DNA of 64,000 nucleotides from Trueperaceae bacterium (GCA_965213925.1 OZ243927.1:1088001-1152000), one strand, 5' to 3'. Shown: positions 1 to 64,000, numbered from the stretch's first letter. Notes: generated by a model from the sequence alone, not told the origin. Translations and numbers: made by a program.

Positions 1-340
1 CCAAGTTGATCAAGGCATTGGGCTCGGTTGCACCAGGTCTCAAAACCGACAAGAAAAAAGCAGCGGGCAGCAAAATTGCCGACAGAGGAACCGCAAAACT
101 CACGAACCTCTTGAGGCTATGGGGCAGTTTCGCGCCGTCCACGTAAAGCAGCGCTACGAGCGAAAGGATAAGGAGGACGCCCGCATGGGCGTGACCCGCT
201 CGCCAGAGGTCTTGACGCAACGGGTTTTGTGTGTAGGCGGGATCATTAACGAGCAGCGTGAGAAGGCTGACGCCACCATAGATGACGGTGGGCAAGATGA
301 TGAGCAGCAGCCCAGCGTGGCGGCGTGTTTCGGTGCTCAT
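1..340 (-). CDS. Small membrane protein, runs off the window edge (MSTETRRHAGLLLIILPTVIYGGVSLL...QDLWRAGHAHAGVLLILSL...)
   Basis: Translated by hand; ATG at 340 just after the upstream stop at 342; open to position 1; hydrophobic helices; not in the ORF track. Confidence 0.8.
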   Translation of the reverse strand, partial: MSTETRRHAGLLLIILPTVIYGGVSLLTLLVNDPAYTQNPLRQDLWRAGHAHAGVLLILSLVALLYVDGAKLPHSLKRFVSFAVPLSAILLPAAFFLSVLRPGATEPNALINL

Positions 341-341
341 C

Positions 342-1046
342 TCAGCCTCTCGCAATCTCTAAGGCTCGCTTTGACTTAGCCTCAAACTTGCGCTTGTAGT
401 AGCCTATCCACTGCCCGACGAAGATTCCGCCGACAACACCCGGCAGAGCCCAGACGGTCCACTCGAGGCTCTCCGGCAAAAGCGGTCCCACGTTCTGCAC
501 CATGAACGCCGTCACCGCCGCGAGGTAGCCGCTCAGCATCCGGTCCATGTGGTAGTACCACCACCAGTTGCGGTTTTTGGGCGTGGTGACGAAGCTGCGC
601 AGGTCTACCCACGCCATCTGCGCGAGAAAAGCGCCAAAGGCGATACCCAGGACGGAAAAGCTGACGGGGACGTCGCTCGAGCTGAGCCCGAGCAGCGGCA
701 GCGCGCCCCAGAGGATGAACGCAGCACCCGCGAGCAGGGCGACGCTCGCGCCGAACCAGTCGAGCCACGTTGCCCTTTGTCCTCGTTCCGGGCGTTTGCG
801 GCGCAAAGAACGTGTGCCTGAAAAGACCGCATAAAAGCTCAAAATCGAGATGATGAAGAGGAACATGTTCGGGCGAAAGGCGAGTAGCGCCACCGCGCTC
901 ACAAAAATCACGAACATCGCCCAGAAGAAGATCCAGCCCCAGCGCCTATGTGCTTTGCCCCCTTTGCGCACCGCCATCGCCACGGGCGCGACGACGAGCG
1001 CAGTCGTCCCCGCCGCCACGTGCGTGAACACCAAAAGAGGCTCCAC
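342..1046 (-). CDS. DUF2306-like integral membrane protein
   Basis: About 6 TM segments, KGGxxHRRWG motif, WWYYHMDRM motif. Confidence 0.75.
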   Translation of the reverse strand: MEPLLVFTHVAAGTTALVVAPVAMAVRKGGKAHRRWGWIFFWAMFVIFVSAVALLAFRPNMFLFIISILSFYAVFSGTRSLRRKRPERGQRATWLDWFGASVALLAGAAFILWGALPLLGLSSSDVPVSFSVLGIAFGAFLAQMAWVDLRSFVTTPKNRNWWWYYHMDRMLSGYLAAVTAFMVQNVGPLLPESLEWTVWALPGVVGGIFVGQWIGYYKRKFEAKSKRALEIARG

Positions 1047-1047
1047 G

Positions 1048-1578
1048 CTAACCTCGCCGTTCCAAGAGCAGCCAGACGCCGAAGCCAGCGAGCATCAAGG
1101 GCCACGTGTAACTCAGCAGGGCCAAGACGGGTTCGGCTTGGGCGCTCAAGATGAGGACGCCGAGCACGCTGAGCACGGCTGCCGGGATGAACGCCCAAGT
1201 GTGCGGCGCGTCGCCGAAAATCGAGCAAAGTAGCGGTACGCTCCACCACCCGAGCGAGAGCGCGAGCAGAAACGCGCCTCCTTGCACGTCGTCGCTCATC
1301 ATGCTGGCGAAAGGCGCTTCTGCAACGTAACTGCCGAGGCCGAGACCCGCCAAGATGCTACCGGGGATAAACCAGCCCGACTCACGGCGCAAGATGCCGA
1401 TAGCGATAAGCCCGAGCGCGAGGATAGGGAGTGTGAACGGGTCCATATCGAAGAGGCGCGTCAGCAGGAAAAAGGCACCTAGCGCGATCAGCAGCGCACC
1501 GGGGCTGAGAAGGGACTCGAGTCGTTTCGGCAAGCGGCGCGGCGTTTTGCTATACGCAGTTTCACTGGGTTGGGACAT
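1048..1578 (-). CDS. Multi-pass membrane protein (LiaF/LiaI-like TM segments)
   Basis: AGGAGG RBS before ATG 1578; TM helices; WPLMLAGFGVWLL C-terminus. Confidence 0.7.
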   Translation of the reverse strand: MSQPSETAYSKTPRRLPKRLESLLSPGALLIALGAFFLLTRLFDMDPFTLPILALGLIAIGILRRESGWFIPGSILAGLGLGSYVAEAPFASMMSDDVQGGAFLLALSLGWWSVPLLCSIFGDAPHTWAFIPAAVLSVLGVLILSAQAEPVLALLSYTWPLMLAGFGVWLLLERRG

Positions 1579-1625
1579 GGCGAACCTCCTGCTCAAAGCG
1601 TAGCCGCTGAGCATATATGGGCGCA

Positions 1626-1676
1626 TGTGCTAGAGGTCATCCTCGAAAGCTGTTTGAGAGCATGACTTCTGGCACG
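1626..1676. promoter_or_regulatory. Imperfect inverted repeat between the membrane operon and the two-component genes; candidate response-regulator operator
   Basis: TGTGCTAGAGGTCAT (1626-1640) and ATGACTTCTGGCACG (1662-1676). Confidence 0.45.
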
Positions 1677-1714
1677 GGTCTTGACGGAGTAACAACGAGT
1701 AAACTAAACGTCTA

Positions 1715-2854
1715 GTGAAAGATACAAAGACGAGCGACTGGTTTCTCTGCCTAGCCGGTCTCGCGGCGTGGCTCGTAGCGGGTTTGCCCGTGTTTGCGGA
1801 CCTCGCGCAGCGACCTGACTCTCTGCTAGAAGCGCGTTACCTGGGGTGGCTTTTGGCTTTTTTCACCTTCGGCGCGGCGTTCTGGCAGGTCAGCCGCAAG
1901 GGAGAGCATGTCCGCAACCAACGGCACCTAGCCGCGCTCATGGGCGTGCAACTCCTCGCCATATTAGCGGCGCTCGCGCTCATCCCCTTCGACCTCGCCA
2001 GCGTGCTCTTCGTCATCCTCGCCTCGCAGTACGCTTGGCTCGGCTCGCTCCGGCTCGCGCTGGGTCTCGTTCTTTTGCAGAGCGCCGCCGCCACTCTTAT
2101 TCACCTGCTGATTAGCGACTGGTCTAGCGTCCAACTGGTGTTTAGTACGGGCATCTACCTGAGCTTCCAGATGTTCGCGCTTTTCACCTCTTACGCCGCG
2201 CTCAGCGAGGCGAAGGCGAAGGGAGAACTCGCCCAGGTCAACGCCGAACTCCGCGCTACGCAAGCCCTCCTAGCGGAGAGCAGCCGCGCAAGCGAACGAG
2301 TGAGAATTGCCCGCGACCTCCACGACCTCATGGGGCACCACCTCACCGCGCTGAGCCTGAATTTGGAAGTTGCCTCGCACGTTTCCGAAGGAAAGTCGTT
2401 AGAGCACGTCCAGAAAGCGCAGTCTCTGACCAAACTCCTCCTAAGCGACGTACGTGAGACGGTCAGCACCTTGCGAGAGGACACCGCACTCGACCTCTCT
2501 GCAGCGTTGGAAATGCTCACCCGCGACATTCCTAGCTTGAAGATTCACCTAGATTTACCTCGAGATTTAGACCTAGACGACCCCCACCGCGCCCAAGTCG
2601 CCCTGCGCTGCGTGCAAGAGGTCATCACGAATACGCTCAAACATGCGCACGCGGAGAATTTGTGGCTCGAGCTGCGCCACACCCCGAGCGGTATAGAAAT
2701 TAGTGCTCGCGACGACGGACGCGGCGCAAAAGAGGTCACGGTAGGCAATGGGCTGAGCGGGATGAAAGAGAGGCTCACCTCACTCGGCGGCGACCTCTCG
2801 CTGACCTCTTCCCCCGGCGAAGGGTTCACCTTGCACGCCAAGCTACCCGCATGA
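1715..2854 (+). CDS. Membrane sensor histidine kinase (HisKA_3, DesK/LiaS-like)
   Basis: TM N-terminus, ERVRIARDLHD H-box, DDGRG and GNGLSGMKER HATPase motifs. Confidence 0.92.
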   Translation: MKDTKTSDWFLCLAGLAAWLVAGLPVFADLAQRPDSLLEARYLGWLLAFFTFGAAFWQVSRKGEHVRNQRHLAALMGVQLLAILAALALIPFDLASVLFVILASQYAWLGSLRLALGLVLLQSAAATLIHLLISDWSSVQLVFSTGIYLSFQMFALFTSYAALSEAKAKGELAQVNAELRATQALLAESSRASERVRIARDLHDLMGHHLTALSLNLEVASHVSEGKSLEHVQKAQSLTKLLLSDVRETVSTLREDTALDLSAALEMLTRDIPSLKIHLDLPRDLDLDDPHRAQVALRCVQEVITNTLKHAHAENLWLELRHTPSGIEISARDDGRGAKEVTVGNGLSGMKERLTSLGGDLSLTSSPGEGFTLHAKLPA

Positions 2855-3492
2855 TTCGCGTCTCTTTGGTGGACGACCAGACGCTCGTGCGGCAAGGGAT
2901 CAAGAGTCTGCTCGAGCTTGCCGACGACATTGAAGTCATCGCCGAAGCCTCCGACGGCGCGGAAGGCTTAGCGGTCATCGCGGAGACGAAACCCGATGTC
3001 GTTCTCTTAGATTTGCGAATGCCTAAGTTAGACGGCTTAGGCGTGCTAAGAGGTCTAAAGAGCGCCGAGCACGCCCCACCCGTTCTGATTCTCACCACCT
3101 TCGATGACGACGCGCTCGTCTTAGAAGGGCTTAAACTCGGCGCGAAGGGCTACCTCTTAAAAGACGTGTCTTTAGAACAGCTCGTGAACGCGGTACACAC
3201 GCTCCATGAGGGAAGAACGCTCATTCAACCCGCCGTCACCGAGCGCATTTTGCGCGGGCTCGGCAACCTCAACACAGATTATCCCAGCCTGGACACGCCC
3301 GACCCCTTGACCGAGCGCGAGCGCGAAGTGCTGCGGCTTATGGCGGGGGGCTACACGAACCGCGATATTGCGGGGGCACTAGGCGTGTCAGAAGGAACCG
3401 TCAAAAATCACGTCTCTTCGGTGCTCTCGAAATTTGGGGTGAAAGACCGGACGCGGGCGGTGTTGAAGGGGCTCGAGCAAGGCTTGGTTTAA
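2851..3492 (+). CDS. NarL/LuxR-family response regulator
   Basis: REC domain (VDD...LLDLRMP) plus LuxR HTH (LTEREREVL...TVKNHVS). Confidence 0.95.
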   Translation: MIRVSLVDDQTLVRQGIKSLLELADDIEVIAEASDGAEGLAVIAETKPDVVLLDLRMPKLDGLGVLRGLKSAEHAPPVLILTTFDDDALVLEGLKLGAKGYLLKDVSLEQLVNAVHTLHEGRTLIQPAVTERILRGLGNLNTDYPSLDTPDPLTEREREVLRLMAGGYTNRDIAGALGVSEGTVKNHVSSVLSKFGVKDRTRAVLKGLEQGLV

Positions 3493-4244
3493 CCCTCCAC
3501 CTCCACACTTTCATTCACGTCACTCGGCACCTCAAACCCCCCATGCTCCAAGGTTTCATAATATTCGTCAATCTCTTCAGGAATCGACTCGACTTTGTCT
3601 ACCACTTTGAAGAGGTGCATGTCTTTGGGCGCAATCGTGCCCATCTCTAGGAGGGTGTCCTCGAGCCAATCCAAGAGCCCGCCCCAAAACTCTTTCCCGA
3701 CTAAGTAGATGGGAAAGGGTTTAATTTTCTTGGTCTGAATGAGGGTTAATGACTCGAATAGCTCGTCGATCGTGCCGAAGCCGCCGGGGAAGACGACGAA
3801 GGCGGTGGAGTATTTGACCAACATCACCTTGCGGATGAAGAAGTAACGGAAGTTCAGTTCGTCGGTCAAGTAGGGGTTCGCGCCCTGCTCGAAAGGCAGG
3901 TCGATGTTTAAGCCGATGGAGCGCCCTTTCGCCTCATATGCGCCCTTGTTGCCCGCCTCCATGATGCCGGGTCCGCCGCCCGTGATGACGGTGTAGTCGC
4001 ATTCGGCGAGCTTTTTTGCCAAACGTTCGGCTTGTTCGTAGTAAGGATGGTCCGCCTTGAGCCGCGCTGAGCCGAAAATCGTGACGGCTTTGCCTACGTC
4101 GCTCATGTCTTCGAAGCCCTGTACAAACTCGCCCATGATGCGAAAGAGCCGCCAGGATTCGCCGGCTAGGGCGTCGATAACGTATTGTTTCTCAGGTTTT
4201 TTGCCGTAGCCACGGTTGTTTCCGCGTCTATGAATATCGTCCAT
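3489..4244 (-). CDS. LOG-family (TIGR00730) nucleotide phosphoribohydrolase
   Basis: TGGGPGIME and PGGFGTIDE motifs; start taken at MDDIHRR. Confidence 0.9.
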   Translation of the reverse strand: MDDIHRRGNNRGYGKKPEKQYVIDALAGESWRLFRIMGEFVQGFEDMSDVGKAVTIFGSARLKADHPYYEQAERLAKKLAECDYTVITGGGPGIMEAGNKGAYEAKGRSIGLNIDLPFEQGANPYLTDELNFRYFFIRKVMLVKYSTAFVVFPGGFGTIDELFESLTLIQTKKIKPFPIYLVGKEFWGGLLDWLEDTLLEMGTIAPKDMHLFKVVDKVESIPEEIDEYYETLEHGGFEVPSDVNESVEVEG

Positions 4245-4452
4245 GCTGTATGCTACCTCTTGATGTCGGTAGGAGAAAGTTAAATAGCAGGCTCGAGCCC
4301 CGACGTAAACACGCCGGGCTTTCATGTTAGAGCGCTGAAACTGTGATGGCGTTACGCACCTAAACTCGGTACAATAGCGGTCTAACCCTATCTCGAGCCC
4401 AGTCGCTCAACGCTGGCTCCAAAATCTTGTCTAAAACCTTGGAGGTTACGTA

Positions 4453-5799
4453 GTGAAGAAGTTCGTGTTGGTCATCATCTGCGCCTTTATCTTGTCCCTC
4501 GGTTTGGCGCAAACCGAGGTCAGAACGCAGCTAGAGGGAATCCTCACCCAGTTGGAAGAGGCGCTCGCCGGGCTCGAGGTCAGCGACGCCCTGCGCGAAG
4601 ACGTCCGCGCCCTGCGCGAAGACGTGCAGGCGCAGCTCGCCGGCTTACAAGAGGGCGGGCAAGAAGCGCAAGGGACGCAGCAAGAGGACGCACCGTCAGG
4701 TGAGGTGCAGTCGCCCCTAGAGGCAGCCTTGCGCGAGGAGAACCAGGCGCTAGCGGCGCGGCTCAGCAACTTTCAAGAGGCGTTCGTCGCCGCGCAGGTC
4801 GAACTGCAGTCGCTCGGGCAAGAGGTGAGCAGCCTGCAAGCGGAACGCGACGAACTGCAAGGCAACCTCGGGTCGCAGACGCAGCGCTCGGACGCTTTGG
4901 GTATCGAACGCGACACGCTGACTCAGCAGCTAGAGAGCGCGCAAGCACAGAATCAGGAACTTAATAGCACCTTAGAAGAGGTGCAGGCGCAACTCCAGCA
5001 AGCCCAGGGCGAACAGGCGCAGCTCGAGCAGCAGCGCAGCGAACTCGGCGCGGAGAATGAACAGCTCGCCCAGCAGCTAGAGGCCGCGCAAACGCAGAAT
5101 CAGGAGCTTAGAAGCACCCTAGAAGCGGCGCAGAGCGAGGCGTCTTCGCTAGAGGAGCAACTCGCCGCCTTGACACAGCAGAGCCAGGAGCAGAGCGCAG
5201 CGGGGCAGGCGGAAAGGGAGGAATTGCAGAGCCAGCTCGAAGCGTCCCAAGGTGAACAAGCGGACCTCTCTGAGCAGCTCGAGCAAGCTCAAGCTGAACA
5301 AGCCGACCTCTCTGAGCAACTTAGCGAGGCGACGAGCGGCAGCGAGCAGCTCAGCCAGCAGCTAGAGAGCGCGCAAACTGAGCGCGACCAGCTACTGAGC
5401 AGGTTAAACAGCGCTCTAAGTCAAGAGCAGAGCCTAGAAGAGAGTTTGACGCCGCAAGCAGACCAGTTAGAAAGAGCGCGCACCCAAGCGTCCGAGGCGG
5501 CCGAAGCGTACCTCATGATGCGGCAGGAAACGCCGAACTTAAATCTTGTGGACGAGGCGCGGCGCAGCGAGGTCGAGGCGGCGCAGCAACGCCTTTTGGA
5601 GGCGCAACGTGCCGTCGCCCGCTTGAGCGGCGCACAGGCAACTTACACCGTTCGCTCCGGCGACTTTCTCTCCGGCATCGCCGACCTCTTCTATGGGACC
5701 GGAGGTCGCTGGACGGACATCGTCGACGCAAACGGTTACGTGTTAGACGACCCCGACGCGCTCATTCCGGGAATGGTGTTGGTAATCCCGGCGGGTTAG
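4453..5799 (+). CDS. Secreted long coiled-coil protein with C-terminal LysM domain
   Basis: Signal peptide, Q/E/L heptads, YTVRSGDFLSGIA...LIPGMVLVIP. Confidence 0.85.
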   Translation: MKKFVLVIICAFILSLGLAQTEVRTQLEGILTQLEEALAGLEVSDALREDVRALREDVQAQLAGLQEGGQEAQGTQQEDAPSGEVQSPLEAALREENQALAARLSNFQEAFVAAQVELQSLGQEVSSLQAERDELQGNLGSQTQRSDALGIERDTLTQQLESAQAQNQELNSTLEEVQAQLQQAQGEQAQLEQQRSELGAENEQLAQQLEAAQTQNQELRSTLEAAQSEASSLEEQLAALTQQSQEQSAAGQAEREELQSQLEASQGEQADLSEQLEQAQAEQADLSEQLSEATSGSEQLSQQLESAQTERDQLLSRLNSALSQEQSLEESLTPQADQLERARTQASEAAEAYLMMRQETPNLNLVDEARRSEVEAAQQRLLEAQRAVARLSGAQATYTVRSGDFLSGIADLFYGTGGRWTDIVDANGYVLDDPDALIPGMVLVIPAG

Positions 5800-5954
5800 G
5801 GCTCATCTCGAGCGCTGAATTGCAACTGACCCTCTTCGTCCGCGACCCAAGTCCAGTTGCCTGAAAGCACATCTTTATCCTCTACAACAAGAGGTGATGT
5901 AGGACTATATTGCAGGAGAAGAGGTCTCGAGCGAGACCTCTTCTCTATATTTAG

Positions 5955-6181
5955 TACAGCGTTAGCTAAAAACTGAAGCATGTCATTCTGAGCGGAATCC
6001 TCACCAGGGCAGGCTCCGTAGAGCGTAAGAATCTCTGACCTTGCTGACTCCTCTGACAGAGAACGAAAGTTACGCAGTTTTGGCATAGCCAACCGAGACC
6101 CTCACGCCTTCGCCGAAGCTTCGCTCTACTTCGTGAACAGGGTGACATGCTAATAAGTAGCAAAACTTGCTTAACGGTGTA
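5955..6181. repeat. REP/MITE-like element, copy 1 (second copy inverted at 29124-29289)
   Basis: Shares CATGTCATTCTGA, AAGAATCTCTGACCTTGCTGACTCCTCTG, GAGACCCTCACGCCTTCG and CAGGGTGACATGCT.ATAAGTAGCAA.ACTTGCTTAACG.TGTA with copy 2. Confidence 0.8.
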
Positions 6182-6316
6182 TTTAGCTTCTCTATGTTTA
6201 GTGGAGTTCGGACCCTTACGGTGCGCCATGTGTGCACTTTACAGCTAAAACCTCTTCCGCACCTCACTGTAAGAAGAAGTCGCCTGTACAGTTTAGTTTG
6301 ACACCCTCATTTTAAG

Positions 6317-7797
6317 ATGGTGGGCATGTCTTCTACCGCTTCCGCCGACAATCTACCCGACACCACTACCCCCGAATGGGTCCGCGACGCCGTCTTCTAC
6401 CAAATTTTTCCCGACCGCTTCGCGAAGAGTGAGCGCGTACGCAAAGCGAGCAATTTAGAAACCTGGGAGAGCCCGCCCACCGTCCACGGCTACAAGGGCG
6501 GCGACCTCTTGGGCGTGGTGGAGCACCTCGACTACTTGCAGGACTTGGGCATTACCGCGCTCTACTTCAACCCGGTTTTCCAGTCCGCCTCGAACCACCG
6601 CTACCACACGCACGACTACTACCAAGTTGACCCGATGTTGGGCGGTAACGCGGCGTTAAGAGAACTTGTCGATGCGTGTTACGAACGCGGGCTGAAGATC
6701 GTGTTGGACGGGGTCTTTAACCACTCGAGCCGCGGCTTCTTTCAGTTCAACGACATTTTGGAGAACGGTCCGCACAGCGCGTACTTGGATTGGTTCAACA
6801 TTCGCGAGCTGCCCCTTAAAGCGTATAGCGGCGAAGACGGCGACAGGCTCGGCTACGACGCCTGGTGGGGGCTGCCCGCCCTGCCGAAATTCAACACGGA
6901 CACCTCGGCGGTACGCGACTTCTTGTGGAACGTGGGGACGTACTGGTTGGAGTTCGGCATTGACGGCTGGCGCTTGGATGTGCCCAATGAGATCGGCGAC
7001 GACGCTTTTGGCAGGAGTTCCGCCGCCGCTGCCGCGCGGTGAACCCCGAGTGCTACATCGTCGGCGAAATCTGGGATGACGCGAGCCACTGGTTAAAGGG
7101 TGACCAGTTCGATGCGGTGATGAACTACCCCTTTACCCGCGCGGCGTTCGGCTTCACTGCAACCTCGCTCAACGAGAAAGAGATCGCACGGTGCGGCTAC
7201 CAACACATCCCCAAGCTGGACGCGACCTCGTTCGCCGCCGCCGCCGAAACTTTGCTGCACGACCACCGTCCGGAAATCACCGAGGTGCAGCTCAACCTCT
7301 TGGGTAGTCACGACACGCCGAGGGCGCTCACGGTGGTGAACGGCGACGAAGCGGCGTACCGCATGGCGCTCCTTTTCCAGATGACCTTTCCCGGTGCGCC
7401 CTGCCTCTATTACGGCGATGAGTTGGGGCTCGAGGGCGGGCACGACCCCGAGTGCCGCCAAGGAATGCCCTGGAACGATAAAGAAGCTTGGAATGAGGCG
7501 TTGCTAGACTACACCAAAACCCTCATCAAACTGCGCCTAGAGTACCCCGCTCTGCGGCGCGGCGCGTTCGAGACGCTGCACGTCTCAGAAGACCTCTACG
7601 TCTACACGAAGAGGTCAGAAGGTGAAACTTTCGTCGGTTTTCTCAATGTAGGGAGTGGCGTGAAAGTGACACAGTTGGCGTTGCCGGACGGAAGCTACCA
7701 AGACCTCTTGAACGGTGAGACCTTTACCGTGCAAGAGGAGAGGTTGGATGTAGACCTCCCAGCGCGTTCCGGTGCACTCTTTCAAAAAGTGGGCTAA
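6317..7797 (+). pseudogene. GH13 neopullulanase/cyclomaltodextrinase split by a 1-nt frameshift (or a sequencing error)
   Basis: [21 protein letters not shown] and LLGSHD motifs; adding one T to the T4 run at 7006-7009 restores [17 protein letters not shown]. Confidence 0.85.
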
Positions 7798-7826
7798 AAA
7801 AGAGGGCACCTCAGCGGTGCCCCTTC
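7797..7826. terminator. Intrinsic terminator between convergent genes
   Basis: A-run plus AGGGCACC-tcagc-GGTGCCCT hairpin. Confidence 0.7.
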
Positions 7827-7842
7827 AAACCTATCCTAAGTT

Positions 7843-8220
7843 TTAACGCTTCGCTTTCGCCTTCTCTTCGGTTTGAACCGGCGTCAGCGCCTCGTCGTCG
7901 CGCTCGCCCGTGCGGATGCGCACAACGCGCTCTAAAGGTTGCACGAAGATTTTGCCGTCGCCGACCTCGCCGGAGCGGGCGGACTTGACGATGGCGTCGA
8001 TCGTCGTGTCGATAAAGGCTTCGCTTACAGCGATCTCGAGCTTGACCTTGTCGTGGAATTCGACGACGTATTGGCTCCCCCGGTACTGCTCCACGACGCC
8101 GCCTTGCCCACCGTGACCGCTGACGCGGGAGATGGTGATGCCCCTCACGCCCGCCTTAAAGAGCGCCTCTTTGACCTCGGATAGTTTGTTCGGGCGAATC
8201 ACTGCGGTGATGAGTTTCAT
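7843..8220 (-). CDS. glnK: Nitrogen regulatory protein P-II
   Basis: MKLITAVIRP, T-loop YRG, GDGKIFV, RIRTGE; adjacent to amt. Confidence 0.93.
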   Translation of the reverse strand: MKLITAVIRPNKLSEVKEALFKAGVRGITISRVSGHGGQGGVVEQYRGSQYVVEFHDKVKLEIAVSEAFIDTTIDAIVKSARSGEVGDGKIFVQPLERVVRIRTGERDDEALTPVQTEEKAKAKR

Positions 8221-8243
8221 GTAGGCCCTTTCGTCTCGTTTCC

Positions 8244-9554
8244 TCAGTCGCCCGCTGCCGCTGTGACAACGACCGAATCACCGACGGTGTCTTTACCTGC
8301 GTACGCCTCCGTGCCGTGCTCGACGAGGTCGAGTCCGGTGATCTCCTCTTGCGGCGACACGCGGATGCCGATGGTCACTTTGAGTAGGTAGAAGATGACG
8401 AAGCCTGCGGCAAACGCCGCGACTGCGTAAGAAAGCGTGCCGATTGCCTGCACACCTAAATTGCCGCCGCCGAAAATGCCGACCGCGAGCGTGCCCCAGA
8501 TGCCGCAGACGCCGTGTACCGAAATCGCGCCGACGGGATCATCTACGCGGATGCGGTCGAACATCAGCACGCTGAAGACGACGATTACACCTGCGATTGC
8601 GCCGACGAGCACCGCTGAAAAACCCGTGATGACGTCGGGTCCAGCGGTGATACCGACGAGACCCGCCAACACGCCGTTAATGGTCATGGAGAAGTCGGGC
8701 TTTTTGAACAGCGCCCAAGAGGTGAACATCGCCGCGATCGCGCCCGCCGCCGCCGCTAAGTTCGTGTTGAGGAAGATGTTCGCAATCGCTTCGGCGTCCG
8801 CTTGTGAGCTGTAGGCAAGCTGCGAGCCGGGGTTGAAACCGAACCAACCGATCCAGAGGAGGAAAACGCCCAAACCCGCTAATGCCATGTTGTGCCCCGG
8901 CATCGCGTTGACCTTGCCGCCCGCGTAGCGCCCGATGCGCGGACCGATCGCTAACACCCCGCCGAGCGCCGCGAAGCCGCCCACCGCGTGCACGACAGAA
9001 GAACCCGCGAAGTCCGCGAAGCCCATCTGCGAGAGCCAGCCGCCGCCCCACTGCCAGTACCCTAGGAAGGGGTAGATAAGCGCCGTCATTGCCACGGTAA
9101 AGACGAGGTACGCCGGGAACTTCATCCGCCCGGCGATCGCGCCCGAGACGATGGTCGCCGCCGTCGCCGCGAAGACCATCTGGAAGATGAAGTCAGCCGC
9201 GACGGGAACGTTCATGCCTGTTTCGTACCCGTTTAGACCCCAGAAAATCTGCCCGTCGCTCCGGTACATGAGCCCGAAGCCGACCGCCCAGAACGCCAAG
9301 CCCGCCACGGCGAAGTCGGCGAAGTTTTTCATGAAGATATTGATGACGTTTTTCGCGCCGATTAGACCTGCTTCCAAGAGGGCGAAGCCGGGTTGCATAA
9401 AGGCGACTAAAACCGCGAAGAAGAGAATGGCGATGGTCTCGAGCGCAAACGCTACCTCACCCGCCGCTGCCGCGTCACCACCCTCTTGCGCGAACGCGCC
9501 GCCTGAGAGCAGACATAGAGAGAGTGCTAAGAGAACGTAGGAGAGCCTTTTCAT
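8244..9554 (-). CDS. amtB: Ammonium transporter
   Basis: DFAGSSVVH, GWFGFNPGS and DDPVGAISVHG motifs. Confidence 0.95.
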   Translation of the reverse strand: MKRLSYVLLALSLCLLSGGAFAQEGGDAAAAGEVAFALETIAILFFAVLVAFMQPGFALLEAGLIGAKNVINIFMKNFADFAVAGLAFWAVGFGLMYRSDGQIFWGLNGYETGMNVPVAADFIFQMVFAATAATIVSGAIAGRMKFPAYLVFTVAMTALIYPFLGYWQWGGGWLSQMGFADFAGSSVVHAVGGFAALGGVLAIGPRIGRYAGGKVNAMPGHNMALAGLGVFLLWIGWFGFNPGSQLAYSSQADAEAIANIFLNTNLAAAAGAIAAMFTSWALFKKPDFSMTINGVLAGLVGITAGPDVITGFSAVLVGAIAGVIVVFSVLMFDRIRVDDPVGAISVHGVCGIWGTLAVGIFGGGNLGVQAIGTLSYAVAAFAAGFVIFYLLKVTIGIRVSPQEEITGLDLVEHGTEAYAGKDTVGDSVVVTAAAGD

Positions 9555-9869
9555 ATTTACCTCCGGGGGGATGCTGCTTCAAACGAGCAGTCTGATACTT
9601 AGAATATGAATTAAATTGCAAAGTGTCAAGTGCAAATACGCACTCAACTAAAAAAAGCAAAACGAGAAAAGAAAAATTCTGAGTTTTTGAACTCGGTGTT
9701 ACCAAAAAATTGTACGCTAACAAGAAAAACGTTTACAGTGTTTTCATAAGTATTTACACGGTGCTTGCGAGAAGGGGTGGGATTAGGCTCGAGCCTCGTA
9801 ACGAACGTCTTCGGTGAAAACATTTGTCGGGCGGCTCGAGTCTCACTCCGTCCTACCATTTCCGGGTAA

Positions 9870-10025
9870 TACCCTTTCCGGTTGAATACGAAACTTTATT
9901 TCGTATTCAATCCGAGCGGATGCGTTCACGAAGTCGGGCTTTAGCTTTGCATAAGCAGCTACGGATTCCGGTGAGTAACGCCATCCTGCGAATGTATTTT
10001 GTAGTGGATTCACCCGGAATCCGTA
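9870..10025. mobile_element. MITE-like element (TAC..TTCCG...CGGAATCCGTA family) with TAA target duplication
   Basis: TAA flanks at 9867-9869 and 10026-10028; internal TACGGATTCCG at 9960. Confidence 0.7.
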
Positions 10026-10068
10026 TAATTCCTAAAGGAATTATCCTGAATGTAACGAGTCGAAAAGA

Positions 10069-10134
10069 CACGGATTCTGGTTGTGGACGGAACAAACTCG
10101 CTAAAGTTTGTGCCGTGTTCAACCGGAGTCCGTA
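10069..10134. mobile_element. Short copy of the same MITE family
   Basis: CACGGATTCTGGTTG...CAACCGGAGTCCGTA inverted ends. Confidence 0.6.
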
Positions 10135-10269
10135 TCACGCCACTATCAAAGAGCCAAAGCTCTGCCGCGTAAGAGACCATCACCTGACTGTCTATCCGTC
10201 CACCGCCACACGGAGCTTGATACAATGCGTGCGCCTTGAGAGGTCGCTCAAGGACCCCGAGGAAGCCTA

Positions 10270-11820
10270 TTGTCAAGTCAACTCACCCCCAAGCCGAAAC
10301 CTGCGCGCCAGAGCGCCTCTCGCGGAGCCTTCATCCTTATGGGCGGCACGCTCGGCAGCCGCGTCACGGGGCTTTTACGCGTCGCGCTCTTCAACCAGCT
10401 CTATACACCCGCCGTCACGGACGCCTTAAACGTCGCCTTGAAAGTCCCCAACCTCTTTCGCGAACTGCTCGCCGAGGGCGCGCTGACGAACTCGTTCGTG
10501 CCGGTCTATAAGGGTTTGGAAGAGGAGGACGCGAAGGGGCTTTCGGGCGCGCTGCTCAGCCTGCTCTTTCTCGTCAACACGCTGCTCGTGCTACTCGCGG
10601 TCTGGGCTGCACCCTGGATCGTCGGGCTGCTCCTCCAAGATAACGCGAACGTAGATTACGCGCTCACGCTCAGGCTCACGCGCACTGTTTTTCCATTTTT
10701 AGCGGCGATCTCTTTCTCCGCGCTAGCGATGGGGATTCTTCAAGCTGAGGAGCGTTTCTTCGCGCCCGCCTGGGCTCCGGTGGCGCTCAACGTGGTCACG
10801 GCGGCGCTGATGCTCCTCTATCCGGGTCAAGCCGTACCGCTCGCGGTGGCGTTCGTCTTAGGCGGCTTGGCGCAACTACTCTTCCAAATCCCGGCACTCG
10901 TCAGACACAACCTCTTGCCCCGAATCGGGCGCTGGTGGCATCCGGCGCTGGGCGGCGTCCTCGTTTTGATGGTTCCTTTCACCTTTACGACAGGGGCGCG
11001 GCAGTTTCTCAACGTGGTCGCGACGAACGTGCTGAGCGGCTTGCCTCGGGGCAGCGTGACGGCGTTCGAGAACGCCAACCTCTTTTTAGGGCTCGCGCTC
11101 GGGCTCTTCAGCATCTCGCCGGCGTTAGCGTATTACTCGAGGCTCGGGGCTAACGCCAGCCAAGCGCCCGAGCAGTTTTCCCGGACGCTCCTAGAGGGCT
11201 TGCGCCTCATCACCTTTTTGACCGTCCCCGCCGGACTCATCCTCTGCTTCCTCGCCGCGCCTGCGGTTCAGAGCGTGCTCAACTGGCCCTCGTTTCGTCC
11301 GGGTGGTGGGATGAACCCGCAAGTCGTGCAGCTCTCCGTCACCGCGCTCGCGCCTCTAGGCTTGGCGGTCTTTCCCATCGGCTTGCGCAACCTCTTGATT
11401 CGCACCTTTTACGTGCGCCGCGAGGTCGTGACGCCCATCGTCATCAGCGTCCTCTTCATCTCGCTCAACGCGCTCCTCTACACGCTGCTCGCGCCGCACT
11501 ACGGCATCGTAGGGCTGAGCTGGTCTACTGTGCTCGTCGAGTGGACGCAACTCGCTGTGCTCACCTTTTACGTGTGGCGGCGCGAGCGGTTCTCTCTCGC
11601 TAACTTCTTAAATCACACGGGTCGGGTCTGGCTCTCGGCGCTCGGGGCGGCGGGGCTCACGCTGCTCGCGTTAGGGCAACTTCCGCCGCCCTCAGACTGG
11701 TCCGACTACCTCTTGCGCGCCGTACTCGGCGTGGGCGTTCTAGGCGGCTTCTACGTCCTTTTCAGCGTCCGCTTAAAGCTGCCGGAGGTCCGGCAGGTCG
11801 TGAAGCGCCTGCGCCGCTAA
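10270..11820 (+). CDS. murJ: Lipid II flippase MurJ (MviN)
   Basis: SRVTGLLR and PNLFRELLAEGAL motifs; multi-pass membrane protein. Confidence 0.92.
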   Translation: MSSQLTPKPKPARQSASRGAFILMGGTLGSRVTGLLRVALFNQLYTPAVTDALNVALKVPNLFRELLAEGALTNSFVPVYKGLEEEDAKGLSGALLSLLFLVNTLLVLLAVWAAPWIVGLLLQDNANVDYALTLRLTRTVFPFLAAISFSALAMGILQAEERFFAPAWAPVALNVVTAALMLLYPGQAVPLAVAFVLGGLAQLLFQIPALVRHNLLPRIGRWWHPALGGVLVLMVPFTFTTGARQFLNVVATNVLSGLPRGSVTAFENANLFLGLALGLFSISPALAYYSRLGANASQAPEQFSRTLLEGLRLITFLTVPAGLILCFLAAPAVQSVLNWPSFRPGGGMNPQVVQLSVTALAPLGLAVFPIGLRNLLIRTFYVRREVVTPIVISVLFISLNALLYTLLAPHYGIVGLSWSTVLVEWTQLAVLTFYVWRRERFSLANFLNHTGRVWLSALGAAGLTLLALGQLPPPSDWSDYLLRAVLGVGVLGGFYVLFSVRLKLPEVRQVVKRLRR

Positions 11821-12236
11821 CCTCTATGCGCCCCTTTTCGTGCCGTAAGCGAGTAGGACAGCGGCGGCTTCGCCCCGAACGACCTATACACCTCCAAGAG
11901 GTCGTGCGGATACTCCTCGAACGAGGTGAGGTTGAGCCCGCTTCGCAAGCAGTTCCCGATGATGTCCGAGAGCTTGTGGTGAAACCAGTAGGAGGTCCCG
12001 GCGACCATCTGCGACGGATCGTAGTAGTCGGGCTCGTCGTGCGCGACGTTGGGCTCGGTGGTGAAGTGCGAGGTGACGACCTCTAAACCCTTCTCGGGAT
12101 TGAACATGTCCAGAACGGGGTGCATCTCATACAGAAAGAGGTCTCCACCGGGCTTGAGCAGCCGAGCGATCACCTTGAAGTACGCCGCCATGTCGGGTAG
12201 CCAGCCGAGCGCGCCGATCGTCACGTAGACGAGGTC
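11817..12236 (-). pseudogene. C-terminal part of a class I SAM-dependent methyltransferase; 5' end missing at the island boundary
   Basis: DLVYVTIGALGWLPD...LLKPGGDLFLYEMHP; no motif I region. Confidence 0.7.
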
Positions 12237-12364
12237 AATTTATCCCATTAAAGCAAATTGCACTCCAAAATAAACGTGGTACTTTGGGGGGTGCTTGTAC
12301 CACGTTTCTACGTTTCGTTACGCATTTCTCTATGAACTCACGCTCATCTACTTGCAGCGCCTGA

Positions 12365-12880
12365 GTGTCACTATGCCCCTCCTCCAGCGTGTCACCCGTG
12401 GACTTCCTCTGCATCCACCCTTTCTCGAACAGAAACGGGCGCACCGCCCGCTTGCTCAGCTTGCTCCTGCTCTACCACCACGGCTTCGAGGTGGAGCGCT
12501 ATATCAGCTTGGAACGGGTGATCGAGGAGAGCCGCGAGACCTACTACGAGGCACTTGAGACGAGTAGCCGAGGCTGGCACGAAGGGGCGCACGACGCGAT
12601 GCCCTGGATCGACTACTTCCTTGGGATACTCATGGCAGCGTATAGCGAGTTCGAGGAGCGGGTGCAGACTATTCGAGGCTCGCACGGCACAAAAACGGAC
12701 ATGATCCGCATAGCGGTGTCGCGTCACCGGACGCCCTTTAAGATCAGCGATATCGAGCGGGAGTTGCCGAACGTGAGCCGGGAGTTGATCCGCAAGGTGC
12801 TTAGTGACTTGCGCGAGGAGAGTGTGCTGCGGCTGGAGGAGACGGGGCGGGGGTCTAGGTATGTGCCGCTAAGTAAATAG
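12365..12880 (+). pseudogene. N-terminally truncated Fic protein with C-terminal wHTH
   Basis: DFLCIHPFSNRNGRTARLL (degenerate HPFxDGNGR), YISLERVIEESRETYYEAL. Confidence 0.75.
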
Positions 12881-13049
12881 CACTTCCAAAATATACTGAG
12901 ACAAAGTGCCGCAGGTCTCATCAACTAAAGTGCCTGCTAGACATTGTTCTTCACAGTGCGAGCGTCTCTGACCAGATGATACCTGCTGTAAGTATGAAAA
13001 ATCACAGGTGGTAAACCGCGCGAGCAGGGTTAAAGTAGAGGACACAGAC

Positions 13050-15692
13050 ATGCCGCGAATCTTCGACAACATCAATCTTCACCTTTTAGATTCCCTACGT
13101 GACTCTATGCAGGTTGCACACCGAGCCGACTTCTGTGTCGGCTATTTCAACCTGCGCGGCTGGCGCTATTTGGACTGTTATGTTGAGCCCTGGTCTGGAA
13201 CCGAAGGCAACCGTTGCCGCGTCCTAGTGGGTATGCAACGTGCGCCCGAAGAGACCCTCACTCAGCTCTTTAGCCTGTCAGGGAATGGCGCTGGCATCGA
13301 CCGAGGACAGGCGGTGAGGCTCAAGAAGCAACTTGCTGAAAGTTTTCGCCATCAGCTCACCCTAGGCACGCCGACAGCTCAGGATGAGGCAGGCTTACGG
13401 CAGCTCGCAAACCAGCTCAGGCAGGGCAAGCTCGTCGTCAAGCTCTACTTGCGTAGTCCCCTGCACGCTAAGCTGTACCTTACTCACCGTCACGACGCCG
13501 CCAATCCTCGTACAGGTTACGTCGGCAGCAGCAATCTGACCTTCTCAGGTGTCAGAGGAAACGGCGAACTGAACGTTGACGTGCTCGACCACGACGCCTC
13601 ACAAAAGCTCGCCGACTGGTTCGAGGACCGCTGGCACGACCCTTTCTGCGTTGACATTTCCGAGGAGCTTATTAGCGTCGTCGAAGAGAGCTGGGCGCGT
13701 GAAGCGCTGGTCTCGCCCTATCACATCTACATCAAGATGGCGTATCACTTGGCGCTCGAGGCCAGAGAGGGCTTGCGCACCTTCGATGTTCCGGGCGAGC
13801 TAGATGAGATACTCTTTCCGTACCAAAGTGCCGCCGTCAAAATCGCCGCTCATCACCTCATGAAGCGTGGCGGTGTACTCATCGGTGATGTCGTCGGTCT
13901 CGGCAAAACGCTCATGGCGACAGCGCTTGCCCGCCTCATGGAGGAGCTAGAGGGAACGAGTACGCTGATTATCTGCCCTAAAAACTTAGAAAAGATGTGG
14001 CAGTCTTATGTAGACACCTATGGGCTCAGGGCGCGTGTCATGCCTATAAGCGTCGTTCAGAAGGAGCTAGGCGATGTGCCCGCCCGTTTCCGCCGCGTGC
14101 TCATCGACGAGAGCCTCAACCTTCGCAACCGCGACAGTAAGCGTTACGCGGCTATTCACGAGTACATCAGGCAGAGCGGCAGCAAAGTTATCTTGCTCTC
14201 GGCGACGCCCTATAACAAGAGCTTCACCGACCTCTCGAGCCAACTCTCTCTATTTATAGATGAGGGCACCGACTTAGGTATCCGCCCTGAAGCTTACGTG
14301 CGCGAGCTTGGCGGCGAGGTGAAGTTCAATGCGGAGCACAGCCAAACACCTATTTACTCACTTGCAGCCTTTGAGCGCAGTCTGCATCCTGACGACTGGC
14401 GTGAGCTGATGCGCCTTTTTCTGATACGGCGCACACGCTCGTTTATCAAAGACAATTACGCGAAGACCGACCCGAAGTCGGGGCGTAAATATCTCCTTTT
14501 CGGCAACGCGGAACCAAATGAGTCATATTCCCCCCTCTATGAAGGAAAGATGATTCACCAGTTCACCAATTCGTTTAGCGAGCCACGCTATTGGTTGAAT
14601 TTGCAAGGAGGGCGCAAAGCGCTATTACGTAGCACGGCTGATGACCAGCAAGAGCTACCCTATCAAAGATATAGGCTTGGTTACCGAACGATTGCATCGA
14701 GCACAAACGAGCGAACGATGATAGCTACGGTCTTACCACCAAACATTATCACTGGTAATTCAATCAATGTTTCTTCAAATTCACTAGGACCTGAAGAGCT
14801 ACTTTATCTGGTTTCGATATTGAATAGCTTTGTGGTTGATGCCTCACTCCGAAAAAGAGTGTCGGCGAATGTAAACATGTTATACGTCTATCAGCTACCC
14901 GTCCCACGGCTTGCTAAAGATGACCCAAACCTCACTCAAATTGTTGAACGCGCTGCTAAACTCATCTGCACTACTCCCGAATTCGACGATCTCGCTATAG
15001 ACGTAGGATTAGAAGGTCACCAGAATGGGGTAACAGATGAAGCTGAAAGGACGCAGCTACGCGCCGAACTTGATGCTCTTGTCGCGCATCTCTATGGGCT
15101 GAATGAAGAAGAATTCTCCTACATCCTGAGTACGTTTCCGCGTCTCGAAACTTACGTACGTAACGCAGCGATTTGCGAGTACCGTCTGCGTATCGAAGAC
15201 CCGGATGCTGTACAGACCGAGCGGCTCATCCAGCAGGGCGAGGGGAAGAGGCTCGAGTTCAAAGAGGCGGCAGTGTGGAACGCCTACCAGCAGCGTAAGG
15301 ATGGTGAAATGTATCAGCCTGTCCTGAAAGCCGTCGCCAGCTTCATGAACGGTGAGGGCGGTACGCTTATCATAGGTGTAGAGGATAGAAAAGGTAGCGT
15401 CGTCGGTTTAGCTGAAGACTTCAAACATGCCGACCCTAACAAACCTAATAGGGATGGCTATTGTCTATGGCTCTCTAACAGGCTCGATAGGTTGGGAGAG
15501 CAGCACAGCACAAATTACGACATCCATTTTCACACCATTCAAAACAAAGAGGTGTGCCGCATCACTGTTAGACGTGCTTCTGAGCCCGTCTGGTATGGCG
15601 ATGATCTTTATGTCCGCAGTGCGGCGGGTAAGAAAAAGCTCAGTACGCAGGCTGCGCACGCATACATCAAGCAGCGCTGGAACGGGCAATAG
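13050..15692 (+). CDS. Chimeric defence-type protein: PLD nuclease-like domain + SNF2 helicase N-lobe fused to a methylase C-terminal/TRD region + AlbA_2 (Schlafen-like) domain
   Basis: LHAKLY...VGSSN; DVVGLGKT, IDESLN, LSATP; then PLYEGKMIHQF...YRTIASSTNERT...RAELDALVAHLYGL; then GEGKRLEFK...FMNGEGGTLIIGV. Confidence 0.75.
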   Translation: MPRIFDNINLHLLDSLRDSMQVAHRADFCVGYFNLRGWRYLDCYVEPWSGTEGNRCRVLVGMQRAPEETLTQLFSLSGNGAGIDRGQAVRLKKQLAESFRHQLTLGTPTAQDEAGLRQLANQLRQGKLVVKLYLRSPLHAKLYLTHRHDAANPRTGYVGSSNLTFSGVRGNGELNVDVLDHDASQKLADWFEDRWHDPFCVDISEELISVVEESWAREALVSPYHIYIKMAYHLALEAREGLRTFDVPGELDEILFPYQSAAVKIAAHHLMKRGGVLIGDVVGLGKTLMATALARLMEELEGTSTLIICPKNLEKMWQSYVDTYGLRARVMPISVVQKELGDVPARFRRVLIDESLNLRNRDSKRYAAIHEYIRQSGSKVILLSATPYNKSFTDLSSQLSLFIDEGTDLGIRPEAYVRELGGEVKFNAEHSQTPIYSLAAFERSLHPDDWRELMRLFLIRRTRSFIKDNYAKTDPKSGRKYLLFGNAEPNESYSPLYEGKMIHQFTNSFSEPRYWLNLQGGRKALLRSTADDQQELPYQRYRLGYRTIASSTNERTMIATVLPPNIITGNSINVSSNSLGPEELLYLVSILNSFVVDASLRKRVSANVNMLYVYQLPVPRLAKDDPNLTQIVERAAKLICTTPEFDDLAIDVGLEGHQNGVTDEAERTQLRAELDALVAHLYGLNEEEFSYILSTFPRLETYVRNAAICEYRLRIEDPDAVQTERLIQQGEGKRLEFKEAAVWNAYQQRKDGEMYQPVLKAVASFMNGEGGTLIIGVEDRKGSVVGLAEDFKHADPNKPNRDGYCLWLSNRLDRLGEQHSTNYDIHFHTIQNKEVCRITVRRASEPVWYGDDLYVRSAAGKKKLSTQAAHAYIKQRWNGQ

Positions 15693-15908
15693 CTACAGCG
15701 ATTTTTGAGAGCGAGACGGGCGCGGGAGAAGATACAGAGCGGCGTCGAGCAGTGGCAGTAAACCTAGAAGACATGCTCGGCGACAATGAAGAAGATTCTG
15801 AAGAGGACAAGGGCTTGTAGCTGTAGTTAAGCTGTAATCCAATATTCAGGGCGACCATTCCATTCGGGGTAGCCGCCCTTTTTACGTATGTCACGCGCTT
15901 TTTCGGGA

Positions 15909-15982
15909 TGGGCCCTGGGGGACTTGAACCCACGACCAATCGATTATGAGTCGACTGCTCTAACCAACTGAGCTAAGGGCCC
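15909..15982 (-). tRNA. tRNA with CAT anticodon, probably tRNA-Ile2
   Basis: GGGCCCTTAGCTCAGTTGGTTAGAGCAGTCGACTCATAATCGATTGGTCGTGGGTTCAAGTCCCCCAGGGCCCA cloverleaf. Confidence 0.92.
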
Positions 15983-16058
15983 ACAATGCGTCTCTGACGC
16001 TGTTTCTTGCGGCTAGGTCACGCTGCACATTTCTCCAGTCGCACACTTCTTGCACGTC

Positions 16059-16274
16059 CTAGAGTCCTGTCGAACACCTCTTACGTGTCGCCTGCGGCCG
16101 CCACACCGTGTTCGGCGAAGTGAATGTATCTAAGGTCATCTTCGTGCTCGCGCGTCCCAACCGCTCGAATACAAATTTAACATTTGTACCCTCGCTAAGC
16201 AACAGCGTAGCATAGCTGTGATGTGGATTTTGCATCGGCATGTAAAAACTAGTGTTCTTACGCTTACTGAGCAT
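16059..16274 (-). pseudogene. C-terminal remnant of a tyrosine recombinase/integrase
   Basis: HSYATLLLSEGTNVKFVFERLGRASTKMTLDTF resembles box II (RH..AT..L..G......V..RLGH.....T...Y) with catalytic residues changed. Confidence 0.7.
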
Positions 16275-16506
16275 AGTGCCGTCCCAAAAACCGCTCCTTT
16301 TTAAGCTGCGTTTGAGTACGCTGTTGCGCGCCCCGAATTAGGATAAATCATCCTCGCTGACAACAAGGACACACTTTAATTCATACTCATCCCTCGCAGC
16401 ATCTTGTTCACTTGGTCAGACTGATGTTCACGCTCAATGCTGCCGCCCTTCTCTGTATTCCTCTTCTTTGTGCCCCACCACAGGGAGCAGCAGAAAGCGT
16501 CCGAGT

Positions 16507-16686
16507 ACCATGAGATATGTACTCGAACCTGCAAAGCTTCATCGCCGAACTGGAAAAGCGTGGCGAGCTTATCCGCATCAAAGAAAGTGTCTCGCACCAT
16601 GAGATATGTACTCGAACCTGCAAAGCTTCATCGCCGAACTGGAAAAGCGTGGCGAGCTTATCCGCATCAAAGAAAGTGTCTCGCAC
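16507..16686 (+). repeat. Exact 89-bp tandem duplication of the 5' end of the UbiD-family gene
   Basis: The unit starting ACCATGAGATATGTACTCG begins at 16507 and again at 16596. Confidence 0.95.
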
Positions 16687-18480
16687 GAACTAGAAATCAC
16701 CGAAATCGCAGACCGCATGGTCAAACAGGGCGGTCCTGCGCTCCTATTTGAGAACGTCGAAGGCAAAAGCTTTCCGCTCGTTATCGGGCTTTACGGCACG
16801 CGAGAGCGCATGGCGCTCGCGCTCGGCGCAGAGAGCCTAGACGCGATTGGCGAGCGCATCCGCAACCTCACCGAGGTCAAGCTGGGCGGCGGATTTTTAG
16901 GTCTCGCCTCGAACCTGCCGAAGCTCAAAGAACTCGCCTCACTGCCGCCTAAGCGTGTGCGCTCGGGTCCGGTGCAAGAGGTGGTATGGCGCGGCGATGA
17001 GGTGGACTTGCACAAACTTCCCGTGCTGAAATGTTGGCCCCAAGACGGCGGTCCCTTCGTCACGCTGCCTTTGGTCACCTCTAAAGACCCCGAAACAGGC
17101 GACGTCAATATCGGCATGTACCGGATGCAGGTCTTTGACCACAACACGACGGGGATGCACTGGCAGCGGCACAAGACGGGGGCAAGGCACCTAGAGAAAG
17201 CGAAGAGGTTGGGCACAAGGCTCGAGGTTGCCGTCGCTTTAGGTGGAGACCCCGCGCTCACATACGCGGCGACCGCGCCTATTCCACCGATTCCCGGCAT
17301 CAATGAGTTCTCGCTCACCGGTTTTTTGAGGGGAAAATCTATCGAACTTTGCAAGGGCGTCACGGTAGATTTGGACGTTCCGGCGCAAGCGGAGTTTGTT
17401 TTGGAGGGTTACATCGACCCGAACGAACCCTGGCGCGCCGAGGGACCCTTCGGCGACCACACGGGCTTTTACACCCTCCAAGACCTCTACCCCGCCTTTC
17501 ACGTCACTGCGATTACGATGCGCAAGAACCCGGTCTATCCCGCGACCATCGTGGGGCGTCCGCCGATGGAGGACGCCTACCTCATCGAAGCGTCTGAACG
17601 CATCTTTCTCGTTCCGGCGCAGCTCATCTTACCCGAGCTGCGCGACTACCACATGCCGCCCGCGGGCATCGCGCACAACTTGGTCAATATCGCCATCGAC
17701 AAGGAATACCCCGGTCAGGCGTACAAGGTCGCTAATGGACTTTTAGGGCTCGGGCAGATGATGTTTGCAAAGGTCTTGCTCGTCACGGATGAAGAGGTAG
17801 AGCCGCAGCGTCACCTAGCGTTCTGGCGCACTGTGCTCAAAAACGCCGTGCCGGGACGCGACTCGCAGTTTGCGAAGGGTCCGACCGACGTGCTGGACCA
17901 CTCGAGCCGCGCCTGGAGCTACGGCAGTAAGCTTATCGTGGACGGAACCGTAAAGCATGACGAAGAGGGGGAGAATGCAGCCTGGCAGCCTAACCCGACA
18001 CGCTTAGAGAAGGATTTACCGAAACACCCCGAGGTTGCGCGCCAGCATCAGTTGGCGGGCGGCTTCTGGTTCATCACGGCGCAGAAGAGGCGGGCGGGGC
18101 AGGGTCAGCGCTTGGGCGAGTGGGCGGCGCAGCAACCGCACGCGGAAGGCGTAAGGCTCATCGCAGTGTTGGACGAAGAGACGAACCCGCAGGACTTCGA
18201 GGACTGTATCTGGACGCTCTTAAATAACATCGACCCCGAGCGCGACGTGCAGATTTTAGAGGGGCCGAGCGGTCCGATGTTTGTGATGGACGGCACGCCT
18301 AAACTCCTTGAAGAGGGCTTCTCCCGCGACTGGCCCGATAAAATTACGATGACGAAAGCCGTTCAGCGCAAAGTGGATGAGATGTTGCCGCGCTTGGGTT
18401 TGGCTGGGACCATAAGTAGAGAAGAAGCTGTGTATCCAACGAAAGGAAAACTTTCTGAGCCTGTAACCGAACGGTCGTAG
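16606..18480 (+). CDS. UbiD-family menaquinone biosynthesis decarboxylase (futalosine pathway, MqnL-like)
   Basis: NIGMYRMQ, EGPFGDHTGFY, GLGQMMFAK motifs; mqnB in the same window. Confidence 0.9.
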   Translation: MYSNLQSFIAELEKRGELIRIKESVSHELEITEIADRMVKQGGPALLFENVEGKSFPLVIGLYGTRERMALALGAESLDAIGERIRNLTEVKLGGGFLGLASNLPKLKELASLPPKRVRSGPVQEVVWRGDEVDLHKLPVLKCWPQDGGPFVTLPLVTSKDPETGDVNIGMYRMQVFDHNTTGMHWQRHKTGARHLEKAKRLGTRLEVAVALGGDPALTYAATAPIPPIPGINEFSLTGFLRGKSIELCKGVTVDLDVPAQAEFVLEGYIDPNEPWRAEGPFGDHTGFYTLQDLYPAFHVTAITMRKNPVYPATIVGRPPMEDAYLIEASERIFLVPAQLILPELRDYHMPPAGIAHNLVNIAIDKEYPGQAYKVANGLLGLGQMMFAKVLLVTDEEVEPQRHLAFWRTVLKNAVPGRDSQFAKGPTDVLDHSSRAWSYGSKLIVDGTVKHDEEGENAAWQPNPTRLEKDLPKHPEVARQHQLAGGFWFITAQKRRAGQGQRLGEWAAQQPHAEGVRLIAVLDEETNPQDFEDCIWTLLNNIDPERDVQILEGPSGPMFVMDGTPKLLEEGFSRDWPDKITMTKAVQRKVDEMLPRLGLAGTISREEAVYPTKGKLSEPVTERS

Positions 18481-18513
18481 CCTTTCGCCCACTGTTCGAA
18501 GAGGTCTAAGCGT

Positions 18514-18897
18514 TCAGGCACTCGTGATGTCGGTCTGTGTGAAGTCATCACCGACATAGAGGAGCGGCTTGCGGGCGACTTTAGCGGTGGCGTAGCTGAG
18601 GCAATCGCCAAAGTTGAGTTTCGCAGAGTGATGCCCCTTGCCGAAGCGGAGAAAGGCGCTCGTAGCTTCGCGCCAGTGTTGATCGCCGAAGGGAATAACG
18701 TAGACGGCGTGAAGCTGCAAAAATTCGCCTAGAAGTTCTTCGGCGTTGCTTAGCCTCGAGCCCAAGACAAGGCTCGCTTCAACTAACGTAGGCGCACCGA
18801 CGCTGATCGCGTCAGCCTCACGCAGCTTGCGTAAGAGCGACTCGTAACCTGGTTCTTGTTGAATGGTTGCGACGATCATAGAGGTGTCTAAGACCAC
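18514..18897 (-). CDS. vapC: PIN-domain toxin
   Basis: MVLDTS...LNFGDCLSYA...LLYVGDDF. Confidence 0.92.
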   Translation of the reverse strand: MVLDTSMIVATIQQEPGYESLLRKLREADAISVGAPTLVEASLVLGSRLSNAEELLGEFLQLHAVYVIPFGDQHWREATSAFLRFGKGHHSAKLNFGDCLSYATAKVARKPLLYVGDDFTQTDITSA

Positions 18898-19170
18898 CTA
18901 GAAGCCTTCGGAACCGTAGCCCAAAATCTCGTCTTGTTCCTCTTGAGAAATCCTTCTGCCACGTTTCTCCGCCGGAATTTTAGACCAGATGCGTTCCTCC
19001 ATGAGCGCGGTCAGCTCTTCGTCGGTTAGCTTGCGCTTGCCCGTTAGCTCGAGCCTACTTTTACGCTCCTCCAACGCCCTGCGAATCGCCTGCGTTTTGC
19101 TTTCCCCCGTAAGTTCACTCACCTCAGCGGCGAGCCTCTCAACCTCTTGGTTTTTAATGTTGAGCGCCAT
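18898..19170 (-). CDS. vapB: VapB-type antitoxin
   Basis: MALNIKNQEVERLAAEV...GESKTQAIRRAL; directly upstream of vapC. Confidence 0.88.
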   Translation of the reverse strand: MALNIKNQEVERLAAEVSELTGESKTQAIRRALEERKSRLELTGKRKLTDEELTALMEERIWSKIPAEKRGRRISQEEQDEILGYGSEGF

Positions 19171-19343
19171 AAACTGAGTATGAGGCAAGAGGTGTAAAAA
19201 GTCAAAAAGGGTGTATTCACCATGTTTACGTGTAATGTCTGCGTGTACGGTGAGCCGTCTCCTTCATCTCTTTAATGAAGCGAAACCGCGTCAGGCAAAG
19301 GGTTCTCTCATGAGGTCCCGTTAGGCTCAGCTTAACGCGCCTA

Positions 19344-19489
19344 TACGAATTCCGATTGATTCTTTATCAATCTGAGCGTAGCGAATAGGAACAAATATCT
19401 ACGCAGTTTTCCCGTAGAGAAACGGATGCAGTGTATGGACGTTTCCCCGAGGCTTTTTCTCGGTGATAGGGAATTAAACGTAATCCGTA
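19344..19489. mobile_element. MITE-like element, same family; close relative of 49059-49181
   Basis: TACGAATTCCGATTGATTCTTTATCAATC...CTCGGTGATAGGGAATTAAACGTAATCCGTA; CTA/TTA flanks. Confidence 0.75.
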
Positions 19490-19514
19490 TTACGCCAACT
19501 TGAGGAGGTTGTCA

Positions 19515-19988
19515 GTGAAACTGATTTGTACACTATGCGCCGCGCTCCTTCTGAGCACCCCCGCGCTCGCCCAAGAGCTTTACGTGGGCATCGGCGGAGC
19601 GCCGCCCACAAACGCCGACGACGAAACCATCGGGCTTAGCGCGCAGCTAGGCGTGGGGCTTTTAGGCGGCTTGAGCGTGCGAGCGGCGGCCGAGACGAGC
19701 GCGGACCTCTCGAGCTTTAGACTCGCGAGCGGCGACGTGCTCTTTAATATCGGCTTGCCGCTCACGCAGAGCAAAGCCTATTTCGGCGCGGGCGCGGACG
19801 TCTTTTTTGAGGAGCAGCCGGACGCCATCTCAGACGTGCAAAACGGTCCTTTCGGGGCGCACGTCCTCGGCGGCGGCGAGCTTCGCTTGGGGCGCTTCGG
19901 CGTGTTCGGCGAAGTGCAACCGGGTCTACTTTTCGAGGGTTTCGACACCTATATCAGGGCGAGGGCCGGTGTAAACCTGCACTTTTGA
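19515..19988 (+). CDS. Small outer-membrane beta-barrel protein
   Basis: GAGGAGG then GTG; signal peptide; amphipathic strands; C-terminal Phe. Confidence 0.75.
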   Translation: MKLICTLCAALLLSTPALAQELYVGIGGAPPTNADDETIGLSAQLGVGLLGGLSVRAAAETSADLSSFRLASGDVLFNIGLPLTQSKAYFGAGADVFFEEQPDAISDVQNGPFGAHVLGGGELRLGRFGVFGEVQPGLLFEGFDTYIRARAGVNLHF

Positions 19989-20154
19989 GGCTTTGAGGGG
20001 CTCACCACACGAACTCGGATTCCCCCTAAAACGCTACGTCCTTAGTTTAGGCGAAGGAACCTCGAGCCAGAGCTTAGCGGAAACAGAATAAAGCTGACTA
20101 AGAGGTGCCGATGTGTATCGGCACCTCTTAGTCATGAGGCGGGTGAAGTAACGG

Positions 20155-20236
20155 CACCGTTTCCGATTGATACGGATTCCAATGAGCACGGAAGAAACTC
20201 CAAAGGAGTTTGTGGAGTAATCAATCGGAATCCGTA
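20155..20236. mobile_element. Short or degenerate copy of the TACGGATTCC MITE family
   Basis: TTCCGATTGA-TACGGATTCC...TCAATCGGAATCCGTA. Confidence 0.6.
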
Positions 20237-20291
20237 TAACCCGCTTGGCTTGCCTGCTTTGTCTGACGTTCGCGCCCTGTCGCAACGTATT

Positions 20292-20334
20292 CGAGCCCTC
20301 CTGAGTCGTCTGCCAGACGACTCAGGAGGGCTCG
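20292..20334. terminator. Long perfect hairpin, probable terminator between convergent genes
   Basis: CGAGCCCTCCTGAGTCGTCTG-C-CAGACGACTCAGGAGGGCTCG then TTTT. Confidence 0.7.
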
Positions 20335-20392
20335 TTTTGTCAGCTCAGTGGATGAGATGACTTAATGTTTTTTGCTGCTCACTGAGAGCGGC

Positions 20393-22051
20393 TTACCACT
20401 TGTTGCCGCACCCCTTGTTGTACTTCACGTAATTCCTGCGGTCGTAGCTCTTGTTGTTGCAGGCTTTGTTGCCTTTGGTGATTACGAAACCCGTTTGGCG
20501 CGCGTTGCGTGAGACGTTGTTGCGCAGCATGAGTCCTTCGCTGTTGTTCGTGGTGAAGTTGACGATGTTGCCTTCCGCTCTATTATTGATCGCGACGTTG
20601 TTGGCTCTACCTTTGGTCTCGCGCGAGCCGAGTTTGAAACCGCGACCGTTACCCGACTTGCCGCGCCCGTTGTTCTTAGCGGTGCAGTTTTCGACGCGGG
20701 TCTCTTTCGAGGTCCAGATATCGACGCCGTCATCCGAGTTGTTGTAAACCGTGCAGTTCTTGACGAGGTTTCTGTAGCCACCAGGCATCTTGAGACCGTC
20801 GGCGGAGTCGCCGCCATTCTGCCTGCTGTAGTTGTTATACGACTTGAAGTTCATGGCGGTGTTGTACTTGCCCAACATGTAGATGCCGTCGGAGTGGTTG
20901 CTGTGCGAGATGACGCCGTCGACGATGTTGTGGTTACCGCTCATAAACAGGCCACGCCCGGCGCTGTCCTTAAAGGTGATGTTTTTGACGATGTAGTAGT
21001 CGCCGGTGATTCTCAGAAGGACGGGGCTGCTAACGCCTTTATACTGCCGGTAGCTTCTCCGGCTGCCGTCGAGGGTGGCACGTTCGCCGGGGCAGCTCAT
21101 GATGGTGATGGGCTTACCTTTTTTGCCGTCGCGCTTAAAGGCTTGGCGGTCGTAGCCGGCATAAACTTGGTAGGTACCTTTATACGTGCCGCCGCGCAAG
21201 CAGACCGTGTCGCCCGGCTTGACCGTTCTCGCCGCTTTGAGGAGGGTTTTCCAGGGTCTCTTCTTCGAGCCGCTGTTGCTGTCGCTACCTTTAGGCGAGA
21301 TGTAGTAGTCGATATTGCCCGTTTTAACTTTCGGACCTGAGCTGACGGGTGCGCTCTTAGACGAGCTGTCGCCGCCGCTATACTTGATGACGAGCTGAGG
21401 TGCACCGCTTTTGCTGCCGCGGTAGGACTCGGCGACGCGCCGGTCGTTCTTATCGTTGCCCGAGATAATGAAGGTCATCGCGTTACCGTAGTCCCAGCCT
21501 TTGCGGTCGGTGACCTCTTCGACAACCTTGTCGAGGTCGGGGGTGCGCTGCTTTTTGCCACGCTCGCCACGCTTTTTCCAAGCGTCAATTTTCCAGCTTA
21601 CCGAAGCGGAGGTTTTGCTGCGCTTCGAGATACCCTTGTTGCGACCCTGCGAAAAGCCCGACGAGTCGTCGGTGTCGTGGGCGCGGATGCGCACCTTGAC
21701 GTAGCCCGAATCGGTCTCGTCCGCCTTGAACTGGATATACGCATCTTTAATGTCTGCGCCGCGCGGCACCTTGACGTTGTTGAAGCGCAAGCCGACAAGC
21801 TGCTGTCCGCGTTTGGTGTCGTGGGTCAGCTCCAGGTCGGTACTGGTATTGACGACCAGACCTGACTTTCTCTCTTCGGCGTTGTCGCGGTTAGAGGAAA
21901 CGCGCGCCTCTGTCGTCTTCGTTTTAGCCGCGTTCTCTAATTCGGGCACTTCTTCCAAGCCGCTGCTACACGCTGCGAGTAGCAGCGCGACGCTGGCGAC
22001 AAGTAGCACGAGTTTGCTGCTACACGACGTTGTAGATGACTTGACTTCCAT
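20393..22051 (-). CDS. Lys-rich lipoprotein with N-terminal beta-sandwich-like domain and right-handed beta-helix (PL9/DUF1565-like)
   Basis: LLAAC lipobox; YYISPKGSDSNSGSKKRPWKT; ADG...NSDDGVD...GNGRGFKLG. Confidence 0.8.
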   Translation of the reverse strand: MEVKSSTTSCSSKLVLLVASVALLLAACSSGLEEVPELENAAKTKTTEARVSSNRDNAEERKSGLVVNTSTDLELTHDTKRGQQLVGLRFNNVKVPRGADIKDAYIQFKADETDSGYVKVRIRAHDTDDSSGFSQGRNKGISKRSKTSASVSWKIDAWKKRGERGKKQRTPDLDKVVEEVTDRKGWDYGNAMTFIISGNDKNDRRVAESYRGSKSGAPQLVIKYSGGDSSSKSAPVSSGPKVKTGNIDYYISPKGSDSNSGSKKRPWKTLLKAARTVKPGDTVCLRGGTYKGTYQVYAGYDRQAFKRDGKKGKPITIMSCPGERATLDGSRRSYRQYKGVSSPVLLRITGDYYIVKNITFKDSAGRGLFMSGNHNIVDGVISHSNHSDGIYMLGKYNTAMNFKSYNNYSRQNGGDSADGLKMPGGYRNLVKNCTVYNNSDDGVDIWTSKETRVENCTAKNNGRGKSGNGRGFKLGSRETKGRANNVAINNRAEGNIVNFTTNNSEGLMLRNNVSRNARQTGFVITKGNKACNNKSYDRRNYVKYNKGCGNKW

Positions 22052-22728
22052 AAATGACTCTCTTTCTGCTGCCCAGCATTTTAGAATGTGACTGGCTTGA
22101 CCCAGCCGCCCTGAACCGCAACACGGCATATAGACTTGAGGTACCAAGCCTTGCGGCGTTGCGTATTTGTGCCTACTAGTCTCAGCTTGTGGGCTACTAG
22201 TTGTACCTTGCCACGCGCTGTTTGTCGTAGACACGCTGTGGATTTCTGAGGGGAGGCCGTCCTCAGTTACTCAGAAGGTATCGCGGACGATTATTAAAAT
22301 CATTAAGGGTTTTTGTGCAAATCATTAGTACAAAACTGAGAAATCTCATCAGGGAGGAGTTTTATCGGCTCACCGAAGTGAAATCCACTCTCACATAGGG
22401 CCGTTAAATTAAGAATTTCACACGGTTAAGCTCTAATAAATGCGCTCCAAAAATGCCCTAGCTAGCATTCTTCGGTGCGCCTCACAGGTGAGTCATCAGG
22501 CGACGTCGTCTCGAGCGGCGCAGTTCACGCTTGCAACTCTCATCTTGAGACAAACCTTTCATGAACAGTTCTTTTGAAGCACTTAGCTGAAGGGGTTATC
22601 GCCGAGAAAAGGTGTCTCTCTGTTCGCTTAAACCCTCAGCGCCGAGCGGCGTCGCGCGAACTTGGGTGACCGTTTGCGCGTTTCGAGGAGCGCTCAACCG
22701 ACTTCTTCGCCCCGGTATTGCGAATCGC

Positions 22729-22758
22729 TTGACACGCTCCGGTGTGAAAGAGTACACT
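22729..22758 (+). promoter_or_regulatory. Sigma70-type promoter of the initiator tRNA
   Basis: TTGACA-N18-TACACT. Confidence 0.65.
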
Positions 22759-22772
22759 TGTTTTTGCTGCGT

Positions 22773-22846
<74 letters not shown>

Positions 22847-22921
22847 TTAGAATGAAGGAAGGCTCACAGACGATGTCATAGTGAGTCTTTTTTCTTGTTT
22901 AGACTTGTTTAGAGGAGCATT

Positions 22922-23836
22922 ATGTCTGATTCTTCAGAGATCACCTATTCGGGCTTCGTCGCCATTCTTGGTAAGCCCAACGTCGGTAAATCGACCCTAC
23001 TCAATACCCTTTTAGGCGTCAAGGTTGCGCCGATCACGCCCAAGCCGCAGACGACGCGGCGCGGCGTGCGCGGCGTCTACAGCGAGGAAAACCGCCAGCT
23101 CGTCTTCGTGGATACGCCGGGCTACCACCGCGCCCAGGACGCTTTAGGCGACTACATGAACCGCGAGGTGCGCACCGCCATCGCCGACGTAGACCGCATC
23201 CTCTGGCTCGTAGACCTGCGCAGACCTCCTAACGACGAGGACAAGGCGGTCGCGCGGCTTTTGCAAGGTATCGACCCGGCGACGCCTATTTACCTCATTG
23301 GCAATAAGCTCGACGTCGCCAAATATCCAGAGGAAGCGCTGGACCTCTATAAAGACCTCTTGCCTAGTGTCAGCAAGGTCTATAGCTTGAGCGCTTTGGA
23401 TGACCCCGAAGCGGTCTACGCGCTTCGTGAAGACCTCTTTACAGACCTGCCCGAAGGTCCCTTTTTCTTCCCCGACAATATCCGCAGCGACCAGTCGCTC
23501 GAGGACTGGATCGGCGAACTGATCCGCGAGAGCGCGATGACGCACCTGCGTCAAGAGTTGCCTTATGCGGTCGCCGTACAAGTTTTAGAGGTGCGCGAGA
23601 ACGAAGAGGAAGACAAACCCCTCTACATCCTGGCGGAAATCTGGGTGGAGCGCCCCAACCACCGGATGATCGTGCTAGGCAAGGGGGGCAGCATGATCCG
23701 CGAAATCGGGCGCACGGCGCGCAAACAGTTAGAGATTTTCGTCGGACAGAAGATATACCTGGACTTAGAAGTCACCGTTCACAAGGCGTGGCGCGAAGAC
23801 CCCGAAGCGTTGCGCGAACTCGGCTATGAGAGTTAG
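22922..23836 (+). CDS. era: GTPase Era
   Basis: GKPNVGKS, PQTTR, DTPG, NKLD; KH domain. Confidence 0.96.
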   Translation: MSDSSEITYSGFVAILGKPNVGKSTLLNTLLGVKVAPITPKPQTTRRGVRGVYSEENRQLVFVDTPGYHRAQDALGDYMNREVRTAIADVDRILWLVDLRRPPNDEDKAVARLLQGIDPATPIYLIGNKLDVAKYPEEALDLYKDLLPSVSKVYSLSALDDPEAVYALREDLFTDLPEGPFFFPDNIRSDQSLEDWIGELIRESAMTHLRQELPYAVAVQVLEVRENEEEDKPLYILAEIWVERPNHRMIVLGKGGSMIREIGRTARKQLEIFVGQKIYLDLEVTVHKAWREDPEALRELGYES

Positions 23837-23967
23837 CGCTAAAGCGCGACTAGGTGCTGCGGACGCCGCTGCGCCCCTGTTCGCTCGAGACGCTCGCTCA
23901 CAGGTCCTTCCGCTAGAACAAGAGATGCCGATTTCGTCAACGCAGTTACCCGCACCTTCACGCAGCT

Positions 23968-24318
23968 ATGCCGATTAGCGCTCGCTGGCGCAAGGTAGAA
24001 GCGCTACTCGAAGCGCGCGGGCGCGACGCGCTGCCGGGCGTTTATGAACTCGCCGACGAGAAGAAGCGCGTCATCTACATCGGGCAGTCGGCTAGAGACG
24101 TTCCCAACCGCATCCGCCAACATTTAGCTAAAAACGCCTGTGTCGCCGAGCACGTCGCCTACTGGCGCTACGCCTACAGCCGCGTGCCGCAAGCGGACGA
24201 GGCGGCGCACATAGAAGCCTACCGCGTGCGTCACGGTGCGCTACCCCCGTGCAACCGCGCCACGCCCCTTGTGCGGACGGCGAAGCGGCGTTATTCAGAG
24301 CGTAGCAGAGAAGAGTGA
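23968..24318 (+). CDS. Small stand-alone GIY-YIG-like protein
   Basis: PGVYEL...VIYIGQS...RIRQH...E...PPCN. Confidence 0.7.
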   Translation: MPISARWRKVEALLEARGRDALPGVYELADEKKRVIYIGQSARDVPNRIRQHLAKNACVAEHVAYWRYAYSRVPQADEAAHIEAYRVRHGALPPCNRATPLVRTAKRRYSERSREE

Positions 24319-24626
24319 CGCAGTATCCGCTAAACCTCTTGCGAGCACGCCCCTGTACTTTCCTGAAATCTTCATGTGGTCAACGACAGTCGCGCCGAAC
24401 GTTCATACACGTGGTGAGCTTTTGAAGTACACCGCGTGCGCTTCATCACAGTCGGTTAGTGGAAAAATCGCCTAGCGTAGCGGAGACCTTCTGCCTAAAT
24501 TGTGCAGTATACTCACAAAAGCTGTAGCTCTTCCTACTTGTAGCTTGACGAAAGTGCGTGTTATAAAGGCGACAGCGTGGGAGATACCTAAAATTTCTCA
24601 CTTAACCTTGGAGGGAGTAAAGATAT

Positions 24627-25112
24627 ATGCGTAAACTATTGATTACATTGGCAGGGGTTCTCGTTCTAGGATTGGGGGCTGTCAACGCTCAAACAATTGA
24701 CGATACAGCCACCTCGGATTACTACGCGGGGGGCTCGCTAGGGCTTATCTTCTCGCCCGATGTGACGGGGTCGCTCGCAGGGCAGTTCGGTCTCAGGGAT
24801 TTTCTAACCGAGAATCTGGACGCCCGTTTCGACTTAGGCGTGCTTTTCGACGGTGGTTTTAACGTCGGGGCGAACGCACTCTACAACTTTCCGCTCGAGG
24901 GCGACGTCCCCATCACCATCTACGCAGGTGGCGGACCTCGTCTTTACCTCGCAGACACTGTGCGTTTCGGCTTGAGCTTCCGCGGCGGCGCTGAATACCC
25001 ATTTTCTGAAGTTATCGCAGGCTTCGGCGAGCTTCGCATTGACCCGGTCTTTGGCGGCAGCGGTGCGTTCACGTACTTCGGTTTAGCTGTTGGTGCGAAC
25101 TACAGCTTTTAA
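24627..25112 (+). CDS. Outer-membrane beta-barrel protein
   Basis: Signal peptide; beta-strands; C-terminal GANYSF. Confidence 0.8.
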   Translation: MRKLLITLAGVLVLGLGAVNAQTIDDTATSDYYAGGSLGLIFSPDVTGSLAGQFGLRDFLTENLDARFDLGVLFDGGFNVGANALYNFPLEGDVPITIYAGGGPRLYLADTVRFGLSFRGGAEYPFSEVIAGFGELRIDPVFGGSGAFTYFGLAVGANYSF

Positions 25113-25138
25113 CCAACCTTTTGAGAAAGGGCTCGAGT

Positions 25139-26089
25139 CTAGACTCGAGCCCTTTCTCTGCCTTCTTCGCGCTCGCTCAGAGTAGATTGAAGCTCGAGCT
25201 TAGGCAGTTCACTCTCTGGGAATTGCGTTTTAAGCACGCTAAGAAACACCCTTACCGCCGGAATTTTGAGGCTACTCGGCAGGGTGGCAACGTAGATGAT
25301 TCGCTCTAAAAGATTGTCTAGTGGCACGACTTTCACGTTGTCCGGCAATTCATCAATCGCGAATTCGGGTAAGACGCCGACGCCTAAGCCTTCCGAGACT
25401 AGGCGTAAGACCGTCGAATCCCCCTGCACGCTGTACGCAGGCGCTAACTCGAGGTTCAGCTCACGCGCGTACCTCTGGACGTGGTTGCCGCAGGTGTTAC
25501 AGTCAGAGAGGATAAAGGACGTTTGCGGCAAGTCAGACCAAGCGAGGACCGTGCGCGGGTCGCTTTCGTGGAGCAGGGCGCGGTAAGGGTCGCGCATAAG
25601 CTCCCAGGCGAGCAAGCTATCGTCCTCAGCGCTCTCTACAAACGCAATGTCGGCGAGGTGGTCGCGGACCATCTGCCGCTTCGTATGACCGTCTGGACCT
25701 TCGTTATCTCGCTCGATAAAACGCACATTTAATCCAGGATAGTCACGCCTCAATAGCGTAATCGCTTTAGGGATAATCTTTCCGGCAGCACTGCGGAAGG
25801 TCGCGACGGTGAGCGTCCCCTTGATCTCTCCTTTGGAGAGGTCCGCCTCTTGCTGGATGACCTCAGTTAGCTTCACCACGCCTCTCGCATGAGCGGAGAT
25901 CTTAGCGCCAATCTCAGTGGGCTCTGCGCCGAAGCGTCCGCGCTGCATGAGCTTCACACCGAGTTCGCGCTCCAACTCCGCAACCGCGTAGCTCAAGCTG
26001 GACTGCGCGACGCCTAAGTCCAAAGCCGCCTCGGAGAAACTCCCCGCTTCGGTGACGGCGAGTAACGCTCTAAGCTGCTGAAGTTTCAT
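25139..26089 (-). CDS. LysR-family transcriptional regulator
   Basis: GSFSEAALDLGVAQSSLS HTH plus substrate-binding domain. Confidence 0.93.
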   Translation of the reverse strand: MKLQQLRALLAVTEAGSFSEAALDLGVAQSSLSYAVAELERELGVKLMQRGRFGAEPTEIGAKISAHARGVVKLTEVIQQEADLSKGEIKGTLTVATFRSAAGKIIPKAITLLRRDYPGLNVRFIERDNEGPDGHTKRQMVRDHLADIAFVESAEDDSLLAWELMRDPYRALLHESDPRTVLAWSDLPQTSFILSDCNTCGNHVQRYARELNLELAPAYSVQGDSTVLRLVSEGLGVGVLPEFAIDELPDNVKVVPLDNLLERIIYVATLPSSLKIPAVRVFLSVLKTQFPESELPKLELQSTLSEREEGRERARV

Positions 26090-26228
26090 CCCTCAGTCTA
26101 GCGCGTTTTGCGTGATACACGGGTAGGGTGCGCCCATCGAAAAATTAGATAGATGACCTCTTATCTAACATTAAAGGCTTTTGATTCTCCGCGCGCGACC
26201 TCTTAACCTGCTACTAAGGAGGTCGGAC

Positions 26229-26801
26229 ATGAAACTCAATCCGGTCGCAAAATCCAGGTTTTTATTCGGCTCAAAGACGATGTCAAGCTTTATCGCACTC
26301 GTTCTTCTCACCACTTTAGGCATTGCCACCTGGCAGCTTGGACAACTCAACCCGCCCGCGCCCTACCGTGCGCCTCTGCTTAACCTTCATCTCACAGGCG
26401 CAGCGGTGGGTAACTTCGACTTTAGTGCGGACGCGCTCGCTACGAGAGAGGTTAGTCCAACGGGATTTGTCTTCAAAACGGAGGAAGATGCGGGGCTGGG
26501 GTTTCGGCTCGAGTTCAGCGGTTCACCCGAGGCGCAAAGAAATGCGGTCTACGACCTGAGCGCCGACTACCCTCTCACTTTGACGCTCTTTGACGGAGAA
26601 GCGGTCAGCGCAACCTTTACAGCAACCGAAGGCACCGCAGAATTTAGCGGCGAGAGCGGCAGAGTCGCTGCGTTTATGACTGACGAGCGCGGGCGCAACC
26701 TCTTCTTAGGCGCGAACTTTGCGTATTCGGAGGATGAAGCGTGCAGCGAGACCTACCGGTTCTGCTTCAACGCGGGGGATTGGGCGGCTCGAGGGCGATA
26801 G
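26229..26801 (+). CDS. Hypothetical membrane-anchored or exported protein divergent from LysR
   Basis: AGGAGG RBS before ATG 26229; one hydrophobic segment. Confidence 0.65.
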   Translation: MKLNPVAKSRFLFGSKTMSSFIALVLLTTLGIATWQLGQLNPPAPYRAPLLNLHLTGAAVGNFDFSADALATREVSPTGFVFKTEEDAGLGFRLEFSGSPEAQRNAVYDLSADYPLTLTLFDGEAVSATFTATEGTAEFSGESGRVAAFMTDERGRNLFLGANFAYSEDEACSETYRFCFNAGDWAARGR

Positions 26802-26886
26802 CCGAACAGAAAGCGCCCGTGTCAATAACCTGCATCAAAAGAAGAGGTCGCGCCCGGCGCGACCTCTTCCTCGTTTTGCTCAACAG

Positions 26887-27447
26887 TTAAGCTTCTTCTT
26901 GCTCGCCCTCGGTGTTCGCCTCAGCAGCCACTTCGTCCGATGCTTGCTCAGCCTCAGCGGGTTCAGCCTTCGCTGCCGCCGAGGTCGGTCTGGGCGCGTT
27001 CGGGTCGTCGCTCAGCACGAGCACTTTGAGGTCGATAGGAACGTCAGGGTGCGGTTTGTAAACGATGGTGTACTCGCCTAGCGTTTTGATGGGCTCGGAG
27101 AGCACCAACTTACGGCGGTCGATCTCGACATCGTAAGCCTGCTCGACCGCCTCAGCGATGTCTCTGTTGCCGACCGAGCCGTAGATGCGCTCTTCACCGG
27201 CGCGCACGCGAATCTCGACGCCCGCGTCGCCTAAAAGCTCCTTGAGGCGCTCCGCGTCGGACTTGCGCTCAGAAAGCTGTTTGGCGCGTTGCTGAAGCCG
27301 CGCGTCAAGCTCGGCTTTGTTCGCTTGGGTGGCGGGCAAGGCTAGGCTGCGCGGCACTAAGTAGTTACGCGCGTAACCCGGCTTGACGTTCACCATCTCG
27401 CCCGCATCGCCCAAGTTGTCTACGGGCTCGAGTAAAATCACATTCAT
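26887..27447 (-). CDS. rplI: 50S ribosomal protein L9
   Basis: VKPGYARNYLVP motif. Confidence 0.97.
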   Translation of the reverse strand: MNVILLEPVDNLGDAGEMVNVKPGYARNYLVPRSLALPATQANKAELDARLQQRAKQLSERKSDAERLKELLGDAGVEIRVRAGEERIYGSVGNRDIAEAVEQAYDVEIDRRKLVLSEPIKTLGEYTIVYKPHPDVPIDLKVLVLSDDPNAPRPTSAAAKAEPAEAEQASDEVAAEANTEGEQEEA

Positions 27448-27728
27448 CGGCGCACCAACTTCTCGGTAATCGGAACTATCGCCAACATCCGCGCCCGCTT
27501 GATGGTCGTCGCGAGCCTACGCTGATGCTTCGCGCACACCCCCGAGCGGCGACGCGGCAAGATTTTCGCCGTGTCGGAGATGAAGCGGCGCAGCATCCGC
27601 GCGTCGTGGTAATCCGTCACTTCTTGTTCGCCGGTGCAAAAGGGGCAGACCTTGGGGCGGCGACCTCTGCGTCCGCCGCGCCTATCGTCCCTGCCGCCAC
27701 CTCTTCGTTTTCCTCTATCTTGTGCCAT
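27444..27728 (-). CDS. rpsR: 30S ribosomal protein S18 (Zn-binding C+ type)
   Basis: KVCPFC...CAKHQRRL. Confidence 0.97.
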   Translation of the reverse strand: MAQDRGKRRGGGRDDRRGGRRGRRPKVCPFCTGEQEVTDYHDARMLRRFISDTAKILPRRRSGVCAKHQRRLATTIKRARMLAIVPITEKLVRR

Positions 27729-28577
27729 TTAGAAAGGTAAATCCTCTTCTGGTGGAAACTCCTCGTCGATATCGAGAGCTGGGCTCTTACGACTCGTCTG
27801 TTCCTGACCCCTTTGGGCGTCCCTCGCCGTGCTTGGGCTGGGACGGGTGCCGGTGCCACCACCACCGGGACCACGGGTCAAGTATTCAACACGCATCCCC
27901 TCGAGCTTGTCCTTATAGTTGCGGTTGCCGTCTTTGTCGGTCCAGTTGTCCGTGACCAAGCGCCCCATGACCATCACAGGGTCGCCCTTGCCGAGTTCGG
28001 CGCAGCCTTCAGCGAGGTCACGCCACACGTTCACCTCGATGAAGTGAACGCTCTCTTGGTCCTGACCATTTCGGTCGCGGTACTGATCATTGACCGCAAC
28101 GACAAAGCGCGTCACCGCGTCGCCTGAGGGGGTGTAGCGAAGCTCAGCGTCCTTGATCAAGTTACCGATAATCGTCACTTGATTGAGCGCGTTAGTTAGG
28201 CGCTCTTGACCTCTCGCGTCCAAGACCGTCGGTTCTTTGCGCGGTCCGTGCTGCAAGGCTTCCACGCGAATCGCGTTGATGCCCAGCGCACTCCTCTTCT
28301 GCCCGTTTTGGTCTTCCCAAGTGCGGTAGTTCAGGCGTCCGTCTACGAAAACGGGCGTGCCCGTATCCAACTGGTCCGCCAGATACTCCGCTTGCTTGCC
28401 GAAGACCGTCACGCGGTGATACCACGCCAAATCGCGCGCTTGACCGTCAGAGCCAATCACGTGATCGTTGCCACCTAAGTTGAGTTCGAGGATTGCAAGA
28501 CCACCGGCGGTATATTTCATCTCCGGTGCTTGGGTCAGGGTGCCTGCTAAGTGGACGCTGTTAAAGCCTCTTGCCAT
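27729..28577 (-). CDS. ssb: Single-stranded DNA-binding protein, two-OB-fold Deinococcus-Thermus type
   Basis: Two OB folds; C-terminal PPEEDLPF. Confidence 0.97.
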   Translation of the reverse strand: MARGFNSVHLAGTLTQAPEMKYTAGGLAILELNLGGNDHVIGSDGQARDLAWYHRVTVFGKQAEYLADQLDTGTPVFVDGRLNYRTWEDQNGQKRSALGINAIRVEALQHGPRKEPTVLDARGQERLTNALNQVTIIGNLIKDAELRYTPSGDAVTRFVVAVNDQYRDRNGQDQESVHFIEVNVWRDLAEGCAELGKGDPVMVMGRLVTDNWTDKDGNRNYKDKLEGMRVEYLTRGPGGGGTGTRPSPSTARDAQRGQEQTSRKSPALDIDEEFPPEEDLPF

Positions 28578-28626
28578 GATGTTCTCCTTTTATAGTCACG
28601 ATGTGCGTTACTGTCTTCGTTCGAGT

Positions 28627-28977
28627 CTAGTTCGTACGCGTTTGGGGGGCTGCTTGTTGTCTGGGTTTGCGGGGCTTGCGGGTACGCTGCTCTGGGCGGT
28701 CGCGGGTCGCTAAGACGCGCATGACGTTGTCACGCAGACGCAAGTTTCCTTCGACCGTTTTGGGTGCGCTTTCGGGCAGGGTCAGCGAGTAGATAAGGTA
28801 ATATCCCTCGTTGAGCTTGCGAATCGGATAGGCAAGGCGCTTGTTGCCCCACTCGTCCACTTCGGTAATCTCGCCCTCGGCTCGCTCCACCTGCGCGGTG
28901 ACAGCGTCCTTTTCGATCTGGAGCTGCGACTCGTTCAGGTTTGGGTCCAAAATAACGTTGAGCTTGTAGGTCGGCAC
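28627..28977 (-). CDS. rpsF: 30S ribosomal protein S6
   Basis: GAGGAGG then GTG; WGNKRLAYPI. Confidence 0.96.
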   Translation of the reverse strand: MPTYKLNVILDPNLNESQLQIEKDAVTAQVERAEGEITEVDEWGNKRLAYPIRKLNEGYYLIYSLTLPESAPKTVEGNLRLRDNVMRVLATRDRPEQRTRKPRKPRQQAAPQTRTN

Positions 28978-29123
28978 GGTTTCACCTCCTCTTTGTGTAG
29001 AGTTGCTACGTAGGGTAGCAGCTACCAAGCATAACAGATTTTTGCGGGTTGTGTTGGCAGGTGTCACAGTTTCACGGTTTGACGTGTCGGATGTTTCACT
29101 TCTCTCGCGGTGATGACCGTTAG

Positions 29124-29289
29124 TACATCGTTAAGCAAGTATTGCTACTTATCAGCATGTCACCCTGAGCCGAAGGCGTGAGGGTCTCGCCTTTCAATCT
29201 CTGCCAGAGGAGTCAGCAAGGTCAGAGATTCTTTCACTCCGCTTCGCTACGTTCAGAATGACATGGCTCATCTTTTAACTAACAGAGTA
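29124..29289. repeat. REP/MITE-like element, copy 2 (inverted relative to 5955-6181)
   Basis: Same blocks as copy 1; TACATCGTTA...TAACAGAGTA imperfect ends. Confidence 0.8.
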
Positions 29290-29290
29290 G

Positions 29291-29836
29291 TTAGGCGCTT
29301 TTGGAATTTCGAGTGTAGAGAAGGGTAAAAGCTAAGAGATAGATGCCGAGCGCAACCCAGGCGAACGTACCCAAAAGCTCGAAACTCACACCCGGATGAA
29401 CGACCCCTACAAACTCCCTTACCGGTCCTAGCCAAGCAGTACACGGGGGTTGAACGTTCCACGCAAAGGTGCAGCGCAGCAGTGGGAGGTTGAAAAGGAC
29501 GCCAACAGCGCAATAGATAGTGACGACCTGTCGCCAAAGGTAGAAGCTGGACTCGAACCCGCTCTCTTCCTCATCTATCCGCCTTCCAAATCCTAGCGAA
29601 AGAGGTATCAGTATTCGCGCCGCTATACCCGTGAGAAAGCCTATCGGCACAGCGGCGGCGAGCAGGTAGACCGTGATCATCAGAAGTGACGAGACGCGCC
29701 AATAATTAACGAGTTTACGGAAGATAATCTCTCGACCTTTTAGCGCTGCCCAAAAGAGCAGACCGAGCGGCGCGAGCACTGTGAGGAGCACCGCGAGCAC
29801 GAAGTCGAGGCGGACGAGCCAATCATAGAACGTCAC
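29291..29836 (-). CDS. DUF3177-like membrane protein
   Basis: LAVLLTVLAPL...YWRVSSLLMITVYL. Confidence 0.7.
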   Translation of the reverse strand: MTFYDWLVRLDFVLAVLLTVLAPLGLLFWAALKGREIIFRKLVNYWRVSSLLMITVYLLAAAVPIGFLTGIAARILIPLSLGFGRRIDEEESGFESSFYLWRQVVTIYCAVGVLFNLPLLRCTFAWNVQPPCTAWLGPVREFVGVVHPGVSFELLGTFAWVALGIYLLAFTLLYTRNSKSA

Positions 29837-29869
29837 TTCAAAACCTCTTCGCTACCTCTCGCCTCTTGC

Positions 29870-30148
29870 TCAAACTGCCCGCTTGAAAGGATAGACCTCG
29901 AAGCTCTCCCACACGCCCTCGCGGGTATAGATGTCGCTCTGCAAAAATTCGTCTAAGGTCTCCCTCGAGGCAAATTCCGCCACCAGCCCCGAGCCGATGA
30001 CGTTGCCCTCGTCATCCATAATCGCGCCGCCCATAAGAATGCGCTTAGCTTTGACGTGCGGCTCAATTTCACGTAGGTGTTGATCCCTTACCTGCTGGCG
30101 CTTTTCCGCAGCATCTGCCGCGTCTTTCGCTACGATAAAAAAGGTCAT
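29870..30148 (-). CDS. YciI-family protein
   Basis: R..VR..HL, GS..V, DIY..EGVW motifs. Confidence 0.85.
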   Translation of the reverse strand: MTFFIVAKDAADAAEKRQQVRDQHLREIEPHVKAKRILMGGAIMDDEGNVIGSGLVAEFASRETLDEFLQSDIYTREGVWESFEVYPFKRAV

Positions 30149-30302
30149 GATGAGCCTCCTTGCAAAAATATCTTAATATTTTATTCACCGTTACCTGAAA
30201 GCTGCCCGCGCCGTGACCTCTCCTATAGGGCGCGTTTGACGGATTCGTTAAACTCCTTTATATCAAGGTGCGCTTGCCCTTCGTGAGCGCGCGTCCTACA
30301 CT

Positions 30303-30998
30303 ATGACCAGGAGAAAAACAACTATGGCTTCAATTACGCCGAATATAACCGTTACGGACCGCTCGAGCTTCGTCACTCAGACCTACGCGCACCTCTTGGG
30401 GGCGATTTTGGGCTTCGCAGCTTTAGAGGTCATCTTCTTTCAAACAGGTCTCGCCTTCCCTATCGCGAGCTTTCTGCTCAGCCTGCCCTGGCTAGTGGTT
30501 CTATTCGTCTTTATCGGGGTGAGCTGGGTGGCGGATCACTTCGCGGCGCGCTCAGTGTCGCTGGAGGTGCAGTATGCGGCGCTCATCGGCTTCGTCGTCG
30601 CTGAGGCAATTATCTTTGTGCCGCTCCTCTTTTTGGCGCAGTCTTACGCGCCCGGCGTCATCCAGAGCGCCGCGCTCGTCACGCTCATCGGCTTTTCTGG
30701 GCTCACGGCGGTCGCCTGGAGTGAGCGGCGCGACTTTAGCTTCCTGGGCGGACTCGTGAAGTGGGGCTTCGCCTCCGCGCTACTCGTCATCGTTGCGGGC
30801 GCTATCTTCGGCTTTCATCTCGGCACGTTTTTCTCGGTGGCGATGGTGGTGCTTGCAGGCGCGTCGATTCTCTATCAGACCTCGAGCGTGCTGCACCACT
30901 ACCCCGAAGACCGCTACGTGTCCGCCTCACTCGCTCTTTTCGCGTCCGTGGCGATGATGTTCTGGTACGTTTTGCAGATTTTCATGGGGCGAGACTGA
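30303..30998 (+). CDS. Bax inhibitor-1/YccA-family membrane protein
   Basis: 7 TM segments; RRDFSFLG, ILYQTS motifs. Confidence 0.85.
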   Translation: MTRRKTTMASITPNITVTDRSSFVTQTYAHLLGAILGFAALEVIFFQTGLAFPIASFLLSLPWLVVLFVFIGVSWVADHFAARSVSLEVQYAALIGFVVAEAIIFVPLLFLAQSYAPGVIQSAALVTLIGFSGLTAVAWSERRDFSFLGGLVKWGFASALLVIVAGAIFGFHLGTFFSVAMVVLAGASILYQTSSVLHHYPEDRYVSASLALFASVAMMFWYVLQIFMGRD

Positions 30999-31169
30999 CT
31001 CCAGCGTTAAGTCAAAAATGAGTCGCGTCATTATTCTATTGACGCCATATTAACTGACGCCGTATTAACTGTGGAGGCGAGAGGCGGGTGTTTACTCGCC
31101 TCTCGCTTTTGCTGCGCGATCCAAAAGAAGTTAAGAAGTTCCCCCGCGGCAACCGGGTTACAATGAAGC

Positions 31170-32048
31170 ATGGCTCACCTCCGTACAGACGAAGCAGACG
31201 CCCTCTTAGACAGAGAATTTCGCGTGCTCGACAAAGGATTCGTGCGTTTAGTGGACTACTTGGGCACGGACGCTCGCATCGTGCAGGCGGCGCGCGTCTC
31301 TTACGGTGAAGGCACCAAAAGCGTGCGCGAAGACGCTGCCCTGATCGACTACCTCTTGCGCCACAAGCACACCTCCCCTTTCGAGCAGGTCATCTTGACC
31401 TTTCACCTCAAAATGCCCATCTTCGTGGCGCGCCAGTGGATTCGCCACCGCACGGCGCGGCTCAACGAGATCAGCGGGCGCTACAGCGTGATGAGAGACG
31501 AGTTCTACGCACCGGAGCCAGCGCGCGTGCAGAAGCAGAGCAAGGCGAACAAGCAGGGCTCCTCGGACGAAGTCCCAGCGGAATTACAAGCGCAGGTCGT
31601 GAAGACGCTGCGTCGAGACCAAGAGGTCGCTTATGAACACTACGAAGACCTCTTGGAAGACGACATCGCCCGCGAACTCGCCCGCATCAACCTGCCTTTA
31701 AGCCTCTACACCGAGATGTACTGGCAAATTGACCTCAACAACCTCTTCCACTTCTTAAAGCTACGTCTGGACAGTCACGCGCAGTATGAGATTCGCGTTT
31801 ACGGCGAGGCGATGGCGCAGACCGTCAGGGCGGTTGCGCCCTTGGCTTATGAAGCGTTCGAGGAGCATATTCTGTACGGGCGGAGTTTCTCCAAGAGCGA
31901 ACTCGACCTCTTACGTGAAGCGTTGGACATGGACAAATTAGAAGAAGTGTTAGCGGCGAGTGACATGCGAGGGTCGCGGCAGCGGGAGCTTTTGGAGAAA
32001 TTAGGAGTTGACCTCTTGAAGAAAAGGGAAGAGGTCGAGGCACTATGA
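31170..32048 (+). CDS. thyX: FAD-dependent thymidylate synthase
   Basis: HTSPFEQ and RHRTARLNEISGRY motifs. Confidence 0.96.
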   Translation: MAHLRTDEADALLDREFRVLDKGFVRLVDYLGTDARIVQAARVSYGEGTKSVREDAALIDYLLRHKHTSPFEQVILTFHLKMPIFVARQWIRHRTARLNEISGRYSVMRDEFYAPEPARVQKQSKANKQGSSDEVPAELQAQVVKTLRRDQEVAYEHYEDLLEDDIARELARINLPLSLYTEMYWQIDLNNLFHFLKLRLDSHAQYEIRVYGEAMAQTVRAVAPLAYEAFEEHILYGRSFSKSELDLLREALDMDKLEEVLAASDMRGSRQRELLEKLGVDLLKKREEVEAL

Positions 32049-32765
32049 ACTCATACGGAGGTGAGCCGATGTAGAGAGAAGAATAGCGGACACGCCTGCT
32101 GCAACAGGCGCAATCCGCCTCTAAGAGCACGGCATAATGAGCCGCACACCTACATCTGTATGATAGCGCGTTATGTCCGAAAAAGCACGTTTTTTTTGAA
32201 TGCTCGTTGTGCTCCTAAATTTTAGGCATTAGCAATTCTAGGAGAAATACCTTGTCACCAGAAGAACTTTTAGAATTATCGAAGTTTCTCGTGGAAGAAA
32301 CACTTTTTCAACCGCTTTTGACTCTGGTCCTTCTTGTATACCTTATAAAAGTTGCTTTGGGGGCTACAATGCAATTTTTAGAGGTGATAAAAAGAATTAG
32401 AGAATTTTGAACTAAGGGGACCGTGCGTAAGGCGGTCCCCTTAACTAAAAATCGTAGTATCAACACATGCATTATCAAATCGTCACAGTCAGTCAACTTG
32501 AACGCGGCTTTATCCGCGAAGGGTGCCAGTACTTTTTAGCGCGGTTAGAGAAGTGCACAATGGTTGAGGTCATCGCACTTAAAGAGGGTCACGGCGGCGG
32601 AGGCTTTTGGAGAAGTTGACGGTGAAAAAATAAACTTGAGAGCCGAAAAAGGGAGGTCGAAGCTTCGTGAGCTTGCGTAAGCCTATCAACAACCGCTCAA
32701 ACTCATTTGCGCGTAAATGCAACTAAGTCATAACGAAACGAAGCTCTAGGACTAAAGTCTTCTCA

Positions 32766-33179
32766 CTAATGGATACGCAGGTACATCCCGGCTGCGCGGG
32801 GAGATTCCGCTTTCGTAAAGCCGAACCGCTCGTAAAACTCGGGCGTGCCGTGGTCCGCCATAAGGCTCACGTAGGCGCTTTTAGGCGCATGACTGCGGAT
32901 ATAATCCATCAACGCTTCCATGATGCGCCGCCCCAAACCTTGCCCTTGATGCTCGGGCAAAACGGCGACGTCCACGATTTCGAAAAAGCAGCCGCCGTCA
33001 CCGATGACTCGCCCGATGCCGACGGGTCGTGACTCGGCAAAAACAGTCACCGCAAAGAGCGAATTTTTTAAGCCGACGCTCGCCGCCTCTTCCGTCTTCT
33101 CGCTCAGCCCTGCAGCTAAGCGAATGCGGATGTAATCTTGCGCTGAAGGGGTTTCTGCTTTGACTTCGTATCGTTCCAT
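32766..33179 (-). CDS. GNAT N-acetyltransferase
   Basis: VAVLPEHQGQGLG and FYERFGF motifs. Confidence 0.88.
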   Translation of the reverse strand: MERYEVKAETPSAQDYIRIRLAAGLSEKTEEAASVGLKNSLFAVTVFAESRPVGIGRVIGDGGCFFEIVDVAVLPEHQGQGLGRRIMEALMDYIRSHAPKSAYVSLMADHGTPEFYERFGFTKAESPRAAGMYLRIH

Positions 33180-33195
33180 GGGCTCTACTTTAACG

Positions 33196-33771
33196 TTATA
33201 TCTCCCAAGTCGAGCGGTAGGTTCTACCCGCGAGTAGCGCACAAAGCTCGAGCAAAACCGCCATGCTTTTCTCAAGGCGCTGCCTAGCCTCGTCACTGAG
33301 TGCGCCCTCTTGCCAGTGGCGGTTGTGCGCGTAAACGTGGTACGGGTTGATGATGCACTTGAAGTCCAACATGAGCGACGTTGCCGCCTCTCTAAAGGCA
33401 GTGTAGCTATGCGGCAAGCCGCCTGCGCTAACGAACGTCACGACTTTATCGAACAGCGCGCCCTCGAGCGTACCATCAGGCGGGGTGGAGCCGATATACT
33501 CGATATACTTCTTGAGTTCTGAGCTGACGCCCCAGTTATATACGGGGCTGCATAGGACGATACCGTCACTCGTGCGCGTTTTCTGATGAAGCTCGAGGTA
33601 AACCTCTGTTTTGTAGATGGTGTCGTTATCGAAGTTGGGCACGTTGCGTTGCTCGAGGTCTACAAGTAAGGTTTCTGCGCCACGCTGCTCCAACACCTCT
33701 TTGCATATGGAGGCTAAATTGCGGCTGCGACTCTCCTTATCCAAGCTGGTACTTAAAACTAAAATACGCAC
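33196..33771 (-). CDS. NADPH-dependent FMN reductase
   Basis: Flavodoxin-like; SPVYNW...LK motif. Confidence 0.85.
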   Translation of the reverse strand: MRILVLSTSLDKESRSRNLASICKEVLEQRGAETLLVDLEQRNVPNFDNDTIYKTEVYLELHQKTRTSDGIVLCSPVYNWGVSSELKKYIEYIGSTPPDGTLEGALFDKVVTFVSAGGLPHSYTAFREAATSLMLDFKCIINPYHVYAHNRHWQEGALSDEARQRLEKSMAVLLELCALLAGRTYRSTWEI

Positions 33772-33806
33772 AGCGTTAGCAGACCCGGTTCTTGAGTAAG
33801 CTCAGT

Positions 33807-35390
33807 TTAGACCCTCCGCCTATCTAAATCTTTGAGCAAAACCCGCGCCGCATTCCGCCCCGACGCACCCATGATGCCCCCGCCCGGATGCGTGCTCGCG
33901 CCCGTCAAATAGAGCCCTTTGAGGTGCGTCTTGTACTCCGCCATCCCTAAGAAGGGACGTAGCGCAAACATTTGGTCTAAGCTCATCTCCAAATGCATCA
34001 CGTTGCCTCGGTAGAGCCCTAAGTTGCGCTCGAGCCACTCCGGATGCTGAAACAGCCCGCCGACCACGCTCTCCTTCGTTCCCGGCGCGTAACACTCGAA
34101 CGTGTCTAAGATGCGCTCCGCGACCTCTTCTTGCACCTCGTCCCAGGTTGCGCCGTTCGCCAGCTCGTAGGGAAAATATTGCGCCCAGAGCCACAGCACT
34201 TCGCCACCAGGAGGCGCGAGCGTGTCGTCTACCGCGCTAAAACTCATCGCGACGATGGGCGGGTCCGAGGCGGGACGCCCTGCCATATAGTCGCCGTAGG
34301 CAGCCGAGAGCTGCTTACGGTCACGGCAGACGAGTTGCAAAGCTCGCCGCGCCTCGTCACCGGGGTGGGCAGGGTAGCGAATCGGCTTGTCGAGCGCGAG
34401 GCGCAAAATCGCCCCGAAGCCGTTGCCGATGCGCATGTTTTTAGCCCCTTTCGGGCGGTGTTCTTCGGGTAAAAGTTTACCGAAAGTTTCCAAGGCGTGT
34501 GCCCCCGCCATAATCGTGCGGGCGGTGTAGGTCTGCCCGTCCACCTTGACGCCCGTCGCCCTTTTCCCTTCGACCAAAATCTCTTCGACAGGTGCGCTCG
34601 TATGCACCTCACCGCCGTGCGCCTCGATGTGGTTTTTGAGCGCCTGCGTCAGCATCCCCGAGCCGCCCTTAGGACGCGCCATACCGCCCTCGTGATACAG
34701 CGGGTGCCACAGCAAGAAGGGCGAGGTCATCGGCTCCGAGGGCGGCGGACCCGACTGCGCCGCCATCCACACCAAGGGCGTCTTGACCTTCTCCTCAGAA
34801 AAATAGTCGTCTACGATGTCGCCATACGGCTTCAAAATCTTCGGCAGCGCCTCTTTCCAATCACCCTGAATCGCTTTGCCGAACATCATCTTTTTGCCTA
34901 AGTTAAAGGGGCTCGGCGTGCTCAGGAAGAGTTCTTTGACGACTTGCGAAAAGGGTCGCCACTCATCCATGAACCGCTTGTACGCTTCGCCCTCGCCAGG
35001 GAATTTGCTCTCCAAATGCTCGATTGTTTTTTCTTCACTACGGTAGAAAAAGACGCTGTCGCCGTCCGGGTAGGGCGCGAAGAAGAGCGGGTCGATGTCG
35101 ATGTACTCGAGCCCGTACTTTTCAAGCCCTAACTCCTCGACAATCGGCGTTAAGCGGATTAAAATATGCGCACTGCCACCCAAGTCGAACTTATAGCCAG
35201 GGACCATCTCTTTAGTCGAGACCGCGCCCCCGACGATGTCGCGCCGCTCAAAGACGCCCACCTTGTAGCCCGCTTGCGCTAGATAGGCGCTAGAAATGAG
35301 CGCGTTATGTCCTGCGCCGATGGTAATGACGTCGTAATCTCGGTGGCTTGGGTTTCGCTGCGTTGGCACAGCGGATTGTACCCCTTCCAA
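33807..35390 (-). CDS. crtO: CrtO-type carotenoid ketolase (phytoene dehydrogenase superfamily)
   Basis: [27 protein letters not shown] and LLWHPLYH as I recall from Deinococcus CrtO; next to crtI. Confidence 0.8.
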
Positions 35391-35622
35391 CCTTGTGAAA
35401 ACGTGGGCAAGGTGCCGAACTTACTTCATGAAGTATTGGTTGAGGTCAGCGCGGCGAGTGTGAAAGGGGTTTAACCTCTTCACCTCGAGCCTCTACAAAT
35501 TTTTACAGCAGGAGTTTTGTACCTTGCTCCTTCACGGAGCCAAAACGTCACTGTGTCTTGAGCTAGAAATGTTGGCTCGAGACACAACGGAAGTCTGCAA
35601 AGGGAAGGTTGCCCCAGATGAA

Positions 35623-37284
35623 CTACGCTCCAACCATCTCCTCTTGCTCCCGCGGCTCGAGCTTCCCTACGCCGCTCACGATTTCATCTGAAACTTCAAA
35701 GTCTTTGGCAATCACCCGCGCTGTTATCTTCGCCGACATCATGACCGAGGGCGTGCCGCCGCCCGGCTGCGCGTTCGCACCCACTAAGTAGAGGTTGCTC
35801 ACGTCCTCACTGCGGTTGTGCGGACGAAAAAAGGCGGACTGCACGAGAACGGGCTCGACGCCGAAGCCATTGCCCATATAAGAATTGAGTGTCCCCTCGA
35901 AGTAGTCGGGCGTGATGAAGCTTTGATAGACGAGTCGCTCTTTTAAGCCGGGGATATAGCCGCGCTCATCCAGAAAGGTCAAAATCTTATCGGCAAAAGG
36001 CTCGCCGAGCGCGTCCCAATTCAACCCGCTACCCTTATGGGGCACAGGGACAAGCGTATACGCTGCGTGATGTCCTGGCGGCGCGAGGCTGGGGTCGGTG
36101 AGCGTCGGAATGTGGAGGTACTGCGAAAAGTCTTCTGCCAAAATCTTACGGTCAAAGATGTCGGTTAAAAGTTCTTCGTAGCGCGGACCCAAGATGATGT
36201 TGTGGTGCTGCAAGTCAAGCTCTGGCGGCGCGCGAAAGCCGAAATAGATAACGAAAAGCGACATCGACTGCTTACGCGCTTTGACCACCACGTCGCGGTT
36301 CCAGAAGCGGTGCTCTTGATCAATGAGGTTCAAGTAGGTGCTGGCGTAGTCGCCGTTAGAGACGACGAGGTCAGCGTCCAACCTCTCGCCGTTCGCCAAT
36401 GTCACGCCCTTCGCCACCTTTTTCTTGTCCTCTTTGACGACCTCAATACGCGCCACTTCACTCTCGAAGCGAATCTCTCCACTTAGTTCCTCAAACTTCT
36501 TCACAAAACCGTCCACCAACGCGCCCGTGCCGCCCATTGCGAAGTGGATGCCCCAGGTCTTCTCGACGAAGTGAATCATCGCGTAAATCGCCGGAACCTT
36601 GAGCGGGTTGCCGCCGACTAAAAGGGGTTCGAAGGAGAAGACCTGACGCATCTTGTCCGACTTGAAATATTTCTTAACGAGCGAAAAGAGCGGGCGCACC
36701 GCGTCTAAACGCAGTAAGTCGGGCACGACGCGCAGCATCGAGGGGACGTTGCCGAAGTACGTATAGCCAAGCTCTAAAAAGCCTCGCTCGAAGATCGCCT
36801 TCGCCGCCTCGTGGAACCTCTCGTAGCCCTCTAAATCTTCCGGCGCAAGCTCTTTAATCTGCCTGCGCGTGCCCTCCGGGTCGCCGTCGTAGTCGAAGAA
36901 GGTGCCGTCGTCGAAGTAGATGCGGTAGAAGGGGAGTATGGGGACGATTTGGGCGTACTGCGAGGTGGCGGGTCCGCCGCTGACGCCCTGTTTGATGCGC
37001 TCGCCCGAGAGGGTGTGCGGCGGGAAGTCGGGCTCGCTGAGCGCCGCCGCGCCGCGCTCTAAGGCGAACAGCTCCTCAATGAAGTGCGGCACGGTCAATA
37101 CGGTGGGTCCCATGTCGAAGGTGAAGCCTTCCGCGTGTCTCACGTAGGCGCGTCCGCCGGGACCGTCGAGTTTCTCCACAATCGTCGTCTCGAACCCTAA
37201 GCTCTGTAGGCGAATCCCAAGCGCGAGCCCGCCGATGCCCGAGCCGATGATGACGGCTCTGTTAGCCTTTTCGTTAGTTTGCAT
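35623..37284 (-). CDS. crtI: Phytoene desaturase
   Basis: IGSGIGG, FDMGPTV, NLYLVGA...PGGG. Confidence 0.92.
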
Positions 37285-37434
37285 ACCCTACATTATGCCC
37301 CGTGTCCGCCGCTAGGCTATGTGGTGTGCGGGGGCTTCTAGGGGGTTCTGATGTGACTTGTCTGGGTGCTAAGAGGTTGAAGCTCGAGCCATCCAACCTT
37401 CAACCTATCCCCCAAGGTGTACAGTTAAGTCAAT

Positions 37435-38211
37435 ATGGTCAAGCTAATCCGCACGCTGCTCCTGCTCAGCCTGCTGCTCTACACGGGGGTAGGCGCTGCG
37501 CAAGTAGAAACGCCCGCTAGAGCGTGCCCTGACTTCAGCGCTGCGGAGCTTCGTCAAAGTGTTGGGAGTACGGCGCAAGCGTTCCAGGCGGATGCGCAAA
37601 GGCTCAACCGAAGCCTGAGCGTTAGGGCTCCTAAGCTGTCTGACCTCTCTAAAATCCAGCCTGGTCAAGCAGTGCAGTCGCTTGGAGAACAGGCGAACCG
37701 CGTCAGAGCGCTCGAGTGGCGCGAAGGTGCCAGTGCACTGGCGTCAGGTGCAGCCTCGAGTGTCACAAAAGGCTGGCAAGGCGTCAAAGAGGTCGCGCCA
37801 GTGTCGGCGCGTTGTTTGCAGCAGTGGACAGGTCGAGCGTCCAACGTCGTCCAGAGCGTACCTGCGCCCAACCTCACCGAGCCAGCACAAGAGACGGATA
37901 GTTCGGGCGCACCTGAGCGGCTCGAGCCCGCGCCTCTACCAGTGCCGGAGCTAGAGGTGGCGACAGGCGTACTCGACAGCGTCCGCCGCGCTGTCATGGA
38001 CAGGGTAACGCAGCACGTCCCGGTACAAGTTGGCTCAGGAGCTATTGACACGCTTGCTAACGCCTTCCCTACGGCGTTCCGGCTCATCAAGTACTACGTG
38101 ATTTGGGTTTTCACAACGTCAATTCTAGTGACTGTTTTGCTCATCGTTATTCTCGCTCGCTTGGGGTATATGTTGCTGTTTTCGTCTGGGCGTTCTGAAG
38201 GCGTGAAGTAG
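37435..38211 (+). CDS. Hypothetical exported protein with C-terminal membrane anchor
   Basis: Signal peptide, low-complexity middle, C-terminal TM helix. Confidence 0.6.
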   Translation: MVKLIRTLLLLSLLLYTGVGAAQVETPARACPDFSAAELRQSVGSTAQAFQADAQRLNRSLSVRAPKLSDLSKIQPGQAVQSLGEQANRVRALEWREGASALASGAASSVTKGWQGVKEVAPVSARCLQQWTGRASNVVQSVPAPNLTEPAQETDSSGAPERLEPAPLPVPELEVATGVLDSVRRAVMDRVTQHVPVQVGSGAIDTLANAFPTAFRLIKYYVIWVFTTSILVTVLLIVILARLGYMLLFSSGRSEGVK

Positions 38212-38368
38212 GGGCTCGAGCCGATTCACCCTTCGAAGCTGCCGCAAAGTTAAAAATCTCTCGTTTTGCAGTCGCTAGCGATTAGTGCGGGTGTAAATAA
38301 CGTCACTTGCGATCAAAAAAGAGGAAAATTCTGCTCTTTAGTGTGACAGGTGTACATAGCATAATTAT

Positions 38369-41300
38369 GTGTCCTTGCAACTTATCAACCAATACCGCAG
38401 CAAAGTCGAGCGCTACATCCAGTACGGCGGCTCGCGCAACGAACAGAGTCTCCGCAACGCTTTTTATCAACTCTTAGAAGGCTACGCCCGCACGCAGAGC
38501 TTAGAGTTGATTGCTGAACTCGAGTACCGCGTGGGCGGCGTCGCTGTCTACCCCGATGGCACGCTCAAGGATGCCTTGCGCCAAGACCGCGGCTACTGGG
38601 AGAGCAAAGACCAGTACGATGATCTGTACGAAGAGGTCGATAAGAAGTTTCAGAAGGGCTACCCCAACACCAATATCCTCTTCGATGATACGCGGCAGGT
38701 CCTTCTCTATCAAAACGGACAAGAGGTCGGTCTCGCCGTCGTTGAAGACGCCGAGACCTTAAACGCGCTCCTGAGCCAGTTCGTCAGCTACGAGCCGCCG
38801 AGCGTCAAGACCTTCCGCGACGCGATTGAGAAATTCAAGCTCGATATACCCGACTTGCTGGGCGAACTCCGCAAGGTGATTGAAGAGCAAGCGTCAACGA
38901 ACAGCGACTTCACTGCTCAGCGCAACCGCTTGCTAGACCTGACGCAAAAAGCCATCAACCCACACTTAGGTTTAGAAGACGTGCGCGAGATGGTCATTCA
39001 GCACATCCTGACTGAAGGGATTTTCACCTCGGTCTTTAACGACAGCCACTTTCACCGCGAGAACAACATCGCCCGTGAGCTTTACAAAGTCACCGAGACC
39101 TTTTTCACCGGAGCGCTGAGAAAGAATGCGCTTCTCAAAATTGAGCCCTATTACAACGTCATCAAAGCGGCGGCGGCGAACATCGCCAACCACCACGAAA
39201 AGCAAAAGTTCCTCAAGGTCGTCTACGAAAACTTCTACAAAGCCTACAACCCCGCCGCCACTGACCGCTTGGGCATCGTTTACACCCCCAACGAAATCGT
39301 CCGCTTCATGATCGAAGCCGCTGACCACCTCACCCACAAGCACTTCGGCAAGTTTTTAGGCGACGAAGGCGTGAATATCTTAGACCCCGCCACCGGAACC
39401 GGCACGTTCATCACCGAGATTATCGAGTATTTGCCCAAGCACCAGCTCAAGCACAAATACGCCCACGAACTCTTCTGCAATGAAGTCGCGCTGCTGCCCT
39501 ACTACACCGCGAACCTCAACATCGAATACACCTATCAGCAGAAGATGGGCCACTACGCCGAGTTTGAAAACATCGCGTTTGTAGACACCCTAGAAAACCT
39601 CAACTACGTCGGCTCGGAAGGTCAGTTCAGCATGTTCGAGTTGACGGCTGAGAACCTGGAGCGCATCAAGCGGCAGAACGAGAACAAGATTTCGGTGATT
39701 ATTGGGAATCCGCCTTATAACGCCAATCAACTCAACGAAAATGAGAACAACAAGAACCGCTCCTATCCGTTTATTGACGAACGCATCAAAAATACCTATG
39801 TCAAAGAGAGCACTGCGCAAAAGACCAAAGTGTACGACATGTATTCGCGTTTTATTCGCTGGGCGAGTGACCGCGTGGGTGAAAACGGCGTGATTGCCTT
39901 CGTTGTCAACCGCTCGTTCATAGACTCGCACACTTTTGATGGGTTTAGAAAGGTTGTGGCGGAGGAGTTCGGGGACATTTACATTGTGGATTTAGGTGGC
40001 GATGTTCGCGCTAACCCGAAGCTGTCAGGAACGACGCACAACGTTTTCGGAATTCAAACAGGCGTGACAATCGTCTACTTTGTTAAAAGAGAAAAGCGAG
40101 CGGGCAAAGCCAATATCTACTACACGCGCCGTCCTGAGATGGAAACGGCAAGAGAGAAGTTGCAATGGATAAACGTAGCTGACTTCGAGCAACTACCTTT
40201 TAAGCATATTGTTCCGAATAAACGCCACATTTGGATAAATCAAGCTGAGAATGAATGGGACGATTTATTGCCCGTCGCAACCTCAGAAACAAAAGCAGCA
40301 GAAAAACAAAGTGAAATCAATGCAGTATACAAATTTTACTCTCTTGGGGTTTCAACAAATCGTGATGAATGGGTATACGACTTCAGTAAAGACGTTCTTA
40401 AAGAAAAAGTACAGTTTTTTATCAAGTTTTATGAAGCAGACCGAAAGCGCTGGCTAAAAGAAGGAAGAGATAAGAAAACAAGACAAGAAATTCCAATTGG
40501 CGACTTCGTGAATAGAACTATCAAGTGGACAAGTAATCTACAAAATCATCTAGCACGTGGAACCCGTTTGCAGTTTAACTCTAAAAAAATTGTACAGACG
40601 ATGTATCGTCCTTTTGTTACCCAATGGCTCTACTCAGAAGACACAATGTCTGACAGATTAACTTCAAATCACTTCGAAATGTTTGGGTCGAACTTACAGC
40701 AAAACAACACTGTAATAACCTTCTCTGGAAGTGGCGCATCAAAATCCTTTTCCACTTTTGTTACCGATAAGCTATTCAGCCTAGACCTGTTAGAGAAAAC
40801 TCAATGCCTCCCCCTCTACCGTTACGACGACGAAGGCAACCGCCTAGACAACATCACGGGCTGGGGACTGAAGAAATTTCGGGAACACTACGGCGGCGAC
40901 TTCGCTGAAGAACTCGAGCTGCCTAACCTCAAAGTTGTGCAAAAACATTACGCAGCGCTCGAGGCAAAAATCGAAGAGGTCGCCGAGAGGTTGAGGCTCG
41001 AGGATGGAAACGCTGAGAAAATCCGTTTAGAGCATCAGCTCTCGACGTTGAAAGCGCAACTCCTCAACGTCAAAGAGAACGCCGCTATCTTCTGTTACAC
41101 CTACGGCGTCTTGCACAACCCCGCTTACCGCAAAAAGTACGAACTCAACCTCAAGCGCGAGTTCCCGCATATCCCCTTTTACGAGGACTTCGCGCAGTGG
41201 GCCGCGTGGGGCGAGAGGTTGATGAGTCTGCATCTGGACTATGAGACAGTCGCGCCTTATCCCTTGAAGCGTAACGACGCAAAAAGTGTCAAGAACCCGA

Positions 41301-41620
41301 AAGCGAAACTCAAGGCGGACAGGGAGGCGGGGCTGATTGTGCTGGATTCTGAGACGGGGCTCTCCGGCGTGCCGTCTGAGGTGTGGGACTATAAGCTGGG
41401 GAACCGCTCGGCGCTCGAGTGGGTCTTAGACCGCTATAAGGAGAAAAAGCCGCGTGACCCGACCATCCGCGAGAAGTTCAATGCGTATAGGTTTGTGGAC
41501 TATAAGGAAGAGGTCATTGACCTTTTGAAGCGGGTTTGCACGGTGAGTGTGAAGACGGTAAAAATTATCAGAGAGATGGAAAACCTGGAAAAGATAGGTG
41601 TCGAGAAAATCACGGCGTAG
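38369..41620 (+). CDS. Single-polypeptide type IIG/ISP-like restriction-modification enzyme without helicase
   Basis: PD...ESK nuclease motif, LDPATGTG, GNPPY; ISP-like C-terminus (YRPF, YKLGNRSALEWV). Confidence 0.88.
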   Translation: MSLQLINQYRSKVERYIQYGGSRNEQSLRNAFYQLLEGYARTQSLELIAELEYRVGGVAVYPDGTLKDALRQDRGYWESKDQYDDLYEEVDKKFQKGYPNTNILFDDTRQVLLYQNGQEVGLAVVEDAETLNALLSQFVSYEPPSVKTFRDAIEKFKLDIPDLLGELRKVIEEQASTNSDFTAQRNRLLDLTQKAINPHLGLEDVREMVIQHILTEGIFTSVFNDSHFHRENNIARELYKVTETFFTGALRKNALLKIEPYYNVIKAAAANIANHHEKQKFLKVVYENFYKAYNPAATDRLGIVYTPNEIVRFMIEAADHLTHKHFGKFLGDEGVNILDPATGTGTFITEIIEYLPKHQLKHKYAHELFCNEVALLPYYTANLNIEYTYQQKMGHYAEFENIAFVDTLENLNYVGSEGQFSMFELTAENLERIKRQNENKISVIIGNPPYNANQLNENENNKNRSYPFIDERIKNTYVKESTAQKTKVYDMYSRFIRWASDRVGENGVIAFVVNRSFIDSHTFDGFRKVVAEEFGDIYIVDLGGDVRANPKLSGTTHNVFGIQTGVTIVYFVKREKRAGKANIYYTRRPEMETAREKLQWINVADFEQLPFKHIVPNKRHIWINQAENEWDDLLPVATSETKAAEKQSEINAVYKFYSLGVSTNRDEWVYDFSKDVLKEKVQFFIKFYEADRKRWLKEGRDKKTRQEIPIGDFVNRTIKWTSNLQNHLARGTRLQFNSKKIVQTMYRPFVTQWLYSEDTMSDRLTSNHFEMFGSNLQQNNTVITFSGSGASKSFSTFVTDKLFSLDLLEKTQCLPLYRYDDEGNRLDNITGWGLKKFREHYGGDFAEELELPNLKVVQKHYAALEAKIEEVAERLRLEDGNAEKIRLEHQLSTLKAQLLNVKENAAIFCYTYGVLHNPAYRKKYELNLKREFPHIPFYEDFAQWAAWGERLMSLHLDYETVAPYPLKRNDAKSVKNPKAKLKADREAGLIVLDSETGLSGVPSEVWDYKLGNRSALEWVLDRYKEKKPRDPTIREKFNAYRFVDYKEEVIDLLKRVCTVSVKTVKIIREMENLEKIGVEKITA

Positions 41621-41751
41621 CAGCATTTGTGAAAAGAGTACGGGCTCATGCAGCAGCGTTTGATGGGAAAAAAGCGTGCGAAGCTTGACGAGCAGACCCG
41701 CGCACCTCTCTCACTCTTGACGTACATACATTTTGTATATACGGTGCTAAA

Positions 41752-42030
41752 ATGACCTTTAAGTGGGACGAGGCAAAGAGTAGGGGTAACGTCCGCAAAC
41801 ATGGCTACAGTTTTGAGGATGCCGAAAAGGTCTTTTCGGGCGTCTACCTTGAAGTTGAGGATGACCGTGAGGATTACGGCGAGCCGCGCTACCTCGTCTT
41901 CGGGCTTCTAAAGGGCAATGTGGTTGTCGTCTGCTACACACTTAGGGGCGAAGACACATACCGAATCATCTCTATGCGAAAGGGGAACCGTAATGAAACA
42001 GACGCCTACTACCAATACGCAGGTTTCTAA
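41752..42030 (+). CDS. brnT: BrnT-family toxin
   Basis: FKWDEAK...KHG..F, YGEPR, RIISMRK. Confidence 0.9.
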   Translation: MTFKWDEAKSRGNVRKHGYSFEDAEKVFSGVYLEVEDDREDYGEPRYLVFGLLKGNVVVVCYTLRGEDTYRIISMRKGNRNETDAYYQYAGF

Positions 42031-42289
42031 AACCGATTGGAAGCGTGTGGATAAGCTGCGAGACGAAGATATAGACTACTCTGACATTCCGCCGACCTCA
42101 CCCGAGTTGTTCGCCAAAGCTGCGGTGAAAGAGGGTGGCGTGAATGTTCGTGAACCCAAACAAGCAATTTCGCTCCGGGTAGATAGAGACACTTTGGCTT
42201 GGTTCAAAGCGCAGGGTGAGGGCTATCAAACACATATAAACGCCGTTTTAGAAGCGTATGTAGCGGCGCAGAAAGCAGCGAACGAATGA
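41993..42289 (+). CDS. brnA: BrnA-family antitoxin
   Basis: TDW..V, ISLRVDRDTLAWFK..G.GYQT.IN. Confidence 0.9.
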   Translation: MKQTPTTNTQVSKTDWKRVDKLRDEDIDYSDIPPTSPELFAKAAVKEGGVNVREPKQAISLRVDRDTLAWFKAQGEGYQTHINAVLEAYVAAQKAANE

Positions 42290-42316
42290 TTGAAGGCTTA
42301 GGGCTAGGTCACGATC

Positions 42317-42532
42317 ATGTTTGAGCGCATTACCTTTGATCCGCACCAGTTCGGCGGTAAACCGTGCATCCGAGGTTTGCGCGTCACGGTAGGCACGGTG
42401 CTGACCCTCTTGCGCGACCACAGCCGCGAAGAAATCTTAACGGACTATCCCGAGCTAGAAGCCGAAGATATAGACGCGGCGCTTATGTACGCGGCGTATC
42501 TGGCTGAAGAGCGTGACATCTTGGTGGCGTGA
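42317..42532 (+). CDS. DUF433 antitoxin-like protein
   Basis: GGKPCIRGLRVTV...EILTDYPEL..EDI. Confidence 0.9.
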   Translation: MFERITFDPHQFGGKPCIRGLRVTVGTVLTLLRDHSREEILTDYPELEAEDIDAALMYAAYLAEERDILVA

Positions 42533-42626
42533 GGTTTCTCGTTTCCGAAGGAGTCTATGCAGTAAACAATCGGAATTCGCATAAGGAGGACTTAGCGCGT
42601 CTGCCTCGCCAATCGAGCCGACGATA

Positions 42627-43409
42627 TCAGCGACGAAGAAACCTCTCTATCGCCTCCAACCCTTTCGGGTTCACCGCCCCATCCACCATCGCAATATGCC
42701 CACCCTGAATCTCAGTAAAAAACTTGGGCTCGTTCGCCGCTTCGTAGAGCGTGCGTCCTTGCGAGAAGGGAATGGTGAAGTCGCCGCGTGAATGTAAAAA
42801 GAGCGTAGGTGCGTCCACATCGCTTATCTTTTCTAACGAGTCAAAGCGGTTGCTCATGATGCCGTTGGGCACGAAGCGGTATATCGCTCTGGCGGCGTCT
42901 AAGAGGGAGGTGAAGGCAGCCTCGAGAATCAGCCCGCCGACCTTTTTGCGACTCGCGAGGTCCGTCGCGACGCCGGAGCCTAAGGAGAAGCCGTAGAGGA
43001 TGATGTCTTCTGGTGACACCCCCTTGTCAATGAGGTACTGATAGCTCGCGTCCGCGTCCTCGTAGAGCCCCGCCTCGCTCGGCTCGCCGCCGCTCTCGCC
43101 GTAGCCCCGGTATTCGGGCATGAGCACGTTGACGCCCATCGCGTAGAGCTGTGAGGTAAAAGAGAGGTACGAGGAGACGTTTTCGCCATTACCGTGGAAG
43201 TACACGAGCCAAGGTGCGTCATCTTTCTTTTGAGGTAGCGCCCACGCCATAATTTGAGTGCCGTCAGCGGTGGTTAGCTCGAGGCGTTCAAAAGGCAGAC
43301 CATAATCCGCTGGCGTCTTGCTCAGTGTCCTGGTCGGTATATAAACGAATCTGTTTTCAAAAGGAAGCAGCCATGCATTGAACATGACTGCTACGATAAG
43401 AGGTAGCAC
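42627..43409 (-). CDS. Alpha/beta hydrolase (ABHD13/Bem46-like)
   Basis: YFHGNG, YRGYG, GFSLG. Confidence 0.9.
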   Translation of the reverse strand: MLPLIVAVMFNAWLLPFENRFVYIPTRTLSKTPADYGLPFERLELTTADGTQIMAWALPQKKDDAPWLVYFHGNGENVSSYLSFTSQLYAMGVNVLMPEYRGYGESGGEPSEAGLYEDADASYQYLIDKGVSPEDIILYGFSLGSGVATDLASRKKVGGLILEAAFTSLLDAARAIYRFVPNGIMSNRFDSLEKISDVDAPTLFLHSRGDFTIPFSQGRTLYEAANEPKFFTEIQGGHIAMVDGAVNPKGLEAIERFLRR

Positions 43410-44884
43410 TACTCAAACGTGTGCCGCAATACGGGTTTACGCGCCGCCGTGACCTCGTCGAGCCTGCGCACGGGCGTGTGGTAGGGCGCGTGTTCTAAGA
43501 AATCAGGGTCTTCCTCGGCGCGTTGTAAAACTTCGGCGAGAATGCTCGCGTAGGCGTCCAGCGTTTCTAACGATTCCGTCTCGGTAGGCTCCACCATCAT
43601 CGCCTCTTTGACGACCAAGGGGAAATACACTGTCATCGGGTGGACGCCGTAGTCGAGGAGCGCTTTAGCGACGTCCATCGTTTTGAGGTCGCCGGGCGGC
43701 TGCGACACGAACTCGTGCATGTTGACGCGCTCGAACGCCGTCTTAAAGCCCGCCTCTTGCATCTTGACGCGGAGGTAGTTGGCGTTTAAGACTGCCATCC
43801 CCGAGACCTGCTCCAAGCCCTCTTTGCCGAGTGCCCGAATGTAGGTGTACGCCCGCACCAAGTTACCGAAGTTGCCGTAAAATGAGCGCATCCGCCCGAT
43901 GGATTGGGGCAGGTCGTATTCGAAGTCGAACCGTTCGCCTTCTTTTTTGATGAGCGGCGCAGGTAAGAAGTCGCGCAGGTGCGCCTTCACGCCCACCGGA
44001 CCCGTGCCGGGACCGCCGCCGCCGTGCGGCGTCGTAAAGGTCTTGTGCAGATTGAGGTGCACGACATCGAAGCCCATGTCACCGGGGCGCGCGCGTCCCA
44101 CAATCGCGTTCGTGTTCGCGCCGTCGTAGTAGAGCTGTGCACCCGCGTCGTGCGCGGCGCGGCTGATTTCTAAGATGTTCGTCTCGAAGAGCCCCAAGGT
44201 ATTCGGATTGGTGAGCATCACGGCGGCGGTGTCGGGACCGAGCGCTTCTTTGAACGCTTCTAAATCCACCTCGCCGTCTTCGCCTGTGGGCACCTCTACA
44301 ACGTCGTAACCCACCATCTTGGCGGTAGCGGGGTTCGTGCCGTGTGCGCCGTCCGGGACGATGACGGTGCGGCGCTGTTCGCCTTCGCCGTTCGCCTCGT
44401 GGTAGGCGCGGATGATGAGGATGCCCGTGAGTTCGCCGTGCGCTCCGGCGGCGGGTTGCAGCGAGACGGCGTCCATGCCTGTAATGGTCGAAAGGTCATT
44501 CTGCAGGTTATAGAGCAGTTCCAACGCGCCCTGCACCGAGTCGGGGTCTGCGTAAGGGTGCAGTTCGGTGAAGAGCTTCGCGGTCTCCTCGTTGACTTTG
44601 GGGTTGTACTTCATCGTGCACGAGCCGAGCGGGTAGACGTTGCCGTCAATGGAGAATTGGCGGTGCGCGAGTTGCGTGTAGTGCCGCACGAGGTCGAGTT
44701 CGGAGACCTCGGGAAGTCTAGGCGGCGCGTCTCGTAGATGCTCGCTGCCGATGAGGTCTGTGAGGGCTGTGCCTTCAGGTTTGGGCGGACGTGCGGCGCG
44801 GCGTCCCTCTTTGGAGCGTTCGAAGATGAGGGGGAAGTCGCCGTCGGTCTGAATCGCAGGTGGGGCGGGGCGTTCTTTAATCAT
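43409..44884 (-). CDS. gcvPB: Glycine dehydrogenase subunit 2
   Basis: LGSCTMKYNP and LNLHKTF.TPHGGGGPG. Confidence 0.96.
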   Translation of the reverse strand: MIKERPAPPAIQTDGDFPLIFERSKEGRRAARPPKPEGTALTDLIGSEHLRDAPPRLPEVSELDLVRHYTQLAHRQFSIDGNVYPLGSCTMKYNPKVNEETAKLFTELHPYADPDSVQGALELLYNLQNDLSTITGMDAVSLQPAAGAHGELTGILIIRAYHEANGEGEQRRTVIVPDGAHGTNPATAKMVGYDVVEVPTGEDGEVDLEAFKEALGPDTAAVMLTNPNTLGLFETNILEISRAAHDAGAQLYYDGANTNAIVGRARPGDMGFDVVHLNLHKTFTTPHGGGGPGTGPVGVKAHLRDFLPAPLIKKEGERFDFEYDLPQSIGRMRSFYGNFGNLVRAYTYIRALGKEGLEQVSGMAVLNANYLRVKMQEAGFKTAFERVNMHEFVSQPPGDLKTMDVAKALLDYGVHPMTVYFPLVVKEAMMVEPTETESLETLDAYASILAEVLQRAEEDPDFLEHAPYHTPVRRLDEVTAARKPVLRHTFE

Positions 44885-46235
44885 GAGCAGCCTCCAGCGG
44901 GCGGGCGCTGTCTAAAATAGTTTGTAAGGCGTTCACGAGTGCGTCTATGTCTTCGGCTCGAGTCAACTCCGTTGCCGAGAAGAGCACAACGTTATTCAGA
45001 CCGTTGTCCCCTAAGCCGTAGTGTTTGGGTACGGGCACGCCGGCGTGGACGCCTCGTTCGGCTAATTTGTGGCGAAGTTGGGCAGCGGGTAGGGGAGAGC
45101 GCACCGCGAACTCGTTGAAGAAGGTGCCGGGGAGAACCTCGAGCCCGACGTCTGCTAGCTTATCTGCCAGAGCGTGCGCGTTCTGTACGCTTTTCGTTGC
45201 CGCTTCGACGAGTCCCTGTGGACCGAGCGCCGCCATATTCACTGCCGCCATAAGCGCCGCGAGCTGGTGGTTTGAGCAGATGTTCGACTTCGCCTTCGAG
45301 CGGCGGATGTGCTGCTCGCGTGCTTGCAAGGTCAGCACGAAGGCGCGTTTGCCGTCTACATCCGTCGTTTGCCCGACTAAACGCCCCGGCATCTGGCGCA
45401 GGAGCTTTTCCGTCACGACCATATAGCCGAAGTTCGGTCCGCCGAAATTCACTGGGTTGCCGAGGGTTTGCCCGTCGCCGACCGCCATGTCCGCGCCGTA
45501 CTCGCCCGGCGCTTTGAGGACTGCTAAAGAGAGCGGGTCGCACACCGCGACGAAGAGCGCGCCTGCGGCGTGTGCCTTTTCAGCGAGTGCGGGCATCGCT
45601 TCTAAATAGCCCAAGAAATTCGGGTTTTGCGCGACAAGACAAGCGGCGTCTTCTGCGACTTGGACGCCCGGTGTGACGAGGTCCTCGAGCGCGGACTCTT
45701 CAATTTCGATGCCCAAAGGCTTGAGGTAAGTCGCTAGCACTTCCCTGGATTCAGGGTGCACGCCTTGACTCACCACGACCTTCTCGCGCTTGGTTTGCCG
45801 CACGGCTAAAAGTGCCGCCTCCGCCACGGTGGACGCGCCGTCGTACATCGAGGCGTTCGAAATCGGCAAGCCCGTGAGTTCGCTCATCATCGTCTGATAT
45901 TCGAAGGTCGCTTGCAGGAGTCCTTGCGCCACCTCCGCTTGGTAGGGCGTGTACGAAGTGACGAACTCGCTCTGCATGGCGAGGTGCGGCGTGACTGAGG
46001 GGATGAAGTGCGCCTGGGGACCGCCGCCCAAGAAGGTGGGGCCGTCCGCCTTGTTTTTAGCGGCAAGGTCGCCGAGGTGACGAAGGAGTGAAACCTCATC
46101 TAAACCTGCGGGTAGGTCGACGTCAGGATGCTGCAGTTCGGCGGGGATGTCTGCGAAGAGGTCGTCCACGCTGGCTACACCGATGGCTTGCAGGGCGCGT
46201 TCGATGTCCTCTTGCGTATGGGGGATATAGTTCAT
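44877..46235 (-). CDS. gcvPA: Glycine dehydrogenase subunit 1
   Basis: YTPYQAE, NASMYDG, REQHIRR. Confidence 0.96.
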   Translation of the reverse strand: MNYIPHTQEDIERALQAIGVASVDDLFADIPAELQHPDVDLPAGLDEVSLLRHLGDLAAKNKADGPTFLGGGPQAHFIPSVTPHLAMQSEFVTSYTPYQAEVAQGLLQATFEYQTMMSELTGLPISNASMYDGASTVAEAALLAVRQTKREKVVVSQGVHPESREVLATYLKPLGIEIEESALEDLVTPGVQVAEDAACLVAQNPNFLGYLEAMPALAEKAHAAGALFVAVCDPLSLAVLKAPGEYGADMAVGDGQTLGNPVNFGGPNFGYMVVTEKLLRQMPGRLVGQTTDVDGKRAFVLTLQAREQHIRRSKAKSNICSNHQLAALMAAVNMAALGPQGLVEAATKSVQNAHALADKLADVGLEVLPGTFFNEFAVRSPLPAAQLRHKLAERGVHAGVPVPKHYGLGDNGLNNVVLFSATELTRAEDIDALVNALQTILDSARPLEAAHD

Positions 46236-46237
46236 CG

Positions 46238-46621
46238 CTAGTCCTCTTCCGCCGACGCTTCGTAGTCTTCGGCGCTTAAAAGGCTCCCGGTTTCGCTCTC
46301 GTCCGACATGCGCAGTTTGAAGAGCCAGCCGCCTTCGTAGGGCGATTCGTTGAGCTTTTCGGGGGCGTCCTCGAGTCCCCCATTCACCTCGACGACCTCA
46401 CCGGAGACGGGCGCGTAGATGTCTGAGGCGGTCTTGACGGATTCGACGACGGCCACTGGGTCGCCTGCGCTAAACGTCTTGCCCTCCTCGGGCAACTCCA
46501 CGAACACCACGTCGCCTAGCTGGTCTTGCGCGAAGTCGGTGATGCCGACCGTGACGGTGTCGCCCTCTACTTTCGACCACTCATGGGTTGCGCTGTACTT
46601 TAAGTCTTTGGGGGTTTCCAT
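46238..46621 (-). CDS. gcvH: Glycine cleavage system H protein
   Basis: VESVKTASD lipoyl-Lys motif. Confidence 0.97.
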
Positions 46622-46852
46622 GCTCACTCCTTCACTTGCTTCCACTTGCTTACGCCAATACGTGTTCCGGTACGATGAGTTTGCGGCTGGGGCGCGTTGC
46701 GGTTTGCGTCATCATTGCTTTACGGAAAATAATCTACTTTCTGATTCTAAGGCTTAGCGGACAAAGGCGCAGTAATAAGGGCGTATTTGTGAGATTTTGT
46801 GCTCCACGGTAGCGCTCTCGGAGATGGGACTCAATAAGCCTGATAAAAAAGT

Positions 46853-47908
46853 TTAGGGATAAAAGCGCGGTTTGACGACGTCCGCGTGGACGCCTTGACC
46901 GCGTATCTCGACCGCTAACGCGGTGCCGAGTTCGCTCAACGCCGTATCCACCCAAGCCATCGCGACGCCCTCCCTGGTCAGCGGCGAGATCGTACCGGAG
47001 GTGACCTCGCCTACGACGCTGTCCTCATGAAGCACGTGATAGCCCTGCCGCGCCACACCGCGCTGGCGCAGCCGCAAACCGACGAGCTTGCGCTCACACG
47101 CGGGGTTCCACATCGACTCTCGTCCATAGAAGGGCTTGTCTTTGACGACCCAGGCGTAAGGGGAGCAGAGCGGGTTGGTCGCTGCGGTGAATTCATGACC
47201 GAATAAGGGAAAGCCCGCCTCGAGCCGGAGGGTGTCGCGCGCGCCCAGACCGCAAGGCGTCGCACCCTCTTCGGTCAGCGCCCGCCACACCTGCGGCGCG
47301 TCCTCCGCCTCGCAGAAGATTTCGAAGCCGTCTTCGCCCGTGTAGCCCGTGCGGGCGAGCCTCACCTCTTTGTCTGCCAGGGTCGTCTTAAGCGTGCGGT
47401 TTTTCTTGAAACTCGTGATGTCTTCAAAGGTCAGGCGGCTCATCATGAGCGCCGCGCCCGGACCTTGCAGCGCCATGAGCCCCCAGCGCTCAGACTCGTT
47501 TGCGACGTTGGCGTCGTACGCTCCGGTGAGCTGCTCTAAGTGGGGAACGACTTCGTCTACGTTCGAGGCGTTGCAGACGATCAGGTACTCGTTCTCCCCT
47601 TCGCAGTAGATGTAGAGGTCATCGATTAGCCCGCCCTGGTCGTTCGGGAGCATGGAGTATTGCGCTCTGCCGGGTGTGAGCTTGGCGGGATTATTGAGCG
47701 TCGCGTAGCTTAGAAAATCCGTAGCCGCCGCGCCCGTAACGCGAATCTCCCCCATGTGGCTCACGTCGAAAAGACCCGTGCCTTCACGCACCGCGAGATG
47801 TTCCTGGTTGATGCCTGTAGCGTACTGGATAGGCATCTCCCAGCCCGCGAAGTCCACCATGCGTGCGCCGTGTTCGATGTGCAGGTCGTAAAGTGTCGTG
47901 CGTTTCAT
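46853..47908 (-). CDS. gcvT: Glycine cleavage system aminomethyltransferase
   Basis: LFDVSHMG, RTGYTGEDGFE, LRLEAG. Confidence 0.96.
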   Translation of the reverse strand: MKRTTLYDLHIEHGARMVDFAGWEMPIQYATGINQEHLAVREGTGLFDVSHMGEIRVTGAAATDFLSYATLNNPAKLTPGRAQYSMLPNDQGGLIDDLYIYCEGENEYLIVCNASNVDEVVPHLEQLTGAYDANVANESERWGLMALQGPGAALMMSRLTFEDITSFKKNRTLKTTLADKEVRLARTGYTGEDGFEIFCEAEDAPQVWRALTEEGATPCGLGARDTLRLEAGFPLFGHEFTAATNPLCSPYAWVVKDKPFYGRESMWNPACERKLVGLRLRQRGVARQGYHVLHEDSVVGEVTSGTISPLTREGVAMAWVDTALSELGTALAVEIRGQGVHADVVKPRFYP

Positions 47909-48009
47909 CCCTGATGGTAGCATAGTGCTCTCGGCTGCGATTCGCGAAGGCTATGTATTGGACCCTGCTCAGTTAGGTCTGAGCGGTTAAACTAGTGGGA
48001 GGGTGCGCT

Positions 48010-48312
48010 ATGGGGATGCTCGAGCTAGGAGAGGGCAAAAAAGAAAAACGCGCCGTCGTGATAGGGCTCAGCGTCATTCACGTGGGCGCGCTAGCCGGCA
48101 TCATCACGGTGTTCGCTGCGGGGCTCTCGAGCGAGATGACGTTCTCCCCGATGCTCACGGTCGTCGCTGTTGTCGCGACGACGCTCTGGCTCTTCTCCTT
48201 CATTTTGCTCTCGGTCAATATTGCGTATTACATCCTTGCGCCTGAAGAGAAAGAAAATACGAGCGCTGAAAAAGATAACTGTCCATCAGAAAGCCCCGAC
48301 CCTTCACCTTGA
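48010..48312 (+). CDS. Small two-TM hypothetical protein
   Basis: GGGAGG upstream of ATG; two hydrophobic helices. Confidence 0.55.
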   Translation: MGMLELGEGKKEKRAVVIGLSVIHVGALAGIITVFAAGLSSEMTFSPMLTVVAVVATTLWLFSFILLSVNIAYYILAPEEKENTSAEKDNCPSESPDPSP

Positions 48313-48494
48313 GCCTGCATCCGAGCCTGGGGTAGTCAGCAGGCGTGAAGCGCGGTTAGTTGAGCCGATGAAGTGTCAGCAACTGACTGTTTTGCAGTTG
48401 CGGGTTGTGCCGTGGGGACGTGACAGCGGTGTGTCAGGATGAAACGAAAGGCGAGCGTACGGCTGCAAAACCTCTACGCTAGCGCCTGCGAAAC

Positions 48495-48662
48495 TTACGA
48501 AGGCTTGGCGCTCAGTGACGGCTCGTCGGCGCGCACTTCTTTAACTGCCCTTTGTTGCTTGGCGCGGCGGCGCAACGCTTCGATAAGGGCTAAGTCGTTG
48601 ACGAGCAAAAGCCCTTTTTCGTTGACCGGAAATTCGTCCAAGTAAACCTTTGGCTGGTTCAT
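48495..48662 (-). CDS. 55-aa small protein, not in ORF track (MNQPKVYLDEFPVNEKGLLLVNDLALIEALRRRAKQQRAVKEVRADEPSLSAKPS)
   Basis: AGGAGG-TATTT-ATG; translated by hand. Confidence 0.7.
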   Translation of the reverse strand: MNQPKVYLDEFPVNEKGLLLVNDLALIEALRRRAKQQRAVKEVRADEPSLSAKPS

Positions 48663-48702
48663 AAATACCTCCTGATTACAGTTATAGTATAGGGATACTC
48701 AA

Positions 48703-48742
48703 CTTTGCGGCGTCTTAGCAGCGCTGCTAAGACGCCGCAAAG
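48703..48742. repeat. Perfect loop-less 40-bp palindrome
   Basis: CTTTGCGGCGTCTTAGCAGC|GCTGCTAAGACGCCGCAAAG. Confidence 0.95.
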
Positions 48743-48884
48743 GACGAAAGTATAAACCGCTCAGTTTTTCTTAGCAGCGCCTTAGCAAGGTCGCTAAGGC
48801 TAAATTAAGACGTCTTCATTAAACTAGATTTTAAGAAAGCTTTCCGAAGAGGTCGGAAACATAATTCACATCTGGGAGGATGTC

Positions 48885-49001
48885 ATGCGTAAAGTTTTAA
48901 TTGCTACAGTGACGGTGGGGTTATTTTTCAGCAGTGTTGCGCTGGCGGGACCGAGCAGAGTTACCTTCGGCGCGAGTACAAATCAAACGACAAGCCGATA
49001 A
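48885..49001 (+). CDS. 38-aa secreted pre-peptide, not in ORF track (MRKVLIATVTVGLFFSSVALA-GPSRVTFGASTNQTTSR)
   Basis: GGGAGG RBS; n/h/c-region Sec signal ending A-L-A; terminator directly downstream. Confidence 0.8.
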   Translation: MRKVLIATVTVGLFFSSVALAGPSRVTFGASTNQTTSR

Positions 49002-49017
49002 ATCCGCTAAAAGTCCA

Positions 49018-49046
49018 GCCCGGTCCCACGTGACCGGGCTCTTTTT
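49018..49046 (+). terminator. Intrinsic terminator of the peptide gene
   Basis: AGCCCGGTC-ccacgt-GACCGGGCT-CTTTTT. Confidence 0.85.
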
Positions 49047-49058
49047 ATGGTGGTGTAA

Positions 49059-49181
49059 TACCAATTCCGATTGATTCTTTATCAATCCGAGCGGATGCGA
49101 GCAGGAACGGATATACGGATGGATTGTATGGACTATCATCGAACGCTTTTCTCGGTGATAGGGAATTAAACGGAATCCGTA
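49059..49181. mobile_element. MITE-like element with TAA target duplication
   Basis: TAA|TACCAATTCCG...CGGAATCCGTA|TAA; similar to 19344-19489. Confidence 0.75.
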
Positions 49182-49266
49182 TAACGCGTTTTGTGTATGC
49201 AGTAACGCAAGAGCCGTTAAAGACGTAACTCAATTTTTGCGTACATACGAATAGGCGTTCGTTGAC

Positions 49267-51717
49267 TTAATTATACTCGAGGGCTAACGCCTTAGCCTTG
49301 GTACGCGCTAGAAGCGTACGCGGATCGCCTGGCGGGAGAGCCTGCAGAAGTCGCTCCCAGACAGCGAGGTCGTCAGCCATATATTCGCTGTAGGCGCTCA
49401 GCGCATCTACGTCGTTTGACGCGAGCATCGCTTCGTACATCTGCGCCTCGAGGTGTTCGCGCAGACGCTCGAGCGCGGGCGCTTGCGCCTCCTCTAAAAG
49501 TGGACCTTTATAGAGCGCCATCGCCTCTTTGAGCTTTCCGCTGAGTGAAAACTTGCCGAACTCGAGAAAGTCAGCGCGGACGTCGTACTCGAGCCGGTAA
49601 GGTGGGTTCGACACGGGAATCCACCCGCGCAGCTTTTTGATCGCAACGTAGAGCGCGTTCGTACTACCCGTTTCGCCGTAGAGTTCGAGCGCGAGCTTCT
49701 CCGAACTGACGCCCATCGGGTGCTGCGCTAGAATCGCTAAAAGCTCGAGCGACTGTAGCGGAAGGTCCAGCCGTTTCCCCTCTAACCACACGTCTCGGTG
49801 CCCTAAAAAGCGAAGCTCCAGGGTGACCTCGCCCAAGACTGTATCCCAGAGGTTGCGAAAGTGCACTTCGGGGCCGGACAAGCATCTGAGGCCGCTCTCG
49901 GCTAAATCGCTCAGCGATGCGTGGGTGAGCTGAGACCGCGCCGCCGCTTCGTCGTTAAGCTCCATAAGCGCGTAGGCTCTGTAGAGCCTCGCTCGAGCCT
50001 CTAGGTAAGCAGGGAGCTGTATATCCTCTAAAAGCTTTCCTAAAACCTTGATACCTTTATGCGGAGCTGTGAAGCATAAAACCATGCCTTGCGCGAGCAC
50101 GGCGGGCTGATGATAGATAGGCGCTAGGTCTTCGGTCAGGTGATAGATACGTTCTGCTATCTGGACCGCCTCTTCGTACGCTTCTAAGTCCAACAATGCC
50201 TTGACGAGAGGAAGCCCGTTTCGCCCTAGGTCCTCGCGCGGCGCGCCTTCATAAGCGAGGCGATAGAGGGGTAGGGCTTTCGTGACCTCTCCAGTAGCGA
50301 CGTAGTAGTCGCCTAGAGTCTCTCTGAGCGATTCCGCGCACTGGTCGAAAATACCTGCGACAGTACGCTCGCTCTCGCTCAGCAAACTACCCAACCCGCT
50401 TATCTCACCTGAAAGAATGCGCGCAAACGCATAGTCGTTGATGAGCAGGAGCTTACGCGAGATGTCTTTCATCCCGCTCTTTTCGAAGAGGTCTAGGCTC
50501 CAGCCGCCCCAGTGGAGCGCTTCGCGGTAGTGACCGGCGTCTATGAGCCTTACCGCAAGCGTACCTGCGCTACGCACGGCGTCGTCGTCTCGCCCTTTGC
50601 GCTCGGCAAGCCGCACCGCCCGTTTAAGAAAGCCGATACCTTTCGCAGTGTCCCTCTCAAAGAACCCCTGCATATGGAGCGTAAAGGGCGTCTCTAGCAG
50701 CGCAGCCCGCTGCACCTCAGCGCGCGCTTCTTCGTGGGTGAGGAAAATAACCGCGTAGAGCGCTCTTAACTCGGGCGCTTCGTGGCGCTGAAGGTAGTTT
50801 TGGATGCGCTCTTGGAGTTCCTCGTAGCGGTTGAGCCGAATGCCCGCGGAAAGCTTCCAGAAGAACACGGTGTCGTCTTCGTAGTCGGCGGGTAGAAGGT
50901 CGAGGTAGTGCCAGAGCCGACCGTGCAGCCCCTCGTTGATGAAGTGCGGTCCCGCCTCTGAAAGAACGGTCGACACCCGTTCGGGCAGGTGCCGCACCAC
51001 GAGCGCGAGGGCGCGCCCCCACTCCTCGCGCTCGACGAGCACCTCGAGCAACTCGGATGGCGGCACCGCGATTTCCGTGCCCGGAGGGAGTTTGGGTCCC
51101 CACAGGGTAGGCATGAGCGGCGAGGGCAGCCCTACCTTGTCGTGCAGGGCGAGGTTAAACGTTTCGTAGGCGTAATCCGCCTCTTCAAGCAGCGCGCTGA
51201 CCTCTTCGCGGCTGAGCATCCCGCCCGCGAGCGCGCACGCCTCCTCTTCGGTGAGCTGGAGCGCAGCTTCATCTAAATAGACCGCTTTGGGAACCTCGAG
51301 CGGCACTTTAGAGACGAGAACGAGGCGCTCTGCGTCTGACCCCCTGAGCAGATCGATAAGCTCCGGCGCGTGTTCAGCGCCGAAAAGTAAATAGGTAGGT
51401 CTGCCGTAAACTTCAGCGAACGCCGCTAGAATCCTGAGCCCCGCAGCGACGGGCAACCCCGGCGCGACGAGGGGCACGTCCAGCGCGGTGGAAACCGCCT
51501 CGGAAAATTTGAGCGCTTGCGCCTGCGCGTCACAAGCGTCGGCTTCGTCGAGTTCCAGGACCATAAGCGGTTTCGCTTCTTTTTTGAACTCGCTAAAGAG
51601 TCGCTGAACGCCTAAGTCAGGGCGGTGCGGTAAGATGACCGTGCGTGCACCTTTCAGTTGCGCCAACCTTTTTGAGAGCCACATATGGAATACTATACAC
51701 AAAATGTGGCTCACCAT
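49267..51717 (-). CDS. Large regulator: degenerate MalT/STAND-like N-terminus, central TPR-like helical repeats, C-terminal wHTH plus BTAD-like (SARP-type) region
   Basis: Helical repeats (GHYREALHW, GEVTKALPLY); LELRFLG...LLAILAQHPMG...LALELYG; ALYKGPLL. Confidence 0.75.
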   Translation of the reverse strand: MVSHILCIVFHMWLSKRLAQLKGARTVILPHRPDLGVQRLFSEFKKEAKPLMVLELDEADACDAQAQALKFSEAVSTALDVPLVAPGLPVAAGLRILAAFAEVYGRPTYLLFGAEHAPELIDLLRGSDAERLVLVSKVPLEVPKAVYLDEAALQLTEEEACALAGGMLSREEVSALLEEADYAYETFNLALHDKVGLPSPLMPTLWGPKLPPGTEIAVPPSELLEVLVEREEWGRALALVVRHLPERVSTVLSEAGPHFINEGLHGRLWHYLDLLPADYEDDTVFFWKLSAGIRLNRYEELQERIQNYLQRHEAPELRALYAVIFLTHEEARAEVQRAALLETPFTLHMQGFFERDTAKGIGFLKRAVRLAERKGRDDDAVRSAGTLAVRLIDAGHYREALHWGGWSLDLFEKSGMKDISRKLLLINDYAFARILSGEISGLGSLLSESERTVAGIFDQCAESLRETLGDYYVATGEVTKALPLYRLAYEGAPREDLGRNGLPLVKALLDLEAYEEAVQIAERIYHLTEDLAPIYHQPAVLAQGMVLCFTAPHKGIKVLGKLLEDIQLPAYLEARARLYRAYALMELNDEAAARSQLTHASLSDLAESGLRCLSGPEVHFRNLWDTVLGEVTLELRFLGHRDVWLEGKRLDLPLQSLELLAILAQHPMGVSSEKLALELYGETGSTNALYVAIKKLRGWIPVSNPPYRLEYDVRADFLEFGKFSLSGKLKEAMALYKGPLLEEAQAPALERLREHLEAQMYEAMLASNDVDALSAYSEYMADDLAVWERLLQALPPGDPRTLLARTKAKALALEYN

Positions 51718-51748
51718 TCTCTTTTGTAAGATATTGCACGGCTGAGTT

Positions 51749-52858
51749 GTGAGATATTATACTGCCCACGTAACATTTTCTAAATCTCAAGAGGTCGTAG
51801 GGAGAGAATTTTTGTCTACGTCTTGTTCGCAAAGGGCAGTTTCAAGGCGTGGTCGCGCAACAAAAGGAGATGACGTTCGTGCAAAACCTCATTTCGGTAC
51901 CTGTTATAGTTACGCAAAGGAGCACCGAGTCATAGAGTCTGAGTCAAATAAGACGAGCGAGCGGCTGCCCAGAGGCTTCGAGCTTATTCAGCATGACAGC
52001 GGCATCGAGACGATCAGTGAGGGCGCGTTGCAGCGGCGTCTTTTAGTGACGCAGCCGGGCGGCGTCGAGCTGCACGAGTTGTCGTTGCGGCGCGGCGAGA
52101 CGCTCACGGTTGCGCCCCGCGAGGGGGTGCAAGAAAGCTACTACATGCTTAAAGGGGTGCTCGTCGGCGCAAACGTGCGCCTGGTCGTCGGTGACTGCTT
52201 GCTGAGCCGCACGCCTGACACGCTCCTCACCCTGCGGGCGGAAGCGTCGACGCGGCTTCTGTATGTCTCGAGCGTCCCCACCTTCTGGAGCGTCTCGCAG
52301 ACGCTCCGCGAACTGATGAATCTAGCGGTTTCCATCGAGAAAAAAGACGGCTACACCGCCGAGCACTGCCACCGTTTGCAGCGTCTGGCGCTGGCGGTGG
52401 GCAAGCAGCTCGGGTTGCCGCAAGAGCGGCTCTACCTCCTAGACGTAGCGGCGTTTTTGCACGACGTAGGCAAAGTCAGGGTGCCCGTCGAGATTTTGCA
52501 AAAACCCAGCCCGCTCACCCCGTCCGAGTGGCGGCTCATCAGGCAGCACCCCACGTTCGGGCGCGAGATGCTAGAGGATACCCTCATCGCCGAGGCTGGA
52601 CCTATCGTCGAGCAGCACCACGAGCGGCCCGACGGCTCGGGCTATCCTTACGGACTCCGGGGGAGCGAAATTTTACTCGAGGCGCATATCGTCGCCATCA
52701 CCGACGCCTTCGACGCGATGACCACCGACAGACCCTACCGCGACGCGCTACCTAGAAACGCTGCGATTGAGCGCATCAACCGACTTGCGGGTAAGCACTA
52801 CGCCGAAGAGGTCGTCGAGGCGTTTTTAGAGGTGATTGCGTCGGACGAATGGCTATAG
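51749..52858 (+). CDS. HD-GYP phosphodiesterase-domain protein with cupin-like N-terminus (true start probably downstream, near 51930)
   Basis: KDGYTAEH, LHDVGK, HHERPDGSGYP, DAFDAMTTDRPYR. Confidence 0.88.
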   Translation: MRYYTAHVTFSKSQEVVGREFLSTSCSQRAVSRRGRATKGDDVRAKPHFGTCYSYAKEHRVIESESNKTSERLPRGFELIQHDSGIETISEGALQRRLLVTQPGGVELHELSLRRGETLTVAPREGVQESYYMLKGVLVGANVRLVVGDCLLSRTPDTLLTLRAEASTRLLYVSSVPTFWSVSQTLRELMNLAVSIEKKDGYTAEHCHRLQRLALAVGKQLGLPQERLYLLDVAAFLHDVGKVRVPVEILQKPSPLTPSEWRLIRQHPTFGREMLEDTLIAEAGPIVEQHHERPDGSGYPYGLRGSEILLEAHIVAITDAFDAMTTDRPYRDALPRNAAIERINRLAGKHYAEEVVEAFLEVIASDEWL

Positions 52859-53554
52859 GTTATGAGCGGCTCGAGACTTCAAAAAGCTAAGCAGCGCCTC
52901 GTTTACGGCGCGCACCGCTAGAGGCACGTTCCAAGCGCGTTTGTCGCGCTCCCCGACGATGTTGCTGACCCCGCGAAGCTCCGCGAAGGGCACGCCGAGT
53001 GCCAAACAAACCTGCGCCGCCGCTGCCCCCTCCATCGACTCCACCGAGAGGTCGAAACGCTCTCGCAGAGTTTCGGCTCCGCCGAACCTTCCTGTAACCG
53101 TTTCGGAGGTGCCAAAAACGCCCGGCACCGCGCCTGTGATTCTCTCCAAAGCCTCGGTCAACCCCTCGTCCGTTGGAAAGACGTTGTAGTGATGGTCTAA
53201 AAGAGGAAAGCCAACCTCTTCCATCCCCAACCAGCCTTTGTCCGTTACGACGCCCGTGTCAATGTGAACTTCTCGCGCCGCTACCGCGACCATCCCAACG
53301 CTCAAAAACGAGCCGACGTACGCCCCCCCTATACCGAACTGAATCACGCGCTCTGGTTGCAGAGTGTGGACGGCGAGCGCTAAACCCGCCGCCGTGTTGA
53401 CCTTAGCCACGCCCAGATGCGCCAAGCGAACCTCTTGAGCGTTGACGCTTCCCGAGTAGAGCTGACCTAACGGAAAGTCAAGTTCGCGGACCTCTTCTAG
53501 CGCTTCTCTTAAAGGTCTTCCTTCCATTTCGGTTGCGGTGATAAGTAGGGTCAT
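52853..53554 (-). CDS. mqnB: Futalosine hydrolase
   Basis: PNP/MTAN fold: GVAKVN, GIGG, ESMEGAA, RGVSN.VG.RD..W. Confidence 0.85.
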   Translation of the reverse strand: MTLLITATEMEGRPLREALEEVRELDFPLGQLYSGSVNAQEVRLAHLGVAKVNTAAGLALAVHTLQPERVIQFGIGGAYVGSFLSVGMVAVAAREVHIDTGVVTDKGWLGMEEVGFPLLDHHYNVFPTDEGLTEALERITGAVPGVFGTSETVTGRFGGAETLRERFDLSVESMEGAAAAQVCLALGVPFAELRGVSNIVGERDKRAWNVPLAVRAVNEALLSFLKSRAAHNL

Positions 53555-53571
53555 TCGGATACGCTACCGCA

Positions 53572-54225
53572 CTAACGGACGCTCCAGCGCTCGAGGCCCG
53601 CCTCACCCTTGACCGTTACCCCTACAGGAAGAGGCTCGAAGACGAACGCCCTAAGGTCGCGACTCACTGCTTCTTGATAAAGTCTCGTTTCCAAAGCGCC
53701 AGAGCCCATCATCGCGCTTAGTAACCCGCCCTGCTCGAAAGCGACGAGTGCGCCCGCAACCTCATCTGCGCTATAAGCGGCAAAGCTGACGATGTCGGGC
53801 GAGCGCTGCATGGCGGCTGTAATGGCTGCGCCGAGCTGTACGCCGTAAGTAGGAAAACCGTAATGCTCGGCTAAATGCTCACCCAAAATGCGCCCTTGCG
53901 CCCAACTCACTTGCTCGGTCAAGAGGTCGTTACGTTGGAGAGGCTCTTCTACTTCGCGGAAGGTGAAGGCTTGCTCGAGGGTAAACTCACTCTCTTTTAG
54001 CACCCCATCAAACGCTTCATCTCGGACCGTCGGCAGAATGAGTGCAGGGACAATGCCTTTTTCTATGTACCAAGCAGCAATCTCTTGAACATCGTCTGCT
54101 CCTGGAAACCACGCCGCGTTGCTGAGGAGTAAGGGGACTTGAGAGTTGGCGAGAGTAACCGAGTTGCCGATGTTGACCTCTTCGGTAGCAACGCGCCGCC
54201 AAAAGATAAAAGCTAGCTCGTACAT
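53572..54225 (-). CDS. Hypothetical protein (possibly degenerate GNAT fold)
   Basis: 217-aa ORF co-oriented with mqnB. Confidence 0.6.
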   Translation of the reverse strand: MYELAFIFWRRVATEEVNIGNSVTLANSQVPLLLSNAAWFPGADDVQEIAAWYIEKGIVPALILPTVRDEAFDGVLKESEFTLEQAFTFREVEEPLQRNDLLTEQVSWAQGRILGEHLAEHYGFPTYGVQLGAAITAAMQRSPDIVSFAAYSADEVAGALVAFEQGGLLSAMMGSGALETRLYQEAVSRDLRAFVFEPLPVGVTVKGEAGLERWSVR

Positions 54226-54301
54226 GAAGATGCTACAGAATGCAAGGCTATAAACCTATACGGGTATCTTGTGAGCTGAGAACGGTTCAAAGACACTAAA
54301 T

Positions 54302-55120
54302 TCACTCGACAATAGGATTAAGTTGAAGTCGCAAGTAAGTTCTATCGTCGTACCACTCTTGCTCAGGTGCAATTCCTCGGTTAGAGAGATGTGTCTCGAT
54401 AAGAAGAGGGTCTTGCTCTCGGATGGTCGCAAGGGACGCTTCACTTTCAGCGAGAGTTGGCAGAAGAACCGGATAACCGTCACTTGCTAAAACAACTGAG
54501 GAGGCATCAGTGGGCACGGGTATGACCTCGAGAAAACGCTTGGGGACGGGGTTTCCGTTGATGACTCCATACGCGAGCGGGTCTGTAGAATGATTGATGA
54601 GTGCAAATTGACTTTTGAAAAGAGGTGCTAGCGCCTCATTTCCAGGATCAGTACGGCGCAACTCTTCGACGCTATGACCGCGTACAAGGAGTCCCCGCGT
54701 AATGAGTGCGCGTGTCCGCGCAGTAATTTCATCGACTTGAATACCGCTATTTTCTCCTTTACCGTCGATAAGATACTGACAGTCTGCAACCCTCCAAATC
54801 TCTTGTCGGTGAAACGAATAGAGCACCACCGCGAAAGATGGCTTTCGTGTTGCTCTATGTGAATTATTCTGCTCAAACTCTCTTGCGAGAGCGGCGCTTA
54901 AACGTTCAACTGCGTCTTCAAGAGACACCTCTTTAGGTAGATTTGCAATCGTCTTTGCTCCGACATTAGCTGCGAACCTTCCTGACGAGATTCCTGCGAC
55001 TTCGAAGCTCGAGGTCGCACCATCAAGCACCGCGGCAAAATGGTCAGTTACGACAATGCGGTCATCGCCACCGTCATCAGAGCCGCGTTTCGAGCGAGTA
55101 AAAGACTCTACAACTTTCAC
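54302..55120 (-). CDS. PP2C-like phosphatase-fold protein
   Basis: DD, VLDGAT, VADC, LASDGY and DDRTY acidic motifs; lower GC than neighbours. Confidence 0.7.
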   Translation of the reverse strand: MKVVESFTRSKRGSDDGGDDRIVVTDHFAAVLDGATSSFEVAGISSGRFAANVGAKTIANLPKEVSLEDAVERLSAALAREFEQNNSHRATRKPSFAVVLYSFHRQEIWRVADCQYLIDGKGENSGIQVDEITARTRALITRGLLVRGHSVEELRRTDPGNEALAPLFKSQFALINHSTDPLAYGVINGNPVPKRFLEVIPVPTDASSVVLASDGYPVLLPTLAESEASLATIREQDPLLIETHLSNRGIAPEQEWYDDRTYLRLQLNPIVE

Positions 55121-55153
55121 AGGAGTTGCTTAGGCAATGGTGGCACCGTGTAT

Positions 55154-56098
55154 CTACGCCTTCGCCGCCTGCGGAATATCGAGTAGCGCCTGCACGTACG
55201 CCGCCGCGTCATAAGGCTGCAAGTCCGCCGCGCTTTCGCCTACGCCGATGAATTTAATAGGTAACTCTAGCTCCTTGGCGATTGGTAAGAGAATTCCGCC
55301 CTTAGCGGTTCCGTCCAGCTTCGTCACAATCACGCCCGTCACCCCGACCGCTTCGTGAAACTTCTTCGCCTGCGCGAGTCCGTTTTGTCCCGTTACCGCG
55401 TCTAAAACGAGCCACACCTCTTTGGGTTCATCGGGGTCCGCTTTGCCGATGACGCGCTTGACCTTTTTAAGCTCCTCCATCAGGTTGTGCTTCGTGTGGA
55501 GGCGTCCGGCGGTGTCTACGAACAAGAGATCGTACCCCTTAGCGCGGCGCTGCTGCGCCCCGTCGAAGGCGACTGCGCCGGGGTCGGAGCCGTCCGGTCC
55601 GGTGACGGTGGGGATATTTAGACGGTCTCCCCACACGGAAAGCTGCGCGGTGGCGGCGGCGCGGAAGGTGTCGCCTGCGGCGAACATGACCTTTTTGCCG
55701 CTATTCTGGTAGTACTGACCGAGCTTGGCGATGGTCGTGGTTTTGCCGACGCCGTTGACGCCCACTACCATCACGACTTTACTCTTCACCTCGACGATGT
55801 TACGAGTAACATCTAAGTTGAATCCGACGCGGCGCAGTTTTTGGCGCATCTGGTCGGGCTCCAACTGGTCCATGAGCGCTTTTTCTAACGCTTCCTTAAA
55901 GGTCGAGCCGCGCTCGCGCTCGCGCTTCGCCTCTTCGACGACTTCGGCGGCGATCCGCGCCCCTGTATCCGCACCGATGAGGGCGAACTCCAGGTCGTCC
56001 CACTCCATCTCCCAACTACGGCTGAGGTCGCGCACGTCGGTGGTGAGCACGTCCCGCGTTTTGTTGAGTCCCTGTCTAAGCCTGTCAAACCACGCCAT
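55154..56098 (-). CDS. ftsY: SRP receptor
   Basis: GVNGVGKTT, DTFRAAA, DTAGR, TKLDGTAKGG. Confidence 0.97.
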   Translation of the reverse strand: MAWFDRLRQGLNKTRDVLTTDVRDLSRSWEMEWDDLEFALIGADTGARIAAEVVEEAKRERERGSTFKEALEKALMDQLEPDQMRQKLRRVGFNLDVTRNIVEVKSKVVMVVGVNGVGKTTTIAKLGQYYQNSGKKVMFAAGDTFRAAATAQLSVWGDRLNIPTVTGPDGSDPGAVAFDGAQQRRAKGYDLLFVDTAGRLHTKHNLMEELKKVKRVIGKADPDEPKEVWLVLDAVTGQNGLAQAKKFHEAVGVTGVIVTKLDGTAKGGILLPIAKELELPIKFIGVGESAADLQPYDAAAYVQALLDIPQAAKA

Positions 56099-57615
56099 TA
56101 AGCTGCCTCGTTCCCTTTCTCGCTATCGCTGTCTCTCCGGTTCTTCTTATCCTTTTTTTCATCCTTTTGCGGTTTCTCCGGTTTATCGTCGGGCAGGTCA
56201 TCTGTGACCGTCGTCAGCGCTCGCCCGATGCGCGCCATCACGCGCTGGCGTCCTAACACCGAGACCAAATCCGTCACGCTTGGCGCGTTCGTTTTGCCCG
56301 TGAGCGCTGCTCTAAGCGGTTGCATGACTTTGCCCATTCCCACACTCTGCGACTGCACGTAGTCACGAATCGCATCGTCCACCGAGTCTACATCGTACGA
56401 GTCCAGCCGGGCGAATTCGCCCTCCATATCCTGCAAGTAGGTCTGTCCGCCTGCGATTTTCTTCTTCGCGTCGGGTGAATAGGTAAAGTCGTCGCGGAAG
56501 AAGTAGTCGTGCGTGACAAAATCCCTCAGCGTTTCAGCCCTCGGGCGTAACACATCGATGACGTCCAAGAGGTAATCTTCGTCATCCCAAGAGAGTCCCT
56601 TTTCTTTCAAAAGCGGCTCTACACGCTCCGCAACCTCTTCTAAGCTCAAGATATCGCGCAAATACTTCGCGTTGAAAAAGCGCAACTTCTTGAGGTCGAA
56701 GACAGGTCCGCCTAGTGAAACGCGCTTGAAAGAGAAATTGTCTGTCATGTCCTCTAAGTCGAAGAACTCGCGTCCGTCGGGCATACTCCAGCCCATTGTG
56801 CCGAGATAATTTAAGAGAGCCTCGGGCAAGATACCTTGCTCGCGGTACGAGTCTACGCTCGTGTCGTTTTTCCGCTTGCTGAGCCGCGTCTTGTCCGCGT
56901 TACGCAGAAGCGGTAGATGCGCGAACTTGGGCGCGTCCCAGCCGAACGCCTCGTAGAGTGTGACGTGAAGCGGCGTACTGACAACCCAGTCCTCACCGCG
57001 AACGACGTGTGTCACGCCCATGAGGTGGTCGTCCACCACGACGGCAAAGTGATAGGTCGGGAAGCCGTCGCTTTTCACCATCACCGCGTCGCGCAGCTCG
57101 CTGTTCGGCACGCGCACGACGCCGCGCAGTTCGTCATGAAAGCTCGTTTCGCCCTCATCGGGCGTTTTCAGACGGAGGACAAACGGCTCACCGTCGGCAG
57201 CTCGCTTATCAGACTCCTCTTTAGGAATATCCCTCGCTCGCCCGTCATAGCCACCTTTGGCTTCGCGGATGCTTGCCAGTTCCTCAGATGTTTCAAACGC
57301 GCGGTAGAGTGCGCCCTTCTCTAAAAGTTCATCCGCGTATTTCTTATAGATATCCTTGCGCTCGCTCTGGCGGTACGGCTCACTGGGTCCGCCTGCGTGG
57401 GGACCTTCGTCAGGGTTCAGCCCGAGCCACCCCATCATCTCTAAAATACGGCGCTCGCTCGTCTCGTTGTAGCGCGCCTGGTCGGTGTCTTCGATGCGCA
57501 AAATAAAGCTGCCGCCCTGCTGCTTGGTGAAAACATAATTGAAAAGCCCCACGTAAGCCGTGCCGACGTGCGGGTCGCCGGTAGGTGAGGGCGCGATGCG
57601 GGTTTTAACGGACAT
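56098..57615 (-). CDS. gltX: Glutamate--tRNA ligase
   Basis: APSPTGDPHVG, RIEDTD, LSKR. Confidence 0.96.
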   Translation of the reverse strand: MSVKTRIAPSPTGDPHVGTAYVGLFNYVFTKQQGGSFILRIEDTDQARYNETSERRILEMMGWLGLNPDEGPHAGGPSEPYRQSERKDIYKKYADELLEKGALYRAFETSEELASIREAKGGYDGRARDIPKEESDKRAADGEPFVLRLKTPDEGETSFHDELRGVVRVPNSELRDAVMVKSDGFPTYHFAVVVDDHLMGVTHVVRGEDWVVSTPLHVTLYEAFGWDAPKFAHLPLLRNADKTRLSKRKNDTSVDSYREQGILPEALLNYLGTMGWSMPDGREFFDLEDMTDNFSFKRVSLGGPVFDLKKLRFFNAKYLRDILSLEEVAERVEPLLKEKGLSWDDEDYLLDVIDVLRPRAETLRDFVTHDYFFRDDFTYSPDAKKKIAGGQTYLQDMEGEFARLDSYDVDSVDDAIRDYVQSQSVGMGKVMQPLRAALTGKTNAPSVTDLVSVLGRQRVMARIGRALTTVTDDLPDDKPEKPQKDEKKDKKNRRDSDSEKGNEAA

Positions 57616-57756
57616 GGAGAGACCTCCTGAGGATGGTTCATTCGCTGCGTTGCCTGCTTCGTTTACAACGTTGGTGTAACTTTAGACACAAGCCAATTAA
57701 ACCCTAGTCTAGCTCAGCTAAAAAATTACCTTTGTTGTTTTAGCGTAGTTGAGGAA

Positions 57757-57822
57757 GGACTGAGAGAAAAGGACTGAGGACTGAGGTTTTTCTCTTTTCT
57801 CTCAGTCCTCAGTCCTTTTCTC
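57757..57822. repeat. GGACTGA heptamer repeats with inverted copies forming a hairpin
   Basis: GGACTGAGAGAAAAGGACTGAGGACTGAG...CTCAGTCCTCAGTCCTTTTCTC. Confidence 0.8.
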
Positions 57823-57836
57823 TTTCAACTAAAGTC

Positions 57837-58712
57837 TCAGCGGTTGACCTCTTGTGTTGTCACGTTCGTTATCTCTTCTATAGCAGGGGCGTCTCTGGGC
57901 TCGAGCACTCCAAACGCGAGTAGCAGTGCAACGAGCGTTCCTAACCCGATGCGGTAAATCACAAAGGGTAGATACGAGTTCGTGCTGACGTAGCGTAACA
58001 GCCATGCAATCGAGGCGTAGCCGAAGATAAAGGCGAGCACCGTCGAGGTGAGCGTGAGCGCCCAACCAGGTCCGTCGCCCGCGAGCGCATCCGGGAGCTT
58101 ATAGAGCCCTGACGCCACCACTGCCGGAATCGCCAGAAGAAACGCATATCGCGCCGCCGCCGCCCGCTCGTAGCCTAAAAAGAGCCCCGCGCTAATCGTC
58201 GCCCCCGAGCGCGACACGCCGGGGATGAGCGCCAGCGCCTGCGCAAAACCGTACACGAGACCGTCGAAGAGATTGAGGTTATCCAGCGACTTCTCGGTAC
58301 GCGCCTGCCTATCGGCAATCCAGAGCACGATACCTAGCACGATAAGCGTAGTGGAGATGAGCCGCAAGTCCCGCGCTACCGTATCGATCTGGTCTTCAAA
58401 CAAAAGCCCTAAAATCGCGATCGGAAAGGTCCCTAAAATCACGTACCAGCCCATGCGGGCGTCTATCGTGCCGCGCAGCTCGGGCGTATAGAGCGCCTGA
58501 ATCCACGTCTTGCCGATGCGCCAGATATCGCGCCAGAAAAAGATGATCACGGCGGCTTCGGTACCGATTTGCGTGACGGCAGTGAAGGCTGCGCCGGGGT
58601 CGTCCCAGCCTAAGAGCGCGGGGACGATGCGGAGGTGGGCGCTGCTGGAAATCGGCAAGAACTCGGTGAGCCCTTGGACGATGCCTAAGATGATGGCTTG
58701 GAATGTGGTCAT
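57837..58712 (-). CDS. uppP: Undecaprenyl-diphosphate phosphatase
   Basis: [14 protein letters not shown] and PGVSRSG. Confidence 0.96.
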
Positions 58713-58948
58713 AGAGAGGTCCTTAGAAGATAGATAAGCTACGTGAGATATAACTGACGTATGTCACAGAAGGTCAAGATTGGGGCTCGAGCACGCTAAA
58801 GAGGTTATGGCTCGAGCCCTATACCAACGAGATAATACAGCCTTTTCGCCTAAGAAGCCTGTACGTATGTCCCAACCTCAAAAAGAAAAGAACTGAGGGA
58901 AACGTACAACCTCTTTTCCCTCAGTCCTAATAACTTTGAACTTGTGTT

Positions 58949-59341
58949 TTAGCGCTTGCTGTACTGCGGGGCGCGGCGTGCCTTGCGCAGACCGTACTTC
59001 TTGCGCTCGACCTCGCGTGCGTCGCGCGTCAGATAGCCGCCGGGCTTGAGCTTGGCGCGAAAGTCCGGGTTGACTTTGACTAAAGCGCGGGCGACGCCCA
59101 ATTTAATCGCGTCAGCTTGACCGCTCGGACCGCCACCCTTGACGGTGATGAGCGCGTCGTAGCGTCCAGCGGTGCCGGTGACTTTGAGAGGCTCTAAAGC
59201 TTGCACGCCCACAAAGATACCGCGAAAGTAGGTCTGGAAGTCCTTGCCGTTCACGATGATGCGTCCCTGTCCGGGGCGCAAAAACACGCGGGCGACGGAC
59301 GTTTTGCGGCGACCTGTGCCGTAATACTGTTCGAGTGCCAT
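58949..59341 (-). CDS. rpsI: 30S ribosomal protein S9
   Basis: GTGRRKTS...[10 protein letters not shown]. Confidence 0.98.
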
Positions 59342-59766
59342 TAGCGAAGCTCCATCTCTCTAGGCTGCTGCGCGCTATGCGGATGCGCCGTGCCGGGGTA
59401 GACCTTGAGGCGGCGGATCATCTTACGTCCTAAGCGGGTCTTGGGGAGCATCCCCCAGACGGCGTGCTCAATGATGCGCTCGGGGTGGCGGTTCAAGACG
59501 GTGCGGGCGTTGGTGACTTTTAAGCCGCCCTGATAGCCGCTGTAGCGGGTGTAGACCTTCTGGTCCATCTTTTTGCCCGTAAAGATCACCTTATCGGCGT
59601 TGATGACCACGACGAAGTCGCCGCAGAGCTGGTTCGGGGTAAAGTCGGGTTTGTGCTTGCCGCGCAGCAGGCTAGCGATTTGGGTGGCGATGCGCCCCAC
59701 CGTCTGCCCTTCGGCGTCTACGACCACCCAGTCACTGCCGGGGGTTTTAGGGAAATACGTCTTCAC
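59341..59766 (-). CDS. rplM: 50S ribosomal protein L13
   Basis: [21 protein letters not shown]. Confidence 0.98.
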
Positions 59767-60180
59767 AGTTCACGTCCTCTAACTGGTTTCTACTTGCTGG
59801 TTTCTACTTACCGAGGTTTGCCGCGTCCTACCAAACGGAGCAAACAGGAAATTGCATGGGATTAGGTTGTGCTACTCGTTGTGCTCGAGCAGGATGGTCG
59901 GGGGTCTGCGCGGCACAAAACCAAAAGTGAGTCTATCACAAGCTGAGGTGGACGTAAAGGCGTGGTGAGGCTCGAGGTTGAACGGAAAACTGGTTGAGAT
60001 GAGGCTGTTTTATCTCAGAAAAAATGTTTCAACAGCCTACCAAATTGCAGAATTTTCCTGACGCGCTGACTAGCTGATAGGCTGAAATGCTCTTTTCCCT
60101 TGTCAGCACAGAGCACTTCATGAGATAATGAACCTATCAAATGGTGACAGCAATCTACACTAAGCACGAGGACGCGACAT

Positions 60181-61329
60181 ATGGCAGAGCGAAACGGTAA
60201 AAGTGAAGCGAGGGCGACGCAGGCAAAAGCTGAAGAACGTTTTTCTGTCGTATTTGAGACGACGCCCGCTCCGTCAGTCATTGTGCGGCTCGGCAACGTG
60301 CAGCACGTGGCAGTGAACGAGGGGTTTTTAGACGTTCTAGGATATGAGAAAGCGGATTTATTAGAGCGTACGTTTTACGAGGTGCAGCCTTACGACACAA
60401 CGTCTGAATTCGAGCGGGTGCTCACCGAGTTGCGGCAGGGCAGGGCAATTCGGCAGACCGAGATGAACCTCGAGACGAAATCCGGTGATAAAAAGCGTGT
60501 GATCATGTCGGCGAAGCCTATCGACTTGGACAATGAAGATTGCGCGGTTTTCGCCTTCTCGGACATCACCGAGCTTAGAGAGGTGCAGTCGCAGCTCGAG
60601 CAGGCCCGCCTCCGGCTCGCCCAGATGCGCGAGCGCGAGCGTTTGTCGTTAGCCCGCGAACTCCACGACGACGCGGTGCAGGGGCTCATCGGGCTCTCGT
60701 ATAAGTTGGCGCAAGAGAGTAAAGAGGCTAAAACGTGTAAGACGTGCGGTACGGGCTTCGCTGAGACGTTTAAGGGCTACCAACAAGAGGTGCTCGCGGT
60801 ATCAAAGCAACTGCGCGGCTTGATTCGCGGGCTGCGCCCTGCCGGGCTCGCCGAACTCGGTCTTAGCGCGGCGATAAGGAACTATGTGGAAAACTTTGCC
60901 GAGGAGGGGCGCGACCATGTGCCGGAGATCGTGCTCGAGCTAGCCGAAAGCAACGGCTATTTACCTAAAGACGACAAGACCGCGCAGCAGCTCTCGCTCT
61001 GCTTATTCCGCGCCACCCAAGAGGCACTTCGCAACGCCGCCACGCACGCTGAGGCCTCGAAGATCCGCGTAACACTCTCTTTTGACGACGATGCGAATGA
61101 AGCCGAGTTACAAATTCGAGATAACGGACGTGGCTTCGAAGTTCCTAACTCCTACGGTGCACTGGCCCGCGAAGACCACTTCGGGCTCGTCGGCACAGAC
61201 GAGTACGTGTCGGCGCTAGGGGGCGAGATGACCGTCGAGTCAGAACTCGGCGAGGGGACAACTGTAAGTGTTTATTTGCCGCTTACGGGTCCGCGTTACG
61301 AAATTCCCGCTATCCTTCTGAAGTCGTGA
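60181..61329 (+). CDS. Cytoplasmic PAS-domain histidine kinase (HisKA_3), no adjacent response regulator
   Basis: PAS/PAC, LARELHD, DNGRGF, HFGLVG. Confidence 0.88.
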   Translation: MAERNGKSEARATQAKAEERFSVVFETTPAPSVIVRLGNVQHVAVNEGFLDVLGYEKADLLERTFYEVQPYDTTSEFERVLTELRQGRAIRQTEMNLETKSGDKKRVIMSAKPIDLDNEDCAVFAFSDITELREVQSQLEQARLRLAQMRERERLSLARELHDDAVQGLIGLSYKLAQESKEAKTCKTCGTGFAETFKGYQQEVLAVSKQLRGLIRGLRPAGLAELGLSAAIRNYVENFAEEGRDHVPEIVLELAESNGYLPKDDKTAQQLSLCLFRATQEALRNAATHAEASKIRVTLSFDDDANEAELQIRDNGRGFEVPNSYGALAREDHFGLVGTDEYVSALGGEMTVESELGEGTTVSVYLPLTGPRYEIPAILLKS

Positions 61330-61366
61330 GCGCTAAAAATGCCACCGTTTAAGCGTAAACTGCGCT

Positions 61367-61636
61367 ATGGTCTATCCCGCGTTCGACGCTAAAGAGGTCA
61401 CAGGCAACGTCTTGCTCAAAGACCCGAGTCTCATGGAGCTGTGGAAGTGGGCAGCGATTGATGGCAAGGTGCAAGCGCTCAGCGTGAAGGGCAAAAACTA
61501 CGCCGTGGTCAAGGATGAGGATTTGGCGGAGCGTATTCAAGCGGCAGGCGTCCCTACCTATCAGTACGACGATGAGACGAAGAGCCTCGAGTTAGACGCC
61601 ACGGCTATTTCGTCCCGGAGCCGTAAGAAGCGCTAA
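61367..61636 (+). CDS. Hypothetical 89-aa protein
   Basis: Leaderless-type TAAACT-N5-ATG; protein-like composition. Confidence 0.65.
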   Translation: MVYPAFDAKEVTGNVLLKDPSLMELWKWAAIDGKVQALSVKGKNYAVVKDEDLAERIQAAGVPTYQYDDETKSLELDATAISSRSRKKR

Positions 61637-61645
61637 GGGGTATTA

Positions 61646-61730
61646 GCATTGAGTGTCGAGCAATTGTGTTAGCAATGAGTACCGAGCAACGAGCAATGAG
61701 TGAAACCCTTTAGACTCATTGCTCGTTGCT
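61646..61730. repeat. AGCAATG-type heptamer repeats ending in a hairpin
   Basis: AGCAACGAGCAATGAGT...ACTCATTGCTCGTTGCT. Confidence 0.7.
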
Positions 61731-61795
61731 TTCAACTCTCAACATCTGAACCCGCTTTCAACCTGTTCTAAGCTGCCGCGCGGTACACTGCTTTC

Positions 61796-62677
61796 ATGCA
61801 ACTCGCCTACCAACTCTGGGACGTGTTTACCAAAAAAGCGTTAGCGGGCAACCCGCTCGCCGTCGTGCCGGACGCCGCTATATTGACGGACGCGCAGATG
61901 CAAGGAATCGCCAAAGAGTTTAACCTCTCCGAGACGAGCTTTTTGCTCCCTTCGAAAAAGGCGAGCGCCAGGGCGCGGTACTTTACGCCGACGCGCGAAC
62001 TGCCGGTGGCGGGGCACCCAAGCGTGGGAAGTGTGTACGCGCTGCATCAGCTCGGGCGTATTACGGACGAGGTGATGGTGACGCTCGAGCTTAAAGCCGG
62101 CGTTGCCCGCATGGGCTTAGAGCGGAGCGGCGACAAACTGAAGCGTGTGTGGATGAATCAAGGGACGCCGGAGCTGGTAAAGACGTGCGGGGATTCGAAC
62201 CAATTTGCAGAGGCGTTAGGGCTGGACAAGGACGACTTCTCAGACTTGCCTGCGCAGATTGTCAGCGCAGGGAACCCTTTTCTCATCGTTCCCGTGACCT
62301 CTTTAGACGCGCTCGCGAATATCAAGCTCAACTCTCTAGCGTTAGAGCGAGCGTTAAATGGTCAGGAGAGCGTTGGCGCGTTTGTTTTCACCAGCGAGGT
62401 GCGCGGTGTGGATGTGCGCTGCCGGATGTTCGGTGCGGCGGTGGGCGTGTCTGAAGACCCCGCGACGGGCAGCGCTCACGGACCGCTCGGCTGGTATCTA
62501 GCCGAACATGAGCAGCTTCGTTTTTCAGAAGACCGAGCCTCGTTCGTAAGCCATCAGGGGGTAGAAATGGGCAGGCCGAGCGAGGTATTAGTGACGCTCA
62601 AGCGGGATGAAGAAGGCGTCGAGGTCTACGTGGGCGGCTCAGCCGTTTTGGTCGGTGAAGGGGCGCTTTACCTGTAG
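61796..62677 (+). CDS. PhzF-family isomerase
   Basis: DVF...GNP, NLSET, GHP, EDPATGSA, QGVEMGRPS. Confidence 0.93.
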   Translation: MQLAYQLWDVFTKKALAGNPLAVVPDAAILTDAQMQGIAKEFNLSETSFLLPSKKASARARYFTPTRELPVAGHPSVGSVYALHQLGRITDEVMVTLELKAGVARMGLERSGDKLKRVWMNQGTPELVKTCGDSNQFAEALGLDKDDFSDLPAQIVSAGNPFLIVPVTSLDALANIKLNSLALERALNGQESVGAFVFTSEVRGVDVRCRMFGAAVGVSEDPATGSAHGPLGWYLAEHEQLRFSEDRASFVSHQGVEMGRPSEVLVTLKRDEEGVEVYVGGSAVLVGEGALYL

Positions 62678-62709
62678 TTAGGTATAGAAGTTAATTAGGC
62701 GGTGAATGG

Positions 62710-63495
62710 ATGCAGGGCACAAACACGAATAAGGGCGAGCGGTTACAAAAAGTATTAGCCCAAGCGGGCGTGGCGAGCCGCCGCAAGTCCGAAGACCTCA
62801 TCACGGCGGGCGAGGTGACGGTGAATGGGCAACGCGCCGAACTCGGGATGCGCGTGTCCCCGAGTGATGAGGTGCGCGTGTCGGGCGAGCTTGTCGGGCG
62901 GAAAAAAGCTAAGGACAACGTGACCTACGCCTTTTACAAACCCGCTGGTGTCCTCTCCTCGGTTTCGGACGATAGAGGGCGTAAAACGGTGATGGACTTC
63001 TTGCCCGGTGCCCCCGGATTGCATCCGGTGGGGCGTTTAGACTTGGAGTCTGAAGGGCTCTTGCTCCTCACTACGGACGGCGACTTGACCTTGCAGCTCA
63101 CCCATCCTCGTTATGAGCACGAAAAGGAGTACCGCGTGTGGTGCGACAAACTTGTGCCAAGTGAGGTGTTGCGGCGGCTTGAGGGGGGCGTCGCACTCGA
63201 GGACGGACCCGCTAAAGCCATCCGCGCCCACCGCGCTGAGGGCGGCTGCGTCCTCGTTTTGGGTGAAGGGCGCAACCACCAGGTGCGGCGGATGCTCGCG
63301 GCGTTTCGGCTCCGCGTCACGCGCTTAAAACGTACACGTATCGGCGGTTTGCGCTTGGAAGGTCTAAAAAGCGGCGAGTATCGTCTTTTGGAGGCGAAAG
63401 ACCTTGCGCGGCTCGGCTATACTTGGAACCATGACAAGTCGAACCGTAAGCCCGTTAAAACGTCAGGAGGGAAGCCGAGAGGTGGGACGAAGTGA
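62710..63495 (+). CDS. RsuA/RluB-family pseudouridine synthase
   Basis: S4 domain (RLQK.LA..GVASRR), VGRLD, EGRNHQVRRM. Confidence 0.93.
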   Translation: MQGTNTNKGERLQKVLAQAGVASRRKSEDLITAGEVTVNGQRAELGMRVSPSDEVRVSGELVGRKKAKDNVTYAFYKPAGVLSSVSDDRGRKTVMDFLPGAPGLHPVGRLDLESEGLLLLTTDGDLTLQLTHPRYEHEKEYRVWCDKLVPSEVLRRLEGGVALEDGPAKAIRAHRAEGGCVLVLGEGRNHQVRRMLAAFRLRVTRLKRTRIGGLRLEGLKSGEYRLLEAKDLARLGYTWNHDKSNRKPVKTSGGKPRGGTK

Positions 63496-63500
63496 ACTCC

Positions 63501-64000
63501 ATGACTGACACAATTTTTGAGCGCGGCGAGGGCAGCGTCCAACTGAGCCAAAGGGAGATTGCGGCGCGCATAGACGAACTCGGCGCGAAAATCACCGAAG
63601 ATTATAAGGGCAAACCGCTCCACCTCATCTGCGTGTTGAACGGCGCGTTTATCTTCATGGCGGATTTGGTCAGGGCGATCGACGCGCCCCTCACGATGGA
63701 TTTCTTGTCGGTGTCGTCGTACGGCTCTCGCACCGAAACGTCGGGCGAAGTGCGGCTCATCAAAGACTTGGAGCAGTCGCTTAAAAATAAGCACGTGCTC
63801 TTAGTCGAAGACATCGTAGACACGGGACTCACCATGCGGTACCTCCTAAACTACCTCACGGGGCGTGGTCCGCTTTCGGTTAAGGTGGCGACGCTCCTCT
63901 CTAAACCGTCGCGCAGGATGGTCGAGGTGCCGGTAGATTATTTGGGCTTCGAGATCGACGATGCGTTCGTCTACGGCTACGGCTTGGATATCTCGCACGT
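63501..64000 (+). CDS. hpt: Hypoxanthine phosphoribosyltransferase, runs off the window edge
   Basis: Translated by hand: CVLNGAFIFMADL, VLLVEDIVDTGLT, FVYGYGLD. Confidence 0.95.
   Translation, partial: MTDTIFERGEGSVQLSQREIAARIDELGAKITEDYKGKPLHLICVLNGAFIFMADLVRAIDAPLTMDFLSVSSYGSRTETSGEVRLIKDLEQSLKNKHVLLVEDIVDTGLTMRYLLNYLTGRGPLSVKVATLLSKPSRRMVEVPVDYLGFEIDDAFVYGYGLDISH

Follow-up and report, generated by a model that had tools for sequence, protein, structure and literature searches.

The 64-kb stretch of DNA analyzed here (referred to below as the window) contains a gene for a STAND-like/TPR transcription factor with a C-terminal wHTH, a putative operator with four half-sites, and a gene for a small peptide with a Sec signal. 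These three elements quite probably represent a compact regulatory cassette that is found phylum-wide. Control of a secreted peptide by this regulator is well supported at the sequence level. The conserved four-half-site putative operator is new to this analysis, having escaped the initial annotation, in which the tiny peptide gene and the adjacent TPR-containing regulator were described as a candidate peptide-signaling system.

The peptide precursor gene and its neighborhood

The peptide precursor gene (48885..49001, plus strand; 38 codons plus a stop codon) encodes MRKVLIATVTVGLFFSSVALAGPSRVTFGASTNQTTSR and is recognized by its homologues, purifying selection, and the hydrophobicity of its product. 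As originally described, it is preceded by a GGGAGG ribosome-binding site (48874..48879, 5 nt before the ATG; the equivalent site is GGAGG or GGGGAG in relatives) and followed by its own intrinsic terminator (49017..49048, plus strand), in which a hairpin of 9 pairs, 7 of them G-C (49017-49040), precedes a T-run (CTTTTTAT). The proposed arrangement of a Sec-like signal and only 17 further residues likewise looks plausible by inspection and a Kyte-Doolittle scan. The n-region has two basic residues among the first five, the best 12-residue mean hydrophobicity of the h-region, calculated with a simple script, is 2.52 (from residue 4), and A-L-A occupies positions -3 to -1 ahead of Gly22; inspection of the precursor revealed no lipobox Cys. 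All three regions of the signal (n, h, and c) look Sec-typical by these measures. The signal peptide is predicted to comprise residues 1-21 (48885-48947, ending in ALA), and the predicted mature 17-mer GPSRVTFGASTNQTTSR (48948-48998), which begins with Gly22, is hydrophilic, lacks Cys, and is unmodified as far as visible.

The mini-ORF has only 38 codons and matches no curated family above the cut-offs in Pfam or NCBIfam, so it could be viewed as a chance ORF whose adjacency to the regulator has no meaning. This reading is scarcely credible, as it is already contradicted by the comparative data. Homologues are found at the matching position in at least 6 other loci, as well as in the databases, where the peptide used as a query retrieved three homologues and the peptide profile matched 16 of the 35 candidates (E values from 5e-16 to 2e-6, against 5.8 billion proteins). 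The ribosome-binding site, the terminator, and the conserved operator speak against it as well, and so does purifying selection: between the related loci L003 and L004, the signal-peptide codons show a pN of 0.020 versus a pS of 0.471, which argues that the frame is translated. For the mature part, the respective values are 0.256 and 0.643. These comparisons confirm the mini-ORF as a real, conserved gene for a predicted exported peptide.

Within the genus represented by the window, the signal peptide shows hardly any variation, whereas its mature counterpart is hypervariable. In L003 and L004, the mature peptides are identical at 11 of 19 residues (counted by eye), and the regulators are 85% identical. 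Several genus variants carry a single Cys residue (e.g., KPCGAG and NICGAG), as do the precursors linked to radical SAM (rSAM) enzymes; the mature peptides of the window and of P0169 have none. Some mature peptides contain N-x-T sequons; these are not conserved throughout the genus, and the idea that they are relevant was dropped.

Twelve loci were surveyed out of a regulator family with 927 representatives (at E values up to 1e-3); a search with a narrower alignment yielded distant relatives alone (28-41% identity). Examination of the regulator flanks, as suggested in the initial annotation, revealed a convergent mini-ORF with a signal peptide after the regulator gene in 6 of the 8 informative loci, or 7 of 9 if the doubtful Thermus locus L012, with its weaker candidate, is counted; L006 and L009, cut by contig ends, are outside the informative set. 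The mini-ORF lies directly past the regulator stop codon in L001 (and its duplicate, L002), L003, L004, L005, and the Deinococcus plasmids L010 and L011. Neither the peptide gene nor the operator was seen in the DNA covered for L007 and L008. An Opp-type operon (SBP_bac_5, OppC_N) lies behind the regulator gene of L008, a distant member of the family. For three close relatives, the contigs that match the peptide are equal in length to those that match the regulator (4738, 3055, and 34052), and it is on these equal lengths that the adjacency in the relatives with 77-87% identity rests. The spacing of the two genes in the relatives ranges from a 14-nt overlap to a 25-nt gap; in the window, their stop codons are separated by 265 nt, which hold only a MITE-like repeat (49057..49190; second copy at 19342-19497) that lies outside the system. 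Judging from these loci, the pairing of the peptide gene with the regulator is not due to chance, and the data support the mini-ORF as a conserved neighbor of the regulator family across Deinococcota (the Deinococcus-Thermus phylum). The window itself is assigned to Deinococcota on the basis of its relatives and of its two-OB-fold SSB.

In the deeper-branching relatives, the peptide homologue is encoded at the end of a radical-SAM (RiPP-type) operon. Genes for rSAM/SPASM maturase-like proteins are located directly upstream of the peptide gene in L001, L010, and L011 (best match, TIGR04463, at ∼176-192 bits, below its cut-off), and L005 encodes a RiPP C-methyltransferase of the TIGR03975 family (496 bits versus a cut-off of 282). 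The regulator-operator-precursor module is related to RiPP clusters because the peptide gene adjoins an rSAM maturase gene in Truepera, Deinococcus, and Thermus relatives (L001, L005, L010, L011, and L012), accompanied in some cases by an MFS exporter, M16 peptidases, or an LLM oxidoreductase in the flanks of the unit. A quick, midpoint-rooted tree places these rSAM-linked forms on the deepest branches. Only the regulator and the precursor are retained in the lineages of the window and of L003/L004: genes for a maturase, an exporter, or immunity were not found within the 64 kb of the window or within ∼6 kb on either side in L003/L004, and a scan of all 64 kb for ORFs of at least 90 aa detected no Radical_SAM match.

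Two other genes are located close by. A 55-aa ORF (48495..48662, minus strand; AGGAGG 5 nt before its ATG) is divergent from the peptide gene and has no family in Pfam, NCBIfam, or Atlas. The gene for an HD-GYP-type (HD_5) protein (51749..52858, plus strand; HD_5 E value of 5e-31) is divergent from the regulator gene and is a possible associate of the cassette. In L003 and L006, an HD_5 gene likewise lies next to the module. The HD-GYP gene was rejected as a conserved third partner: it is found beside the module in 3 loci, and only the HD-GYP/catalytic domain is common to these proteins, at 39% identity.

Domain architecture of the regulator

The longest ORF of the regulator (49267..51717, minus strand) has 816 codons, the length given in the initial annotation. 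The homologues begin at Met12 (MWL...) of this ORF, so the true product is probably an 805-aa protein (49267..51684), with the frame open up to 51717; the convergent orientation with respect to the peptide gene stands. TPR-like repeats and a C-terminal wHTH/BTAD-like region had also been proposed. Pfam scores for all of these are below the cut-offs (TPR_12, 26.6 versus 30.1 bits; Trans_reg_C, 18.8 versus 26.2 bits, E value of 0.0017; BTAD, 16.5 versus 22.1 bits, E value of 0.011), and the wHTH and BTAD sequence matches are weak. The TPRs and the OmpR-type wHTH are recovered by comparison of the family profile with PDB sequences, which gave matches to a consensus TPR (E value of 2.7e-12), to the TPRs of kinesin light chain and LGN (positions 350-535), and to OmpR-family DNA-binding domains (E values of 5e-4 and weaker). 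No SARP structures were among the PDB sequence matches listed.

The AlphaFold2 model of the regulator (pLDDT of 94.1, pTM of 0.90) confidently predicts a STAND/NOD-like alpha-beta domain at approximately residues 1-190 (51684-51115), a helical arm with a TPR superhelix at residues 209-617 (51060-49834), an OmpR-type winged helix at residues 622-704 (49821-49573), and a helical, BTAD-like end at residues 705-805 (49572-49270), all encoded on the minus strand. The placement of a repeat-type sensor after the NOD-like domain, with a separate wHTH effector, is the same as in STAND regulators. The top PDB fold match to the model is the STAND-TPR protein 6mfv_A (E value of 7.5e-9), followed by Avs3, and the nearest clusters in language-model features are regulators with BTAD, AAA_22 (AAA), WHD_MalT, and TPR domains. 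The initial assignment to a MalT-like receptor type agrees with the modeled fold. The regulator family has its own Pfam entry, PF27103, named YTH3_C.

The loop after the first strand reads ...G25-V-Q-R..., where G-K-T/S would be expected, and only the Gly is invariant. By this by-eye reading, the P-loop (Walker A) Lys residue appears to be missing, so that a STAND-type nucleotide switch may not operate in this regulator. The TPR domain is not hypervariable: among close relatives, its identity is 71-87%, versus 74-94% for the other domains. Accordingly, the few pairs available show no sign of the receptor-peptide covariation that the initial annotation suggested looking for.

Putative operator ahead of the peptide gene

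Two putative operators precede the peptide gene. O1 (48703..48742) is a perfect 40-nt palindrome with four half-sites, CTTTGCG and CTTAGCA followed by TGCTAAG and CGCAAAG, which are 11 nt apart inside each pair; a repeat search found its two 20-nt arms to be 100% complementary. O2 (48770..48803, plus strand) consists of the direct repeat CTTAGCA-gcgc-CTTAGCA, with an 11-nt period, and an inverted GCTAAG, and ends ∼80 nt ahead of the peptide start codon. In the entire 64 kb, TTAGC-N4-7-GCTAA occurs only at O1 and O2, and the exact TTAGCAN5TTAGCA is found once, at 48771-48787. The latter motif was seen exclusively ahead of the peptide genes in the window, L003, and L004, at a distance of 97 nt in the window versus 99 nt in L003/L004. 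Related half-sites (CTTAGCA, GTTAGCA, and GGTTGC[C]) recur across the loci, and the operator type can be described as two direct and then two inverted half-sites of the TTAGCA/GGTTGC type with an 11-nt period.

This layout was also recovered by an unbiased scan for direct-direct-inverted-inverted arrangements that assumed no half-site sequence. In the 177,722 nt searched (the window plus 10 loci, with the duplicate L002 dropped), it detected 7 clusters, all of them in loci with a confident peptide gene (7 loci, one cluster each); O1 was the sole match in the window. In 20 shuffles, 0.2 clusters were found on average and never more than 1. The strict operator scan of L012 gave no match; its site, recognized by eye and by a motif count, is irregularly spaced, with all 5 GGTTACG copies (0.33 expected) clustered in an 82-nt span that is flanked by the mini-ORF and the rSAM gene. 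The promoter that contains the conserved putative operator is that of the peptide gene or peptide operon, and this position supports a functional tie between the regulator and peptide genes. On the strand of the peptide gene, no sigma-70-like promoter scoring 9/12 or better was found ahead of it, which fits an activator-dependent promoter. O1 also stands 41-80 nt upstream of the 55-aa ORF, making this ORF a possible second target of the regulator.

CTTTGCG was not enriched as a regulon-wide half-site (18 copies versus 18.9 expected), and for this reason an operator considered in the regulator/HD-GYP intergenic region was dropped. An Rfam scan of positions 46000-53000 at E values up to 1 returned nothing beyond a sub-threshold match to the uxuA sRNA at 48753-48828 (22.8 versus 66.8 bits), which was taken as chance.

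Relation to known systems and possible functions

SARP family regulators have an N-terminal OmpR-type wHTH followed by BTAD and bind 11-nt-spaced direct repeats at the -35 region of their targets. The regulator described here resembles SARPs, including large SARPs such as AfsR, in combining an OmpR-type wHTH with a helical BTAD-like region and in the conserved 11-nt-period direct repeats at the promoter, and it shares the NOD-like domain and the TPR sensor with the SARP/MalT-type STAND proteins. It differs in the reversed domain order, with wHTH-BTAD at the C terminus, so that it is not a member of the SARP family; in the apparent absence of the Walker A lysine; in the addition of an inverted half-site pair to the operator; and in the sub-threshold Pfam scores and separate family.

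Similarly to the RRNPP systems (Rap-Phr, NprR-NprX, PlcR-PapR, PrgX, and AimR-AimP), the cassette places a small Sec-type propeptide gene beside a cytoplasmic TPR regulator. RRNPP receptors, except for Rap, carry an N-terminal HTH DNA-binding domain, whereas here an OmpR-type winged helix is predicted at the C terminus and a STAND-like domain is added at the N terminus; the phylum is Deinococcota rather than Bacillota or their phages, and relatives of the cassette are tied to rSAM maturases. The signature features named in the available text on RRNPP (PMC10075063) are a small propeptide of 10-100 aa, a Sec signal, a receptor of 250-500 aa, TPRs, and adjacency. Four of these five are seen here if the Sec signal predicted by inspection is counted (the others are the propeptide of 38 aa, the TPRs, and adjacency); the receptor, at 805 aa, is too long. 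Because the size, the N-terminal HTH, and the Firmicutes origin do not agree, the initial wording "analogous" to RRNPP is fair but membership is not, and the peptide is a candidate ligand.

Two further parallels come from RiPP biosynthesis. In the streptococcal RaS-RiPP loci (for streptide, tryglysin, and others), as far as they are described in the available parts of the sources (PMC13361665, PMC9389541, and PMC12322106), the helical-repeat cytoplasmic regulator Rgg is likewise encoded beside a radical-SAM operon that also specifies a transporter and a small precursor. There, the signal comes from an SHP pheromone gene of its own and a leader is present in the precursor, whereas the cassette has a single small peptide gene with a Sec signal peptide; the regulator families also differ. 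In bufferins, which are MNIO-modified RiPPs (PMC11626156 and PMC12452194), the N-terminal part of the precursor is also a Sec signal peptide; the maturase there is an MNIO instead of a radical SAM enzyme, the precursors are unrelated, and the accessible portions of these sources do not describe a regulator like the one discussed here.

MalT and AfsR are STAND regulators, and by analogy with them, some input on the NOD-like/TPR part might switch the regulator to an oligomeric DNA-binding form. Its winged helices would then occupy the two direct half-sites, 11 nt apart, and the two inverted ones, in a position that overlaps the -35 region or lies immediately ahead of it, and binding would turn on the peptide promoter. 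The 38-aa precursor would be exported by Sec and cut after Ala21, freeing the 17-residue hydrophilic peptide. The leading single candidate for the input is this exported peptide after re-uptake, i.e., an autoinduction loop, which is a real possibility though below an even chance; an unrelated cytoplasmic cue is roughly as likely.

The peptide gene ends an rSAM operon in the deeper relatives, so the pair may represent a cluster-situated regulator and a product precursor. The regulator would then sense some other cue, and the peptide would be purely an output, a RiPP or a plain secreted peptide that acts outside the cell (in an antimicrobial, metal-binding, or surface-related role); in the genome represented by the window, its maturation may depend on an enzyme from another locus. 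This is a fair possibility, if somewhat short of even: the maturation and export genes flank the unit in five loci and the forms linked to them are the deepest in the tree, a Cys is present in the rSAM-linked precursors and in several genus variants, SARP-type regulators are, in the portions of the literature available, classically pathway activators, and bufferins, in the available text of PMC11626156, offer a precedent for RiPP precursors with Sec signals. Against it stand the mature peptides that lack Cys and the absence of maturase, exporter, and immunity genes around the pair in the window and L003/L004, and it does not account for the regulator and precursor staying together after the loss of all else. 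The persistence of that two-gene cassette speaks for the closed quorum-sensing loop proposed in the initial annotation, in which the 17-mer or a shorter processed piece builds up outside the cell, is re-imported (e.g., by an Opp permease), binds the TPR region as a candidate ligand, and activates the regulator, further inducing the peptide gene plus other targets. Such a loop, a possible reading if on the doubtful side, is in line with the autoinducing-pair architecture (an operator in the propeptide promoter beside a TPR protein), with the constrained signal peptide and diversifying mature part, a pattern known from pherotype systems, with the Opp-type operon in L008, and with the hydrophilic, Cys-free, and apparently unmodified peptide of the window, which makes an antibiotic role unattractive. 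It is weakened by the TPR region being no more divergent than the other domains in the few pairs available, by the lack of a peptide permease gene in the 64-kb window, by the need for uptake to cross the outer membrane as well, and by the resemblance of the peptide to a RiPP product in the relatives.

The overall dyad symmetry of the operator is typical of repressor operators, and in L010 and L001 the operator ends ∼20-35 nt ahead of the first ORF start, which could equally be compatible with repression, i.e., with a regulator that blocks the promoter of the peptide gene or operon until an inducer frees it. Repression is unlikely: wHTH/BTAD-type and STAND regulators are mostly activators, there is no consensus promoter ahead of the peptide gene, and an 11-nt period of direct repeats is the layout of activator sites (SARP/OmpR type). 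The most far-reaching version of the autoinduction loop, namely intracellular-receptor peptide quorum sensing in a diderm phylum other than Bacillota, with a candidate STAND/TPR receptor that has a C-terminal winged helix in place of an RRNPP protein, derived from a stripped-down radical-SAM RiPP cluster and with the hypervariable mature peptides serving as pherotypes, is rather unlikely but not far-fetched.

Peptide signaling through cytoplasmic receptors is regarded, in the accessible text of PMC10075063, as characteristic of Bacillota and their phages. A search of the available literature found no link of RRNPP with Deinococcus beyond one incidental comention and no system joining BTAD, TPR, SARP, and peptide quorum sensing in such a form. 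If true, the conserved pairing of a receptor-like regulator with an exported peptide across Deinococcus, Thermus, Truepera, and their relatives would widen this picture, and the cassette would offer a directly testable peptide-signaling system. Even the conservative reading defines an uncharacterized regulator family with its putative operator, as well as Sec-signal peptide precursors that form a new class and are linked to an uncharacterized rSAM/SPASM maturase. The operator, in turn, offers a means of identifying the regulon and of turning on the peptide clusters.

The peptide gene, its regulator, and their surroundings

The 38-codon ORF proposed in the initial annotation was recovered exactly as described (positions 48885 to 49001, forward strand), together with its GGGAGG ribosome-binding site (RBS) 5 nt ahead of the ATG and its terminator, a 9-pair hairpin with a T-run at 49017 to 49048. 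The encoded precursor has the layout of a signal peptidase I substrate, with a Met-Arg-Lys start, a 15-residue hydrophobic core (best 12-residue mean hydropathy, 2.52), and Ala-Leu-Ala before Gly22. Export would proceed through Sec with cleavage after Ala21, and the predicted cut leaves a hydrophilic 17-mer, GPSRVTFGASTNQTTSR. Within the genus, the 21-residue signal peptides are identical or differ in 1 to 3 positions, and the mature parts, such as APGTKTFGANTNQTTNR, GPSKVKPCSVGTSSTQAK, GPTKVKPCGAGSAHAQSK, GPTRGGNICGAGTSHAQTK, and GPNKKFCFSVGTAQTQTK, diverge widely (all residue counts by eye). Thus, the export signal is conserved and the exported part diversifies fast. Codons were compared between the related loci L003 and L004, whose regulators are 85% identical: the 22 signal-peptide codons carry 8 synonymous changes and 1 nonsynonymous change (pS, 0.471; pN, 0.020), and the 19 codons of the mature part show a pS of 0.643 and a pN of 0.256.

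The peptide gene converges on the regulator ORF at 49267 to 51717 of the reverse strand. This ORF, too, is as annotated, but the protein most likely consists of 805 residues (49267 to 51684) rather than 816, because all full-length homologues start at the twelfth codon (MWL...). Its Pfam matches (TPR_12, Trans_reg_C, and BTAD) are all below threshold; the family is tagged PF27103 in the protein database (Atlas name YTH3_C), and a literature search by name yielded no paper on this family but only unrelated ones. The family includes 927 representatives at E values up to 1e-3 and 218 at up to 1e-30, mostly of ∼800 to 840 residues and aligning end to end. An AlphaFold2 model built from a 59-sequence alignment (mean pLDDT, 94.1; pTM, 0.90) consists of an alpha-beta domain with a parallel sheet (residues ∼1 to 190), a long helical-repeat superhelix (209 to 617), a winged helix (622 to 704), and a helical end (705 to 805). 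In Foldseek searches of this model against the PDB, the top match was the STAND-TPR protein 6mfv_A (E value, 7.5e-9; 667 aligned columns), followed by the STAND defence protein Avs3 and generic TPR proteins. Sequence profiles of the family matched TPRs in the PDB at positions 350 to 535 and OmpR/PhoB-type DNA-binding domains at positions 641 to 705 so that, with the model, they back the TPR repeats and C-terminal wHTH of the initial annotation. At the expected P-loop spot, as read from the alignment, Gly25 is the sole invariant residue, and the residue at the lysine position varies. Taken together, these data indicate that the regulator is a STAND-like protein in which a TPR sensor is combined with a wHTH/BTAD-like output domain at the C terminus and the nucleotide site is probably degenerate.

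The two stop codons are separated by an unusually long spacer (265 nt) because a MITE-like repeat has been inserted at 49057 to 49190. This repeat (∼135 to 155 nt), with the terminal inverted repeats ATAC[CG]AATTCCGATTGA ... GGAATCCGTAT, recurs at 19342 to 19497, and a related end is found at 20221 to 20238 on the minus strand; similar ends also adjoin the regulators in L006 and L007. Genes for HD-GYP (HD_5) proteins adjoin the regulator or the peptide gene in three loci: the window (51749 to 52858, forward strand), L003 (8862 to 10007), and L006 (4641 to 5756). Two of the three proteins carry receiver domains, and the window one has a different N terminus with no family match; such neighbors hint at a connection with c-di-GMP turnover.

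The other window genes with family matches are mostly housekeeping ones (the gcvTHP operon, ftsY, gltX, and ribosomal protein genes) and include a gene for an SSB with two OB folds, consistent with Deinococcota. A perfect 89-nt tandem duplication (16507 to 16684), its two copies being 100% identical, overlaps a UbiD-like gene (16606 to 18480) at its start. An alpha-amylase catalytic domain at 6317 to 7797 is split between overlapping ORFs (6317 to 7042 and 7039 to 7797), which suggests a frameshift, whether from pseudogenization or from an error in the sequence. The window also encodes a type ISP restriction-modification enzyme (38369 to 41620) and a PLD/SNF2/Schlafen-AlbA_2 multidomain protein (13008 to 15692) that may be defence related; toxin-antitoxin components, PIN/Rv0623-like (18514 to 19188) and BrnA-like (41918 to 42289), are found near these genes.

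Conservation of the gene pair and of the operator

A scan of species-representative genomes for regulator homologues yielded nine loci (28 to 41% identity), in which the flanking small ORFs were screened with a crude signal-peptide filter. A convergent 41- to 44-residue signal-peptide ORF with an RBS lies directly past the regulator stop codon in L001 (and its assembly duplicate L002), L003, L004, and L005. The sequence of L006 stops 308 nt past the regulator gene, and that of L009 stops within it. Searching plasmids with tblastn brought in two Deinococcus megaplasmids, L010 and L011 (33% identity, 91% coverage), with convergent signal-peptide ORFs of 57 (by our own count) and 53 residues, respectively, annotated in one of the two records and unannotated in the other. 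It also added a Thermus thermophilus plasmid, L012, with a shorter homologue (494 residues) adjoining transposase genes and a weaker candidate mini-ORF that has no obvious RBS and overlaps the regulator end. The expectation that homologous regulators would be flanked by signal-peptide mini-ORFs was therefore borne out in L001 to L005, L010, and L011 but not in L007 and L008, where no such ORF follows the regulator; the next genes are recX and an Opp-type operon, respectively. The latter (L008, 4651 to 8126), directly after a distant family member, encodes an Opp/Dpp-type peptide ABC importer (SBP_bac_5, BPD_transp_1, and OppC_N). A protein-level search with the window peptide found three homologues, and a peptide profile matched 16 of 35 candidates, 4 of the 16 being the peptides of L001 and L003 to L005. 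Three genus-level peptides share their longest-contig sizes (4738, 3055, and 34052) with regulators 79 to 87% identical to that of the window and are therefore taken to be encoded on the same contigs.

Two operator sites are located upstream of the window peptide gene. O1 (48703 to 48742) is a perfect 40-nt palindrome, CTTTGCG-gcgt-CTTAGCA-gc/gc-TGCTAAG-acgc-CGCAAAG, and O2 (48770 to 48803) reads CTTAGCA-gcgc-CTTAGCA, followed by an inverted GCTAAG. The pattern TTAGC-N4-7-GCTAA occurs in the window at O1 and O2 only (0.25 matches expected). The repeat TTAGCAN5TTAGCA has a single copy in the 64-kb window, 97 nt ahead of the peptide ATG, and one copy in each of L003 and L004, 99 nt ahead of their peptide ATGs, with no further copy in the nine loci searched. 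An unbiased scan for any hexamer with a copy 11 nt on, followed by two reverse-complement copies 11 nt apart (up to 2 mismatches in total), covered 177,722 nt, comprising the window and 10 loci (duplicate L002 excluded). It returned exactly seven clusters, one each in the window, L001, L003, L004, L005, L010, and L011, and none in L006 to L009; across 20 block shuffles, the mean count was 0.2 and the highest was 1. All half-sites can be grouped into one family (CTTAGCA/CTTTGCG, GTTAGCA, GGTTGC(C), and GGTTAC). The operator precedes the peptide gene itself in the window, L003, and L004, a radical-SAM-peptide operon in L001, and an LLM-radical-SAM-peptide operon in L010 and L011. In L012, the strict scan gave no cluster; all 5 copies of GGTTACG in this 8.5-kb locus are, however, confined to 82 nt of the interval from the mini-ORF to the radical-SAM gene (0.33 expected). 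No other finding argues as strongly as this conserved predicted operator for an action of the regulator on the peptide promoter, and the four half-sites suggest binding of an oligomer. O1 also sits 41 to 80 nt upstream of a divergent 55-residue ORF (48495 to 48662, reverse strand) with a strong AGGAGG RBS and no family match, which may be coregulated with the peptide gene.

Radical-SAM enzymes and RiPP clusters in the relatives

A gene for a radical-SAM/SPASM enzyme heads an operon in L001, L010, and L011 that ends with the peptide gene. This enzyme matches the RiPP maturase family TIGR04463 best, at ∼176 to 192 bits versus a cutoff of 525, so that it represents an undescribed subfamily. The L005 neighbor is a RiPP C-methyltransferase of TIGR03975 (496 bits versus a cutoff of 282); its ORF spans profile positions 171 to 606 only. 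An IS element (rve integrase and HTH_Tnp_1; 10319 to 11522) lies between the radical-SAM C-methyltransferase and peptide genes of L005 and its operator, which precedes an M16 peptidase gene; the element apparently splits the cluster. In L001, L005, L010, and L011, the radical-SAM genes occur together with an MFS exporter gene, M16 peptidase genes, or an LLM oxidoreductase gene; radical-SAM and MFS genes are also present in L012. Just past the LLM-radical-SAM-peptide operon of L011 (Deinococcus sp. KNUC1210 plasmid), positions 9937 to 12238 carry lantibiotic dehydratase genes along with two more small genes for hypothetical proteins; together, these could represent another RiPP cluster or a hybrid.

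The scan of window ORFs revealed no radical-SAM gene. In a quick tree with midpoint, hence arbitrary, rooting, the radical-SAM-linked regulators are deepest, and the maturase-less L003/L004 clade and the window clade are nested within them. This nesting makes it reasonable, albeit unproven, that the maturase-less cassettes derive from a RiPP cluster by gene loss.

Possible modes of action and known systems

Sequence analysis and comparison among loci establish the pairing of the two genes, the presence and location of the operator, an export-type N terminus on the peptide precursor, and the domain make-up of the regulator. In the proposed mechanism, the regulator would bind the operator and activate the peptide promoter, with its activity switched via the NOD/TPR part. 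It is likely that the regulator controls a secreted peptide. If it does, the peptide might itself be the inducer, closing a quorum-sensing loop, as would fit the autoinduction-like wiring, the survival of a bare two-gene cassette, the pherotype-like variation among the mature peptides, and the plain, hydrophilic character of the mature peptide. Such a loop, in which the peptide would have to bind the regulator, is nevertheless on the doubtful side, as the TPR region lacks unusual variability and no permease gene is nearby (none for a peptide permease turned up in the scan of window ORFs). The RiPP context in the relatives also counts against the peptide as inducer and speaks instead for a circuit in which the peptide is only the output, an arrangement that is quite conceivable but somewhat short of probable.

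Whether inducer or output, a secreted peptide under the control of a STAND-like regulator resembles several known systems. The initial annotation likened the cassette to RRNPP systems, the quorum-sensing pairs of a TPR receptor and an adjacent signal-peptide gene. The analogy holds for four of the five signature criteria in PMC10075063, but the receptor here is of a different size, carries a DNA-binding domain of another type at another position, and has an additional NOD-like domain, and the phylum is a different one; the cassette is therefore not an RRNPP member. SARP and MalT-type STAND regulators are built from parts resembling those of the window regulator but in a different order; its wHTH/BTAD-like output is C-terminal, the reverse of the SARP order, and its SARP-specific matches are below threshold. 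The nearest functional analogues of the radical-SAM-linked relatives are the Rgg/SHP-RaS-RiPP operons of Streptococcus (PMC13361665, PMC9389541, and PMC12322106), and bufferins are a precedent for RiPP precursors with Sec signals (PMC11626156 and PMC12452194). A search of freely accessible main texts found no description of the peptide-regulator-operator module, and there is a realistic chance that this module is more than a variation on known systems.
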